Position numbers and translations under genes: made by a program. DNA of 64,000 nt from positions 50,350 through 114,349 of the forward strand of contig CAWJCY010000004.1 of assembly GCA_963841565.1 (NCBI GenBank). Direction: 5' to 3'. This DNA is from an uncultured Nitrososphaerales archaeon (lineage in GTDB: Archaea; Thermoproteota; Nitrososphaeria; Nitrososphaerales; Nitrososphaeraceae). The notes beneath the pieces are model-generated. The model did no database searches and was not told the origin of the DNA. It saw only the letters and a program-made list of their open reading frames with translations. Below are positions 1 to 64,000 of the stretch, one piece after another (the stretch's first letter is position 1; each line of letters opens with the position of its first letter).

Positions 1-1
1 C

Positions 2-787
2 ATTGAATTATTCATACGAGCCACAAAGAGAGGCATTAAGGTGGATGTGATCCATTCCGCGTCCGGTATCACCTCTCTAATCGGCGAGAGCGGATTACAA
101 ATTTACAAGTTCGGCAGGGCATCAACTATAATGTCTGAACCTCAGTCGGCTATTAGTGTTTACAACACATTGCTGGATAACTTATTGCTAGGAAATCATA
201 CACTAATCTTGACCGAATATAGCGAGATAAAGGAAAACATTTCCCCTTTCTTTCTGAATCCTACTGTTGCTATGAGGATGTTATTGGACGTCGAAAAGGA
301 TCAAAGAAGTCGAGCATTCACTGAAGAGACCTTTGTAGTCGTTGCGTCAAGGATTGGAAGAACTGATAAGAAGATCATTTCAGGTCAAGTTCGATCACTT
401 ATGGAAATAAATTATGAGACTGGCCCTCACTCCCTTATAGTCCCTGGTCGGCTTCATTTCGTGGAAAAGGAAGCGATCTCCTGTATAACTTCGGTATTAA
501 ACGAGCCAAATGAAAACTCTTCACAAGTTGTGAGAATTTCTACGAGAATGGTTGAAAAGTATGTTCCCTCTGTTAAGAGGACGGTAAATGAGCTAAGAAA
601 ACGACTGCCCACAGATTCAATACAATACAAAGGAATTATCGCCGTACTCGACAATGCGGAATATTATGTTCAAGATGCTGAAAAATTTTTAAATCAGGGA
701 AAAAATGAATTAGCCGTGTTGAGTGTAGGCTATGCGGAAGGTCTAATTGATGCAATTTCCTTCCAAAGGGGGTTGGATCCTTGGTAG
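2..787 (+). CDS. dph5: Diphthine synthase (3' part; 5' end lies before the window) with C-terminal DUF357-like helical domain
   Basis: Frame is open from position 2 (IELFIRATKRGIKVDVIHSASGI). Dph5 motifs GLQIYKFG, HTLIL and GPHSLIVPGRLHFVE. C-terminal 'NAEYYVQDAEKF...AVLSVGYAEGLIDA' resembles DUF357. Confidence 0.9.
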   Translation: MELFIRATKRGIKVDVIHSASGITSLIGESGLQIYKFGRASTIMSEPQSAISVYNTLLDNLLLGNHTLILTEYSEIKENISPFFLNPTVAMRMLLDVEKDQRSRAFTEETFVVVASRIGRTDKKIISGQVRSLMEINYETGPHSLIVPGRLHFVEKEAISCITSVLNEPNENSSQVVRISTRMVEKYVPSVKRTVNELRKRLPTDSIQYKGIIAVLDNAEYYVQDAEKFLNQGKNELAVLSVGYAEGLIDAISFQRGLDPW

Positions 788-919
788 CCGAATGTTACCT
801 AAAGCAATGCTTATCTGAAAGGGAAAATTTTCAAAAGTCCTACCTTTGCACAAATAATGGGGTCATTTCAGCTAAAATGGTTTTAGTAGTAGCACGACTT
901 ACTTATCCCCTAATACCCG

Positions 920-2392
920 ATGAATGACGCTCCAAGGCATAGTTCTGCCACCAAATCAGACCGAATACCTGATGAATTAGAGCGCTTTGTTAGGCACGAT
1001 ACTTATGCTCTTCTTATTAAAGGAAAGGCTGGAACAGGCAAAACGACTCTTTCATTGACTATTCTCAAAACCTTAGGTCAAGCAAGCAATTTTTTCTATA
1101 TTTCTACTAGAGTATCTCCTAGACAGCTCTTCACTTACTATCCATGGTTGGAACAATTTGTTCAAACAATAAAACCTCAACCCACCTCGGACAGTGAAGA
1201 ACAGGTGTACAAGATGTCTATGTTCGAAGACGCACGCCTCGATGAACCTGAATCGTTATTTGAGCGTATAACCAACGAGTTGATGGATGTCAAGGCTCCA
1301 ATTATAATTATCGATAGTTGGGATGCTATAGCTTCATTTATGGATAAGGAGGCTAGACTAAATAATGAACGAGTTCTGCAAACATGGCGTGAGAGGGCAG
1401 GCGCCAAACTAATCTTCATAAGTGAGGATACCTCGTATAGTACGCTTGACTTTTTAGTTGACGGAATCGTGGAATTGGATCAATTTGTGTACGATTCATG
1501 CAGATTGCGACAAATAAAGATGATTAAGTTAAGAGGAGTGAGAATGCTAAACCAGATTTATAATTTTTCACTTAATAATAGTATATTTACCAGCTTTCCA
1601 ACTTACAAACCTTCTGAATATGTTCTTAACAAGAAAGTTCCACAGAATGACTTACCTAAGCGAAAAGACTATCCGCTGAAGCCTTACTCTGTCAGAGGGG
1701 TTGGACGGATTCGGACAGGATATCCTGAGTTGGACGCAGTATTGGAGGGCGGGCTCCCCAGAAAGGGAATTGTGATCTTCAGATTTGAACCCAGTATCCA
1801 TATAATCGCAATAACAACATTTCTTGCAAAAATAATATCCAATTTCATAAAAAGAAATAATCCAGTCCTTCTCGAAACGATAAGTCAAGCCGATCCACAT
1901 ACCATCATGGCGATTATAAGATCATATTTGGGATATTTCCCCACCAACAACGTATTCAGAGGATTGTGGTCTGACATCAAAGAATCAGCTATTAAGCAGC
2001 ACATCGATCCTACTCAGTATTCTGTTCTAAAGAACTCTCAATCTGGCTTGATTGAGAGGAGTATGGAAATGGCTCGAAAGCGATATCCGGAATCCTTGAT
2101 GTTAAGTATCTTCAATTGTGAACATTTGAAATCACTTGAAGACGAACTTAGGCAACGTCAGACAAGCGTGCTTTCGTTACTTAGTGAGAAGACAGATCTT
2201 TCGATTATTGTGGGGACTACTGGAGAAGCAGTTTATCCTCCTGTAGAAGCTCATGCTGATCTGAAACTTGAGGTCAATGTAATAAACGGTACCTTGTTCC
2301 TAAGACCCATTTCACCGGTAGGACCTATTTTCGGATTCACTCCATACAAGATAGGTGGAGTTCCACGTGTAAATCTTCAAGTTTTGGTGTAG
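920..2392 (+). CDS. GvpD/RAD55/KaiC-like P-loop ATPase with a degenerate second RecA-like domain
   Basis: Walker A GKAGTGKT, Walker B IIIIDSWD, 'LDFLVDGIVEL', 'KLRG'. Second domain begins IRTGYPELDAVLEGGLP but has no intact Walker A. Confidence 0.8.
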   Translation: MNDAPRHSSATKSDRIPDELERFVRHDTYALLIKGKAGTGKTTLSLTILKTLGQASNFFYISTRVSPRQLFTYYPWLEQFVQTIKPQPTSDSEEQVYKMSMFEDARLDEPESLFERITNELMDVKAPIIIIDSWDAIASFMDKEARLNNERVLQTWRERAGAKLIFISEDTSYSTLDFLVDGIVELDQFVYDSCRLRQIKMIKLRGVRMLNQIYNFSLNNSIFTSFPTYKPSEYVLNKKVPQNDLPKRKDYPLKPYSVRGVGRIRTGYPELDAVLEGGLPRKGIVIFRFEPSIHIIAITTFLAKIISNFIKRNNPVLLETISQADPHTIMAIIRSYLGYFPTNNVFRGLWSDIKESAIKQHIDPTQYSVLKNSQSGLIERSMEMARKRYPESLMLSIFNCEHLKSLEDELRQRQTSVLSLLSEKTDLSIIVGTTGEAVYPPVEAHADLKLEVNVINGTLFLRPISPVGPIFGFTPYKIGGVPRVNLQVLV

Positions 2393-2891
2393 AGAAGTTA
2401 TTTCGAATAGTACATCTGTTTGCTGCATTAGTGTACCGTGTTGCTAACATTCATTTTAAGCAACTCTCCTGATGTTGCATCAATTAACATGTTATCATGC
2501 TCATGAATCTCACCATACTTATCTTCTTATTTTTGCAATAACTAAGGAGCTTAATGGAATTGAACCGGAAAGAAATTGAGGAGGATATGCTAACCTATGG
2601 GCTGAGGCTGTGCATCTGCGATATTGATGGAGGTCATTTTCTACAATTTAGGCTTATTCTTGCTCTAACTCAGTCACTTCAAGCAAATGTGAATTGCAAA
2701 CATAAGCCAAATTAATCGTTAGACAAAAGCTGGGATTTCGACAGTTAAACTTTACTTTCATGTTGCTCACTAGTCTTCAGGTTTAGTTGCCGAAATAAAA
2801 TTCAACCGAGGAAGAATGTGACTATTCGACGCCCACGTGAATATCAGCAATATATTTATTGGTCAGCTGGCCAGACGCTTCAATACTCTAA

Positions 2892-3845
2892 TTGGTAAGA
2901 GGTCTAGAAGAACTTAATGAGGATCTTCCTCTAACAGATTTCTGTAACGTACTAGATGCCAGCACCAAGGTTCTGAAAAATCAAAATGAAAGTGGACAAA
3001 TTTCAGGAGGAAAAGTACTTGGATCGTTGGTCAATTTAGAGATACCACAAAGGCTAGTAGTGATCGGCGACATCCATGGTGATTATGGTGCTCTTAGCAC
3101 TATCTTGTCCAAGATAAACTACGAGCGATATTTATCAGACGATCATAACAAGCTCATTTTCTTGGGCGATTACATTGACAGAGGTCGAAGGTCTCCTGAA
3201 GTCCTTTATGCTGTATGCTATCTTAAAGCCAGATTTCCCCAGTCAGTAATCCTAATGCGTGGAAATCATGAAGCCCCAGACGAATTCCCATTTCCTTCTC
3301 ATGATTTCCCCTTTAGAATTATAGATTTATTTGGGCAAGATCAATCGATGGTTGTGTATTATCGAAAGATTTTGCCATTTTTTCATGCACTTTACCTATC
3401 AGTAGTGGTCGAAAATTGTTTTGTAATTGTGCATGGTGGCGTACCAGCCCAGCTTCCCCATGATGGACCAGAAGCTATAGAGACTTTGTCTAACGCTCAG
3501 GCCAACCATATGACTAGCGAAACTATGGAAGAAATACTCTGGAATGATCCACGAAATTCCATAATGGATAATGGGAATTTTGAACGATCGAGAAGAGGTA
3601 TTGGTAAGCATTTTGGCCTGTCAGTGAGCAAGACATGGTTGAGAAGACTTAATGCCAAAGTAATCTTGAGGGGACATGAACCTTGTGAAGGATACAAAAT
3701 CGATCATCAAGGGCTAGTCTTTACAATTTTTACCTGCAAAGAGTCATATCCGACGTCAAAGGCAGCCTATCTGGACATCGCCTTTGACGAAATGGTTCAT
3801 TTAAAAGACGGTTATGATCTCCGGCAACATATGAATTATGTATGA
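2892..3845 (+). CDS. PPP-family Ser/Thr protein phosphatase (calcineurin-like metallophosphoesterase)
   Basis: Motifs GDIHGD, GDYIDRG, RGNHE, HGG, LWNDP and RGHE. Confidence 0.92.
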   Translation: MVRGLEELNEDLPLTDFCNVLDASTKVLKNQNESGQISGGKVLGSLVNLEIPQRLVVIGDIHGDYGALSTILSKINYERYLSDDHNKLIFLGDYIDRGRRSPEVLYAVCYLKARFPQSVILMRGNHEAPDEFPFPSHDFPFRIIDLFGQDQSMVVYYRKILPFFHALYLSVVVENCFVIVHGGVPAQLPHDGPEAIETLSNAQANHMTSETMEEILWNDPRNSIMDNGNFERSRRGIGKHFGLSVSKTWLRRLNAKVILRGHEPCEGYKIDHQGLVFTIFTCKESYPTSKAAYLDIAFDEMVHLKDGYDLRQHMNYV

Positions 3846-3854
3846 TTTAAATCG

Positions 3855-4751
3855 CTAAATACTTAGGGTGACTTTAATTTCCTTACAGCGCTTCCTAAGC
3901 GACACGGTCGAAATATCGGCGACTTGACATATTTCAACCTGACGTAGAAATTCATTGCAATTCTGTGAAGCAAGATAAATAACTGCCCCTGCCAGGGCTC
4001 TAGGATTCTTGCCAATAGATATGCGATTCTCTTGAACATCTGAGTAGATTCGCAAGGCTTCCCTCTTTGTTCTTTCAGAGAGACTCAGTCTATTTGCGAT
4101 AAGGGTGACGTAGTCAGGGCCATGTAAAACTGGAACTTGTAACGATAATTCCTTTAAGATGAGTTTGTAATGCGTCATAACGTCCTTCGTAGGCAGATTA
4201 CAAACCGTTGCAATATCGGATATAGTCTTAGGCGTAGCTGTTTCTCGACATGCTGCGTAGAGTGCTGCACCAACAAGCCCAAGCGTAGATCTTCCCTTTG
4301 CGAGCTTCTTAACAGCCGCTTTTCTATATATGTATGCAGCACTTTCGATAACGGCCTGGCTTAAATACAGCTTATCACCAAAATTATTCAAGAATTTCAG
4401 CGCTTTTTCGAGATTTCTAGAAATGGAGTCATTTAACTGAGATCTATTGTTCCAGGTCCTTAACCTTTGCATTTTCACCTTTTGTGACGGTTCTAATGCT
4501 TTACCTCGCGCATCAGTATCACCTATCCCTATCAGTGTGGATAAGCCCTTATGATGCACAGCCAGAGATTCAGGCATGCCCGTCCTTGCCCTGTCGCTGT
4601 AACCCGATCTTGAGGGAAAACTTCCCGCGTGCTCAGAACTCAACAGCTCATCTGCAACGACGCATCCACACGAGCTACAAACGAACTCATTGGATAACAT
4701 ATCGAAGATGACTGTGTAACTTTGGCACTGACTGCAAAATGCAGCATCCAT
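3855..4751 (-). CDS. tfb: Transcription initiation factor IIB (TFB paralog)
   Basis: N-terminal Zn ribbon (CSQC...CSSCG), B-reader-like 'RARTGMP...GLST', two cyclin repeats (KGRS...ALYAACR; GKNPRALAGAVIYLA). ATG at 4751 preferred over the ORF start at 4820. Confidence 0.93.
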   Translation of the reverse strand: MDAAFCSQCQSYTVIFDMLSNEFVCSSCGCVVADELLSSEHAGSFPSRSGYSDRARTGMPESLAVHHKGLSTLIGIGDTDARGKALEPSQKVKMQRLRTWNNRSQLNDSISRNLEKALKFLNNFGDKLYLSQAVIESAAYIYRKAAVKKLAKGRSTLGLVGAALYAACRETATPKTISDIATVCNLPTKDVMTHYKLILKELSLQVPVLHGPDYVTLIANRLSLSERTKREALRIYSDVQENRISIGKNPRALAGAVIYLASQNCNEFLRQVEICQVADISTVSLRKRCKEIKVTLSI

Positions 4752-5017
4752 ATTGTCATTTAGCTTACTTTCAGATGGCACCAAAGTATCACAGGGCTCC
4801 CACCCGGACAAAAGCTCCAACAGTTTTTATCCATACTTTTTCTAGAAATCAGAAATGTCTAATAGGATCTGGTTTTTATTGATATTTTCTTGTCCTAATC
4901 ACATAGGATTTAGATATTCAAACTAATTCTCGTATGATATGCACTTGAATAAATTCACGCAACTCAATTCTAGAAAAGATGTACTCTTATTGCTTATGGA
5001 TTATATGAGAAGCAGAC

Positions 5018-6430
5018 TTGCAAGATACTCTTTTAGCTGGATTGTTAACCTTTCTATGGTTAGTCAATATCCCAATTGCCGTTCTTGCAGTCTCAAGATT
5101 TGTCACAAACAGAAGGGTGTTTATAACTTCTGATCTTAGGAGGATAAGAAATGATCCAGTGATTATTTTTCAGATTACTACGAGGTCCGCGACAAAAACC
5201 CCGGTAGTTGAGAGAGGGATACGATCAATAATTGAATCATGCGGGAAGGTAGAATATGATAAATTTAAAATATCAGTCGTAACTGATGACCCTGCCGATA
5301 ATATAGAACTTGGTGAATTCGGTTGCGAGGTGGTAGTCGTCCCGAAATCGTTCAAAACATCTGCTATTAAGAAAGGAAGAGCCCTCCAATATGCGCTTCT
5401 TTATAGAAGATGCCGGGATGAAAACAAGAAACAGATCTGGATCTACCATATGGATGATGAGAGCTTTGTTACATCTCAAACAATTTTGTCCCTCTTGAAA
5501 TTCATACGAGACGGAAAGGGGGTAGCCTCTGAAGGACCTATCTTTTATCCTCTTAAGTTTGAAAACGCCAATGTTTTAACTGCATTAGCCGAATCGATTC
5601 GACCGTTTACATGCTATGATTGTGTTTCTCAAATGACAAACAAAGTTGTTCTCAAGACTCCACCACTGCATATGCATGGTAGCAACCTTCTTGTACGATC
5701 TGATGTGGAGGACAACATTGGGTGGAATTTCGGTCCTACGCTAGCTGAAGATCAGTTGTTTGGCTACCTGGTATATGAGAAATATGGTTCAAATTCTATG
5801 GGCTGGCATGGCGGGATCTTACTTGAACAACCTCCCCTTAATATCAAGGATCATTTTATGCAGCGTAGAAGGTGGGTTCTAGGAAGTCTTCAGAATGTTG
5901 ATAAATTTTCAATTATTCACAGAGTTAAATTATCATATAAGCTCATGACGTATTTCTTAGGATTTGCTGCTGGGCTCCTATCAACAATTATCTCCATTTA
6001 TGTAAATCTACCAATCGTACTATCATTTTTTACTTCTGCTGGTACTCACACTGGCAATGGCATTGCGAGTGAAAGTATCGTGAATTCTTTTATAGACAAT
6101 CTTAACCTTGCATTCCAGCAATTCTATTCCAATTCTGCATTACACAATTGGACTACTGCAGGACCAATTGAGTTCGCTACGGGATTACTTCTTTTATTCT
6201 CATCGCTTATTTGGTTGTTCTCATATCAACTCGGATTGTTCCAGAATCTTCGATTTAGCCAGATATCATTGTCAAAAAAAATCCTCTTTCACTTTCAAAC
6301 CTTATTTTTATGCCCAATTATTGGTCTTGTAGAAACATTTCCAGCTTTTTATTCAATTATAGAGTACACATTTAGAAATAACCGAAATGAGGGAACACCA
6401 GTATATGATTTCTATGTCATAGAGAAGTGA
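5018..6430 (+). CDS. Membrane-bound family 2 glycosyltransferase (egghead/BRE-3-like)
   Basis: N-terminal TM helix, KGRAL, HMDDES (DxD-like), HGSNL, LAED, QRRRW, and C-terminal TM helices. Confidence 0.85.
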   Translation: MQDTLLAGLLTFLWLVNIPIAVLAVSRFVTNRRVFITSDLRRIRNDPVIIFQITTRSATKTPVVERGIRSIIESCGKVEYDKFKISVVTDDPADNIELGEFGCEVVVVPKSFKTSAIKKGRALQYALLYRRCRDENKKQIWIYHMDDESFVTSQTILSLLKFIRDGKGVASEGPIFYPLKFENANVLTALAESIRPFTCYDCVSQMTNKVVLKTPPLHMHGSNLLVRSDVEDNIGWNFGPTLAEDQLFGYLVYEKYGSNSMGWHGGILLEQPPLNIKDHFMQRRRWVLGSLQNVDKFSIIHRVKLSYKLMTYFLGFAAGLLSTIISIYVNLPIVLSFFTSAGTHTGNGIASESIVNSFIDNLNLAFQQFYSNSALHNWTTAGPIEFATGLLLLFSSLIWLFSYQLGLFQNLRFSQISLSKKILFHFQTLFLCPIIGLVETFPAFYSIIEYTFRNNRNEGTPVYDFYVIEK

Positions 6431-6662
6431 GTGTTGTTGCTGACGACGCCTCTACCTCATAAGGAGATCAATCGAATGTGTATGTCGACAGATGGTTTAT
6501 TTTCGAATCCGCAAGGGATCTGGTATCATTACTTTCAATATGATAAATCTAGTCTGTCGGCTTAGCAGTTAGACCGTCCCTATCTGACAAAAATGGCTGC
6601 ATTTTAGAGAAATAATTCGTGAGATAGAATTTGTTTCAGTGGATCTACGCTGCTTCAAAGGA

Positions 6663-6768
6663 TGGAGGGGGTGGGATTCGAACCCACGAACCCCTTAGGG
6701 ACGGGATCACCCATCTGAAACGTGTAATCTTGAGTCCTGCGCGGTTGACCAGGCTTCGCTACCCCTCC
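6663..6768 (-). tRNA. tRNA-Leu(CAA) with a 21-nt canonical 37/38 intron (6708-6728)
   Basis: Acceptor stem GGAGGGG/CCCCTCC+A, T-arm GTGGG-TTCGAAT-CCCAC, long variable arm, anticodon CAA. Bulge-helix-bulge motif: CTCA/TGGG helix with AGA and TGA bulges. Confidence 0.95.
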
Positions 6769-6917
6769 TCAATGCGTGATTTGAAGCATCAGGTTTTGTT
6801 TCCATTATACTGGGAAGGTACCTTGATAAAAATTTAATCGAATTCAAGTCTGGCACAAATGCCATTGATTTGGGAGACGTAATATTTATTTTGGATGACC
6901 AGTAGCTAATTAAAGAA

Positions 6918-7205
6918 ATGAAGATAACTGAACTAACACCTGGCATAAGGGGTGTAAGTGTAGAAGGAAAAATAGAAAGCATAGCAGAGGCAAGGACCGT
7001 AAACCTAAGAGCGGGAGGCACTGCACGAGTCGCGGATGCCGTTATAACAGATGATAGCGGAAGTATAAAGCTGTCACTTTGGGATGACCAAATAGATATG
7101 GTTCAAGAGGGTGATACGGTCGTTATTGAGAATGGCTATACCCAAGCCTTTAGGGGAGATAACAGCCTGAACATAGGTCGTTATGGCAAGCTTCGGAAGG
7201 TGTAG
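6918..7205 (+). CDS. ssb: Single OB-fold single-stranded DNA-binding protein
   Basis: MKITEL...V.VEGKI, 'DDSGSIKLSLW' and 'IENGYTQAFRG...LNIGRYG', typical of crenarchaeal/thaumarchaeal SSB. Confidence 0.88.
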   Translation: MKITELTPGIRGVSVEGKIESIAEARTVNLRAGGTARVADAVITDDSGSIKLSLWDDQIDMVQEGDTVVIENGYTQAFRGDNSLNIGRYGKLRKV

Positions 7206-7277
7206 CAATTTACATATGTCGACATCCTAAAAAGGCATTCAACGGTGGTGCCCAATTTTAATCGCAACTAATTGCCT

Positions 7278-8105
7278 TTAGCTGATATATCCTGTGTTAC
7301 GCGGATTAGTTTGCGCGGTTTGCTCTCCCCCTTCAAACCTCCCACCAGAAGCCTGTCCCATCTGCTGTTCAATTGTTTTTATCAACATTTCTGTGTCTTT
7401 CGCTCTCGCATCCAAGGCGTCCATACTAATCTCTACACCCAGTCTCCTAGTCAAGACTTCCAATAATGACCTTGATGCTTTTGCATCAACAACATAGCCT
7501 GAGGTCTCGCCCAGTAAACAAGTACCTCTCATTCCTTTCAGTTTGGCCAATCCAACTATCAGTCCATTCATCCCTGTTATTACTCCACCATCCATAACAG
7601 CAATATCAGGAGTATTGATATCTCTAAGGCTCTCCATGTCGGAAGCCGTACAAAATACTCGGGGCTTCTGGACAAAGACTCCTGTGATATAAGCTGCCAA
7701 TGCATATATGTGCGAAACAGAAAATCTGGATGCAATTCCGAGAATTGTTTCGGCTAATAGGTACTCCGCATCAGGATTAGAGGGTTGCGAGTCTCCAGTC
7801 AAGAACATCATGTTCAAAGAAGGTGAAATTGGGGATTCATGATAGAATATCGCGTTTCTAATAAGATCTACAGTCCCGTCTGGCTTGATCAGAACTTGCG
7901 GTGGAAATGTATTTGAGTAAATATCCACTAAATGTTTTGCGCTTAGTTCATGTATCAGATGATCTACTGCAAGTTTGCCTACATAACCACTTCCGGGGAA
8001 GCCGCAAATAAGGGAGGGGAACTTAGAATCAGGCAATGAAGAGTTGGGATAAATTAATTCAAACCGTGCTTCAATCATAGTACTACATGATTGCTGCTCA
8101 AGCAA
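7278..8105 (-). CDS. PAC2-family proteasome assembly chaperone-like protein
   Basis: GFPGSGYVGKLA, FPPQV, LTGDSQP, ITGMNGL, CLLGETSGYVVD; C-terminal GYIS. Confidence 0.88.
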   Translation of the reverse strand: MLEQQSCSTMIEARFELIYPNSSLPDSKFPSLICGFPGSGYVGKLAVDHLIHELSAKHLVDIYSNTFPPQVLIKPDGTVDLIRNAIFYHESPISPSLNMMFLTGDSQPSNPDAEYLLAETILGIASRFSVSHIYALAAYITGVFVQKPRVFCTASDMESLRDINTPDIAVMDGGVITGMNGLIVGLAKLKGMRGTCLLGETSGYVVDAKASRSLLEVLTRRLGVEISMDALDARAKDTEMLIKTIEQQMGQASGGRFEGGEQTAQTNPRNTGYIS

Positions 8106-8263
8106 TCAACTTAAAAGTGTTTATTTCGATGACGAGTTTATTCGGTGTGATTCATATATAATTTTTCTAGCCTGTTGGAGAGGAATGCATACTACGATAC
8201 TACTTATCGAATGATCTATCATTAATCGAGAGCGACATACATAATAGATGTGTTGCACGCTAA

Positions 8264-8831
8264 CTAACCTTGCTGAATTGGTCTCCTGATTTCTCCTTCA
8301 AGATTAGCAGCTGTGTGAATGTTGACATAGGCCTCACCGCTGTCGAAAAGATCGAGTAGACCTGAAATTGGTTAGCCTACCAGTGGACCTTCTAGATCGT
8401 CAGCACTTAACGTCGCGCTCATCAGTTAACCCTAATTTCCCAATTGGTGGCTGAGGCTTGGATAAAGAAGCAACTACTGGATTATTTTCATCGCTCCTCC
8501 CTCTGTGGATATGAGTGGCAGTAATCTCCTCGACATTTTGGACGTTTACTTCATACGAAATATCATTGCCGAACGATGCAGTCGCAACTGAATCTCCCAA
8601 TCCAATTGCTTATGCATTCGAGTCGAATTGAGCTTCGCCGATCGCATCTGTACTTACCTTATGAATCTCTGCGCCGCCAGAAAGGGAAGCGGAATATACT
8701 CCAGATATCTCGAGGTTACTAGCAAAGGCAGACAAATAAATTGAGAACATCACTGCCAATCCCCTAATAGATAATATGGTAACCATAGCTACCTTTAGCT
8801 TAAGTGGGAAGTTCATCAGTAATGTACTCAC
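8264..8831 (-). pseudogene. CHRD-domain secreted protein, disrupted
   Basis: Signal-like N-terminus, 'ASLSGGAE', 'THIHRG...PVVA' and, in another frame, 'GEAYVNIHT..NLEGEIR'. In-frame TAA at 8610-8612, a frameshift near 8400-8440 and a further TAA. Confidence 0.8.
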
Positions 8832-9209
8832 TTCATTCTATATGAAATATGAGTAAATTTTTACTATAGTGTTTTTCCAGTGATAATGATGTCTGAATTT
8901 GACATATTGAGAAATGGTTAGCGTCTCGAGGGCAGCCATAAAGAAAGTAATCAAGATCAGATACCAAAAAATGGTGAATGTCCAACGGAAAAGGAAACAC
9001 CTCTGACTATTCTTGTAACTATTGATGATGCTACAAGTGTCTAAATTAAATGAATGAAAAGATATTGCAAAATTCATACCACAAGTACTGACGGTATTCT
9101 TCCAAAGGAAATGATGCTCGACCAACTCAATTCGTATCTCATTTGATAATCGAGAAGAATTGCAAATTTCTGGATAACAATTAAATACATTTTCCGCAAT
9201 AGTCAAGGC

Positions 9210-9216
9210 TTATAAG
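9210..9216 (+). promoter_or_regulatory. Probable TATA box of the gene at 9245
   Basis: TTATAAG about 30 bp upstream of the ATG; spacing fits a leaderless archaeal transcript. Confidence 0.45.
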
Positions 9217-9244
9217 TTATTCTCTCTTCATGTAATGTAGTTAA

Positions 9245-9565
9245 ATGATTAAAGAATTTATCGTATCAAGAATAGAAGCCTCTCATGATGGGACGCCCTA
9301 CGTACACGTTAGCTTCATGGACCAGACGTCAGGGGACAGACAACAGTCGACGAACCCTTTTGGAGTTAAGGCAATAAACTTTTCCTCTCCAGAAGATTTA
9401 ATGAAAAACTTACCTAAAGCTATGTCAAACGTTCTGGGCAGTGGTATGGGATTAGCTGATGCGCCAACGTTCAAACTGAGTATGAGAGAATATGAAGACC
9501 TGGGCTTAAAGGTAGGTGATAAAGTTTTGATTGAGCTGAAGAAGCCTGAGGTAACAGGCATATGA
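9245..9565 (+). CDS. Conserved small hypothetical protein (possibly arcadin-1-like)
   Basis: Clean ORF. N-terminal 'DGTPYVHVSF' and C-terminal 'LSMREYEDLGLKVGDKVLIELK' beta-rich segments. Confidence 0.7.
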   Translation: MIKEFIVSRIEASHDGTPYVHVSFMDQTSGDRQQSTNPFGVKAINFSSPEDLMKNLPKAMSNVLGSGMGLADAPTFKLSMREYEDLGLKVGDKVLIELKKPEVTGI

Positions 9566-9627
9566 CCCTAAGAGAGTTCTCCTAAGAATTATTACTGGTT
9601 TTGGTATCTAGATCACGTTGGCAGAAT

Positions 9628-11013
9628 TTAAAGATAATCAAGTATACTTGATTGGCCATCCTCCTGGCCAGATCCTCTATTTAGTATCAAATTTGATATC
9701 TTTATGCCTATCTTCCTTATAGGAACGTTAATGAATAGTTCAGTACCAGTATTTGAGGGTCTGTTCTCCATCATGTTATTAGCAGCTTGCCCTTCTTGTC
9801 TATCTGTGACTGTGGAATAGAACTTTTGTAGAAGGCCTGGTATAGCGTTACTGATACTTTGTCTGGTGTCCTGATAATGCAAATATGATCTCTCTCTCGT
9901 TTCAACTACGAAATCTGCATGTACCAGTTTAATACCTACTGTACGAAATCGATACCCTCTTCTTTGTATTCTCCTAAACAGCTCATCTGTTAATGCGTCA
10001 AAGTGAACAAGTAAACTTTGTTGATCTTTTGTAAAATCAGGCAATGTGTATTCGGTACTCAGAGAGACATGTTCACTTCTAGGTCGAACAGGATCATCGT
10101 CTAGGCCTTTGGCAATTTTCCACATACGTATCCCATACTTATTACCGAATCTGTCCACAAGGGTTTGGACGTCAGTTCTTGCAAGTTGTCCGATCGTTTC
10201 GATACTCATCTGCTTTAATGATTTTTTAGTTATAGTCCCGATACCTGAAATTCTCTCTACTTTGAGGTTTTCAAGGAAATTGGCAACCGCTGTTGGAGGA
10301 ACTATCGTGAGTCCGTCTGGTTTTCTGAAGTCTGAAGCAATCTTAGCAATTGATTTAGTAGGAGCAACCCCAACTGAAGTTAGAAGACCACATTCTATCT
10401 TTATCTTATTTTTGATCGAAATCGCAAAGTCCTCGATTAGATGTGAATAGCTCAAATCGCGTACTGACTCACATTCTCTCTTAGCGGGTCGATGTACTAG
10501 AACTGAATCATCAACATCTGTTGCTTTATGCTTATGTACTACCAAAGCATGAATCTTGTCAGAACAATCTAGGAAAGCTTCATCAATGCTGGTCTGTTCT
10601 AAAATATCAGAGCAATCGTGTAAAACGTTCATCACTTTCTCAGAGATCGTTGCGTAGTACGGAATATCTACCCGATTAAGGACAAGTTCGGGACATGCTT
10701 TTAAAGCGGAGGATAAGGGCATCGCGGATCTTACTCCCATTTTCTTTGCTTCGTACGAGCATGAGGCTACAACTCCTTTTGTGATTCGGCCTTGCTCTTC
10801 ACGAGTCATAATTACAGCATGAGGCTTACCCACTAGCAGCGGCAAACGTAACTCTTCACATGAAGGGTAAAACGAATTTAGATCAACATGGACAACAACT
10901 CTCTTGTCCTTCCATGAATCTGACTGACCTGCGTCACTGCTTGGTCCTGCACTGCTACTATTCGTTAACTCGTTGATTTGAGTAAAATCTGGGATGGCAC
11001 TATCCTCATTCAT
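9628..11013 (-). CDS. dinB: Y-family DNA polymerase IV (DinB/Dpo4)
   Basis: VHVDLNSFY, SCSYEAK, SIDEAFLD, AKIASDFRKPDGL, HhH GIG; C-terminal PIP-box-like QSSILDYL. Confidence 0.95.
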   Translation of the reverse strand: MNEDSAIPDFTQINELTNSSSAGPSSDAGQSDSWKDKRVVVHVDLNSFYPSCEELRLPLLVGKPHAVIMTREEQGRITKGVVASCSYEAKKMGVRSAMPLSSALKACPELVLNRVDIPYYATISEKVMNVLHDCSDILEQTSIDEAFLDCSDKIHALVVHKHKATDVDDSVLVHRPAKRECESVRDLSYSHLIEDFAISIKNKIKIECGLLTSVGVAPTKSIAKIASDFRKPDGLTIVPPTAVANFLENLKVERISGIGTITKKSLKQMSIETIGQLARTDVQTLVDRFGNKYGIRMWKIAKGLDDDPVRPRSEHVSLSTEYTLPDFTKDQQSLLVHFDALTDELFRRIQRRGYRFRTVGIKLVHADFVVETRERSYLHYQDTRQSISNAIPGLLQKFYSTVTDRQEGQAANNMMENRPSNTGTELFINVPIRKIGIKISNLILNRGSGQEDGQSSILDYL

Positions 11014-11487
11014 GAATTAAGCCCACACACAAAGCCTCAACCTGTTGTCTGGTCGTTTGTGTTCCTGTTCAATGATAAATACAAACGGCAAGGTACATGA
11101 AAATATCAAGCAGAAATGTAAAGAATATACAACATTAGTCCTGACCAAAACAAGAAATAGAACAAGCATTATAACAACTATAGTGACCATAGTGATAATA
11201 ATGATGTGATATCGATGTTTACAATGGGGGTTATTACTACCACCTTTACTATACAAAGCACTTTTTTCATTCGTATGGTGAACTATCATGACATGCTTCA
11301 AGTTTTCTTATTTACTTATACTTCATTCATTTACTGATGCTAGATAAAAAAACCTATTGCTTGCACTTGCCAGATTTAGCCTATCTCTTGTAACGTTACA
11401 TAATAGGATAAATGAAAGTCGTTCTGAACCTATCGCTCTGATCGAAATTTATATCTAACGCCTGAAAGCTACTACTTCAGTAATCGC

Positions 11488-13254
11488 ATGAGTAAAAAAA
11501 ATAAGCTTGATTCTCGACTCCTTTATAAGAAAGATAACTGGTTTCGTGATTCATTCGGAAGATATGTTATGTTCAGAGGCGTAAACTTTGGAGCAAGGAG
11601 CAAACTTCCTCCTTACCTCCCCATTTCTCCACTTAATGTTAAGAAGATATCTGCACAAGAGCTTACAAGTGAAATTGAGTCTGTAACCAAGGAACTTGAC
11701 CTCTTGCAGGAATCAGGGTTTAATGTAATTAGATTTGTTCTCTCTTGGAAAGCCATAGAACCTACGCCTAATCCAGACCTTGATCGGATTCTACCAGAGG
11801 GAGAAGAATATCTGAGACTCGTACTGCAGATCATTGATGAGCTATATTCACGTAATCTCCTGGTCTTGCTCGATTTCCATCAGGATATCGCTCATGAGGT
11901 ATGTGGAGGAGACGGATTTCCGGATTGGGCTCTGGCGTTGAGTAATGATGTCAGGAGGCCAGAGAAGCCAGTGAAAAACAATAAACTGTGGGCTATGTCG
12001 TACCAAATGAATAAGCTCGTCAAAAACACGCTATATTCATTTTATCATAACGATCTAACCAATGATGAATTGAAGCTCTCTCACTATCCAATAAGGACAC
12101 ACCTTGAAAAAACAATAGGACAGACTATTAAATTCTTGAAGAGCGCGAAGGGTGGGGAAGGTCACCCTGCCATTTTAGGCGTGGACCTTTTTAACGAGCC
12201 TCATCCTGCAGGGATTGACAAACTTGAATTTGAATCAAAGTTGCTAAAGGAGTATTATCTAAATGCTTTCCATGAAATAAGGAAATATGATGACAAGATT
12301 TTTGTGTTCATTGAGCCACGGGTAGATTGGACAGCATTTTCTTCAGAAGAGATGAACAAGAAATTAACTGGTTGGGATAAGGCTAAGAAATTCGATCTAA
12401 GAAGATTTCTACGCATTGGTGATATGGAAATGGTACGCTCGCCTCTAGATGAAGGGACATATACTAAAAAAGGACTCATGGATCCTCCCAAGGAGATAAA
12501 TACATATCTTCCTGGAAAAACTGATTGGCCCGCTGAATTTCTGGAAAGAGGAGTGTTTTCGTTTCATTATTACGATACTCGGGCCATAATGTCATCCTTT
12601 GGCATGATCCCCGAAAATCTGTCAAAATACAAGCAGGATTGGCCTGACGTATTTGAAAGAATTGTATCAGCAGGTTATGAAAGAGATCTAATCCCATTTC
12701 TAACAGAGTTCGGCGGAACTCAAGAGTCCGAACAGATTAGTCCATACATTAATTTGCAATACATTCAAGTTGAATCTCAACTCTTGAATTCTACCTACTG
12801 GAATTATGACCTCTATAACACCAAGGATGGAAAGGATAACTGGAATCTTGAGAATTTTTCTCTACTAGGTCCTCAGAGAAAACCAAGACACTTAGATCTT
12901 GCGACCAGACCCTATCCTTTGCTGAGTTCTGCCAAACCAGCATTTCTTTCCTTTGATACCAAAAACAAATACTTTTCACTGATGCTTGAAGGTAGTGTAA
13001 TTGACGAGCCTACTGTGATATTTGTACCTAAAAATACTCACTATCACAAGGGATTCTATGTGTGGACTACTTCAACTACTAAAGAGTCTGTAGAATGGGA
13101 TGCTGATGACCAACTTTTGTACTGGAAACCCTCCAAGGAGCTGGACAATAACACTCTAGTCATTTCAGATAAGGAAGACGTCCATATCAACAAGCTTCCT
13201 AAAGAAGTTAGCGGGACCTTCTCAACTTTGAGTCCTTTAGGAGGATTTGAATGA
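11488..13254 (+). CDS. Glycoside hydrolase family 5, endoglycoceramidase-like, with C-terminal beta-sandwich
   Basis: 'D.FGR...RGVN', GFNVIR, W.AIEP, LDFHQD, GDGFPDW, acid/base FNEP, FHYY, nucleophile TEFG, RPYP. Confidence 0.88.
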   Translation: MSKKNKLDSRLLYKKDNWFRDSFGRYVMFRGVNFGARSKLPPYLPISPLNVKKISAQELTSEIESVTKELDLLQESGFNVIRFVLSWKAIEPTPNPDLDRILPEGEEYLRLVLQIIDELYSRNLLVLLDFHQDIAHEVCGGDGFPDWALALSNDVRRPEKPVKNNKLWAMSYQMNKLVKNTLYSFYHNDLTNDELKLSHYPIRTHLEKTIGQTIKFLKSAKGGEGHPAILGVDLFNEPHPAGIDKLEFESKLLKEYYLNAFHEIRKYDDKIFVFIEPRVDWTAFSSEEMNKKLTGWDKAKKFDLRRFLRIGDMEMVRSPLDEGTYTKKGLMDPPKEINTYLPGKTDWPAEFLERGVFSFHYYDTRAIMSSFGMIPENLSKYKQDWPDVFERIVSAGYERDLIPFLTEFGGTQESEQISPYINLQYIQVESQLLNSTYWNYDLYNTKDGKDNWNLENFSLLGPQRKPRHLDLATRPYPLLSSAKPAFLSFDTKNKYFSLMLEGSVIDEPTVIFVPKNTHYHKGFYVWTTSTTKESVEWDADDQLLYWKPSKELDNNTLVISDKEDVHINKLPKEVSGTFSTLSPLGGFE

Positions 13255-13606
13255 AAAGGATTAGTAATACTGGCGGCGATAAATTGTAAATGAGTTTGTG
13301 TACATGCAAAACTCAGGTTTCATACATCAAAATGCGTATAACGCATCTATCTAGTGGTCATTCTACCACAACTTCTACTATGCGAGATGGCTACACACAG
13401 AGTATCCGAGTATACTGGTTTATTCAACGATTTATCTCCTAATACTTCATCACATGAAAGAACTTGATGTGAATGTATTATGAATGGAATGCAACAAAGG
13501 CTAATTATTCAATGCGGTTATACGTGGATGAGACATAATAAATCTTCCAGAGGGACATTGATGATATTATTGCTGCATAGTCAGAAAGAATAGGCTCTGA
13601 AAATTC

Positions 13607-14243
13607 TCAAAAAATTCTATTCGCAAGGCGACCCTCGCCCTTAACCCCTCTCACTATCATGCTGATCCCCACTATTATGAGAGTGATAGAAAGCATGAAG
13701 ACAAGAAGCATCAAACCGAAAGTGGTTGGATTTGCAATTATCAGAATGGCTACTACAATACAAAGAATTCCGACACCTACACTGAGGTATTTCCTGGTGG
13801 CCCGATGAATATCTTCTTCCCTAAACGCATGTATAATGCGAACAACTCCAATAACTAGAAGGGCTATTGCGGCTAAAACTATCAATAAAGCTGCACTAAA
13901 TACTGGAAACTCCATTAGCACAATTGATAGGGCGATGATCAAAAGTCCTAGCGCAATATTCGCAATTCTTGAAGAGTTGTATTTTGATGGCTTTATTGTA
14001 GTGGCTGCTGCCAGCTGTCATAGTTGTCGTAGTTGAGGTAGTTGCCGTAGAGGTTGTTGTTCTAACCACTCCGAAGCAAATTCTTTCAATACCTATGACT
14101 AGTAAAGTGATAGATAAAATAAGAACAGTCGTTGAAATAGAGGACCCTGGAACAAACAAGATAATCGCAGCTAACAAAACAGAAATCGAACCCAGTACAA
14201 TCTGGAGCATTCGCAACCAAGGTGGGGTCCTCAAAATTTGCAT
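13607..14243 (-). CDS. HdeD/DUF308 membrane protein, frameshifted (extra base near 14012)
   Basis: N-terminal 'PPWLRMLQIVLG...LLVIGIERI' in one frame and 'SRIANIALG...GVVRII' in the adjacent frame; homologous to the three neighbouring paralogs. Confidence 0.78.
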
Positions 14244-14338
14244 TATTTTTATTCTTCTAGTACCACAGCATCAGGCGGTCCTATATAAGTATCTCGCCGG
14301 CCTGCAACCTTGACACAAGATTAATATATTATACCTTC

Positions 14339-15910
14339 TTAACCGGCGACATATCAACAGCACACGATAGCAGTACGGCCACTAAATCTGAGGAAATATC
14401 TTTTGCCGCGTGGAAGTCGGCCATTATACTAACTGGAACTACATTACTCATCCTCTTCATGCATACTTCTCTATCACCTGCTATTCCTGCCATAGGTGAA
14501 GATATGGATGTGGATCAAGCCCTTGCTTCATGGGTTATGTCGATTTACATGATAACCGGGGCGGTTATGACTATCCTCATAGGGAAATTCAGTGACATAT
14601 TTGGAGCAAAAAAAATGTTGGTGCTTATGATGGTAATTTATACTGCTGCTACCGCAGTTGCTGGTTTCAGTCAAGATATTTCTACTTTATTGACTATAAG
14701 AGCAATTCAGGGTATCGCTATTGCTAATACACCAATAGCTCTGAAAATAATAAGGGATCAGTTTCCAAAAGGAAAGTTTTCAATTGGACAGAGTATTGTA
14801 ACTTCTGCATACTCAGGAGGAATGGCAATAGGTGTTGTATTAGGACCAATAATAGTGGCTTCTATTGGTTGGCAATCAATATTCTTCATGTGTGCACCCA
14901 TTTCGGCCATTCTACTCTTTTTGTGCTGGCGAGTATTGCCAGTGGATGAATCTGCCAAGATATTGGAACCTGGTACTTCCAGCCCTAATAATATTGATCC
15001 TGGTAGAAAGGATGGCGTCATCGACAAGAATGGAGCAAATAAGAAGAGAGCCAGATTAAGTTTGGATATCAAAGGAATAATTACCATGTCTGTTTCACTA
15101 GTATCATTTCTAATAGCAATAACTAACAGCGGCTCTCTATCAGAAAATCCACTGGGATTTGTCGTGCCGCTAGTTATAGGAGTTATTTCACTTATATTGT
15201 TCATTCTAGTAGAGAAAAGGGCTAAATCACCACTAGTGCCTCTGAAGTTATTACTTTCGCCACCTATATTTGCCGGGAATATAGCAATGCTAATGTTTGG
15301 TATCATACAATATATCATCATTACAGCTATTCCACAATTAGGTGCTGCACCTCAAGGATCGGGTCTGGGATTAGATCCAGACCTTGTGGGCTTGTTACAG
15401 CTCCCATTATCATTGGCAGTATTGATATTTGGTCCAGTCTTTGGAGTATTGTTAGCAAAGAAACGTAGACTTAATACAAAATTGCTCGTTCCGAGCATGG
15501 TGATAATGTCAGTATCTTTTTTGCTCGCTACAATATTCCATGAGACGTCAGCTGACGTTACAGCTTCACTATTTCTATTTGGAATAGGTGCTGCACTTTT
15601 GCCTGTCACACTGATTAACATAATCATAGCACTAACTCCAATGGAGTTAACAGGTATATCCTCCGCTGCAACCAGTGATATGAGAATAATTGGAGGAGCT
15701 ATAGGCCCTGTAATAGCAATTGTTATCATAACATCTATTCTGATACCAATTGAGGTGGACGGTGTTACCGGCCAGTACCCGAGCCCTTCGGCTTTTAATA
15801 TTGTTTTCATTGTGGGTCTTGTCTTGGCAATTGTAGCTACAATACTTGTAGTACTTATGCGTGGGCCAGCGGTAAGAGCACTGAATATTGCCGAACAAAA
15901 GCAGTTGTGA
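14339..15910 (+). CDS. MFS transporter (DHA2/EmrB-like, 14 TMS); true start upstream of ATG 14459 is uncertain
   Basis: Motif A 'GKFSDIFGAKK', RAIQG, GWQSIF, 'EKRAKSPLVPL'. Frame stays open upstream through 'AWKSAIILTGTTLLILF' (TM1). Confidence 0.88.
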   Translation, partial: LTGDISTAHDSSTATKSEEISFAAWKSAIILTGTTLLILFMHTSLSPAIPAIGEDMDVDQALASWVMSIYMITGAVMTILIGKFSDIFGAKKMLVLMMVIYTAATAVAGFSQDISTLLTIRAIQGIAIANTPIALKIIRDQFPKGKFSIGQSIVTSAYSGGMAIGVVLGPIIVASIGWQSIFFMCAPISAILLFLCWRVLPVDESAKILEPGTSSPNNIDPGRKDGVIDKNGANKKRARLSLDIKGIITMSVSLVSFLIAITNSGSLSENPLGFVVPLVIGVISLILFILVEKRAKSPLVPLKLLLSPPIFAGNIAMLMFGIIQYIIITAIPQLGAAPQGSGLGLDPDLVGLLQLPLSLAVLIFGPVFGVLLAKKRRLNTKLLVPSMVIMSVSFLLATIFHETSADVTASLFLFGIGAALLPVTLINIIIALTPMELTGISSAATSDMRIIGGAIGPVIAIVIITSILIPIEVDGVTGQYPSPSAFNIVFIVGLVLAIVATILVVLMRGPAVRALNIAEQKQL

Positions 15911-16126
15911 CGACCATCCGTTTCTTGCAGGAAAGCATCTTATATCCTCATCTCTTAAACCGATCTAGTTATACAACGTAATTCCATTTCATTTATCTTT
16001 ACCATTATTGGTGAGATTAACTTTCGAAGCACTTAGGCTACTTTATCTTGAAAAAGCTCTAAATAGATGAAATAGATAGAGACAAATGAAATTATCTTCC
16101 ACTTTAACACGGCACTGACAATACCC

Positions 16127-16133
16127 TTATAAA
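16127..16133 (+). promoter_or_regulatory. Probable TATA box of the isochorismatase-family gene
   Basis: TTATAAA ending 24 bp upstream of ATG 16157. Confidence 0.5.
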
Positions 16134-16156
16134 CACCTCGAGAGAATTTTCTTCAA

Positions 16157-16897
16157 ATGTTCGAAGTTCAGCTTGGTAAATATGCATTTAATTTTGGATT
16201 ATTGGTAGTCGATATGCAAAACGGATTTGTCAGCAAAGGAGGATCCTACGAGCTACTGGGAATGAATACCGAAGAATATAGAAAAATCATACCCAAAACC
16301 AAGGAGCTGATAGATTATTGTAGAGCAAATCTAATTCCTGTTTTTTATACCGAAGCTATTAGAGAACCCAGTGGTATAGATCTCTTAACTCGAGTTCACA
16401 GACTGCTTCCAGTAACGCGAGAAGAACGACTAAAAGTACCTATATGCGTAAGGGGAACATGGGATGCGAAAACTATTGATGAAATCGAGCCAGCAGATTC
16501 TGATCATGTCGTCATTAAACGAAGAGACTCTGCCTTTCAAGATACCGAATTAAGGGTCTGGTTACAAAGCGAGGGAATAAATACCCTAATTATTTGCGGA
16601 GTCGATACATCAATATGCGTAGAAACGTCATTGCGAGACGCTTTTAATATCGGATATGATGTAATTCTTATCTCAGATGCAACAGCGTCAGGTATTAGTA
16701 AACATTATGAAACAACTTTGGAAAGAGTTCGTGATTACTATGGTTTGGTTATGACAGTAGAACGATTCTTTCGTATAGTAAATAGCTTGAAAAAAGTTAT
16801 GGCTGGAGAGGTCAGGGTTGAAGATATTTCGAAGGATGTCATGACAGATTTCTTGAAAGAGTTCAATTTATTGGACATTCAGGAGAGAACTGAATGA
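16157..16897 (+). CDS. Isochorismatase-family cysteine hydrolase (RutB-like)
   Basis: VVDMQNGF, KRRDSAF and GVDTSICVETSLRDA supply the D-K-C triad. Confidence 0.9.
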   Translation: MFEVQLGKYAFNFGLLVVDMQNGFVSKGGSYELLGMNTEEYRKIIPKTKELIDYCRANLIPVFYTEAIREPSGIDLLTRVHRLLPVTREERLKVPICVRGTWDAKTIDEIEPADSDHVVIKRRDSAFQDTELRVWLQSEGINTLIICGVDTSICVETSLRDAFNIGYDVILISDATASGISKHYETTLERVRDYYGLVMTVERFFRIVNSLKKVMAGEVRVEDISKDVMTDFLKEFNLLDIQERTE

Positions 16898-17212
16898 ATT
16901 GACATGCATGGATCATTTAAGGGTCTACACATCAATGTTTTCTATGATGAATTGGGAGAGGAATACGCACCCCCCACAAATCGGAGATACCTTACCAAAC
17001 TGTCCAATAGACAAGAATTAGTTCTTTACAGTATATGTTAAATTCTGGATTAGTTGGCAGCGCTCTCAACAACAAAAATAGCGATTCAATTCAAAAATGA
17101 GCAGGATGAACCCTTAATGTAAAAATTAGGTCAGCGTACATCAGCGAAAGCTTCTATCACTAGTTTCATGACCTCATAACGGATCTAGAGTGTCAATAGT
17201 CTATTTTTATAA

Positions 17213-17767
17213 TTACCGTCCAGAGGTCGGCAGCCTCATTCTTCTTCCTTTAATTCCAGCAATAACCATTTCTATTCCGACTATCAGCACGGCTATTGCG
17301 ATTATGAGGCCTACGAATGCAGCTCCAAATCCAGGTGAAACCATTATCAAGATGCCTAGGACAATTTCCAAAGCTCCTACACCAATACGGAATCCTCTTG
17401 ACCAGCCTCGGCGCTCTTTGTCTCCAAATCCATGCACAAGTCTTGAGATACCATCTATAAGGAGTACAATTCCGATAAGTATTAACACAAATACGCCTAC
17501 TGCCGATGGAAATGCAATTACTATTAGTGAGAGTATGATAACTAAGATTCCTAAACCGATACTCGCCATACGAGATTTGCTCTTTACAAAGAGCCCACTG
17601 ATAACACTTTCAATACCTACAATTAGCAAAAGGATTCCTATAATAAAGATAATTGTAGTCAAAACGGCTCCTGGAATAACAAGAAGCGATATAGATATGA
17701 TTATAGCGAGCACTCCCAAACCTATTTGAGAGGCACGAACCCACCCTGGAACCCTTAAATCACTCAT
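17213..17767 (-). CDS. HdeD/DUF308 membrane protein
   Basis: 'PGWVRASQIGLG', six TM segments with an internal repeat. Confidence 0.85.
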   Translation of the reverse strand: MSDLRVPGWVRASQIGLGVLAIIISISLLVIPGAVLTTIIFIIGILLLIVGIESVISGLFVKSKSRMASIGLGILVIILSLIVIAFPSAVGVFVLILIGIVLLIDGISRLVHGFGDKERRGWSRGFRIGVGALEIVLGILIMVSPGFGAAFVGLIIAIAVLIVGIEMVIAGIKGRRMRLPTSGR

Positions 17768-18049
17768 TACTTACATGAGGGATCGAGGGTGTATAAATTG
17801 TTTTTGATAAATCGGATACAGTATTAATTAGCTATTTATCATCTGATAGATTGCTGTAATTGCTATTTGTAAGCTCTCAAAATTTCTTTAGAGGTAACTT
17901 TTTCTCTCATTAGGCAGTGTCTTGCTAAATTGCCGTGGGTCCTAGCTTTTGTTTCCAATCTGATCCAGGAAGTAATTTGAGGAATGAGCATTATTTGAGT
18001 TTCGGAGCATCTTCTAATTTTCAATTTCATCAAGTGTCGTAAGCCTCCT

Positions 18050-18109
18050 TTCTCATGGATGAGGCAGTAAACGAGAAGTCATTCTCATGGATGAGGCAGT
18101 AAACGAGAA
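18050..18109. repeat. 28-bp perfect direct repeat, two copies (TTCTCATGGATGAGGCAGTAAACGAGAA)
   Basis: Copies at 18050-18077 and 18082-18109. Confidence 0.9.
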
Positions 18110-18382
18110 ATAATAGTAGGATACATCGGTGATGATAATGGGGACTAATTCATTTCCAATTTGGTATATGATGGTCCCTTTTGCTACAAGATCCCTATGA
18201 CAGTTGTGGAAATCAGCAGCTTGATGTTTGCTTCAGGATTCTGCAATATAACAAACTGAGGACCTATGCTCCAATATTTAGATTTGGTATCAATTGGCGA
18301 AATAGATCTAGACAAATCTATCATATTGTTTTGTCTATTTACTTAAATAGGTCCTGAATGCATATGCAACGTAAATTAAAAG

Positions 18383-18962
18383 ATGAGTTCAGTAAAGGAG
18401 CCGGGTTGGAAAAGAGGCAGCACAGATTGGATTAGGTATTCTTGCAATAATTGTCTCAGGAGCAGCGTTGTTTTTCCCAGGTTTAACCGTGATTTCACTT
18501 GTTATCCTACTTGCAGTGGTGCTAATTTTCGTCGGTATTGAAAAAATCATAAGTGGTATTTTTATCCAGCACAAGTCTAGATGGGCATCAGTTGGTCTAG
18601 GAGTTATAGTAATAATTCTTGCTGGTATTGCCTTAGCTTTCCCTGTCGGTGCAACATTATTCCTGATATTCCTTCTGGCATTCGCATTGATGTTCGACGG
18701 CTTCGCACGGATTATTCATGGATTCACTGACAAACAGCTTAAAGGATGGTCTAGAGGGTTTAGCATTGGTGTAGGCATTCTTGCGGTAATCATATCAGTA
18801 ATGATCTTAGTATCTCCAGCCTTCGGAGTGGTACTTGCTGGCTTCTTCATAGGAATAGCGCTGATCATAATTGGTATCCAGATGATCGTTGCAGGTTTCT
18901 CTGGAAGGGAAACAAACATAGTACCTACAGGGTTTAAAGATAGATTATCAAAGGATTCCTAA
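18383..18962 (+). CDS. HdeD/DUF308 membrane protein, frameshifted (extra G near 18416)
   Basis: ATG 18383 gives MSSVKEPGWKR; removing one G joins it to AAQIGLGILAII..., matching the paralog at 17213-17767. Confidence 0.82.
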
Positions 18963-19253
18963 AGGATCGATACAGTTGACTGTTAGCTAATTGAATGCAG
19001 TGTATGGAGTAAACAATTAATTCCAAGCTACGGTAATGACATCAAGGTACATGAATTGAATTCGTCATATATCCATTATTGTGGCATGCACTTCAACCAA
19101 TTAAAATTTCAATGACATATTCAAATAAGCCATTGAATCCATCATTCTTTGGTTGTTCAATCTAGAGACCTATTTCATGGCAATAGTAATAACATGGTAG
19201 TAGAGAAGTGAATTCGGTTTGATTTCTCAATCATATAGGGAATACAATTATTA

Positions 19254-19844
19254 ATGGCCACTCAATGCCTTTATAAAATTATGAAGGAGGTATCAGCCCG
19301 GTCCCAATGGCTTAGAATTCTTCAGATTGCCATAGGATCAGCAGCCATTATTCTGTCAATAACAGTTATTGTAGTACCGAAACTTGCTCCCATAACAGCA
19401 ATGATTGTTTTTGCTATAGTTCTGTTCACGGTCGGAGTAGAGAGGATCGCAAGTGGAATTGGGACAGAATATCTTTCGAGAAGGTCAAGGATGATAAATA
19501 TTGGGATCGGCGCGGTTATACTATTCTTTGCAATTATCACTATTGCCTTCCCTCAAAATAGCATAAAATTTCTAGTTCTGATTGTGGGATTAGCATTACT
19601 CTTCAATGGGGCCATACGCGTAATAGATGGAATTAGAAAGTCTTTTCCGCGTCAATCACAGCGAATGTTTCGTATAGCAACAGGAGCAATATGTATTGTA
19701 TTGGCTGGGTTCGTACTCACTAACCAACAAGTCGGGATTTTTGTAGTGGTGGTAGTTATGGTTGTGGCGTTGGTCATCCAAGGAGCAGAGATAATTTATG
19801 CAGGAATTAAGGGAGAAAGAACTCGACTTATTGGTAAGAGATAA
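19254..19844 (+). CDS. HdeD/DUF308 membrane protein
   Basis: 'QWLRILQIAIG...GVERIASG'; same architecture as its neighbours. Confidence 0.85.
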   Translation: MATQCLYKIMKEVSARSQWLRILQIAIGSAAIILSITVIVVPKLAPITAMIVFAIVLFTVGVERIASGIGTEYLSRRSRMINIGIGAVILFFAIITIAFPQNSIKFLVLIVGLALLFNGAIRVIDGIRKSFPRQSQRMFRIATGAICIVLAGFVLTNQQVGIFVVVVVMVVALVIQGAEIIYAGIKGERTRLIGKR

Positions 19845-19976
19845 ACAGATGGTGTAACGCTTATCGATTGCTCAAATTGAGGGAGAATTAAGATCTCGTC
19901 TTCGTTACATATGATATTTTAAGTGGTTTTTAGACAGCTCTGACCTGAACTCAATTTATTCTCTAAATACTTCTTA

Positions 19977-20192
19977 CTACACAATGTCGATAATGTCAAT
20001 CCAATGAATGTACTGATAGCATTCGGTGCACATATCTTTTTGGTCCGTATGCTCGCAAGAATATGTAACATAGCATTCCACGCTACACCTAGCACACTTT
20101 TTTTGTGTCAAGTGATGTGACAATCTGTAATGTGCGAGCTTTAAATAAGCATGACGATCTGAGCTCGTTCTTGGCCATTGTGCCGAGGTCAT
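19977..20192 (-). CDS. Small Cys/His-rich putative Zn-binding protein
   Basis: CARC...CEH...CTEC...H pattern. Confidence 0.55.
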   Translation of the reverse strand: MTSAQWPRTSSDRHAYLKLAHYRLSHHLTQKKCARCSVECYVTYSCEHTDQKDMCTECYQYIHWIDIIDIV

Positions 20193-20981
20193 TAAACCGT
20201 AACGTCATAAAATGCGGGTACTAACTAATTTTTTGATTTTTACCGACAACTCCCGCTTGCAAATCAAGATCGATTGGTCATATGACGGAACATCCTCTAT
20301 ACCGCCGATTTATCTTTTGGATTAGATCATGAAAGCTATCTTTTTCGGTTTTTGGTGATCTCGGTGCGAATTTTATATATTCTTCTCTTTGCAAGTCCCT
20401 CAGAGGGGCTTCTTGAGATTTATCTTATATTCTAATATTGCCTCTTTCATCTTGTAATATTCGTCCATTCATTATTCGCATATAATTGAGAGACAGTAGT
20501 AGTTGACCCCCTAATTTGACGCGGGTGAACAATCGCAGAAATGGACCTGTCGAAATTATATTCGTGTCGACGAGATCCGGATCGGCATAGCGGATTTTGG
20601 TTAGTCCATTAAAGTTACATCACCGCTTCTTACAAGATATCATACAATATTACCCTAGGCGCTGTGTAAGATGACCAAAAAATCTTTTTGGTACCGACCC
20701 CCCCAATCTTTTTTTGTTTTTCCCTGAATTCGCAAGGTTGGACCGATTTTCCTTCATGGGTATATAGTCGTCTAGTGTTCTCATTTATAATTGCCAAGAG
20801 TAATACTGAAATAATGCTTATAAAGTAATCTTTTCCTTGGCACAAAGTCTTTTAACAGAATACTTTGGACTCGAATCGTTAACAGTCATTGTCTTTGCTC
20901 CATTTTTTGGCCCATCTATCGAAAGTTCAGCAAATGGTTGATACGGTTGATATAAAAACAAGCTGATATGACCTCTTAAAC

Positions 20982-21314
20982 ATGGCAGATACTTTATGGA
21001 GCATAGTTCTCTTTGTCATAGGACTTGTAATTTCGACAGTCATAATTTACATTGTAACTAAACTATTTGGAGAAAAAGAGGGAATAAAGCATGCCTTTGG
21101 GGCTGCTCTTATAGGTTCGGTGGTTTATAGCGTAGTCTACTTCATTTTTGGCCACAGCTTCCTGGCTGCTGTAGCCGGGGGTATTGTATGGCTCCTCGCG
21201 CTGAAGGCTCTATATAGTTTCGGTTGGTTAAGGGCATTCATAATAGCTCTGATTATTTGGGTGATTTCTGGAATAGTAGGACTCATCATACCCACCGGGC
21301 CAGGCCCGTTATGA
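20982..21314 (+). CDS. Small 4-TM membrane protein
   Basis: Hydrophobic ORF with a TATA-like TATAAAAA upstream. Confidence 0.75.
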   Translation: MADTLWSIVLFVIGLVISTVIIYIVTKLFGEKEGIKHAFGAALIGSVVYSVVYFIFGHSFLAAVAGGIVWLLALKALYSFGWLRAFIIALIIWVISGIVGLIIPTGPGPL

Positions 21315-21708
21315 ATCTTACATTATGAAATCAACTTAAGTCAATGGGTAGTCCTATGATGCGGGCATCATCAGCAAATAGAATAAGAGAAGCGACAATG
21401 TATAAAGCAGCATCTGATGTTATCATGTATAAGGGTAATGCAACATTACTGAACAAATCAGGTCATTTTTTCCTCAAGGATTTTATTTGCAGACACCCCA
21501 TCGAAGTAAAGTCGTCCGAATTGATGAACCTGGCTCGAGTGCATCTGCCGATCCTAGTTTGTCCTTTTGTATTCAATGTTATGAAGAAAGTGATATACTT
21601 AGCATATTAGCCATGCACATTGCACGTTTTTCACAAATTTATGACGAAGACTGTCGGGACGAAATTACTCTGAATCTCACAGAAAAACATCAATCAGGCC
21701 ACATCTAG

Positions 21709-22200
21709 TTACTTGTGCAACGCGATCTCGTGTTTTAGTCTTGTCGTAAGATTCTCAATTTCAATTGGTTTGTGGATCAGACAGATATCAGAGTCATGTT
21801 TATTATTCGGAAATAAATCCATAAGGATCTCGTAATACTCATCGAATGCTGTAATGAAACAAATTGGTGGAGGGATCGCATTAGCATTCGTTGCTAGCTT
21901 CATGATTTCTTTTGTCAATTCCACCCCATTGAGTTCGGGCATCTTTACATCGATCAGCAACAGGTCATACGGCATGTGAACAGGTGATTCATCCTTGTTA
22001 CCATAAATGGTCTTAAAGATTGAAAGAACAGTAAGGGGGTCAGAGTATGCTTCTATTGAAAATCCACTATCCTCCAATCCCAGCTTTAGCGTTCGGAGTA
22101 TGTCCTTGTTGTCATCTACAACCATTACATGATATTTTGGGTTCAAATCACTACTCTCACCGTGCTTGTTTAGATTTTGTTGCTTCTTGAGGTCTATCAT
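21709..22200 (-). CDS. Stand-alone response regulator receiver protein
   Basis: VMVVDDN, LLLIDVKMP..NG, FITA, KP. Confidence 0.88.
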   Translation of the reverse strand: MIDLKKQQNLNKHGESSDLNPKYHVMVVDDNKDILRTLKLGLEDSGFSIEAYSDPLTVLSIFKTIYGNKDESPVHMPYDLLLIDVKMPELNGVELTKEIMKLATNANAIPPPICFITAFDEYYEILMDLFPNNKHDSDICLIHKPIEIENLTTRLKHEIALHK

Positions 22201-22667
22201 ACTCCTGGCCGTCCTTAGATATCCAACGAATTAACTCCATAATGTGGCCTATAATGTGACGCATTATATTGCCTCTTAAATAAGGAATAAGAATTACAAG
22301 TTGATTTACAATATAAAAGCTCAATAATAATTGCAATCAATGCACCACAGATTTAGCACATAATCAGATTTAAGCCTAGTGAAGATCAGTGTAAGGCTGA
22401 TAAAACGAATGACGCTTGCACGCACGGACCACAAAGCAGCTGAGGTAGGGAATAAGGCGGAATTATGAGCTAACCCAATCAAGGAAAAGATGGGATGCAT
22501 TAGAGGCTACTGCAGACTATGAATCCAATTCACTACTATTTTTCATTCTGAATATGACATAATTCCCACTTTTGGAAAGAGAGAAACTTACCTGCAATAA
22601 TTGTGATGATAGATGATATACAGAAGCATTAATCAATGTAAATAAACCTCCCTGATGATAATCCCCT

Positions 22668-23441
22668 TTAGATAGTGAACGAATCAGCAAACCTCCTTTG
22701 ACGCATTTGCCTAGATCTCTTTAGATCGATATCTACAATTATTGTTTGCTCTCTAACAGCTGCTCCAGTCTTAATTTTGGGGGTTGCAATATCGGTGCTC
22801 CTGTCATACTTGAGGTCCACTATCATACTCCTTCCACCAAATATACCTCCGCACACATTCGAGGCGACAACAGGAATTCTATTTTCCAGGGCTCGTACCT
22901 GCAAATACAAATGCCAGGGATTAATACCTGTTTTTGGTATTTTTGATGGAAAGAAGAGTAACTCTGCACCCTCACGAACAGCAGATCTTGCTATCTCTGG
23001 AAACACTAAATCATAACAAATAGGCACACTAAACTTAAGTTTACCAATTTCAAAGACCTCCATTTTTGAGCCTGGTTTTAGCGTCTTCCTTTGATCGCCA
23101 AATAAATGAATTTTGAGTTGCCTTCCTAATATGCTTCCATTTGGGGTAACAATAGGACATGACACAAAAGTATCGTCACAAATTTTTTCTTTAAATGCCC
23201 CAGGTATTATCGTGAAGTCGTATTCCCTAGCTGCATCGATGATGACCTTGAACTCTTTTTCAAAATCTCTAACTACTTTAGTGTACCAAAGTTCAGGTAG
23301 GCAGACGATCTCTAATTTCGCGCCATATATATCAGACGCTTTATGAAAGAGACTTTTCAGATGCTTAAGTATCAGTTCATCACTCGGAGCGGGTCCGAGT
23401 TTATCATATTGCTGCAATTGGATAAGGCCGATATTGACCAC
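22668..23441 (-). CDS. Carbon-nitrogen hydrolase (nitrilase/amidase family)
   Basis: LPELW, KIHLF and ICYDLVFPE (E-K-C triad), plus RALEN. Confidence 0.92.
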   Translation of the reverse strand: MVNIGLIQLQQYDKLGPAPSDELILKHLKSLFHKASDIYGAKLEIVCLPELWYTKVVRDFEKEFKVIIDAAREYDFTIIPGAFKEKICDDTFVSCPIVTPNGSILGRQLKIHLFGDQRKTLKPGSKMEVFEIGKLKFSVPICYDLVFPEIARSAVREGAELLFFPSKIPKTGINPWHLYLQVRALENRIPVVASNVCGGIFGGRSMIVDLKYDRSTDIATPKIKTGAAVREQTIIVDIDLKRSRQMRQRRFADSFTI

Positions 23442-23882
23442 AGCTAGAGATCTGCCCCATCAGTAAATATTCATTTACAATGAATGACGGGTGGTAGATT
23501 CATATAACGTAGAACTTCCTACGAGAAGAGTTTCTTATCCGAAATTAAGCAGGTGATTAAAGTAACTTTAGCAAAAAAGATGGTGGTGAGAAAGGGGAAA
23601 GCACCGAAAATTTGTTAGCACCTCAGTGGATTGCGATAATGATCGAACTTCTATCCCTCGATTCTACATACTACCAACGAATATGTTAGAAATAGTAGTG
23701 ACATGAATAGCCAGAATATATTTAGCACTGACTCCAGTTAATCACTTGAGTTAGTTTGAATACAGTATCAACAGAGAAATGAACTAACTTTGTTCCGCAA
23801 ACGGTTATTATGTCTATACTGTATCTGATTTGACTCACAAAGAATAGGCGTGAGTTTCAGCCCAACCTATGTCCGAGCAATT

Positions 23883-23931
23883 GGACGGCCAGGGGGAAGA
23901 AAATCTAGCTAAAACAACCCCTGGTCGCCTA
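23883..23931 (+). ncRNA. Hairpin-family element (putative structured sRNA or REP-like)
   Basis: CGGCCAGGGG (23886-95) pairs with CCCCTGGTCG (23918-27); same stem core as the copies at 48.6 and 51.4 kb. Confidence 0.45.
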
Positions 23932-24670
23932 CTCAACTCGATTTTCATGTTGAACACGTGCATAATACTGACGTATCGGTGTATAGATAAAACCTTAAGT
24001 CACCAAACTTCAATATATTCATACATGACTTTCTAATTGATCTATTCTATCGTCATTGTTCCTTAGTATTTCCTATTCTCCGAAGTTAATAGTTTTACAC
24101 ATATCTTCTAATCAATGACAGCATTCCGTCAATGGTTCAACCGGAATAGTTAGAAGGTGGATTAATTTACTCTTAATTTACAATACCCAGTACGTTCAAG
24201 ATTCTATCCGGAGATGACGCCTTTGGCCACATTTATCTTATCAACCAATGGTAAAAGCATTATAGAAAAAAAGGATTCAATTTTATCAAACCTCTAGTTG
24301 TAGGAAACGTGGAAGAGATTACATCAGGTATAAGTGAAATACAAAAAAAAGAAAGAACCAATATAAGTAACGGCTAGTGACAGAACTCAACAAATCGGTC
24401 TTCACACTCTGGGAAAAATTAGGTAGTCTCAGGGCCAAACTATTATCCTAGAGCAATGAGAATCCAAAAATCAAAGCTGGGCAACTAAATTTTAGATGAC
24501 ATCACTTTGCAGATTACCCCCATCACTATCCTTTCCTAATACGCTAATTACAATTTGTTGAAATTGCGTTATTAATCCTACTGCCACAATATGCCGGTAA
24601 ACGAATGTCTCGCAAGAAAAGTGCTCTCGCTAATACAGGAATGTAGGCTATTGTAGAAGCACACAGTATC

Positions 24671-24853
24671 ATGAAACTGCACGCCGTGGGGTTGGGAGGT
24701 GCAGCTGAAAATTATACCAGTACATTTCGAATAACGCTAGATGACGGGATATACGTTCTTTTATCTGCTGCCACTTGGGATCCTACTAGTGCTGACGAGG
24801 ATGTAGGCGGATATGTAATCTACAATTTTTTGGTAAACGTGACGAGTAAATAA
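24671..24853 (+). CDS. Probable C-terminal fragment of a secreted beta-sandwich protein
   Basis: Beta-strand-like composition (G.YVL..ATW...Y.FLVNV); upstream frames are broken. Confidence 0.35.
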   Translation: MKLHAVGLGGAAENYTSTFRITLDDGIYVLLSAATWDPTSADEDVGGYVIYNFLVNVTSK

Positions 24854-25011
24854 AGCACATAAGGCATTATGGAGTAATCAATGCGAGTGTTTCCAATGGG
24901 AATTTGATTTTGGGCGATGAAATGGGAATAGTTCTTATGTAATAGATCGATCTCTTCGTGTTAGGTGGGACTAATTTCGATCTGCTACTTTAATAAAGAG
25001 TGAGCAAGGCT

Positions 25012-25455
25012 TTACTTCTTTTTACCTTTGAAATGCATACTGATCTTCAAGTTGTTCCAAATTTCTACTCGTCTTGACTTCCAAGATATCGTTGAATGCT
25101 TCAAATTCCAATGTTTAACAAAATAGTAAATTATTGGTCGAAGATGGTCGGGGGCAGCAAAGGGGCCGAATTCTTCAGCAACTTTGCCCATTTCTCTTCC
25201 TAATTTTACACATTCCCAGCATCCTACAATTGGAATTAAAGGAGCTATATAATATCCTGCCTGTCTTCCAGTATATCCCCACGCTTCACCGACTATACAG
25301 TATTTAGAATCATGAACAAGAGTCTTCACGTCTTGTTCATCAAATCCAGACTTTAGTTTGAATGACCAAACAGGACAGATATCTTTGAAGTCTAAACTTT
25401 CATGGAACGACAGAGGTATTTCTTGTTTCTTATCTGTCTCATTGCCTTTCATCAC
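25012..25455 (-). CDS. Hypothetical protein (Cys/His/Trp-rich)
   Basis: 147-aa ORF with CPVW, CIVGEAWG, CWEC and HWNLKH. Confidence 0.65.
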   Translation of the reverse strand: MMKGNETDKKQEIPLSFHESLDFKDICPVWSFKLKSGFDEQDVKTLVHDSKYCIVGEAWGYTGRQAGYYIAPLIPIVGCWECVKLGREMGKVAEEFGPFAAPDHLRPIIYYFVKHWNLKHSTISWKSRRVEIWNNLKISMHFKGKKK

Positions 25456-25628
25456 AGTGTACAGGGAGAAGCATCATTTATCCCTTCTCTTTGTTAGGGA
25501 TTCATTAATTTTCAAGTGGTGGCCAGAAACTCGAGACTCAACGTCTGAGTTGACAACCATGAAAAGACGAACTTGAGAATAGAGACAAGTAAAAGATACT
25601 TAAAGATCCATGATATAGTATACCTGTG

Positions 25629-26313
25629 TTGAAAATACCCATCAATAGGAGGCACTTAGAGGACGGCTAGAATACTTTCTGTCAATGTATCACTTCCAAG
25701 AGACATAGATTTTGAGGGACAGAAATTAACAACAGGTATTTTCAAGGAGCCAGTTGAGGGACGTATAAGGTTGAAGACGCTTAATCTTGAGGGCGACAGA
25801 CAAGCAGATTTAACAGTGCATGGTGGACCTGATAAAGCAGTGTATGCATATTCTGTGGAACATTACGAATATTGGCACAGTGTTTTTCCCGACTTAGCGA
25901 TGCCAAATGGGATGTTCGGAGAAAACCTTACAGTAGAAGGACTGATGGAGAACGAGATTAACGTAGGGGATGTTTTTCGAATAGGATCTGCCACTGTTAT
26001 TGCAACACAGCCACGAATGCCGTGTTACAAACTTGGAATAAAATTTGGACGCATGGATGTCATCAAAAAGTTTCTGGCTAGCGGCCGTTCAGGAATATAC
26101 TTTAAGGTTTCAAAGGAGGGAGAAGTCGCAACAGGTGATTCGATAGATCAAATTACAAAAGACCCTAATCGAATTACTATCAGCGACATAGTGCGATTAT
26201 ACTCAATTGAGAGGGAGGATCTCCAAATGATGCGACGTGCGATGAAAGTTGATGCATTACCTAAAGGATGGAAGCGCTATTTTCTGGAACAAATCCAAAG
26301 ATTAGAAAAATGA
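25629..26313 (+). CDS. MOSC-domain protein (YiiM-like with 3-alpha C-terminus); 5' end apparently frameshifted
   Basis: RILSVNVS..., TGIFKEP, GDRQADLTVHGGPDKAV, FGENL, QPRMPCYKL. Conserved sequence extends upstream of 25771 to about 25660. Confidence 0.88.
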
Positions 26314-26361
26314 TTTACCAGATATCGAAGTAGATTAAAGGCTAAAAATGAGGTTATCAAA

Positions 26362-27522
26362 ATGTATGAAATTAAAAAGACGAATGGGAAGGAAATAAGG
26401 GAAGTGGAGAGGAGAAAGCAACAACAAATAGATGGATATGATGATCGTGAGGTCAAGAATTTACTCGTTGATAGTTTTGGCAGAATTGGAAAAAAACTAA
26501 GGATCTCGGTGACAGACAAGTGTAATATGCGTTGCACATATTGCATGCCAAGAGAAAAAGTTAGATGGTTTGATGGACATAATATTTTAGATTATAGTGA
26601 GATCGCTAGACTTGTTTCTATTCTTGCAGATCTTGGTATAGAGCGAATAAGACTGACAGGAGGAGAACCACTTCTTAGACCAAATTTAGAGAACCTCATA
26701 ATTGGATTGACCAAGATAAAAGGTATTAAATCAATTAGCATGACAACGAATGGCGTATTATTTGGAAAAAAAGCCAGAGCGTTGAAGGCTGCTGGACTTG
26801 AAGGTGTAAATATAAGTCTCGACACATTTAGACCAGCGAGATTCAAAGAGATAACTGGCATAAATAGCATTAACAAAGTCATTGAAGCCATTAATGCTGC
26901 GGAAAGGGTTGGCTTGAATGTAAAAATTAACACTGTGGTAATAAGAGGATGGAACGACGATGAAATTGTTGATTTTGCTAATTTTGCACGGGATACTGGA
27001 CACATAGTACGTTTTATAGAATTTATGCCATTAGATGGGAGCGGAATTTGGCAGTCAAATTTGGTTTATACCAAAAGAGAAATGATCGATCTGATAACTA
27101 GAAACCTGGGCGGGATCGTACCTCTAAATGATTGCCCAAATTGCGACATCAGCGATACCAATGATATGGACCACAAGAATAATTCAATTAAGTATTACAA
27201 TCAAAACCATAAATCCGATCCTGCTACACTTTTTTCATTTTGTGATGGAAGGGGGGCAATTGGATTTATCCCATCAATGAGTGAACCGTTCTGCGCCAGC
27301 TGTGATAGAATGAGACTAACTTCAGATGGCAGATTGTTAACATGTCTCTTTGAAAACCCAGGATATGATCTTAGAAATATGTTGAGAAGCGGCAAGACAA
27401 ATTATTATATTAAGAAGAAAATTACAGAAAATGTAATGAAAAAGCCTGAAGGGATAATTAAGATCATCAAGACAAACTCATTAAAACCTTCCTTAAATTT
27501 GATGCATACAATAGGAGGATAA
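26362..27522 (+). CDS. moaA: GTP 3',8-cyclase MoaA (radical SAM)
   Basis: LRISVTDKCNMRCTYCMP, TGGEP, RFIEFMP, FCASCDRMRLT..G....CL and C-terminal IGG. Confidence 0.96.
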   Translation: MYEIKKTNGKEIREVERRKQQQIDGYDDREVKNLLVDSFGRIGKKLRISVTDKCNMRCTYCMPREKVRWFDGHNILDYSEIARLVSILADLGIERIRLTGGEPLLRPNLENLIIGLTKIKGIKSISMTTNGVLFGKKARALKAAGLEGVNISLDTFRPARFKEITGINSINKVIEAINAAERVGLNVKINTVVIRGWNDDEIVDFANFARDTGHIVRFIEFMPLDGSGIWQSNLVYTKREMIDLITRNLGGIVPLNDCPNCDISDTNDMDHKNNSIKYYNQNHKSDPATLFSFCDGRGAIGFIPSMSEPFCASCDRMRLTSDGRLLTCLFENPGYDLRNMLRSGKTNYYIKKKITENVMKKPEGIIKIIKTNSLKPSLNLMHTIGG

Positions 27523-27818
27523 CTTTCATGCTTTAACTGCATACGATCCTCTTCAGACCCATCTAATTTTCTGCACTAACGCTTTATTTTCTTAATCTTA
27601 CATAGACAGTTCTACCGAACGTGCCAGTGGAAGAAGGGAGCTCTAACAGATATCAAGAATTCATTAGACTATATTTGAAAAATGAATGAAATCTTTGAAC
27701 AGTATTAGTACACTGAAGGTTCGATTGCGATTGGCAAAATAAGCCCTAAGAGGATTAAAATAGTATTTCTCCACCCTAAATACCAAATATTTGATAATTG
27801 CTATGAAACAACGGTGTT

Positions 27819-28133
27819 CTAGTTCGGTGAATGAAATGAAATATTAGATTTCTCTATTCTTCCAGCACGTCTACTCAGCATCTTAAAGGAATCTATTGCA
27901 TCAATTTCGATGACTCCTGGTAGATGTTGGATGGTTTGAATATAGTTATTCAGTACATAAAGATCTTGTAACCTTACTTCTATTCTGATATCACTCTCCG
28001 TGAGGTCATCTGACGAAGATCTATTGATTACTTGTACTAGCCCAGCCAACTGTTTTTCAGTTTCCTGATCCAAAGGATATCTTCCAGATTGAATCGAATC
28101 TTCAATCATTTTACATAGTTCAGATATTTTCAA
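27819..28133 (-). CDS. Hypothetical protein
   Basis: 104-aa ORF with protein-like composition. Confidence 0.6.
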   Translation of the reverse strand: MKISELCKMIEDSIQSGRYPLDQETEKQLAGLVQVINRSSSDDLTESDIRIEVRLQDLYVLNNYIQTIQHLPGVIEIDAIDSFKMLSRRAGRIEKSNISFHSPN

Positions 28134-28365
28134 TTGTCACAAAGTTTATTTGAAATCTAATATTATTGTATTTGACGGAAAGTCGTATTAGGAGACTCGT
28201 CATCTCCCATCATCATTGAAAATAGATTTTCAATGTGCGTTTGTGCCTCCAAACCTTAAATATGAAGTATCGGCAATTCGCCGACCTCCGTCTCACCGAA
28301 AAAATGATATGGCTTGTGTTGAGAATATTATGACCAATTTAGAAGCCACACCATTCTTCCTGTTT

Positions 28366-28950
28366 CTAATTGAAAAAGTCGGACAGACTCGCCCGTTTGC
28401 TTCCAGTCGCGCAATTTTTCTTGCTCCCATCGCAACTTACACCAGGATCATCCTTTGAAACATACGCACCTCCCCATTTTACTTCTTCTAGACCCAACAA
28501 TTGTCTGAAGATATTTACTGTACCAGGACCAAAGCCGATGTAATGATTATTTGCAGCAATGATAGCAAATTTAACATTTGATAAATTTCCTTCGTTACTA
28601 TCATCCTTGAAGTTTCGTACGACTTTCTTCATTTCCTTTATTTTATCAATCTGAATTTGCTCGAAATTTTTTTCTAGTGTGCTTCTGTCACCAATGAATC
28701 TTACATAGACAATATCCGAAGCGACTATCGAAGGAGTATGTATCTCTGCAAGTTGACTCCATCAAAGACACACCATATTGTTCGCGAAGAAGTTGTAGGC
28801 AAGATCTTGAAACCAAGATCTATGCCTTACTTCTACAGCGTATCTGAAACCTCTGTCAAGTCATGGAATGATATTCTTTAAGGCTTCTATACCTTCTACA
28901 ATCTGTATGGATGGTGGCAACTGGATTAAATAACGTTAGTAATTTCTCTT
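28366..28950 (-). pseudogene. DUF72 (YecE-like TIM barrel) pseudogene, 3' half
   Basis: IQLPPS, FRYAVEVRHRSW, YVRFIGDR and ANNHYIGFGP across broken frames; paralog of 43461-44343. Confidence 0.85.
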
Positions 28951-29020
28951 TCAATGTTACTCAAAATATATTGTGTATTCAATCTACTTTAATATATAAC
29001 AAGTCTCATTAGCTTCCACT

Positions 29021-29224
29021 TTGATACTCACTGATCTGATACTTCCACTAATTATTAACCCTAACGAAAAAATAAGTCGAATCCTTAGAATAATCGAAAC
29101 TAAGCAGAATGGACTTTGCATCTCTTGTGGAGGGCAGATCACAAACGACCATGCTATAGTAAGTAGCGGGCGTCCTAGGCATTACTATCACAAATTCTGT
29201 GCGATTAAACACAATATTATTTAG
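29021..29224 (+). CDS. Small putative Zn-binding protein
   Basis: CISC...YYHKFCA motif. Confidence 0.6.
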   Translation: MILTDLILPLIINPNEKISRILRIIETKQNGLCISCGGQITNDHAIVSSGRPRHYYHKFCAIKHNII

Positions 29225-29714
29225 CCGCCCAACGATAGAGCATTGGTAATAGAATTTTTTTAATGCATTAATTTTGCCAAATGGTTTTCAATTGGCATTA
29301 GAATAAATTAAAAAAAGGAAATCGGAGCAGCGGTCCTATGATGGCTATATCATTCCCTAGAAACCCACTAGCATTTATCCTCGAATGATGTTCAAATTTG
29401 TATTTAGTCCCTGGTAATCCCAAATTGAGACCATTCCGGTAGCGCATCCTACTTTCATTTCATTCATTATATATTAGAAGTTTTTCTGAGTCACGGATCA
29501 GGGACCGAACTTCGATGCATGAGAAGTCACGTTCTGATAGTCAATGAGATAACCATCACGTACGAAAAAATAAAGCCATGCAACGACCCTGACGTTACGA
29601 GGAATGCTTAGACCTACATTGGATCCGACTTATTCTAAGAGAAAAAAATTAAATGTGGATAAGAGCCCGATTTCGCTTAACGCAGATAAACACTAATCTA
29701 GCACATACTATCAA

Positions 29715-29970
29715 AAAAGATCCAAAAAAACCGAAGATTATGAAATTTGTTGCATAACTCCAAACACCTGGTAGCAACTCAACTAGTCAAGTGGGAAGCT
29801 CTATTGCAGCTTCTGAATGAGAGAGCTAAGGTACAACAATTTCCAATACTAGCAAAATCATAACCATTGCCAGAACAGCATCTGTAACCGTTATAATACA
29901 ATCTCTACTAACATTATTCCCAACTTCATGTGTCAATCCACGTTCGCGATTAAGTTTTGCAGATTGTACC
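29715..29970 (-). pseudogene. TMEM175/DUF1211 K+-channel-like 5' remnant
   Basis: Minus frame reads 'SRDCIITVTDAVLAMVMILLVLEIVVP*LSHSEAAIELPT*LVELLPGVWSYATNFIIFGFF', resembling TMEM175 TM1 (..DAVFAI..TLLVLEI), with two stops. Confidence 0.6.
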
Positions 29971-30136
29971 TATAAAATATGATCCTCAATAAGCCCGCTG
30001 GTTCCACTATGGAACAGTGTTTAGCAAGGATGATGTGTAAAAGAATGCAGGGGTTATGATCATAGTTGCGTGACTTTGCTAAACATTTAATAATGTAGAT
30101 AAAATCTTATATTCTACGTAGTATTATAAATCTACT

Positions 30137-30787
30137 ATGTCTTCTTCAGCCACTTCTCAACCTGATCCGAACTTGTCGTCTCCTTCTTGGAAAATTGAAG
30201 GCGATTATTTTGAAGGTTGTAATTGTGATGTAATTTGTCCATGCATATTTATGGCTGATCCAGACGAAGGATTTTGTGATGTAATTCCAGCATGGCATAT
30301 CAATAGAGGAAACTTTACTAATATTGGTCTAGATGATTTGAATGTGGTAGCTTTCTTTCATACCCCTGGAAACATGCTGACTGGCCCAAAGTGGAAAGTT
30401 GTAATGTATATTGACCAGCGGGCAACGGCTGAACAGTTGGATGCCATTACTAAAATTTTCTCCGGACAATCTGGCGGTTTCTTTGGAGCAGCAAAGAATC
30501 TATTCGGGGAAATATTAGGCATCAAACAATCTCCGATTGAGTTCGGCGTCGAAGGGAAGCGTAGATGGCTGCGAATAGATGATTCATTAGAATTAGACAT
30601 AGAGGGAATCAAAGGTGCAGACCAGAATAGAGAAGCTCTTATTACCAATCCAGCATTTTCTGCAGTTCCTAATAGCGATTTGGTAGTCGCACGCTCAACT
30701 AAAAACGTCTACAATGATTTTGGATTCAAATGGAATAATTCAGGGAAGAACGGCTTCTACTGTAAGTTTAAATATTCTTCATCTTAG
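30137..30787 (+). CDS. DUF1326 family protein
   Basis: W.I.GDYFEGCNC...CPC, YIDQRAT.EQ..A...IFSG..GG. Confidence 0.88.
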   Translation: MSSSATSQPDPNLSSPSWKIEGDYFEGCNCDVICPCIFMADPDEGFCDVIPAWHINRGNFTNIGLDDLNVVAFFHTPGNMLTGPKWKVVMYIDQRATAEQLDAITKIFSGQSGGFFGAAKNLFGEILGIKQSPIEFGVEGKRRWLRIDDSLELDIEGIKGADQNREALITNPAFSAVPNSDLVVARSTKNVYNDFGFKWNNSGKNGFYCKFKYSSS

Positions 30788-32122
30788 CACGTTCAGCTAT
30801 GCTAATTAGGTCATTGACACATAGTGACCTGAGCAATCCGATCAGGCGAACAAAGAACGAGGAAATTGAGGATTCGCAATGAACTCAATTTTAATCATTT
30901 ACTCAGAGCTGAAACGTTTTGTTTTGCAATCCAGCCGGATTATAGCTGCTGGTACGCTCTTTTGTAAAGATATGCCTATTTTGACCTAGTTGTGGTAATT
31001 GAAGAAATTAATCAAGATAGATATAGCCTATACTGGTTATGATTCGTCTCCACTTCTACGCTCACTGGATTTGAACGATTAACCCCGTAAACTGTCTTGA
31101 CTAAATTCAGGTGAACCGTACTCACGGATCTTAGACTTTCGGTCATGCGTTTGTTTATGTATTTCAAGGCGTCTTTTTTCATCAAATACACTGCCACACT
31201 TGCTACATTTGAACACCATTCACATCTTTACGATAGAAAGAGATATACATTTATCGATATTAGAATTTTTGATGTTCATATCACGCCTTATTATTATTGC
31301 CACTAAATCTGGGGAAATTATTGCTCTTTTTTAGCTTTAGCCAGTACCCAACAGACGATGATAGCTATGACTATATGAACAATTACTATGGCAACTGCAT
31401 GATTGATTTTCAAATCCAAACATGTTCAATAACGATTTAGGAGATTGGTCAGCCATCATGATAGAGGAAGAAAGTACAACCAACGTATCGACAAGATTGA
31501 AAGATTAATTTTGTTAAGCTGATCATCTTTCAGCACCTTCCATCATCTCGTTGTGCTTTATATTGCTGTTGGTCCATATTGGTCTGCAAGAAGGTGTTGT
31601 ACGACGGTCTGCGTAGCCCTTTCTTTAGTTGGCGGTCTGAGAAGCGGATGTAGATCTGGTCAAAGCTCAAATTTAAGAGGTGAGAGTGATCAGTAACGAA
31701 TATCTCCAATGTAATAAGGCATTATGAATCGAATCAAGCAATCTTACAGTCAAATGACTGACAATCGATTCGTCTCAGACTATTGGAAGTAAAAACATTT
31801 CTTAACCAAAGTGACGAGAATTTAGTTATTCCATCAGCCGTGAGTGTATTTCCAGGATTCTAACATGGATATTCGCAGTTAATGAGTAAGTACGCAATAT
31901 TTATTTTCCACTTGCCTACCCACTATATGACTTCCAATGATTGAAAGCAATGTTTGTCAGCTAACTAGCCACGTTCTTTACGGCTAAGGCGTACCTGTCA
32001 ATTTTAGTATCATTTTGAATCATGATTGCCCCAGGTCTTTTAACACTAAAGTCAGACTAGAAGTCAAGTTTCAAAAATAAGAAAAGGATGGACATTCTAT
32101 CGAAGACCTTCGTCTAGCTACT

Positions 32123-32483
32123 TTAATTCTTGGCGTATTCTTTGAGGCCTGTAAAATCGATTCCAACAAGAGGTTCATTTCCAACAACCCAAGCATTGTG
32201 TCCAGGCGGAATTACAGCAGCATCGCCTGGACCAAATTCTTCTTCTGCACCATCATCCATAACCACTCTAATTCTACCAGAAACTATGTACCTGAGTATG
32301 AGGTGCTTGGCAACTATCTGTTTTTACGATGGGTTTCACACATTTTTCCCAACTCCAGCCTGGTTCCAATATAGCTCGACCGATTGTAACATCCCCAAGG
32401 TTTACAAGCTCAATCTTGCCTTTTTCAAATGTTCGTGTTTCATCCGGTGAAGAGTCAAGGCTCTTTTTCTGTATTTTTGCCAT
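32123..32483 (-). CDS. Cupin-domain protein, frameshifted (extra G near 32290)
   Basis: PDETRTF.KG, LEPGWSW...VKP...TDSCQAPH, then in the next frame YIVSGRI...GPGDAAVIPPGHNAWVVG. Confidence 0.85.
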
Positions 32484-33199
32484 TTAATCTTAATATATCA
32501 CAGTGTCTTCTTATAATAATAGCGATTGTTTGGTAATTGTTATACTCTCTGTCTAAGAAATAATATGTCTTAAAGGCACATTGTTTCATTATATATCTCG
32601 TCCTCTTTCTCTTTGGTATCTAAGGAATTGGTTCTCCCATTTACCGTTTACACGTACTAACAAATGGGTTATTTCCCCGGCAATCTTGGATCAAAGCGTA
32701 ATAGGCGATGTATTTCATGCAAATTAAATAACATGTCTCGAATTCACCAGCCATATGAAGGAGAAGGGAGTCAAAATATTATTATCACAGAATGCCTGCT
32801 CTCAAGCGTAACATAACATATTCTTTCGTCAGATTGAATTCTGTTAATTCATCGAAGACGTATCTTCTCTTGTCCAAAAATTTGTTAAAAAACTGAAATC
32901 AGAAATTAAGCTTAGCAGATAATTCCATTTTGAATGATCAGCGATGGATGACTCTTTTTGATGGACGATTGAACACTGGTTAGGTATGAGTTATTGAACG
33001 TTTTAAAACGCTCAAGATGTTCAGCACGAAATCAATCAATAGTCATGAGTGGATTGTAACGAATACTATGAAACCTATTTGAGACTAATTAATCTAGTCG
33101 CGTTATCTATAGCAATAAGCAAAAGGAACGATAATGGCCAGGAGTAATTTCCAAACTAGCTGTTCTGTAATGGTTATTGTAATCATATCAATATCATTG

Positions 33200-33565
33200 C
33201 TATGGGAATGGAATCAATGAAGACGTATCGCCAGATTCTTCTTTCCCATTCTCTTCTGAATCATCATCATTACTTTCTTCTTCGCTCACTTCATCGTTAC
33301 CAGAATCGGTTTCATCATTACTTTCTATATTATCGGAATCCAAAGGGTCCATGCTATCGTCGCGTTCAGTGTTGTCTAGATCTTCTCTCGTTGGTGATAT
33401 ATCTGGAAGAATTAGGGGAGTTTCAATATCGTTGGATGGTAACTCATCCATGGATTCAGAATTGGCTGAAGATGATGATTTCTCACCACAAGTGGTTTGA
33501 TTAGTTAGACTGACGCTTGGATCACAGGAGACATTGCTCCCATAGATTTGAATTGGAAATATCAA
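33200..33565 (-). CDS. Acidic low-complexity (probably secreted) protein; signal region appears damaged
   Basis: Cys pair, D/E/S-rich body, C-terminal LIPFP. Confidence 0.5.
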   Translation of the reverse strand: MIFPIQIYGSNVSCDPSVSLTNQTTCGEKSSSSANSESMDELPSNDIETPLILPDISPTREDLDNTERDDSMDPLDSDNIESNDETDSGNDEVSEEESNDDDSEENGKEESGDTSSLIPFP

Positions 33566-33916
33566 TACGTAATCAAAAAGACTACTAAAAGAACGGATCC
33601 AATTATTGGCACTGATTGATCATTTTTGGATCTACAGCGCAACGCAATCTATGCAGTTCCATTCATAATAGTTATATGTATTTTTTGTGGAAAACTGACT
33701 ATTGGTTAGCTTGCCTAAGCGATATTTGCACTACTTTTCCAGAACTAAGGGACAAGAACATCGAGGCTTATAGGTATTCTGTAATGTCTTATGCGAAGAT
33801 CTTCCGCTGTTGTCCTCCAACGACCATTTAATAAGTGTCTCACCATCGGTGGTAGCAGATCTTAAAGCCTTTTCTACAGGCATAGCGTTACGAATGTAAG
33901 TGATTGGAAGCGGCAA

Positions 33917-35246
33917 ATGAAGACCGCAGCTATGTTCTCAAGGTTGGATCCAAATAAGCGATTTTTTGCGCTTATGGTAGTTGTGATAGTTACCATCACA
34001 GTAGATTCTCAGATTGGCTACGTTGCTGATTTCATACCAGAACGACTCTCTTCGAATGTTGGAGTTTTTACATTCATAGTAATCGCAGTAGTGTTCGCGA
34101 TAACTCAATATCTCATTTTGGCCCATATCAAGAAATCCAACAAGGAGACTACACAAAGAGTTCCTCATCTGAGCAAATTACACACAGGCGTATCTGTTGC
34201 CCAGTATTCGCTTGCAGTTGTAATAGCGGTTGTTATCTTGCTAATACTATTAACACAGCAATACAATATTATAGCTCTCTATATTGTGTACGTATTTAGC
34301 TTCGGGCTTTGGATTTTAACCTTGGCTCTCTTAGCCAAGGCTTTTTTTTCGTGGTATAAATTTTCTAGCAAAAATATTATTATTTTAATTTTTACACTAT
34401 CTATGATTGCGTACATAGTCAATGGAATAACTGGCTTGGCCGAAAATTCTGATATGCTTGCACAGCAGAAGAAAATAATAACGTCTGTTGATGTGGCATA
34501 CTTTCCGGAGTTCAGTATCGAGTCAGTTGGAAGTCAGATTGGGATGGCCAATCATATAGTTTCTACAGTTGCGTATATTCTTACCTGGATTGGTACAGTT
34601 AAGATGTTATTTCCATATATCAAAAAGCTGGGCAAGATCAAGTTTTGGATTATTATGGGCGTAGCTATGATTTACTATCTTATTGAGTTTCCACTTTTCG
34701 TATTGGGTTATTTTACTCCATCAGAAAATGTGGACGCAATGACTAACGTACTTATTTTTTCATTTGCCGGAATTATGTCGGGAATCATATTCGGAGCAGC
34801 TTTCTTATCGGTGGCTAGAACATTACGAAAAGGCAGTGATTTAAGAAATCACATGATAATTGCGGCATACGGTTTTCTTCTCTTTTATATATCTGGATCT
34901 GCTATGGCTTCACAGGCTCGCTTACCCTCCATATGGTATTGTATCTATTTCGTTTATTGGAATATCTTGCTATTTGATATATACCGGTCTATATTCATCA
35001 GCAGTTACTGTTTCTCAAGATACAACATTACGTCTGTCTATTAGAAAGTCTCTGGATGAACAAGCAAAATTTCTACATAGTGTGGGATCCGCTCATATGG
35101 AACAAGAATTACAATCGACAGTCATGAAAATCGCAAAGAAGCATTCAGATGTGTTAACTGAAAAGACTGGAGTTGAATCTTCAATGACAGAGAGTGACAT
35201 CAAAGAGTATATGACTATGGTGTTAAATGAGATTCACAAGTCTTAA
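33917..35246 (+). CDS. Polytopic membrane protein with soluble C-terminal tail, frameshifted near 34919
   Basis: About 10 TM segments. Removing one C (GCT-C-GCT) joins SQA to AYPPYG... and the C-terminal 'LRLSIRKS...FLHSVGSAHME'. Confidence 0.8.
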
Positions 35247-35621
35247 AAAGGGGGGAAAAACGCTCATATATCATTCTAGAGCTATGACTGAAAGCACGCT
35301 TGTTTTATTTGCGTGGTATATCACATAAATCAAATTGAGAATATATGCTATTATAATTAGACGATGGCTTTTTTCTATTCCTTTTTTTTGACTCAATAAT
35401 ATTGAATAATATTTTAGGTACTGCTTGAATATGAATTGCGTTACGTAGCTGTGTTTGGGTTACTACGAACTTGACAACTTCAATACTGCTTTATGTCTTG
35501 AAATCTGGTATATTTGGAGCTTATGGGAAGAGTCAAGGTATTTCTTAGGTTAATGATTGAGCTAATTAAAGCAGTACTTATCATTCATTATCAAATAGTT
35601 GTCGCTTTCTAATACCGTTGC

Positions 35622-35922
35622 TCAAAGAAATTCTATCGCGATACCTCTAATTTGACTATATTCAATTCTGAATGATTCGTCAGTTGAGATGGGTAGTAGT
35701 TCCAGTATTATGTGAATTGCATACATGACAGGTGAATAATGTGTGAGGAGGGTGCAGATAAAGACTCTAAATCATCAACCCCAAAGTAAGATGCACTCCA
35801 ATAACACGAATTGCAAATTAGAAAATAGATTTGTCTAACTTCTTGAACCTTATTATTTCCTAAAGATTTAGAAGAATTTTGGTTGCTTGAAGTAAATCAT
35901 ATGCTATATTAGATCTTGTCAT
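35622..35922 (-). pseudogene. Third copy of the CxxC...CxxC Zn-ribbon family (see 49844 and 52375), two frameshifts
   Basis: MTRSNIAYDLLQ...IYFLICNSCYWSASYFG..., CHVCNSHNT, ELLPISTDESFRIEY. Confidence 0.82.
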
Positions 35923-36282
35923 TTCTATAACGATTCCAAAGCAGTCTAATCGCAATCTTAGTTTTTATGCGTTACCATACGGGTATAGCAAAGTATCAGA
36001 GTGGATATGAATCTCATTTTGGCTAGATATGATAAATTCTAACGTTTAATATCCAAGATAATTTATCGCATACCTTCAATATTTGATATAGCAAAGAAAG
36101 ATCTGATCAGTAATCTTTACAAATCGTGATTAGACGCTGCCTTCTCAATTCACAAACTCATCCTTTGGTCCATTGCAATGCTCCTTGTCTAACCACCTAG
36201 AGACAAACATAGGTATTTCCATATACGAGCAACCAGATAAACAAAAGTTCATGATAGTGATTTCAGGATGCCCATAACTATT

Positions 36283-36565
36283 CGCTCTCAAAAATCTGAT
36301 ATTTTTTCTATTAGAACTAAACGGATATTTGATAGCCAAACTTTCTTCTTCAGACCATTCTTGCTTAAATGACATTATTTTTTTCGCACGTGGTGGCCTT
36401 ATAACTCCATTCCATCAACCAAATAGACCTTTGCATCCACATCAAAGCTCTCTTCTTGAATCGATCCCTTTAGGAAATTCTATCATCATAGTCATCCATA
36501 CATCACCGATGCTATCTATGGTCAATTCAGTGCGGTGGTTTGTTGACAAACGAAATAGTACTTGA
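36283..36565 (+). repeat. Divergent copy of the unknown ORF at 41671-42117 / 55555-55888
   Basis: Near-identical ~55-nt block (GCTCTCAAAAAT...GATAGCCAAA) and colinear 'HQPNRPLH'. Confidence 0.75.
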
Positions 36566-36731
36566 TATTATTCATTGTACCATTAGAAAAATACGGGAAT
36601 TTGAATAGTGAAATTAGCGTAATCTTTTCCAGACATATTATAGATAGTCGGATTTGATCTAAAATGGTGTAACATGCAGTTATCGGTAGTGATAAGTACT
36701 TGCGTACAATCTCATAATTGATTAGTGCTGA

Positions 36732-36885
36732 ACGTTCAAAACGTTCAAGACGTTCAAAAAGATATCCCTAGGTCCCGTTCAATCATCGTTCAATCACCGT
36801 TCAATCATCGTTCAATCACCGTTCAATCACCGTTCAATCATCGTTCAATCACCGATCAATCACCGTTCAATCATCGTTCAATCGG
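36732..36885. repeat. Tandem array: 3 x ACGTTCAA (9-bp period), then 10 x 11-bp CGTTCAATCAY
   Basis: 11-bp units counted at 36776-36885 (one CGATC variant; last unit ends GG), followed by AT-rich tracts. Confidence 0.95.
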
Positions 36886-37519
36886 AACGGAGTATATATA
36901 ATAATGGGTATTTGTCGAAGCGTACATGGAATAAATATATTTATATAGAATTATCGAATCTTTTGAAAATTTGGACCAAAGATACTTTGTTCGCTGTGAA
37001 TACTTAAACTAATTAATTTATGGATTCCCTTATGCGCGATGCGACGGAAAGCTCATCCTGCAATCAAATTGTGACGTATATCGTGGAGTATTATGCTTCA
37101 CACGTTCATCTTGTTTTATTATCGCTGAGGAAAGTATTCATGTTTATTGTCTGAAGGATGAGACCATACATTATAACCCTTGTTATGTACTTGCCAGGCT
37201 GCGAAATTAATCTAAAATGCATTATCGGCCCAGTTAATTATGAATTATGATGTCAACAACAAAAAAGCAACCTAAAGGATGAATTGAAGTTTAGTTCAAT
37301 CAATTTTAAGCATTGCATTGGAACCATATATTTTACTTTATAAAAGTGGTTGATCAATATTTTGCTGTAATATTCAATATTGTCATCAATAATTCTCTAC
37401 AGTCTAGCGGAAGATAGAATTTACATATTATAGCTGTTAATACCTTGCGTCATAATTTATTGTAAGAATATTCCATATTGAAGTTTTCATATCTTGACTA
37501 TTAAGACTCGAGAGCCACT

Positions 37520-37801
37520 CTAGTTTTTATCATCATCGCTGTCATTATTGTCTCTATTACCGTTCTGTCTATCAGATTCATCAATTGTCTTTTGTGCATT
37601 AAATCTGGTTGTATATCCACCGCTCCAACCAAGACAATATGCCATCGAATGTCGAATAGGACAATCACTATTTCTGTATGGATAATCTACAATTCCCGCC
37701 GATCTTCCGTCATCGCTCCCTTGTTGATAGCTGTCGATACCATTGTCAATGTCATCCCTCAAGATCGTCAGAGTTCGCTTGCGCTTGTTGATGTGCCGCA
37801 A
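37520..37801 (-). CDS. Small Cys-containing 'GYxxG'-type protein, 5' end probably damaged
   Basis: SYQQGSDDG...C...YC.GW.GGY, similar to 59900-60268; acidic tail. Confidence 0.45.
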   Translation of the reverse strand: MRHINKRKRTLTILRDDIDNGIDSYQQGSDDGRSAGIVDYPYRNSDCPIRHSMAYCLGWSGGYTTRFNAQKTIDESDRQNGNRDNNDSDDDKN

Positions 37802-38040
37802 AAATAATAATGAGTGAAACTACCGTGAGTCCGCCCAGATCCAGTCTTCTGTTCGTAAGACTTTTGATCTCTGCGATCATATCTCAATGAGTCTCATAAA
37901 TTGATTCTACTATATTAACTTCTAGTTATACATTTTAACATGCTTTAGCATCTAAGTTATACGTATTCATACATTTCTAAATAGATCATTAAATAGTCGT
38001 TATTTCGAAGTCTTATATTTCAAACTAAAAAAAAGGGGTT

Positions 38041-38330
38041 CTATGTGGGAGCTATTCCAGATGCAGATAATTCCCCACTGACTTTGTTTCTTATTTGTTC
38101 TTATAGTGGATTTGTTTGTTCTGAATCATCCTCAGTTTCCTCTTCTCCTTCGCTGGATGATGTATCTTGTCCATCCCCATCGTCACTATTAGAGTTATTG
38201 CCTTCATCATCATTATTGTTAGACCCAGATGAGTCGTGAGATTCATCGTTACTATCACTATCACCATTATTCCTATCGTCGTTGGATGATGAATCATTGT
38301 CGCTGCCTGGGCCTCCTAGGGCTGGAGTTA
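38041..38330 (-). pseudogene. Truncated paralog of the D/S/N-rich secreted protein at 54684-55145
   Basis: LTPA...D/S/N-rich...EQTNPL*EQIRNKVSGELSASGIAPT versus EQTNPLLEQITNNINRALSSTGMAVP; signal peptide missing. Confidence 0.75.
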
Positions 38331-38356
38331 ATGCGTATTTTATTTCACCGTCTGTT

Positions 38357-40237
38357 TCATTTATTACTGAACATATCTGAAATCTTCTCATTCATGAGTT
38401 TGTAGTGCAATTCAGTTATCTTTCCATCTGAATAAGCATCTCTTATCTCATTTTTTATCTTTCCAATAGCTTCTGTATTTGGATCAGTGATTGATTCAAT
38501 TTTTTTCTTGAAGATTTTTTGATATGCTGTAGAAACTTCATTTTTTAGATGCGTGTATTGCTCATTACTTATCTTACCTGCAGCGTACGAATCTGAAATA
38601 TTTCTATTTAATATGTTTAATTGATTAGTATAGTTCTCTTCCAATTTACTATCACCATATACAAGAGCCATTTGTTGATGAAATGAATTTAATCTAGAAG
38701 TCTGCTTCTTTGATTTTATCCACCCTACAACGGCAGGGATAAGTAATGACCCGACTAGAGCAGTAACAACAACAGTAAATAAAGATGCCCAATATTGTGC
38801 CGGAACCGGCGGTGGAAGCGCTTTAAAGTACGCGGTAAAGTTACCAAATCGGTTTACAGTGAGATTTGCTGCTGGATCAATAAATTTGACACCAAAAATA
38901 TCAAGCAATGGAGTCCAGGGCGAACCAGAAGTTGTAGATGCATTTATTGTAATTGTTGAGTTATCAGCCAAATTCTGAGTCCAGCTACTAAATTCGAATC
39001 CATTGTTTGGTTTAGCTACACATTCTGCCCCAGATGACGCATAAAAATAGCGATTTATCGGAGCGTCTAGACCATTGCAAATTATCTGGCCCCCTTCAAA
39101 CGGATTAATAACAAATGTTACGCCAGCCACAACTTCATTAGTAACCGGATTAATTACTGATACAGTATTAGAATCACTATTTGCTACGTATACCGCACCC
39201 CCAAATCCATAAATAGAACCTGGACTAGCTCCTACTTTTATGTTCTTTATTACAGTATTAGTAACTAGATTAATTACTGATACAGTATTAGAATCACTAT
39301 TTGCTACGTATACAGCATCTCCATATCCATAAATAGAACTCGGATTATCTCCTACAGTTATATTCTTTATTACAGTGTTATTAACTAGGTCAATTACTGA
39401 TACAGTATTGGATTCACCGTTTGCTACATATACGGTATCTCCAAATCCATAAATAGAACCTGGACTAACTCCTACAGTTATATTCTTTATTACAGTATTA
39501 GTAACAGGATTAATTACTGATACTGTATTAGAATCACTATTTGCTACGTATACAGCATTCATAGATGTGGTAATAGAACCAGGATTAGCTCCTACTTTTA
39601 TATTCTTTATTACAGTATTGTTAACTAGGTTAATTACTGATACAGTATTAGAACCACTATTTGCTACGTATACCGAACCTCCATATCTATGAATAGAACT
39701 TGGACTAACTTCTACTTTTATATTCTTTATTACAGTATTATTAGCTGGGTTAATTACTGATACAGTATTAGAACCACTATTTGCTACGTATACCGAACCT
39801 CCTGCCAATGCATCAATAAACCTTGGGCGATCTCCTACCGTTATATTCTTTATCACAGTATTTGTATCTGAATCGATTACAGACACAGTATTAGAACGAA
39901 AGTTTGCTACGTATACCGCACCTCCTCCTGCCAATGCATCAATAAACCTCGGGCCATCTCTAACATGTATATCCTTTATCACAGTATTTGTATCTGAATC
40001 GATTACAGACACAGTATTAGAACGAAAGTTTGCTACGTATGTAGCTTCTGCAGTTGTGTAAATCTCGATCGGCATGTCCCCAACCTCAATCTGAGCACTC
40101 GTTAACACTTTTGTTCGATTCGCAATTGATTCCAACATATTTTGATTGAGTTGTGCTTCAGCATCATTCATTACTACATTATATGAAACAAATACTAGTA
40201 AACAAGAGATTATTGGAATCAGTCGATGACTTATCAC
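38357..40237 (-). CDS. YVTN/YncE beta-propeller surface protein with C-terminal TM and SHOCT-like tail
   Basis: Signal peptide; eight ~40-aa 'YVAN..SNTVSVI' repeats (~120-bp DNA period); beta-sandwich (AKPNNGFEFSSW); TM; 'Y..GKI...Y..L' twice. Confidence 0.9.
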   Translation of the reverse strand: MISHRLIPIISCLLVFVSYNVVMNDAEAQLNQNMLESIANRTKVLTSAQIEVGDMPIEIYTTAEATYVANFRSNTVSVIDSDTNTVIKDIHVRDGPRFIDALAGGGAVYVANFRSNTVSVIDSDTNTVIKNITVGDRPRFIDALAGGSVYVANSGSNTVSVINPANNTVIKNIKVEVSPSSIHRYGGSVYVANSGSNTVSVINLVNNTVIKNIKVGANPGSITTSMNAVYVANSDSNTVSVINPVTNTVIKNITVGVSPGSIYGFGDTVYVANGESNTVSVIDLVNNTVIKNITVGDNPSSIYGYGDAVYVANSDSNTVSVINLVTNTVIKNIKVGASPGSIYGFGGAVYVANSDSNTVSVINPVTNEVVAGVTFVINPFEGGQIICNGLDAPINRYFYASSGAECVAKPNNGFEFSSWTQNLADNSTITINASTTSGSPWTPLLDIFGVKFIDPAANLTVNRFGNFTAYFKALPPPVPAQYWASLFTVVVTALVGSLLIPAVVGWIKSKKQTSRLNSFHQQMALVYGDSKLEENYTNQLNILNRNISDSYAAGKISNEQYTHLKNEVSTAYQKIFKKKIESITDPNTEAIGKIKNEIRDAYSDGKITELHYKLMNEKISDMFSNK

Positions 40238-40370
40238 TTGATCGTTAGCACTAACATCGATCCAGTACTACACAGAACCAGATAAGTTTTACTTTAAAAT
40301 TAGATGATATGATAACTCTGAGTCTAAAAGATTTTGTTTTTCCGAAGTCGTTATGGATATACTTATATCT

Positions 40371-40646
40371 TTAATCATCTTCAATAACTGGCTGCTTGGA
40401 GGCTATCACTGATTTCAAATAGTTGATAACTTTATGCTGTGTCAATAACAAAGCAATAATCAAAGATTCTGATGGAAATGGATGTGTTTGTGCCTGGCTA
40501 TTCATAGCGACTGAATATTCATAGCAACTCTCAAGTAGCTTAGTTAACACAACTTTATCATCATCGGTTGGAAGCTTATCTATGAAGCCGCGCCATGTCA
40601 CAATTTCTTTGATAAGCACATCTTCAGCAGGGAATAGGCTCAACAT
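40371..40646 (-). CDS. Hypothetical protein
   Basis: 91-aa helical-looking ORF. Confidence 0.6.
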   Translation of the reverse strand: MLSLFPAEDVLIKEIVTWRGFIDKLPTDDDKVVLTKLLESCYEYSVAMNSQAQTHPFPSESLIIALLLTQHKVINYLKSVIASKQPVIEDD

Positions 40647-41428
40647 AGCTCAATCTTTAATTCTGCTAATATTCCCTACAGCGACCCAAAGGCAGGGGGT
40701 GGGGGTACCGAAATCTAAATCTTTTTTGATAAATATCGCCATGTCAAGACACAATCTCTGTCAATAGTGCAATAAAGAATTAGGTTAAGGGTAATGCTAC
40801 CAGTTTGTATTTAATTAGTTATGGATTAAGAAGTTACGTTTTCATATGTCGAATGTTTGCCAAATAATTCATTTATCATCTTTTGCTGTTGTATTATTAA
40901 TGCCAGACACATCGATTCAAATGAAAAGTTCTTTCCCCCATTGTATTTCATAATAGAATCAGACAGAACATGTAAACTAAATATTTATGTGAACCTTCTA
41001 TTATTACTGATAATTGCATTAGTATGTATTTATTTGAAACATCTAGATGTCACATTAAGTATAATTATGTGATAGAAGAAGGACACCAGGCATTTTTGAA
41101 ATATTGAAACTTGATACGTCATATTTGCCTTTAATTCATTTAGTATAAGAAAGTCACATTTGACCGTTGCCCAATTATTTGATGAGTAAAGCGATAGATC
41201 TCAAAAACCAACAGCTAAAGCGAATCGACAAATAAATATCCTACCTGGAAATTAAATTAAAATGGGCATGATTATGATCAAATAGGGGCTTCATTACTCA
41301 ACAGGCCCACACAAATTTAGATTGATGAGCTTCCCACTTCTGAGTTGTAAGGGTGAAATGGACCTGCATATTTAACGCATATATACATTAGTTCATATTA
41401 CTATAATGCCATTAAAATACGACATTCA

Positions 41429-41662
41429 ATGAGTTACGGACAGAATAAAAGCTCCTCAACACCTGTAGAAACAGGAAAAGAATACACGGTAGATATAACT
41501 GACACAGGTAGAGACGGGGAGGGTGTTACTCGTATAGGAGGTCTAATAATTTTTGTGAAAAATGCAAGGGCCGGTGATAAAAATATAAAGATTAAGATTA
41601 ATTCGATTGTTAGTAATTTTGCTACTGCAGAGATAGTAACAAGTTCAACAGATACGACTTAG
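41429..41662 (+). CDS. Single TRAM-domain protein (putative RNA chaperone)
   Basis: PVETGKEYTVDI.D.GRDGEGV.RI.GLIIFV...GD...FA.AE. Confidence 0.9.
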   Translation: MSYGQNKSSSTPVETGKEYTVDITDTGRDGEGVTRIGGLIIFVKNARAGDKNIKIKINSIVSNFATAEIVTSSTDTT

Positions 41663-41670
41663 GATTGTTT

Positions 41671-42117
41671 CTATTGTCTTATTTTTAGAATTGCTACAAT
41701 CAATACGTCCCCCACTATAATGGACATAAGAAAGGTTATTGTAATCCAGCTAGATATGACTAGAACTGATCCTAGTACTATTCTAATAGTATGATGAATC
41801 ACATCATGTAATATCCCATATTGGCTATAATATACTAAATTGCATTGGACCGAAGATTGTATTTGCAACAGATCTTTGAATGATTCTATGACGCTAGAGT
41901 TTTTTATGATAAGTGATTTGAGAACAGGGCTTCGATGTGGCAGATGCAAAGGTCTTGTGGGTTGGTGGGACAATCCTCCACATACGAAAAAGATAATGCC
42001 ATTCAAGCGAGCTTGGTCAGAAGCTGAATGTTTGGCTATCAAATATCCGTTTAGTTCTAATAGAAAAAATATCAAATTTTTGAGAGCTCCGATTTTTCTT
42101 AATGCAGATAAACACAA
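41671..42117 (-). CDS. Hypothetical protein, triplicated in the window
   Basis: This frame is open across the shared core of all three copies, with synonymous third-position differences and in-frame indels. Confidence 0.45.
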   Translation of the reverse strand: MCLSALRKIGALKNLIFFLLELNGYLIAKHSASDQARLNGIIFFVCGGLSHQPTRPLHLPHRSPVLKSLIIKNSSVIESFKDLLQIQSSVQCNLVYYSQYGILHDVIHHTIRIVLGSVLVISSWITITFLMSIIVGDVLIVAILKIRQ

Positions 42118-42135
42118 CTCCCGCTAAACTTCCAA

Positions 42136-42396
42136 ATGAATACCAAATATATGCTCGTAGTAGCTGCAATGGCAGTAATGCTTATTGGAGCAACAGCTTT
42201 TGGAACTGACAGTGCATTTGCAGGCGGAGATGGTCACAAGAAGAAGGGTTATGAAAAGAGTCAAGCAGTCTCACAAGTCAATGAATGTGGCAATGGATTC
42301 ATGCCATATAATGTCGGATGTCAGAACACTGCATCACAAATTCAGGGCGACGATAACTCGGCAGCATTAGCGTCATCGCAAGAGTTCGACGACTAA
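42136..42396 (+). CDS. Small secreted Q/N/S-rich protein with Cys pair
   Basis: Signal peptide ending in SAFA; 'SQAVSQVNECGNG...NVGCQNTASQIQGDDN'. Confidence 0.8.
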   Translation: MNTKYMLVVAAMAVMLIGATAFGTDSAFAGGDGHKKKGYEKSQAVSQVNECGNGFMPYNVGCQNTASQIQGDDNSAALASSQEFDD

Positions 42397-42592
42397 AATA
42401 AGAAAAGCCCGCACACTTTCATTTTTTTATTGTTCCCTGCCTATTGATAGATAGAACTTTGAATCTCAGAATATCGAGTTATGTTTTTCTTGATTAATAT
42501 TTACCCATAAGCTTAGTTATATCACAAATGTATAGAATGTTTTAGTACTGTATTTAACCTTATGACTTGTTAGTTAGTGATCTTGTATATGT

Positions 42593-42870
42593 ATGGTTGT
42601 CGTAGCAGCAATGGCAATAATGCTCATTGGAGCTACAGCATTTGCAACTGACAGTGCATTCGCAGGTGGAGATGGACATAAAAAGAAATATGGAAAAAGT
42701 CAAGCGATCTCACAAGTGAACGATTGTGGGATGGATTCTGGCCAGAGAATGTTGCATGTCAGAATATCGCTTCACAGATTCAGGGCGACGATAACAGAGT
42801 AAAACTAGAGTCATCGCAAACATTTGGAGAAGAACCAATCGGTGTTTCAGAAGAAGAAACAATACCTTAA
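42593..42870 (+). CDS. Tandem paralog of 42136-42396, frameshifted near 42730
   Basis: Same signal and core; restoring one A gives CGNGFWPENVACQNIASQIQGDDN. Confidence 0.75.
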
Positions 42871-42999
42871 GGACTTATTGATTGGGTAAGTGATTTGCGC
42901 GCCGAAATTCCATCGCAACTTCGATTGATTTCTTACGAGTACTGTCGTCACAGATTAGGAAATAAATATTTATTCTGACAGATGTCATAAAATAATTGC

Positions 43000-43398
43000 A
43001 TGTCGCCCAGGCTAGCTATCGTCAAAGTCATGACCGTAAATAAACCCGCGAATCTTGTATTTGATTTCTTTTCCGATGTCAAGAATATGGAGATCGGAGG
43101 AGCAATAAAATCAGTCACAAAAGGAGATGATGATTGGTGGAACTTTGACCATATAATTGCGGGCAAAGGAAGAATGAAAGTCGTTCAAGTTCGTGATTTC
43201 GGAATATTAGATCATGAATTTGTAGGCGCAGGACTAGAATGGAAGGTATATGTCAGAGTAGTTCCTAATGAGGAGGGTTCTACAACTACGTGGACGTTTA
43301 TGAGGCCAGACGGTCTTACTGACGATCAGTTCCAGGAGCAACTCAAGGGATTTGATATGGAAGTAGCCAATTGGAAGAAATATTTGGAAGAAAGTTGA
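43000..43398 (+). CDS. SRPBCC/START-like fold protein
   Basis: 'NKPANLVFDFFSD..N', 'FGILDH.F', 'VRVVPN.EGS..TWT' and a C-terminal helix '..WKKYLE'. Confidence 0.72.
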   Translation: MSPRLAIVKVMTVNKPANLVFDFFSDVKNMEIGGAIKSVTKGDDDWWNFDHIIAGKGRMKVVQVRDFGILDHEFVGAGLEWKVYVRVVPNEEGSTTTWTFMRPDGLTDDQFQEQLKGFDMEVANWKKYLEES

Positions 43399-43460
43399 GA
43401 ACCAGGGTATCCGAAATTTGAATAATCAATCCATCCTGAAGGTTCAAAATAAAACAGTTT

Positions 43461-44343
43461 TTATTTCAAAAAGTCGGACAGACTCGTCTGCTTATTCTTG
43501 ATGACTCGTTTATTCATACTTGAATCATCTATTCCCAGATCGTCTATTGTAACAAATTCTTCTCCCCACTTCACTTCCTCTAGACCTAACAATTGTCTGA
43601 AGATGTTAACGGTTCCTGGACCAAAGCCTGCATAATGATTGTTTGCGGCGACAATTGAAAATTTAACACCAGATAAGTTACTCCAATCAGAGTACATTCC
43701 TGAAGTTGCGCGCGATTTTCTTCATTTCTTTAATCCTGCCAATTTGGATTCGCCCAAAATCTTTCTCTGGTATAGTTCTATCCCCGATTAATCTAACATA
43801 GGCAAAGTCGGATGTGACAATAGGAGGTGTATGTATATCTGCAAGTTGACTCCATACAAGGCACTTCTCGTTGTTCCTGAAGAAATTGTATGCAAGATCT
43901 TGAAGCCACGATCTATGTCTTACTTCTACCGCATACCTGAAACCTTTGTCAAGGTATGGAAGAATGTTTCTGAGAGCATTTAGGCCTTCAACGATATCAA
44001 TCGAGGGAGGCAATTGGATTAGTAATGCCAATAATTTTTCCTTTAATTCAGAGATAGAATCGAAGAAATAACCTAATTGATCCTCATCGAAATCCGACAG
44101 TCACTTGTCATGGGTTATAATTTTAGAGAATTTCGCAGTAAATCGAAAGTTCTCGGGAGTCCTGTCGTACCAGTTCTTGACCATGAATTCGTTAGGAATC
44201 CTGTAGAATGAGGAGTCTATTTCGACATAGTTTAGGACCTTCGAATAATATTTTAACCATTCAGAATTTTCAATACCTTTAGGATATAATAATCCTTGCC
44301 AAGACGAATAAGACCATCCAGAACATCCTATGTAATACTGCAA
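43461..44343 (-). pseudogene. DUF72 family protein, disrupted (TGA at 44101-44103; frameshift near 43695)
   Basis: YIGCSGWSY, VEIDSSFYRIP, F.FTAK....ITH, IQLPPS, YAVEVRH, YVRLIG, NNHYAG; C-terminal QTSLSDF. Confidence 0.9.
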
Positions 44344-44476
44344 GTTTTTTGGTAGGTACTAATGAATACGATCGGATAATAATATTTTTGTGTGATTAAA
44401 CAGGTTTGTGAGTGCAAAAACACGAAAGAGAATAACAGGACATGATAATCAGTCATGTTAACTGGTATCAAATTAT

Positions 44477-45067
44477 TTATTGTTTATCGAATGTAACCTC
44501 TAATATTCCATTTTTATAAGTCGCCTTGGCAGTCTCGGAGTCAATATTATACGGAATGTCTAGAGTACGGGTGCGTTGTTCCCCCTTATTATTTAGATGT
44601 GAAATTGTAATCGAGTAATCATCATAGGCAACTACCTTGATATTTTCTTTCTTATTGTTAATAGGAAGTTGGGACACTATTTTGATGTTCTTATCGGATA
44701 CAATTACATCCTCGGAAGTGTCATGTTCTACTTTTTCGATTCTGGACTCAACGAACTTATCGGAACCTGGTACAGTTTCAACCTTTCTTTTGAATTTTCT
44801 TTCGCTTGCATTTTTGTTCGGTCTGGCAACAGGATAAGAACTGTCTAGAACTATATCCACCTTTTCTCTTACGACCTCACTTCTGATACCCACGTAAATC
44901 TCTGAGGACTCAGTCCATTCATTCATGTCCTCGTCACAAATATCGTAGAGCTTTTTTTTCAATTTATTAAATTCCCTCACTAATTCTAGTGCCATTAGAT
45001 CAGGTTCGTCATCTAAAAATATATCCATCCATTTTTCTATTTGTCTATACCAGTGGTCAGGCATCAA
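44477..45067 (-). CDS. Hsp20/alpha-crystallin family small heat-shock protein
   Basis: C-terminal 'KENIKV...AKATYKNGILEVTF'. Confidence 0.8.
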   Translation of the reverse strand: MMPDHWYRQIEKWMDIFLDDEPDLMALELVREFNKLKKKLYDICDEDMNEWTESSEIYVGIRSEVVREKVDIVLDSSYPVARPNKNASERKFKRKVETVPGSDKFVESRIEKVEHDTSEDVIVSDKNIKIVSQLPINNKKENIKVVAYDDYSITISHLNNKGEQRTRTLDIPYNIDSETAKATYKNGILEVTFDKQ

Positions 45068-45340
45068 TTGTACATACGTCCGTAGAGGAACAAAATAAAG
45101 GTTGTCAGACGGGTATTGAAGGTCAACCGGTTAAATATGACTGACCTCAAGGCACGTCTTGGGTGTATTTGAGACATTCGGTAGCATAATAAAAATCTTA
45201 GATGATCTTCTTTAAAATGCGCGCAAAAATACAAATTTTCTAACCTCCGGATATGTGTTACTATATGATCTAATAACGAAATGGCCATAAAGGTTGAATT
45301 TTATATGATATGTAAAGACCTTAACCAATACAAACACCAT

Positions 45341-45392
45341 AAAGGTGGGCGACACTATCGGCATCCTATCTACCATGGTCGCCTGCCTTTTT
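45341..45392 (+). ncRNA. Hairpin-family element followed by a T-tract
   Basis: AAAGGTGGGCGAC pairs with GTCGCCTGCCTTT using two G-U wobbles; loop contains TATCGGCA, as does the copy at 51.18 kb. Confidence 0.5.
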
Positions 45393-45410
45393 CTCGACCT
45401 GCCTATTACA

Positions 45411-45602
45411 TTAGGTTTCTTCGGTAAATGAATGACACAATAGATTCACAGGGATATCTTTCAAGTAGAGGTCTTCGGCGCGCATTCCATGTTTTTGTAT
45501 TGCATGATCCGCACCGTTTTTTAAGAACTCTTCCATTGTCTCACCTTCGATGACAAAATCGCAGTCCAGGCCAGATTCACGACATACTAGAATATACATC
45601 AC
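45411..45602 (-). CDS. DUF1059 small metal-binding protein
   Basis: C..SG.DCDF.I.GET.EE......HA...HG. Confidence 0.85.
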   Translation of the reverse strand: MMYILVCRESGLDCDFVIEGETMEEFLKNGADHAIQKHGMRAEDLYLKDIPVNLLCHSFTEET

Positions 45603-46629
45603 TATTACTATGTGCGGATCAATCTTAAGCCTTCTTACAACTACTATTGCGCATAGTAATGTGTGGTAAATTGATGTCTAAAGACACTCCATTGACTAAT
45701 AACAGAATGATTTTAGGATGGAATCTATTATCAGAGAACTACTTCAATGGGGTTCGGGATCGCTAGATCTTCTGAAAGGAATTCCATTCCAATTGCTATA
45801 GCAATAAGCAATACAGTAGACACGCTCAACAGCATTCGAAATGTTGGATATTTTGAAATGTTTTGAAATATGATTAATTATACTGCATAATAATTAAACT
45901 TATACTTAAAGTATCAATTAACTTATTTATTAACAAGAACAGAAACAAAAATTTAGAATTTGAATAATTATTATAACGATCATACAACAACATCTCGTGA
46001 GCCTGAGAATGTTATTTAAAATCTTAGTTTTAGACCGGATTAATTCTTGGCGCGATATATCTACGACAAGAATTCATTAAATTTATTCAAATATTTTCTT
46101 ACTGTTTAATGCTGACGCACTTGTCATTATACCCACATAATGAATATTTTGAATGATCTCCACATGCTATGCAATTGATGCTACAGTTAAAACAGTTTTT
46201 AAGCATTGAATTATTGATTTTTTTGACTTTTCGTTCAATACCTTTCAAGATATTACATCGATCCTCAAGTAAAAGAGATGGGGAAACCCTCTGATGAATT
46301 TCATAATTAGAATGAGATTATTCATTGTGGTTACTTTTCATATATATTGACGAAATTTCCTAAGGCCGAAGGTATTTTGAGTATCAAGTTTAAATTTTGT
46401 CTAAAATTTGTTACTGAATCGCGGATTCAAATAATAAATTATTTCAGAATCGATTTGATAGAAAAGTAGTATAACATCATACCATTGTATCTACTATAAA
46501 TTTCAGCCTCGTAAAGTAAGGAAGGGTATTATTTTCAATTTTTCATGACACCAAATCAAATCTAAAGTGAACAGATCCAAAAAGCAAATAAAAGAATAAA
46601 AATCTGAACAAGCAATTTTATGTATTAAA

Positions 46630-47520
46630 TTGACTAGTACAGAGCATGCTTTAAGATTAAGACCTGGAGTCATAGATGATGCGAAGGAGGTTGGAAAAAT
46701 AATTTTTGAAGCATTTTCAGAGATTGCAGATAAGCATGGCTTTCCTCGCGAGTTTCCTACTGTTGATATCGGAATAAATGTAGCCTCTTCTTTTCTCTCT
46801 AACCCTGGATTCTATTCAGTAGTTGCCGAAGATATTGAGGGATACGGTAACAAGGTCATAGGAAGCAACTTTTTAGATGAACGGTCAAATATAGTGGCAG
46901 GGATTGGACCAATAACAATTGATCCAAAATTCCAGAATAAAGGAGCAGGTCGACAGTTAATGAGCAATGTAATGGAGAGAGCTAGAAGCAGGAACTATCC
47001 GGCAATACGTTTGCTCCAAGCGTCATATCATAACCGATCACTTGCGCTGTATACCAGCTTAGGGTTTGATGTCAGAGAGCCAATATCAACCATGCAGGGA
47101 AAACCAATTTCAGTAGTCATTCCTGGAAGATCTGTGCGGGTAGCTACTGAGTCGGATTTGGAATCATGTAACGCAATCTGCAGAGCGATTCATGGCCATG
47201 ATAGAAATGGTGAGTTAAAAGACAGTATAAAGCAAGGAATTGCCAAAGTAGTTTTGCACGGGGAAAAAATTACAGGCTATACAAGTGGATTGACATATTT
47301 TAACCACTCGGTGGGTTTTACTAATGATGACCTTAAGGCCCTCATTGCCTCAGAAACTGATTGTTATGGAGGACCCGGTATTCTTATTCCAACTAGAAAT
47401 GCCGAGCTGTTCCGATGGTGTCTTGACAACAGTCTAAGACTAGTCCATCAACTTACCCTCATGACTATTGGTATGTATAACGAACCTGCTGGATACTACA
47501 TGCCCTCCATTCTATACTGA
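46630..47520 (+). CDS. GNAT acetyltransferase (tandem GNAT fold)
   Basis: GPITIDPKFQNKGAGRQL, 'N.RSLALYTSLGF'. Confidence 0.9.
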   Translation: MTSTEHALRLRPGVIDDAKEVGKIIFEAFSEIADKHGFPREFPTVDIGINVASSFLSNPGFYSVVAEDIEGYGNKVIGSNFLDERSNIVAGIGPITIDPKFQNKGAGRQLMSNVMERARSRNYPAIRLLQASYHNRSLALYTSLGFDVREPISTMQGKPISVVIPGRSVRVATESDLESCNAICRAIHGHDRNGELKDSIKQGIAKVVLHGEKITGYTSGLTYFNHSVGFTNDDLKALIASETDCYGGPGILIPTRNAELFRWCLDNSLRLVHQLTLMTIGMYNEPAGYYMPSILY

Positions 47521-48117
47521 AAGTCGTCTATGAGTCAATCATCTTTCAATACGTATATTCAATCAGTAAAAAGATATCAATATAACCCTTGTTATACAAA
47601 CAGGGAATCTATATCCTAACGCATCTATTTATTGTGAGAAAAAGAAAGGATTTGTTCACATGTTAGCTAGTCATGGTTTACATATCTGATTGATGAGTAT
47701 ACTCAATTCGAATAATGACTGAATTAAGCTGATTTGAAGCTATAATTGTAAAATCATGATTTAATAATTTTGAAATATTATAGTAATGTTTTAGTTATTC
47801 AATAGCTTACATATAAAAGTCTGATATGAACAACAAAACTATCTGTTTATAAATACATAACAAACACAGACGAAGTTTGGGACTCGAATCCATACCGTAT
47901 AATCGTGGATTCATTCAAATAAAACTATTGATATGGTCACGATTTGAAGCTGTCTCTTGAATTCATGATTTACCTAGACACTTAACTTTCTTACCTTCTC
48001 CTTTCTAGAGTCCAAAGGAACAGTTTGTTGTGGTGGCGGTTGTACTGGGTCTTGCAAATTATCATTTTTATTTTGTTTCTTTAAGTTAATAAAATGTTCA
48101 TATGAATCCACGACTAA

Positions 48118-48148
48118 GGCGCCGGGAGTGGGACTCGAACCCACGAGC
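48118..48148 (-). mobile_element. tRNA 3'-end fragment (Ser-like acceptor TCCCGGC-G); probable att site
   Basis: Minus strand CTCGTGGGTTCGAGTCCCACTCCCGGCGCC is a T-arm plus 3' acceptor strand, with no D or anticodon arm. Confidence 0.75.
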
Positions 48149-48511
48149 TACAGTCGTGGAGTGTATCAACATTTTCTGCATCAGTTTCCAACTTCGAGAA
48201 TAGTGATCTCATTTGGTGGATCGAGCAAAATTGATACATGCTCATTTGCATGACAATATTCTTTGATTTATTTAAGCTTACCTCCAGATCCCATCCTGGC
48301 CCTGCCGATATATAATTTAGAAAGATCTTAAATGTCATCTCCTGCAGCTAATATGAAATGACTTTTATAATCTAACTTTCTGTCTTAATATCCATTTCTG
48401 TTATCCTAATTTTGCGCGTATATCTGTAGATCGTTTTTTTTGTGCAAAACGGCTGCCGCAGTACACAAATACTGCGAGGCCAACCACGAAGAGACCATTC
48501 TGGCGCCATAT

Positions 48512-48698
48512 AAGGTAGGAGGCGCAAGTCACCAGGTTTGGTCTGCCTGGTTTATCCTACCTTTTTATGATTTGTTGTACGGAATTATGTAGGGAGCGCC
48601 TGAGCTAACGTAACTCAAATCTAGACGTATGCAAGGTAGGTCAAGGTAGATAGGCGGCCATTTTCTGAACCCGGTTAAGTCTCTGGCCGTCCTATCTA
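48512..48698 (+). ncRNA. Two hairpin-family elements in tandem
   Basis: AAGGTAGGA..ACCAGG / CCTGGT..TCCTACCTT (48512-48563) and TAGATAGGCGGCCA / TGGCCGTCCTATCTA (48647-48698). Confidence 0.55.
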
Positions 48699-48777
48699 GT
48701 TTGATAAAGATTATCCGTCGAATCATGAGCAATTACTGTGAAGGCTATTATAGTCACAGATTTCATATTATGGCAAC

Positions 48778-49224
48778 ATGGCGAAAGCTTCATCGAAAAA
48801 GCGGTCATCTTCCAAATATGATGTCATTATTAAGGCCAAGGCAACGACTACGAGAATTGTTGATATTAATAATGAAATCGTGAGACTTGAGAGCAATAAC
48901 AAGGGACAAGTTACCGGAAAACACTATTCAGGAATTCACTGGGACACAGTAGAAGCCACAATGTTAGCAGATGGTAGTGCAACCCTGACGATCAGGTATT
49001 TGCATATGACTATGAATGGTGAGGCCATTACGGGGATTGGAACTGGAACTCAGATGGCTCCAAATCGCAGGGGAATCTCGCAAGTCACTGCTGAGGGAAC
49101 CATGTGGACATCTGCTCCGAGACTATCGCATCTAAATGGCGGCAGATGGACACACAATGGTGAAGTTAATACCATTAAAGAGACTGTTGACGTACGGGGT
49201 AACTTCACAATCTCAAATACATAA
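48778..49224 (+). CDS. Hypothetical beta-rich protein
   Basis: 148-aa ORF with G/T-rich beta-strand pattern and a basic N-terminus. Confidence 0.7.
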   Translation: MAKASSKKRSSSKYDVIIKAKATTTRIVDINNEIVRLESNNKGQVTGKHYSGIHWDTVEATMLADGSATLTIRYLHMTMNGEAITGIGTGTQMAPNRRGISQVTAEGTMWTSAPRLSHLNGGRWTHNGEVNTIKETVDVRGNFTISNT

Positions 49225-49843
49225 ATAAAACGATCCTATAATAGCTCAACTAATATTGAAATTGGCGTCATATTATTGCAGAGTCGAAAATACTGCAAAA
49301 CATGACTAGTTTCCCTCCACGATGTTATTATTGAGGTAGTAAAAACTTTGGTTCAGTCGATGGATATGAGCGTCACGTTGTAATTAGGCACCCAAACCTA
49401 CCCGGTTATCCTGGACCGGTCGATATCAAATTTTATGGTATAAAAATACAAGATATGTCCTGGGAAAGAGAAATAAAAGAGGATTTTGAATGGAAATAGT
49501 TAGTTGTTCACCATTTTTGATACAGCCTAATTATGCATGTAAACTCGGACGAAGGTAAGATTGAGATAGATATCACCGATGATCATGATTGGGTTGAACA
49601 AATAGGTAAAAACAGCCATATAATGCGAACAAGATGGTGGCAAGCCGGGAATGAATAGAACGAAAGACCCCGATCTACTACCGTATTGCTCAAATATCAT
49701 TATGAAAAATATTTATAGCACAGAATTTATAATAATATAACCATTTCCTCAAGAATTTATGGCTTCTCTCTGATTTAGCTCAGAAAAGTTGATATGACAA
49801 TGTATAAATGCTCAAGACGAGATAATACTATTTTAGAGATGTA

Positions 49844-50212
49844 ATGAAAAAGACTAGACTTAATATAGTGTACGAGTTGCCACTGAAAAAAATCAAGCTC
49901 TCTCCTATTACCATTGAAAACAATAAAATATTGCAGCCTATCGATAAAATCTATTTTGTGATTTGTAATTCCTGTTACTGGTGTGCGACTTATTTCGGTA
50001 TTGATGATTTAGAGTCTCTATCTGGATCATCATCGCATGTTCTAGATTGTCATGTTTGTAATTCACATAACACCGAACTGATGCCTATTGCGACTGACGA
50101 ATCATTTAGAATAGAATATAGCCTAACAAGAGGGATGGAGATTGAATTCTATAAGAGTAATAAAGTTGTGTCTAGACAGGAATCTGTTAATGTCTTAGTG
50201 AGACCTGGATAG
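49844..50212 (+). CDS. Zn-ribbon protein (CNSC...CHVC)
   Basis: Paralog of 52375-52746 and 35622-35922. Confidence 0.8.
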   Translation: MKKTRLNIVYELPLKKIKLSPITIENNKILQPIDKIYFVICNSCYWCATYFGIDDLESLSGSSSHVLDCHVCNSHNTELMPIATDESFRIEYSLTRGMEIEFYKSNKVVSRQESVNVLVRPG

Positions 50213-50272
50213 TAAAATTGGAAAGAATAATTATATGATATTAAGTCTGACTGACTTATTGATTGATGTCAA

Positions 50273-50497
50273 ATGTTAAACGAACAGGAACAAATGAAGG
50301 TTTTACAACATAAAATATTAACGAGTCTTAATCCCGATGAAATCAGGTCATTATTAAATGAATTAGAAGCGTTCGGTCATAAATCTTTACCATGCATGTC
50401 TGAGATATTGAAGCTATCTTATAATAGTGACATTGTACGACCCACTAATCTTTGCATCTCACGTGTAAAACAACAGTTCGAGTGGTCAGATTCATAA
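50273..50497 (+). CDS. Small helical (HEAT-like) hypothetical protein
   Basis: 'LNELEAFGHKSLPCMSEIL' helical pattern. Confidence 0.5.
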   Translation: MLNEQEQMKVLQHKILTSLNPDEIRSLLNELEAFGHKSLPCMSEILKLSYNSDIVRPTNLCISRVKQQFEWSDS

Positions 50498-50689
50498 TAC
50501 ATTCCCTGTTATTAAACAGTATTCAGCTAACGAGTTGTTCGGTATCAGAGTAACCCGAGTCCAGTTAGTAACAATCGAATATACTAAACCTGAAATAACA
50601 TATCGTAATCTATTACTCAATAGGAGAAATTAGTGATATAATTATACGTTAGGGGGTAAAGTTAGGAAGCTTCGTTTAGCTATATAAAT

Positions 50690-50780
50690 AAAACCTAAAT
50701 CGTATCTGTCGAACCTGCTACCACTACTGCAGTGGCAAATCTACTACCCACTCAATTAATCTTAATCTTTATGTTTTTTT
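50690..50780 (-). pseudogene. 3' fragment of a TRAM gene
   Basis: Reverse strand resembles KNIKIKIN.VGSRFATAVVVAGSTDTI*. Confidence 0.7.
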
Positions 50781-50863
50781 GGTCAGACTCTTTTAACTGT
50801 TATCTAAATGATTTTTTTATATTTTATTGCCTGAATACTGCAGGGAAAATTCTAGCAAACTCT

Positions 50864-51466
50864 AAAGGTAGGAGTAACACCAGGTTTGGTCTGCCTGCCT
50901 GGTTTATCCTACCTTTTATGATTTGTTGTATACATACCATTGACAGTATCTCCAACTACTGTCGCTGGTAACAAATCCAACCCAGCTTCAAACGTTCCAT
51001 CGTGACTAAGACAGGTCAGATACAAGATAGAAATAGTCGCCAGGTTGTTATATATCGCCTGGTAGCTTTCCATCTTCATAAAAAAGATAAGATAAGCTAA
51101 CCTGGAAATCTTGTATGTTTAAATGTCGGTAATGCTACATGTCGCAAACCTGCACAAGGTAGAGGTAGTGACGGCTAGCATATCGGCACAAATTCTGTTG
51201 GTCGTCCCTACCTACAAAGTTTTAAATGCTCATTTTGTGAATTCGGGGAACCGTAACCAAAGGTCCGAAACCAAAGGCGCGGTGAACCCATGGTAGACGG
51301 CTAGGGTTTGTTAACCTAATCTCTTCCTAGCCGTTCTACCTCTTACCACAATTTCAAGATATCTAGAAAATGTCTAATATTAATATGGTTTGTTATGAAT
51401 CATTATGATTAGGTTGGGCGGCCAGCAGGCTCATCTGATTAGACAGAATCTCTGGTCATCCTACCT
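50864..51466 (+). ncRNA. Array of five hairpin-family elements
   Basis: Stems at 50864-50916, 51024-51076, 51163-51213, 51292-51340 and 51411-51466. Confidence 0.6.
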
Positions 51467-51512
51467 TATGTGCTTTGCATAGTGGCGTTAGTTTCATCAT
51501 CGAGGAAAAATA

Positions 51513-51965
51513 TTAAAATCGAACTTTTACAGTATCGAAGTCTGTCCACATATTAAATCCAGTGACTACAAAAACCTGAAAATGAAGGTGTCGTAGATAT
51601 GTATAACCAGTCATTCTAACCTTAGCTATCTCTTCGCCTGCTCTGACATTCTGACCAACTTTCACTGTTGAACTATTATAGCTTAGGTGATCGTATCGTG
51701 AGTATTCTCCGTTTGAGTGCATAATTACAATAAAGTTTGTATGCCCCCAATAAACTGGATTAGATCCTCCGATATTAGAGTCATCTTTAACAAAAGTCAC
51801 TATTCCGTCGGCTGTGGCAAGAACGGGCGTATCTTTATCAACTATAAGATCAATGGCGTTTCGAAGTTTGTCCATATGAGCTGGCGAGGAAGTTCTGTCG
51901 ATACGCTGTAACAGATCTTTCGGTACCGGGAGTTTATATTTATTGATAGCATTTTTCCTCACCAT
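51513..51965 (-). CDS. M23 family metallopeptidase domain protein
   Basis: NAIDL, TPVLA.ADG.V, Y.HL, V..GQ.V.AGE.IA, HLHFQV. Confidence 0.85.
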   Translation of the reverse strand: MVRKNAINKYKLPVPKDLLQRIDRTSSPAHMDKLRNAIDLIVDKDTPVLATADGIVTFVKDDSNIGGSNPVYWGHTNFIVIMHSNGEYSRYDHLSYNSSTVKVGQNVRAGEEIAKVRMTGYTYLRHLHFQVFVVTGFNMWTDFDTVKVRF

Positions 51966-52374
51966 GATTTTATGCCTTGTTCTACTACATGACTTTGGTT
52001 ACATCATAGACTTGTAGATATGATTGCGACATTGGATGTGAGAGAAAATGGCATTATAATTTAAAATATCTTCCTAATGTTACCGTTCAGTTTAGATATA
52101 GCAACTATAGTTTCGCTCATTATAAACCCGACCATTACAGTTTTTTTGCCAGGATCAAAATGACTCGCAAGATTATTTAACACTATTGTAAAATTATTCA
52201 GTCGGATATAAAAGACTTTAAAAAATACACAGAGATTTGCTATTTTAGAGCTCAGAATTTATAATAAATGATCATTCTCTCAGCAATTCATAAGCCTCTT
52301 TAAAAAACAAAGCCGAGATGATAATACATAAAAACTATAGCTGCGACTAAAGACTTTTAGGAATGTGATAAGAA

Positions 52375-52746
52375 ATGATCAGACTTAATATAGTGTATGA
52401 TTTGCTGCAAACAACCAAGATCTCTTCGAATACTATTGAAGATAATGAAATTTTGCGGCCCGTCGATAAGATCTATTTTGTGATTTGTAATTCATGTTAT
52501 TGGTGTGCGACTTATTTCGGCATTGACGAGTTAGAGTCTATATCTGAATCATCATCGCGTGTTCTAGATTGTCACATTTGTAATTCTCATAATACAGAAC
52601 TAATACCTATCTCCACTGACGAATCATTCAGAATAGAATATAATCGAACTAAAGGTATGGAAATGGAGTTTTATAGGGGTAACAATATTGTTAATAGACA
52701 ACAGTTTGCTAATGAGTATGAAGCTTCACGTTCACTATCAGAGTAA
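52375..52746 (+). CDS. Zn-ribbon protein (CNSC...CHIC)
   Basis: Close paralog of 49844-50212, including shared upstream sequence (CAGAATTTATAATAA). Confidence 0.8.
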   Translation: MIRLNIVYDLLQTTKISSNTIEDNEILRPVDKIYFVICNSCYWCATYFGIDELESISESSSRVLDCHICNSHNTELIPISTDESFRIEYNRTKGMEMEFYRGNNIVNRQQFANEYEASRSLSE

Positions 52747-53125
52747 CTTACAAATACTATCTATAGATCCATCTTATCATAAATGACAGCTAAATAATAT
52801 TATGTTTGATAGCGCAATATTTATGATAATAATGCCTTGGTCGTCCGCTACTCACCACAACATGATTATGTGTTATACGTTCTCTACAAGAGACACAAAG
52901 TCCATTCTGTTTAGCTTCTATCATTCTGAGTATACGATTTATTTTTTCATTGGGATTAATGATTACCGGGAGAACTAGATTATTATCATCTATTAAAGAG
53001 CATACAAATGAGATTTGTTATACACTAACTTGGAGTAAAAACACAATAAAATTTAGCTATCGAGACTTTCTTCTAGTCGATACGTTGTGAAATTGTTATA
53101 TATCATAAAAATAATTGCCAATTCG

Positions 53126-53386
53126 ATGAAAAGTCAAATAATTGTAGCCATTGGCGTCGCAATCGTTGCGTCGATATTGGTGACTGGACTTGCATCCTCT
53201 ATTTATGCCCAGTCAAATATGACTGGAGGAAATGTGACTGGAGGAAATATGACTGGAGGAAATGTGACTGGAACAACGAGCACAGATGGCGGTGATGGTG
53301 ACGACGGTGGAGATGGAGATGGTGACAACGGAGACGGTGGAGACAACAGTGACGGAGAGAACGATGGAGAAGACGGATCGAACTAG
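53126..53386 (+). CDS. Small secreted low-complexity protein with four N(M/V)T sequon repeats
   Basis: Signal peptide ending in IYA; 15-bp tandem repeat at 53216-53272; D/G-rich tail. Confidence 0.75.
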   Translation: MKSQIIVAIGVAIVASILVTGLASSIYAQSNMTGGNVTGGNMTGGNVTGTTSTDGGDGDDGGDGDGDNGDGGDNSDGENDGEDGSN

Positions 53387-53565
53387 TTAGATACGTAGTA
53401 TAAAATCAAAGTTAAACAATCCAATTTTATATTATTTTTTTCCTGTTCTTTATTTATAGGCTTTCTGTCAGCTCCAGTTTAAAACTTGACTGATTTTTAT
53501 ATTATGTTGTATATAGTCAAGCAGATAGGTCCCTAACTATCGTAAACATGATCTGACATACATAA

Positions 53566-53830
53566 TAGGGCAGCAACCAGGTTGGTGGTTTCATCCCCTG
53601 GTTGCTCACCCCTACTATCTATACACACTATGTTATGTTATAATATAAGCCAAGATAGGATAGGTTTGTCTTCGTATGAAGCTGGTTTGGTCTATCCGGC
53701 TGGCTAGCTTCAATTTTTTTACTATTCATTTAATGGTAAACATTAAGAACGAGTTGCCCTACAATTTTAAGTTAACCTATATCTTGGGTTGGGCAACTTC
53801 TCCATTTACCTCAAGCCCAACTCCAAGATA
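53566..53830 (+). ncRNA. Cluster of three hairpins (one clear family member, two divergent)
   Basis: TAGGG.AGCAACCAGG / CCTGGTTGCT..CCCCTA; TGAAGCTGGT / GCTAGCTTCA; TATCTTGGGTTGGGC / GCCCAACTCCAAGATA. Confidence 0.5.
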
Positions 53831-54523
53831 GTTTATGTTAATAACCAAGTCACACTATCGACATTTACAGTACGAGGTTACGTACGTCTCGTCTTAGGAT
53901 CCCTGAGGGTTAGGACTGGCCTGATTATAATAATGGCAGTGATATTTGCAGTGATGATGTTGGATTGTTATTAGGACTTGAAGTCGTCGGTGGAACAGGA
54001 GCTGTTACTGGTGCGGGGTAGTATAGACTGCACCATCGAAACATATCATGCTGGTATTCCACATCAACTGAAGTCAAGAGATCGTAAGATCAGTTCTGTT
54101 CTAATTCAGATACAATACTAGAAGATATGATAATGTCCATTTTTGGGTGTGCAAATGACTACCGACTCTGGTATTGATGTCGATATATTAGCGAAGAGAC
54201 TATGTACCTATAGCTAATCCAATATTCAGCCCACTCCTCTCTACAATAGTTACAACGAGATATTTGATAAGACAAACTATCATAGGTACGATACATTGGA
54301 ATGATTGTGATATTATCCGCTTTACATATACAACGTTCATTAGTTGCAGCAGGTCTTACAAGATTATTGTGTTCATTTTCTAGGAGTTTACTCGTGCGCC
54401 TGCAACACCAGCTGTAGTATGCAGATCATAACTTTAACCTTTTCTAATATATCACCAACCAATGCGGCCACTAGTTAGAATAACAAAAAGAAAAAAGGTT
54501 AGGTTAGACTATTTTTAGTCGCC

Positions 54524-54637
54524 TTATCCGTTGCCTTCGCCGCCGTAGTCACCGCCGTTACCGCGGCCATCCTCGTGTGGGCCTTGGCTGCTTGCGAGTC
54601 TTGCGCGATTATCGTCGCCCTGAAACATTCTATACAT
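54524..54637 (-). pseudogene. Internally deleted third copy of the 42136/42593 secreted-protein gene
   Basis: Upstream sequence of gene 42593 (GTTATATCACAAATGTATAGAATGTT) is fused directly to its 3' part (TCAGGGCGACGATAA). Confidence 0.75.
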
Positions 54638-54683
54638 TTGTGATATAACTGAGCGTTAGACTAACAATAATAGAAATTGAGGG

Positions 54684-55145
54684 TTATGGAACAGCCATTC
54701 CAGTAGAGGATAATGCTCTATTAATATTGTTTGTAATTTGTTCCAGGAGTGGATTGGTCTGCTCGAAATCATCTTCTTCACTCGATGTTGCATCTTGTTG
54801 TGAGTCACTACTGTCATCATCGTTTGTATCTTGTGAGTCACTACTGTCATCATCGTTTGTATCTTGTGAGTCACTACTGTCACCGTTGTCACCGTTGTCA
54901 CCATCGTCATTAGATCCAGAAGAGCCAGAAGATTCATCATCGTTGCTATCATCATTATTATCGTTCTCATCATCATTGCTATCTGAAGCTACAGGAGCTG
55001 GTGTTAAAGGTGCACTATTCAATGTAGAGGTGCTGTTCTGCGCAAATACGGAATTTTGGCTTTCATCAATTGTAATTAGTATGACCGTGGATAGCAGTAA
55101 TACAGCTGTTAGTGCGCTGAATCTGACATGTTGGATGTTAATCAA
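54684..55145 (-). CDS. Secreted D/S/N-rich protein with 33-bp internal repeats
   Basis: Signal peptide ending in VFA; (DDDSSDSQDTN) repeats; amphipathic C-terminal helix. Confidence 0.78.
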   Translation of the reverse strand: MINIQHVRFSALTAVLLLSTVILITIDESQNSVFAQNSTSTLNSAPLTPAPVASDSNDDENDNNDDSNDDESSGSSGSNDDGDNGDNGDSSDSQDTNDDDSSDSQDTNDDDSSDSQQDATSSEEDDFEQTNPLLEQITNNINRALSSTGMAVP

Positions 55146-55554
55146 TTTCTATTCTAAATCTGCTATTTAACTACAAGTTTTATCTTGGTTAATTCAGATT
55201 TATAGTATATTTTTTCGATAACTAATCATGTGGAAAATGCAGCCGCAATTTGTAGCTGCATTTGAGGCAATCAGCAATCCTCTCGCAATCAACAGCGATA
55301 ACTAATGTCATCTACAAACCTATGTGCACGTCATTACTATAGATAGTACTATTCTCAATTCTTATCCGCATACTGATGCGGGTTGAATTCTCTGTGTTGG
55401 TCGTGTCTGCGTCTGCGTAGGTTGTGTTGTTGATTATAGCAATTCGAAAAATAAGATAATTAATTATTATGTTAGTCTTATAATAGAAACAAAATCTAAA
55501 TCGTATCTTTTGAACCTGCCGTTGCTATTTGAACTACTGGAGGTTAGCGCATAG

Positions 55555-56230
55555 CCAAACATTCAGCTTCTGACCAAGCCGCTTGAATGGCATTATCTTT
55601 TTCGTATGTCGAGGATTGTCCCACCAACCCACAAGACCTTTGCATCTGCCACATCGAAGCCCTGTTCTCAAATCGTTTATCTTAAAAAACTCTAGCGTCA
55701 TAGAATCATTCAAAGATCTGTTGCAAATACAATCTTCGGTCCAATGCAATTTAGTATATTATAGCCAATATAGGATATTACACGATGTGATTCATCATAC
55801 TATTAGAATAGTACTGGATCAGGTACTAGTTATATTCAGCAGGATGACAATAACCTTTTTTAGGCCTATTATAGTGGGGGCGTATTGATTGTAGCAATTC
55901 TAAAAATAAGACAATAGAAACAAACCTAAGTCGTATCTGTTGAACCTGCCGTTGCTACCTCCGCAGTGGCAAACCTATCTCCTACAGAATTAACCTTGAT
56001 CTTTACACTCTTGTCCCCAACTTTTGCATGTTTTACGAAAATAACAAAGCCTCCAATTCTCGCAATACCGTCTCCGCCTCTACCTGTGTCAGTAATATCT
56101 ACCGTGTATTCTTTGCCTGTTTCTACAGGTTTTGAGAAGCCGCCCGTTGTTCTCGTATTCTGTCCGTAACTCATTAAAAGTCGTATTTAATGGGCATTAA
56201 GGTAATATGAACTAACGTATTAAACGTATT
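55555..56230 (-). repeat. Inverted ~670-bp duplicate of 41370-42040 (promoter + TRAM + downstream unknown ORF)
   Basis: Colinear similarity from TTAGTTCATATTAC through the TRAM gene to GGTCAGAAGCTGAATGTTTGGCTAT. Confidence 0.9.
55926..56174 (-). CDS. Single TRAM-domain protein
   Basis: KPVETGKEYTVDITDTGRGGDGIARIGGFVIFV. Confidence 0.92.
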   Translation of the reverse strand: MSYGQNTRTTGGFSKPVETGKEYTVDITDTGRGGDGIARIGGFVIFVKHAKVGDKSVKIKVNSVGDRFATAEVATAGSTDTT

Positions 56231-56261
56231 AGGGCCGTCACATTCGTACGTCTTATGACAT

Positions 56262-56881
56262 CTATTTATCCATCCGCTTTAATTGTTGGTTTTTGATATC
56301 AATAGCTTTACCAAGATCTGACAATTGAGCGGACCATAGAATTACCTTATTCATCGAATTTCTCTTTTGGCTCTCTAGATTTGTTATCTCGTCGCTAAGA
56401 TATTGAACTCTGTTCACTAAATCAGATAAATCATAATTTGCATATCTGATAAGCTTAGAGATATTTTTTCATCTAACATACGACGCTCTTTCAAACAGTG
56501 AAATATCTTCAAAAAAGATGGCAAATAAGTCTTAACCTCATTGTACACAAATGCCAAATCGTACAGCCCATTCAAAGCCCAGAACTCCTCTTGGATATCA
56601 TGAACTTCCGAAGCTGTCAGATCTAATTCTATCGCAACTTCAATAGGTTTTTTTCCATTTGAAAATAGCCACAACGCCTTTGTTTCTCTGGACTTGTTTT
56701 TGATATCTATTTTAGCTTCAATTCCAACATCATTGTCCCGTCCATCTATTTTTCGTATAATCGCTCCAATATCGGTAAAAGACAAATGCGCTGCTGCCGC
56801 AATCTCACGTATGGTCTTACCCTGTCGGTATAACTCGATGACTAGCTGCTCTTTTTCTCGCCTGTTTAATACCAGTTGCAA
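56262..56881 (-). CDS. Tandem-HTH + coiled-coil protein of integrative-element type, frameshifted near 56465
   Basis: 'EQLVIELYRQGKTIREIA...HLSF.DIG.I', second HTH 'GKKPIEVAIELDL'; coiled coil continues in the adjacent frame to TAG at 56262. Confidence 0.75.
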
Positions 56882-57062
56882 TATGTTTTATTAATACTCA
56901 TTACAGATAGCTTTTTCTGTCTCTGTTATTGGTTGTTATCTACTGTTACCGCTTAATATCGTCTGTTGTTTTGTACCGTCTAATACTCGTGATGCAAACT
57001 TCAATATGTGTCTTATAGGTGATGTATTTACAACCGTTAAATACCATTTTGAATAGCTCTAA

Positions 57063-57233
57063 ATGAAAATGGTTCTCGGAACTCTAGTGTACATAATTAT
57101 TATCATTGTCGTTATTATTGTTATAATAGCTCTACTCAAATTTCTTTTTCAATTGTTCTTTCTAATACCGGTTGGAACGGATCATTACATGGATATTCTA
57201 TATGCTAAAGAGATTTTACTATCGATGAACTAG
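57063..57233 (+). CDS. Small single-TM membrane protein (56 aa, below the ORF track cutoff)
   Basis: MKMVLGTLVYIIIIIVVIIVIIALLKFLFQLFFLIP... Confidence 0.6.
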   Translation: MKMVLGTLVYIIIIIVVIIVIIALLKFLFQLFFLIPVGTDHYMDILYAKEILLSMN

Positions 57234-57295
57234 ATTGAGTCTGGCTGTAATGGCATTTGCTACAATCAGTTTTAATTGATGTATTCAACTTGCAA

Positions 57296-57763
57296 TTAAT
57301 TCTTTACGGTCTCAGCCACTAGATCAGTTAAACGATCTGTGTCAAACGGTTTTTGTATGTATTTTGATATGTAATTTCCGTTTTCTAAATCTCTTATAAG
57401 CTCATTATCTACATTATATGCTGAATTGAGAATTATTTTGGTTCCACTGTATTCTTTTATCTTGCGAGCAACAGAATCACCCATCATATCATCCAGTTTA
57501 TAATCCAATAGTATGAGATGTATTTTGTTACCCCGATTTATTTCCTCTATGTACCTCTCAATACACTCTTCGCCAGAGTCTACCATTATTACATCGTATC
57601 TTGACCCGAGCACTAACCCAAATAATAAACGCACATCTGGTTCGTTCTCACATATCATTATCGTTTTCTTTTTTCTTTCAAAATTATTATGATGATTATA
57701 AGTTAAATTCAAATGCGTGACTACAAACTTTGGCGCACTGGGTATAAAGACCTTTAGAACCAC
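57296..57763 (-). CDS. Stand-alone response regulator receiver protein
   Basis: IMICENE, LILLDYKL...G, SAY, KPF. True start is probably downstream of 57763. Confidence 0.85.
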   Translation of the reverse strand: MVLKVFIPSAPKFVVTHLNLTYNHHNNFERKKKTIMICENEPDVRLLFGLVLGSRYDVIMVDSGEECIERYIEEINRGNKIHLILLDYKLDDMMGDSVARKIKEYSGTKIILNSAYNVDNELIRDLENGNYISKYIQKPFDTDRLTDLVAETVKN

Positions 57764-57860
57764 ATTACCTTAGGATATAAGCTTCAACAGGTGTCTTGTA
57801 GAGGCGAGTTTCATAATAGTCAAATTTTATGAACGACAATTCACTCATGGATTATCGGGG

Positions 57861-58097
57861 ATGGCCATCACTGCATTAATCTTGACCAGAAAGAGAAAGC
57901 TGTATTATTTCGTTGCAATAGGTACATCATGGATAGCATTTGTTCTATTGGAAGTCTATGAACTCGCGGCAGTGGCGACCGGTTTTGGGGGCGGATATAT
58001 TCAGACTGAACCGATGGATATTGCAATTGATCTGTGGGTGGATTCATTAGGCGCTTTAGCAGTTTGTTTCCTATATGATGAGTTTAGTCATGAGTGA
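57861..58097 (+). CDS. Small membrane protein (possibly a 5'-truncated fragment)
   Basis: Hydrophobic segments with 'EVYE...D...DL..D.LGA'. Confidence 0.5.
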   Translation: MAITALILTRKRKLYYFVAIGTSWIAFVLLEVYELAAVATGFGGGYIQTEPMDIAIDLWVDSLGALAVCFLYDEFSHE

Positions 58098-58157
58098 CAA
58101 ATCGACAGCGACATCATACAACAATTCAGCTATTGTAGGTCGGTCTGTTTGTTATGG

Positions 58158-58427
58158 TTATTGATCGGCTTCATCCGCCTTTGGAGTATTAGGGGATACA
58201 TCAGATTTGCTTGCAATCCCAATATGTTCATGATGCATGCTATTACTGTCATCGTGGTTTAATGAGGGGGTAGAATATTTCTCTTTTTCTGCCATACAAT
58301 CATTGCATGTCCATGAACCGTCAACATATTTACCCAATTTTACTCTTCCATGATTTTCTATTTCCATTTCTATAGAATCAGTAACAGGCGAATTACATTG
58401 GTCACATCGAGGCAGAGAATTTTCCAT
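58158..58427 (-). CDS. Small Zn-finger-like protein
   Basis: CDQC...WTCNDC. Confidence 0.6.
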   Translation of the reverse strand: MENSLPRCDQCNSPVTDSIEMEIENHGRVKLGKYVDGSWTCNDCMAEKEKYSTPSLNHDDSNSMHHEHIGIASKSDVSPNTPKADEADQ

Positions 58428-58607
58428 AGTAATAACTTAATAAAACGTTATAAATATTAATTCTATGTTAATACAATAACTATTGCGACCAGAACGCCAG
58501 TTAGTAGATTCGTTTTTTTCATTCGGGGTTTTCCGGCATATTCTGCGGTGCTATCAATCTTCCTCAAGTTTGTGTCTGTTTCTATAACTAGGTATTGTTC
58601 TCATCTC

Positions 58608-59849
58608 TTAGCCACCTACTGTTGCAGGTTGTATTGCCTGTGTAGATTGTGTTGCTGTCTGCGTCTGTGTAGTTTGTGTTGCTGTCTGTGTCGGTTGTGT
58701 TTTCGTATTTAATATGCTGCTATCTACTAGTGCTTGGCAGACTAGTTGTGTGTTACCGATTTGCGTACATCCCACAACGAAGCCATCGGAGTATGCTTTC
58801 TGGCCGTCTGTATAAAGTCCACACGCTAGATATTTAGGGGTATCAAACTTTTGTTCTATTCCATTTGCGCTGCCATCAAGTCTACAATTTGATACATCGA
58901 CTGCATTTGCATTTGCAGTTGCAGTTGCAGTTGCAGTTGGAGTTGGACTCTGGATCACGGTTGTTTCGTGAACAATTTTGGTCCTATCATTATCGTTACC
59001 TTTGTTACTATTTCCATAACACTCTTTCATAAGAGGGTTTTTCTTACAGAAATCTTTGTATTCGGTGCTGACGTCTACACAATCTTTCCAATCAGCTTTA
59101 TGCGTTCCATCGTTACATGGATACAGTTTAGTGTCTTGACTATAATCTTTTACATCCCAGCAGTTTTTTGAGTCTTCAGCGGCGGGTGTATTACAATATG
59201 GCGATGGATCTTTTGGAGGGGGACATGATTGATCGGCTACTACAATAATTCCGTCATAACATTCTTTTTGTTCTTGTGGCGGGTGATTTTGACAATCACT
59301 CATATCATCATTACATTCACATTCATGTGCAGTAGTTCCTGCAACACATACATCTCCATTCTTAGTTACACAATCCTGAAATGTTCCATCACAGAGTGGT
59401 AATCTAGTTGCTGACGCCTGATCAGTCTCAGGACAATCTTCGTCTACTCTATCTTCTTCAACCTGTGTTTGACCATCTGGACATAAGACTAATACTGGTT
59501 CTTCCTCATCTTGTGGGCATGGTTCTCTAGGATTTACAAACACTCCATTACCACAATCAACCACTCCTGTCTCTCCTGCCTCTTCTGGAGTCGGTAAGCC
59601 TGCATATGGATCTTCGTCATCTTCATTATATGGATCTTCCTCTTCCCCTGGTCTACCAGCGTCTTCCCAATCTTCTTGCTCTTGTTCATCTATCTCCTCT
59701 TTCTCTTCATCACTAGAGTCATCTGGATATGTATAACCGTCATCTTCCGTGGTTGCCGATGCATATATTGACAACTGATTCCATGTTATCATGGTTATTG
59801 CCATCATAGCTATCAAAGAACAGAATGCGGCTTTCCGAATATTATTCAT
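58608..59849 (-). CDS. Secreted acidic, Cys-rich repeat protein with Thr/Gln-rich tail
   Basis: Signal peptide; multiple short C.DG..V....CP modules; T/A linker; C-terminal Cys domain. Confidence 0.8.
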   Translation of the reverse strand: MNNIRKAAFCSLIAMMAITMITWNQLSIYASATTEDDGYTYPDDSSDEEKEEIDEQEQEDWEDAGRPGEEEDPYNEDDEDPYAGLPTPEEAGETGVVDCGNGVFVNPREPCPQDEEEPVLVLCPDGQTQVEEDRVDEDCPETDQASATRLPLCDGTFQDCVTKNGDVCVAGTTAHECECNDDMSDCQNHPPQEQKECYDGIIVVADQSCPPPKDPSPYCNTPAAEDSKNCWDVKDYSQDTKLYPCNDGTHKADWKDCVDVSTEYKDFCKKNPLMKECYGNSNKGNDNDRTKIVHETTVIQSPTPTATATATANANAVDVSNCRLDGSANGIEQKFDTPKYLACGLYTDGQKAYSDGFVVGCTQIGNTQLVCQALVDSSILNTKTQPTQTATQTTQTQTATQSTQAIQPATVGG

Positions 59850-59899
59850 TTTTTACCATCATTAACCAGGTTTCTCAAAAAAAAAGATATCAGTTGTCA

Positions 59900-60268
59900 T
59901 CAATTATTATTGTTTTGTTGGTTACCATACAATAAGCCTGCAGCATTCCACCCAGCGAAATAACCGCTCTTGTACAATGCACAATATGCATCCGGATTTT
60001 GGGCATTATTATTTGGATCACAATAAGCCTGGCTCGACCCATCATTTAGTCTGGCGTCTCTTCCATCTTGATAACCTTGATCAAATGCCCCACTGGAAGA
60101 ATAGACAGGCTGTTGTTGTGTGGCTAAACTGACAGTGATGAGTAATGCTGCAACGATTGTTCCGGTTTTGAGAGCCTTTTGGTGTGTCATACCGTACATA
60201 TGGATACACGGTAATATATAGCTGGTTATTTGTAGTATTATGTAGTCTGATAGTATAGTTATTAACAC
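59900..60268 (-). CDS. Small secreted 'GYxxG' Cys-pair protein
   Basis: Signal-like segment (start likely at the later Met); GYQDG...C...YC..Y..GY..GW. Confidence 0.7.
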   Translation of the reverse strand: MLITILSDYIILQITSYILPCIHMYGMTHQKALKTGTIVAALLITVSLATQQQPVYSSSGAFDQGYQDGRDARLNDGSSQAYCDPNNNAQNPDAYCALYKSGYFAGWNAAGLLYGNQQNNNN

Positions 60269-60443
60269 AATAGCGTTATGCTCTTGGTACGTACATTGGG
60301 TGGTATCGCTGTGCCGTATGTGCCAGGTTACGAGGAGCTTAGATTAACTATGTCTTAACTACATAATGAGATGATATATATAAAATATCTTGGCTCTGTC
60401 AGGTCTTCGGCGGGCCTGTAAAAAATCATCGGATCAAATCCAT

Positions 60444-60650
60444 TTAAGCCCTAATTCTCTTATTTTTGCATACATGTGTTAAAGCTTGTTTACGAGATTC
60501 GAATTGCAATCCACACGTTTTGCATTCATAAACACGCTTAATTTGTGTTACCATCTTCTTCGACGGAGAATCCCTAGAATCTTTAGCGGGCGGTAACTCC
60601 ACTCTTTCTTCATCTCCGGCTCTGGGTGACTTAGTCTTAGTTTGACGCAT
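60444..60650 (-). CDS. Small C2HC/C2H2 zinc-finger protein
   Basis: YECKTCGLQF......LTHVC. Confidence 0.7.
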   Translation of the reverse strand: MRQTKTKSPRAGDEERVELPPAKDSRDSPSKKMVTQIKRVYECKTCGLQFESRKQALTHVCKNKRIRA

Positions 60651-61740
60651 GGGAAATTATACATCTGGGTTGTATTAAAATAAATAAGAAATGACCACAT
60701 GTATGAGATTGAAGATTAAAGAGAATGTGAGCATACACCACTCTCCCCCACCTCAAAGTCATCTGGTATATAATAATCATTTGTGATAAATATCATTTTG
60801 TCAAGACAGTACCGCGTCAGGCTTGTTCCCCCAAAAACAAGATTTGAAAATTCGAGTTAGTGTATTCTTGCGAGAACTGTAGTTTTTTATTAAGATGTGT
60901 ATAGTCAACAAACTCCTATGCTATCAACTCTAGTTTTGTATTTCCACGCTAATCTCTGACTCCAAATCTTGAATTTCGTTTAGCTGTTTTCTTAGCCGAT
61001 TTGCATGCTGGTAGTTATTGTTGGCTTCTGTTATCTCATAGCGCGTGATTATCTCCATATTTCAAATCAGACAGCCGACGCAAGATACTCTCAAGAGTAT
61101 CGATCTCATTTATTAAGACGTCTGACTCTCGAAGATTGTTAGATTCTTTCAGCTATTAAGCTCGTCCTTGAAATTCTACTCTGATAGTTGATAATTTCCG
61201 ATCATAACTGTGAATGCTATGACTACATTTTGTTCCCATTCTCATCACTGTAAATCCGATTCATAAAAAAATGATTAGTTTAAAAAAAGAAGAGAGGAGA
61301 TGTTGCAATGATCCAACCCTGAACAGGTGGTCGTCATTCACCTTGGTCTTGCACACATTTTTGAAGATGGCACTCTTGAAAATAGGATTCTAGAAATGGT
61401 GAGACTGTCCATCTTTTTGGTTAATTCTAATTTCTGTGCGCACAATCTGCACCATAGATACGCGCATCATTCTTCCGGTAAATCCCGACGTTATCATGGA
61501 AATCTTCATTGAAAAAATGGGATACTGAGAGGTGATGAGACTGAATTTCGTCTGGTCATTTTTCAATTTCTGCGCGCACAATCTACAAAAATCGATACAA
61601 ACACCATTTTTGCGTCGCCTAACTCGACACTTGGATGATAATTATCACAGTCAAGAAAGAGAAAAAGATAACGGACGGTAACAACTGGTAACGCCTTATT
61701 TATCTCGTGCGCGCATAAACTATACAGGATACTCGAAAAA

Positions 61741-62057
61741 ATGTCGGTACAATCACAAACCCTTTCAGACAAAAGGAGAATGAAGGAACTGAAAGTCCTA
61801 CAACTACACGAACAGGGGTATTCATACCGAAAAATTGCATCTTTAGTTCATTTGTCATTAAGGGATGTGACCGAATACATACATAGAATTTCAAATAAGA
61901 CTAAATCTCCCTCAACCACCTCCGTTATGGATGAAGTTGTACTTGAATATCGTATCTCGGGGATGAAACTCGAAATAAGAGATCTTGCAATAGAAAGGGA
62001 CAATCTCAAGAATGATGTGAATGATTTGGGCGCGCAAAAATACCAATTACAGATATA
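61741..62057 (+). pseudogene. HTH + coiled-coil protein, 3'-truncated by an opposite-strand fragment
   Basis: 'VLQLHEQGYSYRKIASLVHLSLRDV' is related to 56262-56881; after ~62057 the ORF reads as antisense of the neighbouring fragment. Confidence 0.65.
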
Positions 62058-62610
62058 CGTATCATTTATTCTTCTGATGAAAAATGATCTAACGATTTGT
62101 TCATTCTCTGCAAAAACATCTTTTATATCTGAATCTTGTACAAACTTCGCTACCCATTCAGGAACTTCTACGCGCGCAGATTTGAAAAATTCTGTAAGAA
62201 TAGTAGTACCTATAGTCTTCCACTCATTATTTTTCAATAAATCCTGGTTGTTTATTAAATAGTTAATAGTGAAATCGCCTAGTGTTCCAAGATGTTGTAT
62301 GTTATTGGATAAGAACTTGTTGAACTCTTTGATTTCTTAGTCGGTATGAAAGTCATCCATCGAGGAACGTATGTGGATAACCCTTCTCATAAAGGCAGGA
62401 TCGCCAGGTGGCGCGTGATTACTGGTTAAAATACAAGGACTCAAGGCACTGATGTATTCTGCAGTAGATCTAGTCGCCAATCTACCCCTTGCAGTCTGAC
62501 TCTGAATTGCATGTTTTAGTGCCTCTACTAGTTGTCTCTGCCTGTCATCTGATAGTGTCACTTCGTTAATTAGAACGGGGAATGTATCGTAACTAATTGC
62601 GCGCCCAAAA
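62058..62610 (-). pseudogene. Internal fragment of a mobile-element replication ATPase/helicase-like protein
   Basis: 'FGRAISYDTFPVLINEV' (Walker B-like), 'CILTSN' (sensor-like), 'D.AFMRR' (Arg-finger-like). In-frame TAA at 62337-62339; both ends missing. Confidence 0.6.
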
Positions 62611-63032
62611 TTGCAATTTATAGGTTCAAGTGCACGCAAAAAAAATCAGAATTAGATACTGTGAAAAAGGATTTAGAATATGAGAGGTTTTCAAAAGATA
62701 TATTTAAAGAAATCCGCGCATAATCTACAAAAATCGATAAGGTTACCGATAAATTGAATATTACTATATCCACAATTTCAAGTACCTAGTCTTCGTATAT
62801 TTCTCGGATGTTAATTTCTGCGCGCGCTAAAAATAATTCAACCATCACGATATTGTCGACAACACCGTGGTCGTCATTTACCGACGTGGGATCGTGATTG
62901 AGGATTGCAAAGATACCAGTGATTGAGGATTGGAAAATACCAGTTGATCGTACTGTGATAGTACGTATATTATCGATACCGTAGATTCTCAAACTTTAAA
63001 CTGAGAAAGGAAGAGGGTATTTAATCTAAAAG

Positions 63033-63230
63033 TCAATCGATTTTTGTTAAGCGATACTTTCCCATATACTTGTTCTCCTTTCCATCTCGTTTAAAGACGA
63101 TATAGTGTATTATGTCGTTCTCTAAATCTTCAACGAACCGATCTGGAACTACAAATTCGGTCTTATCAGTCTCGTATTCTGCATTATTTGCAAATTCCAT
63201 CAGTCGGGTTGCAACATATAACATCTTGTA
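63033..63230 (-). CDS. Hypothetical protein or 3' fragment
   Basis: Protein-like only from ~63230 downward (YKMLYVATRLMEF...). Confidence 0.4.
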   Translation of the reverse strand, partial: YKMLYVATRLMEFANNAEYETDKTEFVVPDRFVEDLENDIIHYIVFKRDGKENKYMGKYRLTKID

Positions 63231-63234
63231 TATT

Positions 63235-63655
63235 TCCTGAAGAAGACAGATTCGAGAAAGTATGTCAGGAATTGAAAGATTTGGCTTATAAAATCTGGTC
63301 AATATATCAGATTGACATTCAATCTCTGCTAGGCAAGATACTCTTTGTCGAAAAACCTTCAGAACAGGACAAAGAATATTTGAATTCGCACTTCGGTTAC
63401 ACGGCTACGGAAAAGTTTGTCGTCGTCGAGTCGCATGATCATCGACGTGACCTACTAAAACAAGGAAATGAAGCCTACAAGAAAAAAAGAAAATTCTTCT
63501 CAAAAGACCTTGCTAAATCTAGAGCCATATTGGTCGAAGAATCACTAGAAAAATACAAGAGATTAACCGACAATATGAGGATAACACCCTCCGAAGCGGT
63601 TAACTATGAGTTAATTTATGATATATTATATCCAACACCTGTTTATCAGATCTAA
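63235..63655 (+). CDS. Hypothetical protein, probably a 5'-truncated fragment
   Basis: Charged helical composition from ~63235 (EEDRFEKVCQELK...). Confidence 0.45.
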
Positions 63656-64000
63656 TGGTGTGAACATTCCTTATAGGTTCCATTCTGAATAAGTTGCCTT
63701 GCGACCTCACTCTTACTTAACTCATCGATGTTATGTAACACAGAAATTAATGTCTGAATCTGTGATTGCATAGAATTAACTTGACCTCCTAGAACCGTGT
63801 GTTTGCTCTCCTTGTCTCTTTCAGACGTTATTGTTTCATTATAGGCATTATAGTCAATACCATACCACATTTCGCACAAAACTTTGATTCAGGTTTGTTC
63901 GGCTCGTCACAATCTGGGCATTGTTTTGGGAGTAGACCATTGACTTGTTTCAAATTATCATCATTGATTATGCCATAGGCCTGAAGTATAGAATTTGATG
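63652..64000 (-). mobile_element. C-terminal Zn-ribbon/coiled-coil part of a probable tyrosine integrase (continues beyond the window), frameshift near 63855
   Basis: SNSILQAYGI...LPKQCPDCDEPNKPESKFCAKCGMVLT|YNAYNET..., a double Zn-ribbon tail that I recall from thaumarchaeal integrases. Catalytic residues are not within the window. Confidence 0.6.

Follow-up and report, generated by a model that had tools for sequence, protein, structure and literature searches.

The LhrC small RNAs have pyrimidine-rich loops and separate promoters. LhrC of Listeria monocytogenes and NgncR_162/163 of Neisseria are outlined as multi-copy, adjacent and similar small RNA genes with stem-loops (PMC9973317). The cuckoo RNAs of Alphaproteobacteria form rows of adjacent hairpins with pyrimidine-rich loops in the account given by PMC4615179, and ArrS, RseX and SdsR are introduced as bacterial sRNAs whose terminator loop regulates (PMC11979758). 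Two further hairpin systems invite comparison. GTAG REP elements carry, according to the definition in PMC3733652, an unpaired GTAG tag at one end, a 5–13-bp stem and a 2–20-nt loop, and the layout of stem-loop TIGR arrays has been outlined as well (PMC12045711; bioRxiv 10.64898/2026.09.09.750476).

Here, we describe an array of five stem-loops in the genome of an uncultured Nitrososphaerales archaeon (G000; 2.05 Mb, 88% complete). The window, i.e., the whole stretch of DNA that was analyzed, comprises 64,000 nt (contig C4, positions 50350–114349). Each array hairpin appears to form the 3' end of a tiny non-coding RNA gene with a putative promoter of its own, and we assign a probability of roughly 0.6 to the reading that the array is a tandem cluster of five sibling-type small non-coding RNA genes of one paralogous family. 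Judged by analogy, the array would work most like a sibling sRNA cluster. Several paralogous non-coding units are present per genome and, as far as the published outline allows the comparison, both systems consist of multi-copy, adjacent and similar units with stem-loops. In contrast to the seven LhrC members, however, the host is an archaeon, the promoters would be of the TATA type and up to 26 matches occur per genome. Moreover, the 3' stem is constant here, leaders and loops fall into many families and no target was found.

The cuckoo RNAs are described with a fixed loop motif and varying stems, whereas here the stems are fixed and the loops vary, and the array hairpins are separated by 70–110 nt that include a promoter-like box. 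ArrS, RseX and SdsR provide a precedent, as an analogy only, for a 3' terminal hairpin with a functional loop, but are portrayed as single-copy, bacterial and dependent on Hfq and RNase E. The family was apparently undescribed before. Neither this family nor any other regulatory small-RNA family of the Nitrososphaeraceae was found described in the accessible literature; an sRNA or repeat catalog that includes this family may exist in figures, supplements or subscription papers.

Five hairpins without a reading frame

All five stem-loops lie on the + strand (Table 1), with start-to-start distances of 160, 139, 129 and 119. Orientation and spacing had been reported in the initial annotation and the exact coordinates were recovered; the folding energy on the + strand is lower than on the − strand in 5/5 hairpins. 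In the comparison with 200 dinucleotide shuffles, a check proposed in that annotation, the + strand z-scores of units 1–4 (−5.1, −4.6, −4.1 and −5.7) bear out the predicted folds, whereas the fold of unit 5 alone is not significant (z −1.4; 20/200 shuffles equally good). The regularity of the array is incidental. It had been called quasi-periodic, but there is no true period: each distance results from a promoter length plus a leader length that are particular to the unit, and the spacing differs between homologs.

The array had been judged to lack a credible ORF, and this holds: frames of 56–79 aa are broken in homologs, and only 47/196 indels are multiples of three. Rfam 15 gave no match near the gathering score for window positions 40000–60000 and 10 loci. 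A search with an arm profile, trained partly on the array's own units and with 2/21 profile units from the unpublished genome G013, returned 6 arm pairs in the host genome and none in any of the three block-shuffled controls. A generic hairpin scan of the whole genome was too permissive (1569 hits).

Among the recurring short sequences named in the initial annotation, TATCGGCA indeed occurs in both the hairpin at 51163 and the hairpin at 45341. AATCTC, said to precede the closing arm in units 4 and 5, does so directly in unit 5 but lies 3 nt before the arm in unit 4. Of the two copies of TTTAAATG upstream of units 3 and 4, one lies at 51118 as reported and the second at 51221 instead of 51222. 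The loops had been regarded as unique, but each recurs in homologs and paralogs. CRISPR had rightly been rejected: there are no direct repeats with unique equal-length spacers, and of the cas genes, Cas1 was found in 0/5 genomes.

Table 1. Features of the five array units, their flanks and further family members in the window
Feature	Position	Strand	Remark
Unit 1 TATA-like box, class A type	50815..50829	+	degenerate; aligned with class A boxes of homologs
Unit 1 3' hairpin, then T run	50864..50916	+	predicted RNA ~50843–50918, start inferred from TATA spacing
Unit 2 class A promoter-like box	50914..50930	+	overlaps unit 1 T run; 0.86 mean identity among homologs
Unit 2 5' hairpin at predicted start	50942..50963	+	YAGY motif 30 nt after first T of box
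Unit 2 3' hairpin	51024..51076	+	predicted RNA ~50942–51079
Unit 3 class B promoter-like motif	51094..51125	+	decayed TTTTAT at 51110, alternative TTTAAA at 51118
Unit 3 leader	51138..51161	+	0.92 mean identity among homologs
Unit 3 3' hairpin	51163..51213	+	two conserved G-U pairs; predicted RNA ~51138–51216
Unit 4 BRE/TATA-like box	51215..51228	+	best + strand score of the region with the tRNA-promoter profile
Unit 4 3' hairpin	51292..51340	+	one bulged base in 3' arm; predicted RNA ~51249–51344
Unit 5 candidate TATA position	51360..51367	+	weakest promoter call; TATATA in homologs, changed here
Unit 5 3' hairpin	51411..51466	+	stem partly decayed; predicted RNA ~51388–51468
Left flank: 3' remnant of TRAM-domain gene	50691..50778	-	outside array
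Right flank: M23 peptidase gene	51513..51965	-	convergent with array, outside array
Family member	48512..48563	+	near copy of unit 1 hairpin with different leader
Family unit	48563..48697	+	class A box at 48563, hairpin 48647–48697
Solitary family hairpin	45341..45390	+	
Family unit	53495..53613	+	class A box at 53495, hairpin 53566–53613
Solitary family hairpin	23883..23935	-	unit-4-like loop

In this array, units 1, 3 and 5 have degenerate boxes, and a 4-T tract is absent after units 2, 4 and 5; the terminators are weak in this copy. Copies of unit 3 that lack TTTTAT carry TTTAAA 8 nt downstream, and copies with TTTTAT do not (51110–51125). This TTTAAA could be a compensating shift of the TATA box, but it probably reflects a single event.

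A hairpin family of one genus

The family is real, ordered, genus-specific and non-coding. A covariance model (R1) with only 6 base pairs and badly aligned outer arms, built from 27 hairpins (2/27 seeds from G013), matches in 13/13 same-genus genomes, 1–26 times per genome with both strands counted. These copy numbers are lower bounds, because only 97 candidates per genome were scored. The model matches in 0/23 genomes of other Nitrososphaeraceae genera and yields one weak match each in 4/24 more distant genomes. When positions 50700–51600 were searched in 60 relatives, the array part was found in 10/13 same-genus genomes with ~70–90% identity, often in several copies, and the matches in other genera comprise flanking gene ends only. 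Hairpins and intervening sequence of the array homologs align in the same order. A strict family pattern, searched in one genome per GTDB species, returned 7 stretches, 6 of them in records titled Nitrososphaerales or Nitrososphaeraceae. On this basis, and because the host genome contains an archaeal 16S gene, we assign the host to the Nitrososphaeraceae. The stem pattern is also matched by a REP-like GTAG...CTAC dimer in a Lacunisphaera record (L120, 601–656), which apparently lies in coding sequence.

The best 150 of 167 matches from 73 sources gave 111 distinct hairpins, 109 of them anchored, and no G013 sequence is among them. This set and the analyses of polarity, TTTTAT enrichment, unit boundaries, start motifs, tails and ends are free of G013. 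The latter contributes 1/16 rows of the homolog alignment and 1/11 rows of the unit 3 homolog alignment and counts as one genome in the tallies of array homologs, covariance matches and class B matches; no conclusion depends on it.

The repeating unit consists of a TATA-like box, a 15–80-nt leader, a conserved stem with a pyrimidine-rich loop and a T-rich tail. The G+C-rich stem of ~14 bp has a 5' arm rich in purines and a 3' arm rich in pyrimidines, the latter often with a single bulged base, and its pairs covary across the family; the covariation alignment (A4) mixes both strands of many elements, and its G-U counts were left unused. Covariation is not claimed for the unit 4 leader, as one of 12 rows in its alignment (L023) stood on the wrong strand. 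Loops measure 14–45 nt and are pyrimidine-rich in 31/38 clusters. The leaders of 109 units fall into 48 families, and many family copies are decaying.

A stem followed by a T run resembles an intrinsic terminator. TTTT is present 3' of 39/109 hairpins (mirror control: AAAA 5' of 5/109), and a few units lie 60–150 nt before a same-strand gene. The hairpins might therefore be read as cis-acting terminators, attenuators or insulators for neighboring genes, but we consider this quite improbable. Outside ORFs of ≥90 aa lie 106/111 hairpins, mostly >100 nt away, with no clear orientation link and no recurring transposase neighbor; moreover, rows of five occur without genes, and the sequence of the stem is conserved. 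According to the description in PMC8716108, archaeal termination relies on U tracts with aCPSF1 and needs no hairpin. Hence, the fixed stem sequence needs a role other than termination, and it would most simply be a protein-binding handle.

Promoter-like motifs at archaeal spacing

The hexamer TTTTAT occurs 25–100 nt upstream on the same strand in 25/50 non-redundant flanks, compared with 3/50 on the opposite strand, 9/69 downstream and 221/3000 control windows. It peaks 26–40 nt before ATG in 870 host ORFs. A promoter profile derived from 25 tRNA upstream regions and applied at fixed distance showed no enrichment (9% vs 7%); a sigma-70 promoter scan, irrelevant to this host, remained at chance level.

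Two promoter-like motifs can be distinguished. Class A is TTTTATAA followed by a T/G-rich box and lies ~95 nt upstream of the stem core; class B comprises 20 nt ending in TTTTAT and lies ~55 nt upstream of it. The class B pattern has 68 matches in 14 genomes (reversed pattern: 5). Its longer form is found in 11/13 same-genus genomes with 2–11 copies and elsewhere in 10/137, singly and at control level. A hairpin lies 3' of 19/29 distinct class B matches (among the 30 loci listed) vs 51/600 random windows, with 10/19 positives already among the hairpins that yielded the motif and a ratio of 17/27 without G013 (2 positives). Among 19 new class B loci, 9 pass strictly, 7 have decayed arms by eye, 2 have none and 1 lies at a contig edge.

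In archaea, the transcription start site is expected at the spacing at which fixed motifs of the family sit, ~30 or ~26 nt after the box. Counted from the first T of the box, a short fixed motif, chosen by eye on the same data, is present at ~30 nt in 18/26 class A units (shuffles: mean 2.3, maximum 8) and at ~26 nt in 10/22 class B units. A 5' hairpin begins at the start-like motif in 11/26 class A units. Among the homologs of units 2 and 3, the boxes (0.84–0.90 identity) and the unit 3 leader (0.92) are more conserved than the box-to-start spacers, with 0.53 behind the unit 2 box (0.86 for that box itself) and 0.73. ATG is not in excess at the predicted start (6 vs 5.9 and 5 vs 5.8 expected), which argues against small ORFs.

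Strand polarity and the likeness to REP elements

Neutral decay of a palindrome in double-stranded DNA would be expected to leave equal numbers of G-T and A-C mismatches. When elements are oriented by loop composition, 23 G-U face 6 A-C in 22 clusters (p 0.002), and 18 face 6 when they are oriented by tail, in a small sample in which one cluster merged 72 elements and for which the model search may favor G-U-biased elements. Both orientations agree in 16/19 clusters, and sets assembled independently of the model show the bias too. The unit 3 stem keeps G-U at two positions in 7/11 and 10/11 homologs, and six distinct metagenome unit 3 stems have 14 G-U and 0 A-C. The excess of G-U therefore indicates that structure matters on one strand, which for the array is the + strand.

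The bias fits single-stranded DNA as well. The units could accordingly be non-autonomous REP/MITE-like DNA modules, in which a single-stranded hairpin is recognized by a trans-acting transposase or recombinase, the upstream motifs form the other end of the element and RNA is incidental; we regard this as rather unlikely. Like GTAG REPs, REP dimers and BIMEs as they are characterized in PMC3733652, the hairpins are GTAG-ended palindromes of 45–60 nt that are intergenic, clustered and lineage-restricted, and G-T pairs are described as common in REPs too. The stem ends in GTAG...CTAC in 70/109 hairpins and the bacterial REP-like dimer of L120 fits the same pattern, so that descent from a REP-type repeat is possible. 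The family is genus-restricted, multi-copy, clustered and often decayed within a mosaic of multi-copy modules, and decay of many copies (unit 5, z −1.4) is expected also of selfish repeats.

However, in a comparison by description and not by consensus, the published definition of a GTAG REP does not fit, since the tag is paired with CTAC in 70/109 hairpins and the 14–45-nt loops mostly exceed 2–20 nt. The arms form own hairpins in 0/109 and no RAYT is linked; each unit moves together with its dedicated upstream motif, which sits at promoter spacing. Target duplications, scored for hairpin ends only, number 2 vs 3.2 expected. In genomes that are 57–99% complete and often leave repeats unassembled, Y1 transposase is absent from 13/14, the single one belonging to an IS605-like element without the family hairpin by eye; TnpB was found in 0/1 genome, Y2 and reverse transcriptase each in 0/5, and IS110 in 2/14.

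Gain, loss and exchange of units

Among 108 oriented elements, upstream sequence alone is shared in 64 pairs and downstream sequence alone in 18. In 30 pairs the loop follows the upstream part, in 2 the downstream part, and 6 pairs from two leader families differ in the loop only, with both flanks retained; the members of such pairs are related and not independent, and the counts overstate independence. Apparent loop inversions were an artifact of the orientation vote, which had turned three unit 5 copies the wrong way; six elements were re-oriented by loop and tail for the extent of homology, the target search and the tail/end analysis. Homology between copies typically starts just before the box and often stops 0–10 nt after the stem, an extent that corresponds to a gene with a hairpin at its 3' end.

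Metagenome loci with the unit 3 loop word are homologs in 19/21 cases and chance matches in 2/21. Whole units are lost or displaced among the homologs, as the initial annotation had proposed to check: the unit 4 hairpin is missing from L182, a unit 4 leader is followed by the unit 5 hairpin in L185 and the unit 2 hairpin is displaced in L188. In L028, a leader and left arm of the 48512 type are fused to the loop and right arm of unit 2. Family units occur alone and in rows and move together with the upstream part. On this comparative evidence, units are gained, lost, moved and swap loops between genomes. The initial suggestion of tandem mini transcription units is supported, at the level of sequence, by a same-strand TATA-like box with a start-like motif at archaeal spacing, by solitary units, by movement with the upstream part and by gain and loss of units.

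Homology that often ends at the hairpin would also fit attC-like recombination sites of an integron-type cassette system that uses the many tyrosine recombinases of the genus. The hairpin is asymmetric with a bulged base and a variable loop, and up to 26 tyrosine recombinases are present per genome, two of them within 3 kb of arrays. Nevertheless, this reading is highly improbable: R boxes were found in 0/109, no same-strand protein gene terminates in the 50 nt upstream of a hairpin, and contigs with a recombinase rarely coincide with contigs with a hairpin. Tyrosine recombinase matches were obtained in 12/14 genomes (e.g., L028 1380–2642 and L029 106–1365) and are not linked to hairpins.

Transcripts, targets and possible effectors

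RNA-library contigs from 4 runs of low depth cover the flanking genes and hardly the array, where a single 36-nt piece of a paralogous loop was found; RNAs this short are easily lost. None of the 19 RNA runs listed contained half of the array words. A search for antisense targets in rRNA, tRNA, start regions and the host genome, which would miss short imperfect pairing, gave none above shuffles. The unit 3 leader has a further 15-nt match in the host genome, which is same-sense intergenic sequence in a duplicated stretch and not a target. In a viral collection, two family patterns had 0 matches, and 3 matches to 18–19-nt loop words are at chance level and do not extend past the word. The loop search against host and viral sequences that had been suggested at the outset gave nothing above chance.

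These results bear on the processed guide-RNA-like array that had been considered initially. The stem would be the scaffold and loop or leader the guide for an unrecognized effector, and the RNAs would arise from individual promoters or by cleavage of a read-through precursor. A constant scaffold with a variable loop, the 6 loop-only pairs, the variety of leader families and weak terminators inside the array agree with such an arrangement, but we judge it unlikely. The loops differ in length and are retained from species to species, no targets above chance were found and no common neighbor gene among the family loci could be the effector. The small chance that we give to a genus-specific modular guide-RNA library is of the same order; in such a library, the constant 3' stem would bind an unrecognized protein, the exchangeable loop or leader would address a nucleic-acid target and stem recombination would reprogram the set.

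Known guide systems do not match. Like stem-loop TIGR in its published outline, the array has tandem stem-loops in which the variable part is bordered by CCA and TG, but it has no inner D/C pair, CCA and TGG lie within the stem and no Tas-type Nop gene is present. Two 9-nt spacers between box C and box D were found in 0/109. A Nop-domain Tas gene is not adjacent, although the Pfam model might miss a Tas that has diverged strongly, and each genome has one housekeeping Nop copy. C/D or H/ACA guide RNAs were rejected as well: C and D boxes together occur in 2/109 and ANA in 11/109, and complementarity to rRNA and tRNA is no better than in shuffles. Neither a target nor an effector was found in these searches, and the function proposed for the array follows by analogy with sibling sRNAs.

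Surroundings in the window

Smaller arrays had been noted at 48512/48647 and 53566/53677/53780. The hairpins at 48512, 48647 and 53566 are family members, but 53677 is at best a decayed one and the arms at 53780 differ from the family. The hairpin at 53780–53830 has a pyrimidine-rich loop and is retained with compensating changes in the loci L091 and L097, and it possibly represents a second RNA family. At 62407–62470, a family-like arm pair encloses a loop of 63 nt; the surrounding element is decayed and contains HTH and fragmentary ORFs.

Between 44 and 56.5 kb of the window, small genes (TRAM, M23 peptidase, Hsp20, DUF1059, GNAT and unknowns) form a mosaic. Its modules have sharp ends and are multi-copy in many contexts in 5/5 relatives searched; they include M23 peptidase, TRAM, zinc-binding-like 122-aa ORFs and an unknown 148-aa protein. 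The latter (48778–49224, + strand) is multi-copy and is encoded downstream of family units in the window as well as in L028 and L036. It has no Pfam family and only unnamed Nitrososphaerota neighbors in the atlas, and its gene is not consistently linked to family units.

A 30-bp exact copy of the tRNA-like 3' end at C9:83240–83269 of the host genome is located at 48117–48146 (− strand), with a decayed second copy at 47878–47918. Situated where the mosaic region borders on other sequence, this repeat has the appearance of an attachment-site scar. Beside TRAM genes, 41709–42009 and 55580–55880 form an inverted 301-bp copy (93%) with different frames in the two copies, possibly a conserved non-coding or a decayed module. 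Near-identical duplicated stretches of the host genome (C4 ~10–13 kb and C12 ~345–348 kb; C6 ~128 kb and the start of C10) are either recent duplications or a strain mixture in the assembly.

A putative sibling sRNA set in Nitrososphaeraceae

If the array is a sibling sRNA cluster, the host RNA polymerase would start ~30 nt after each TATA box and produce RNAs of ~75–140 nt that end just after the stem. The common stem may then serve as a 3' handle that stabilizes the RNA and is bound by a shared protein, and unit-specific leader and loop would confer specificity. The RNAs would act in trans as post-transcriptional regulators, like bacterial sibling sRNAs. Rows of units may grow by duplication at the DNA level with the upstream promoter traveling along, and recombination between similar stems would delete units and swap loops.

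The Nitrososphaeraceae are major ammonia oxidizers. If the small-RNA gene reading is true, one genus would possess an unusually large sibling sRNA set of up to ~26 detectable copies per genome, shaped by birth-and-death evolution. The set would combine two promoter-like motifs of its own with a 3' stem that stays constant and loops that can be exchanged. This reading predicts exact RNA starts and ends, and the stem would provide a probe for the binding protein. The family may further be usable as a marker of the genus and, if the loops are guides, would represent a new kind of programmable system.
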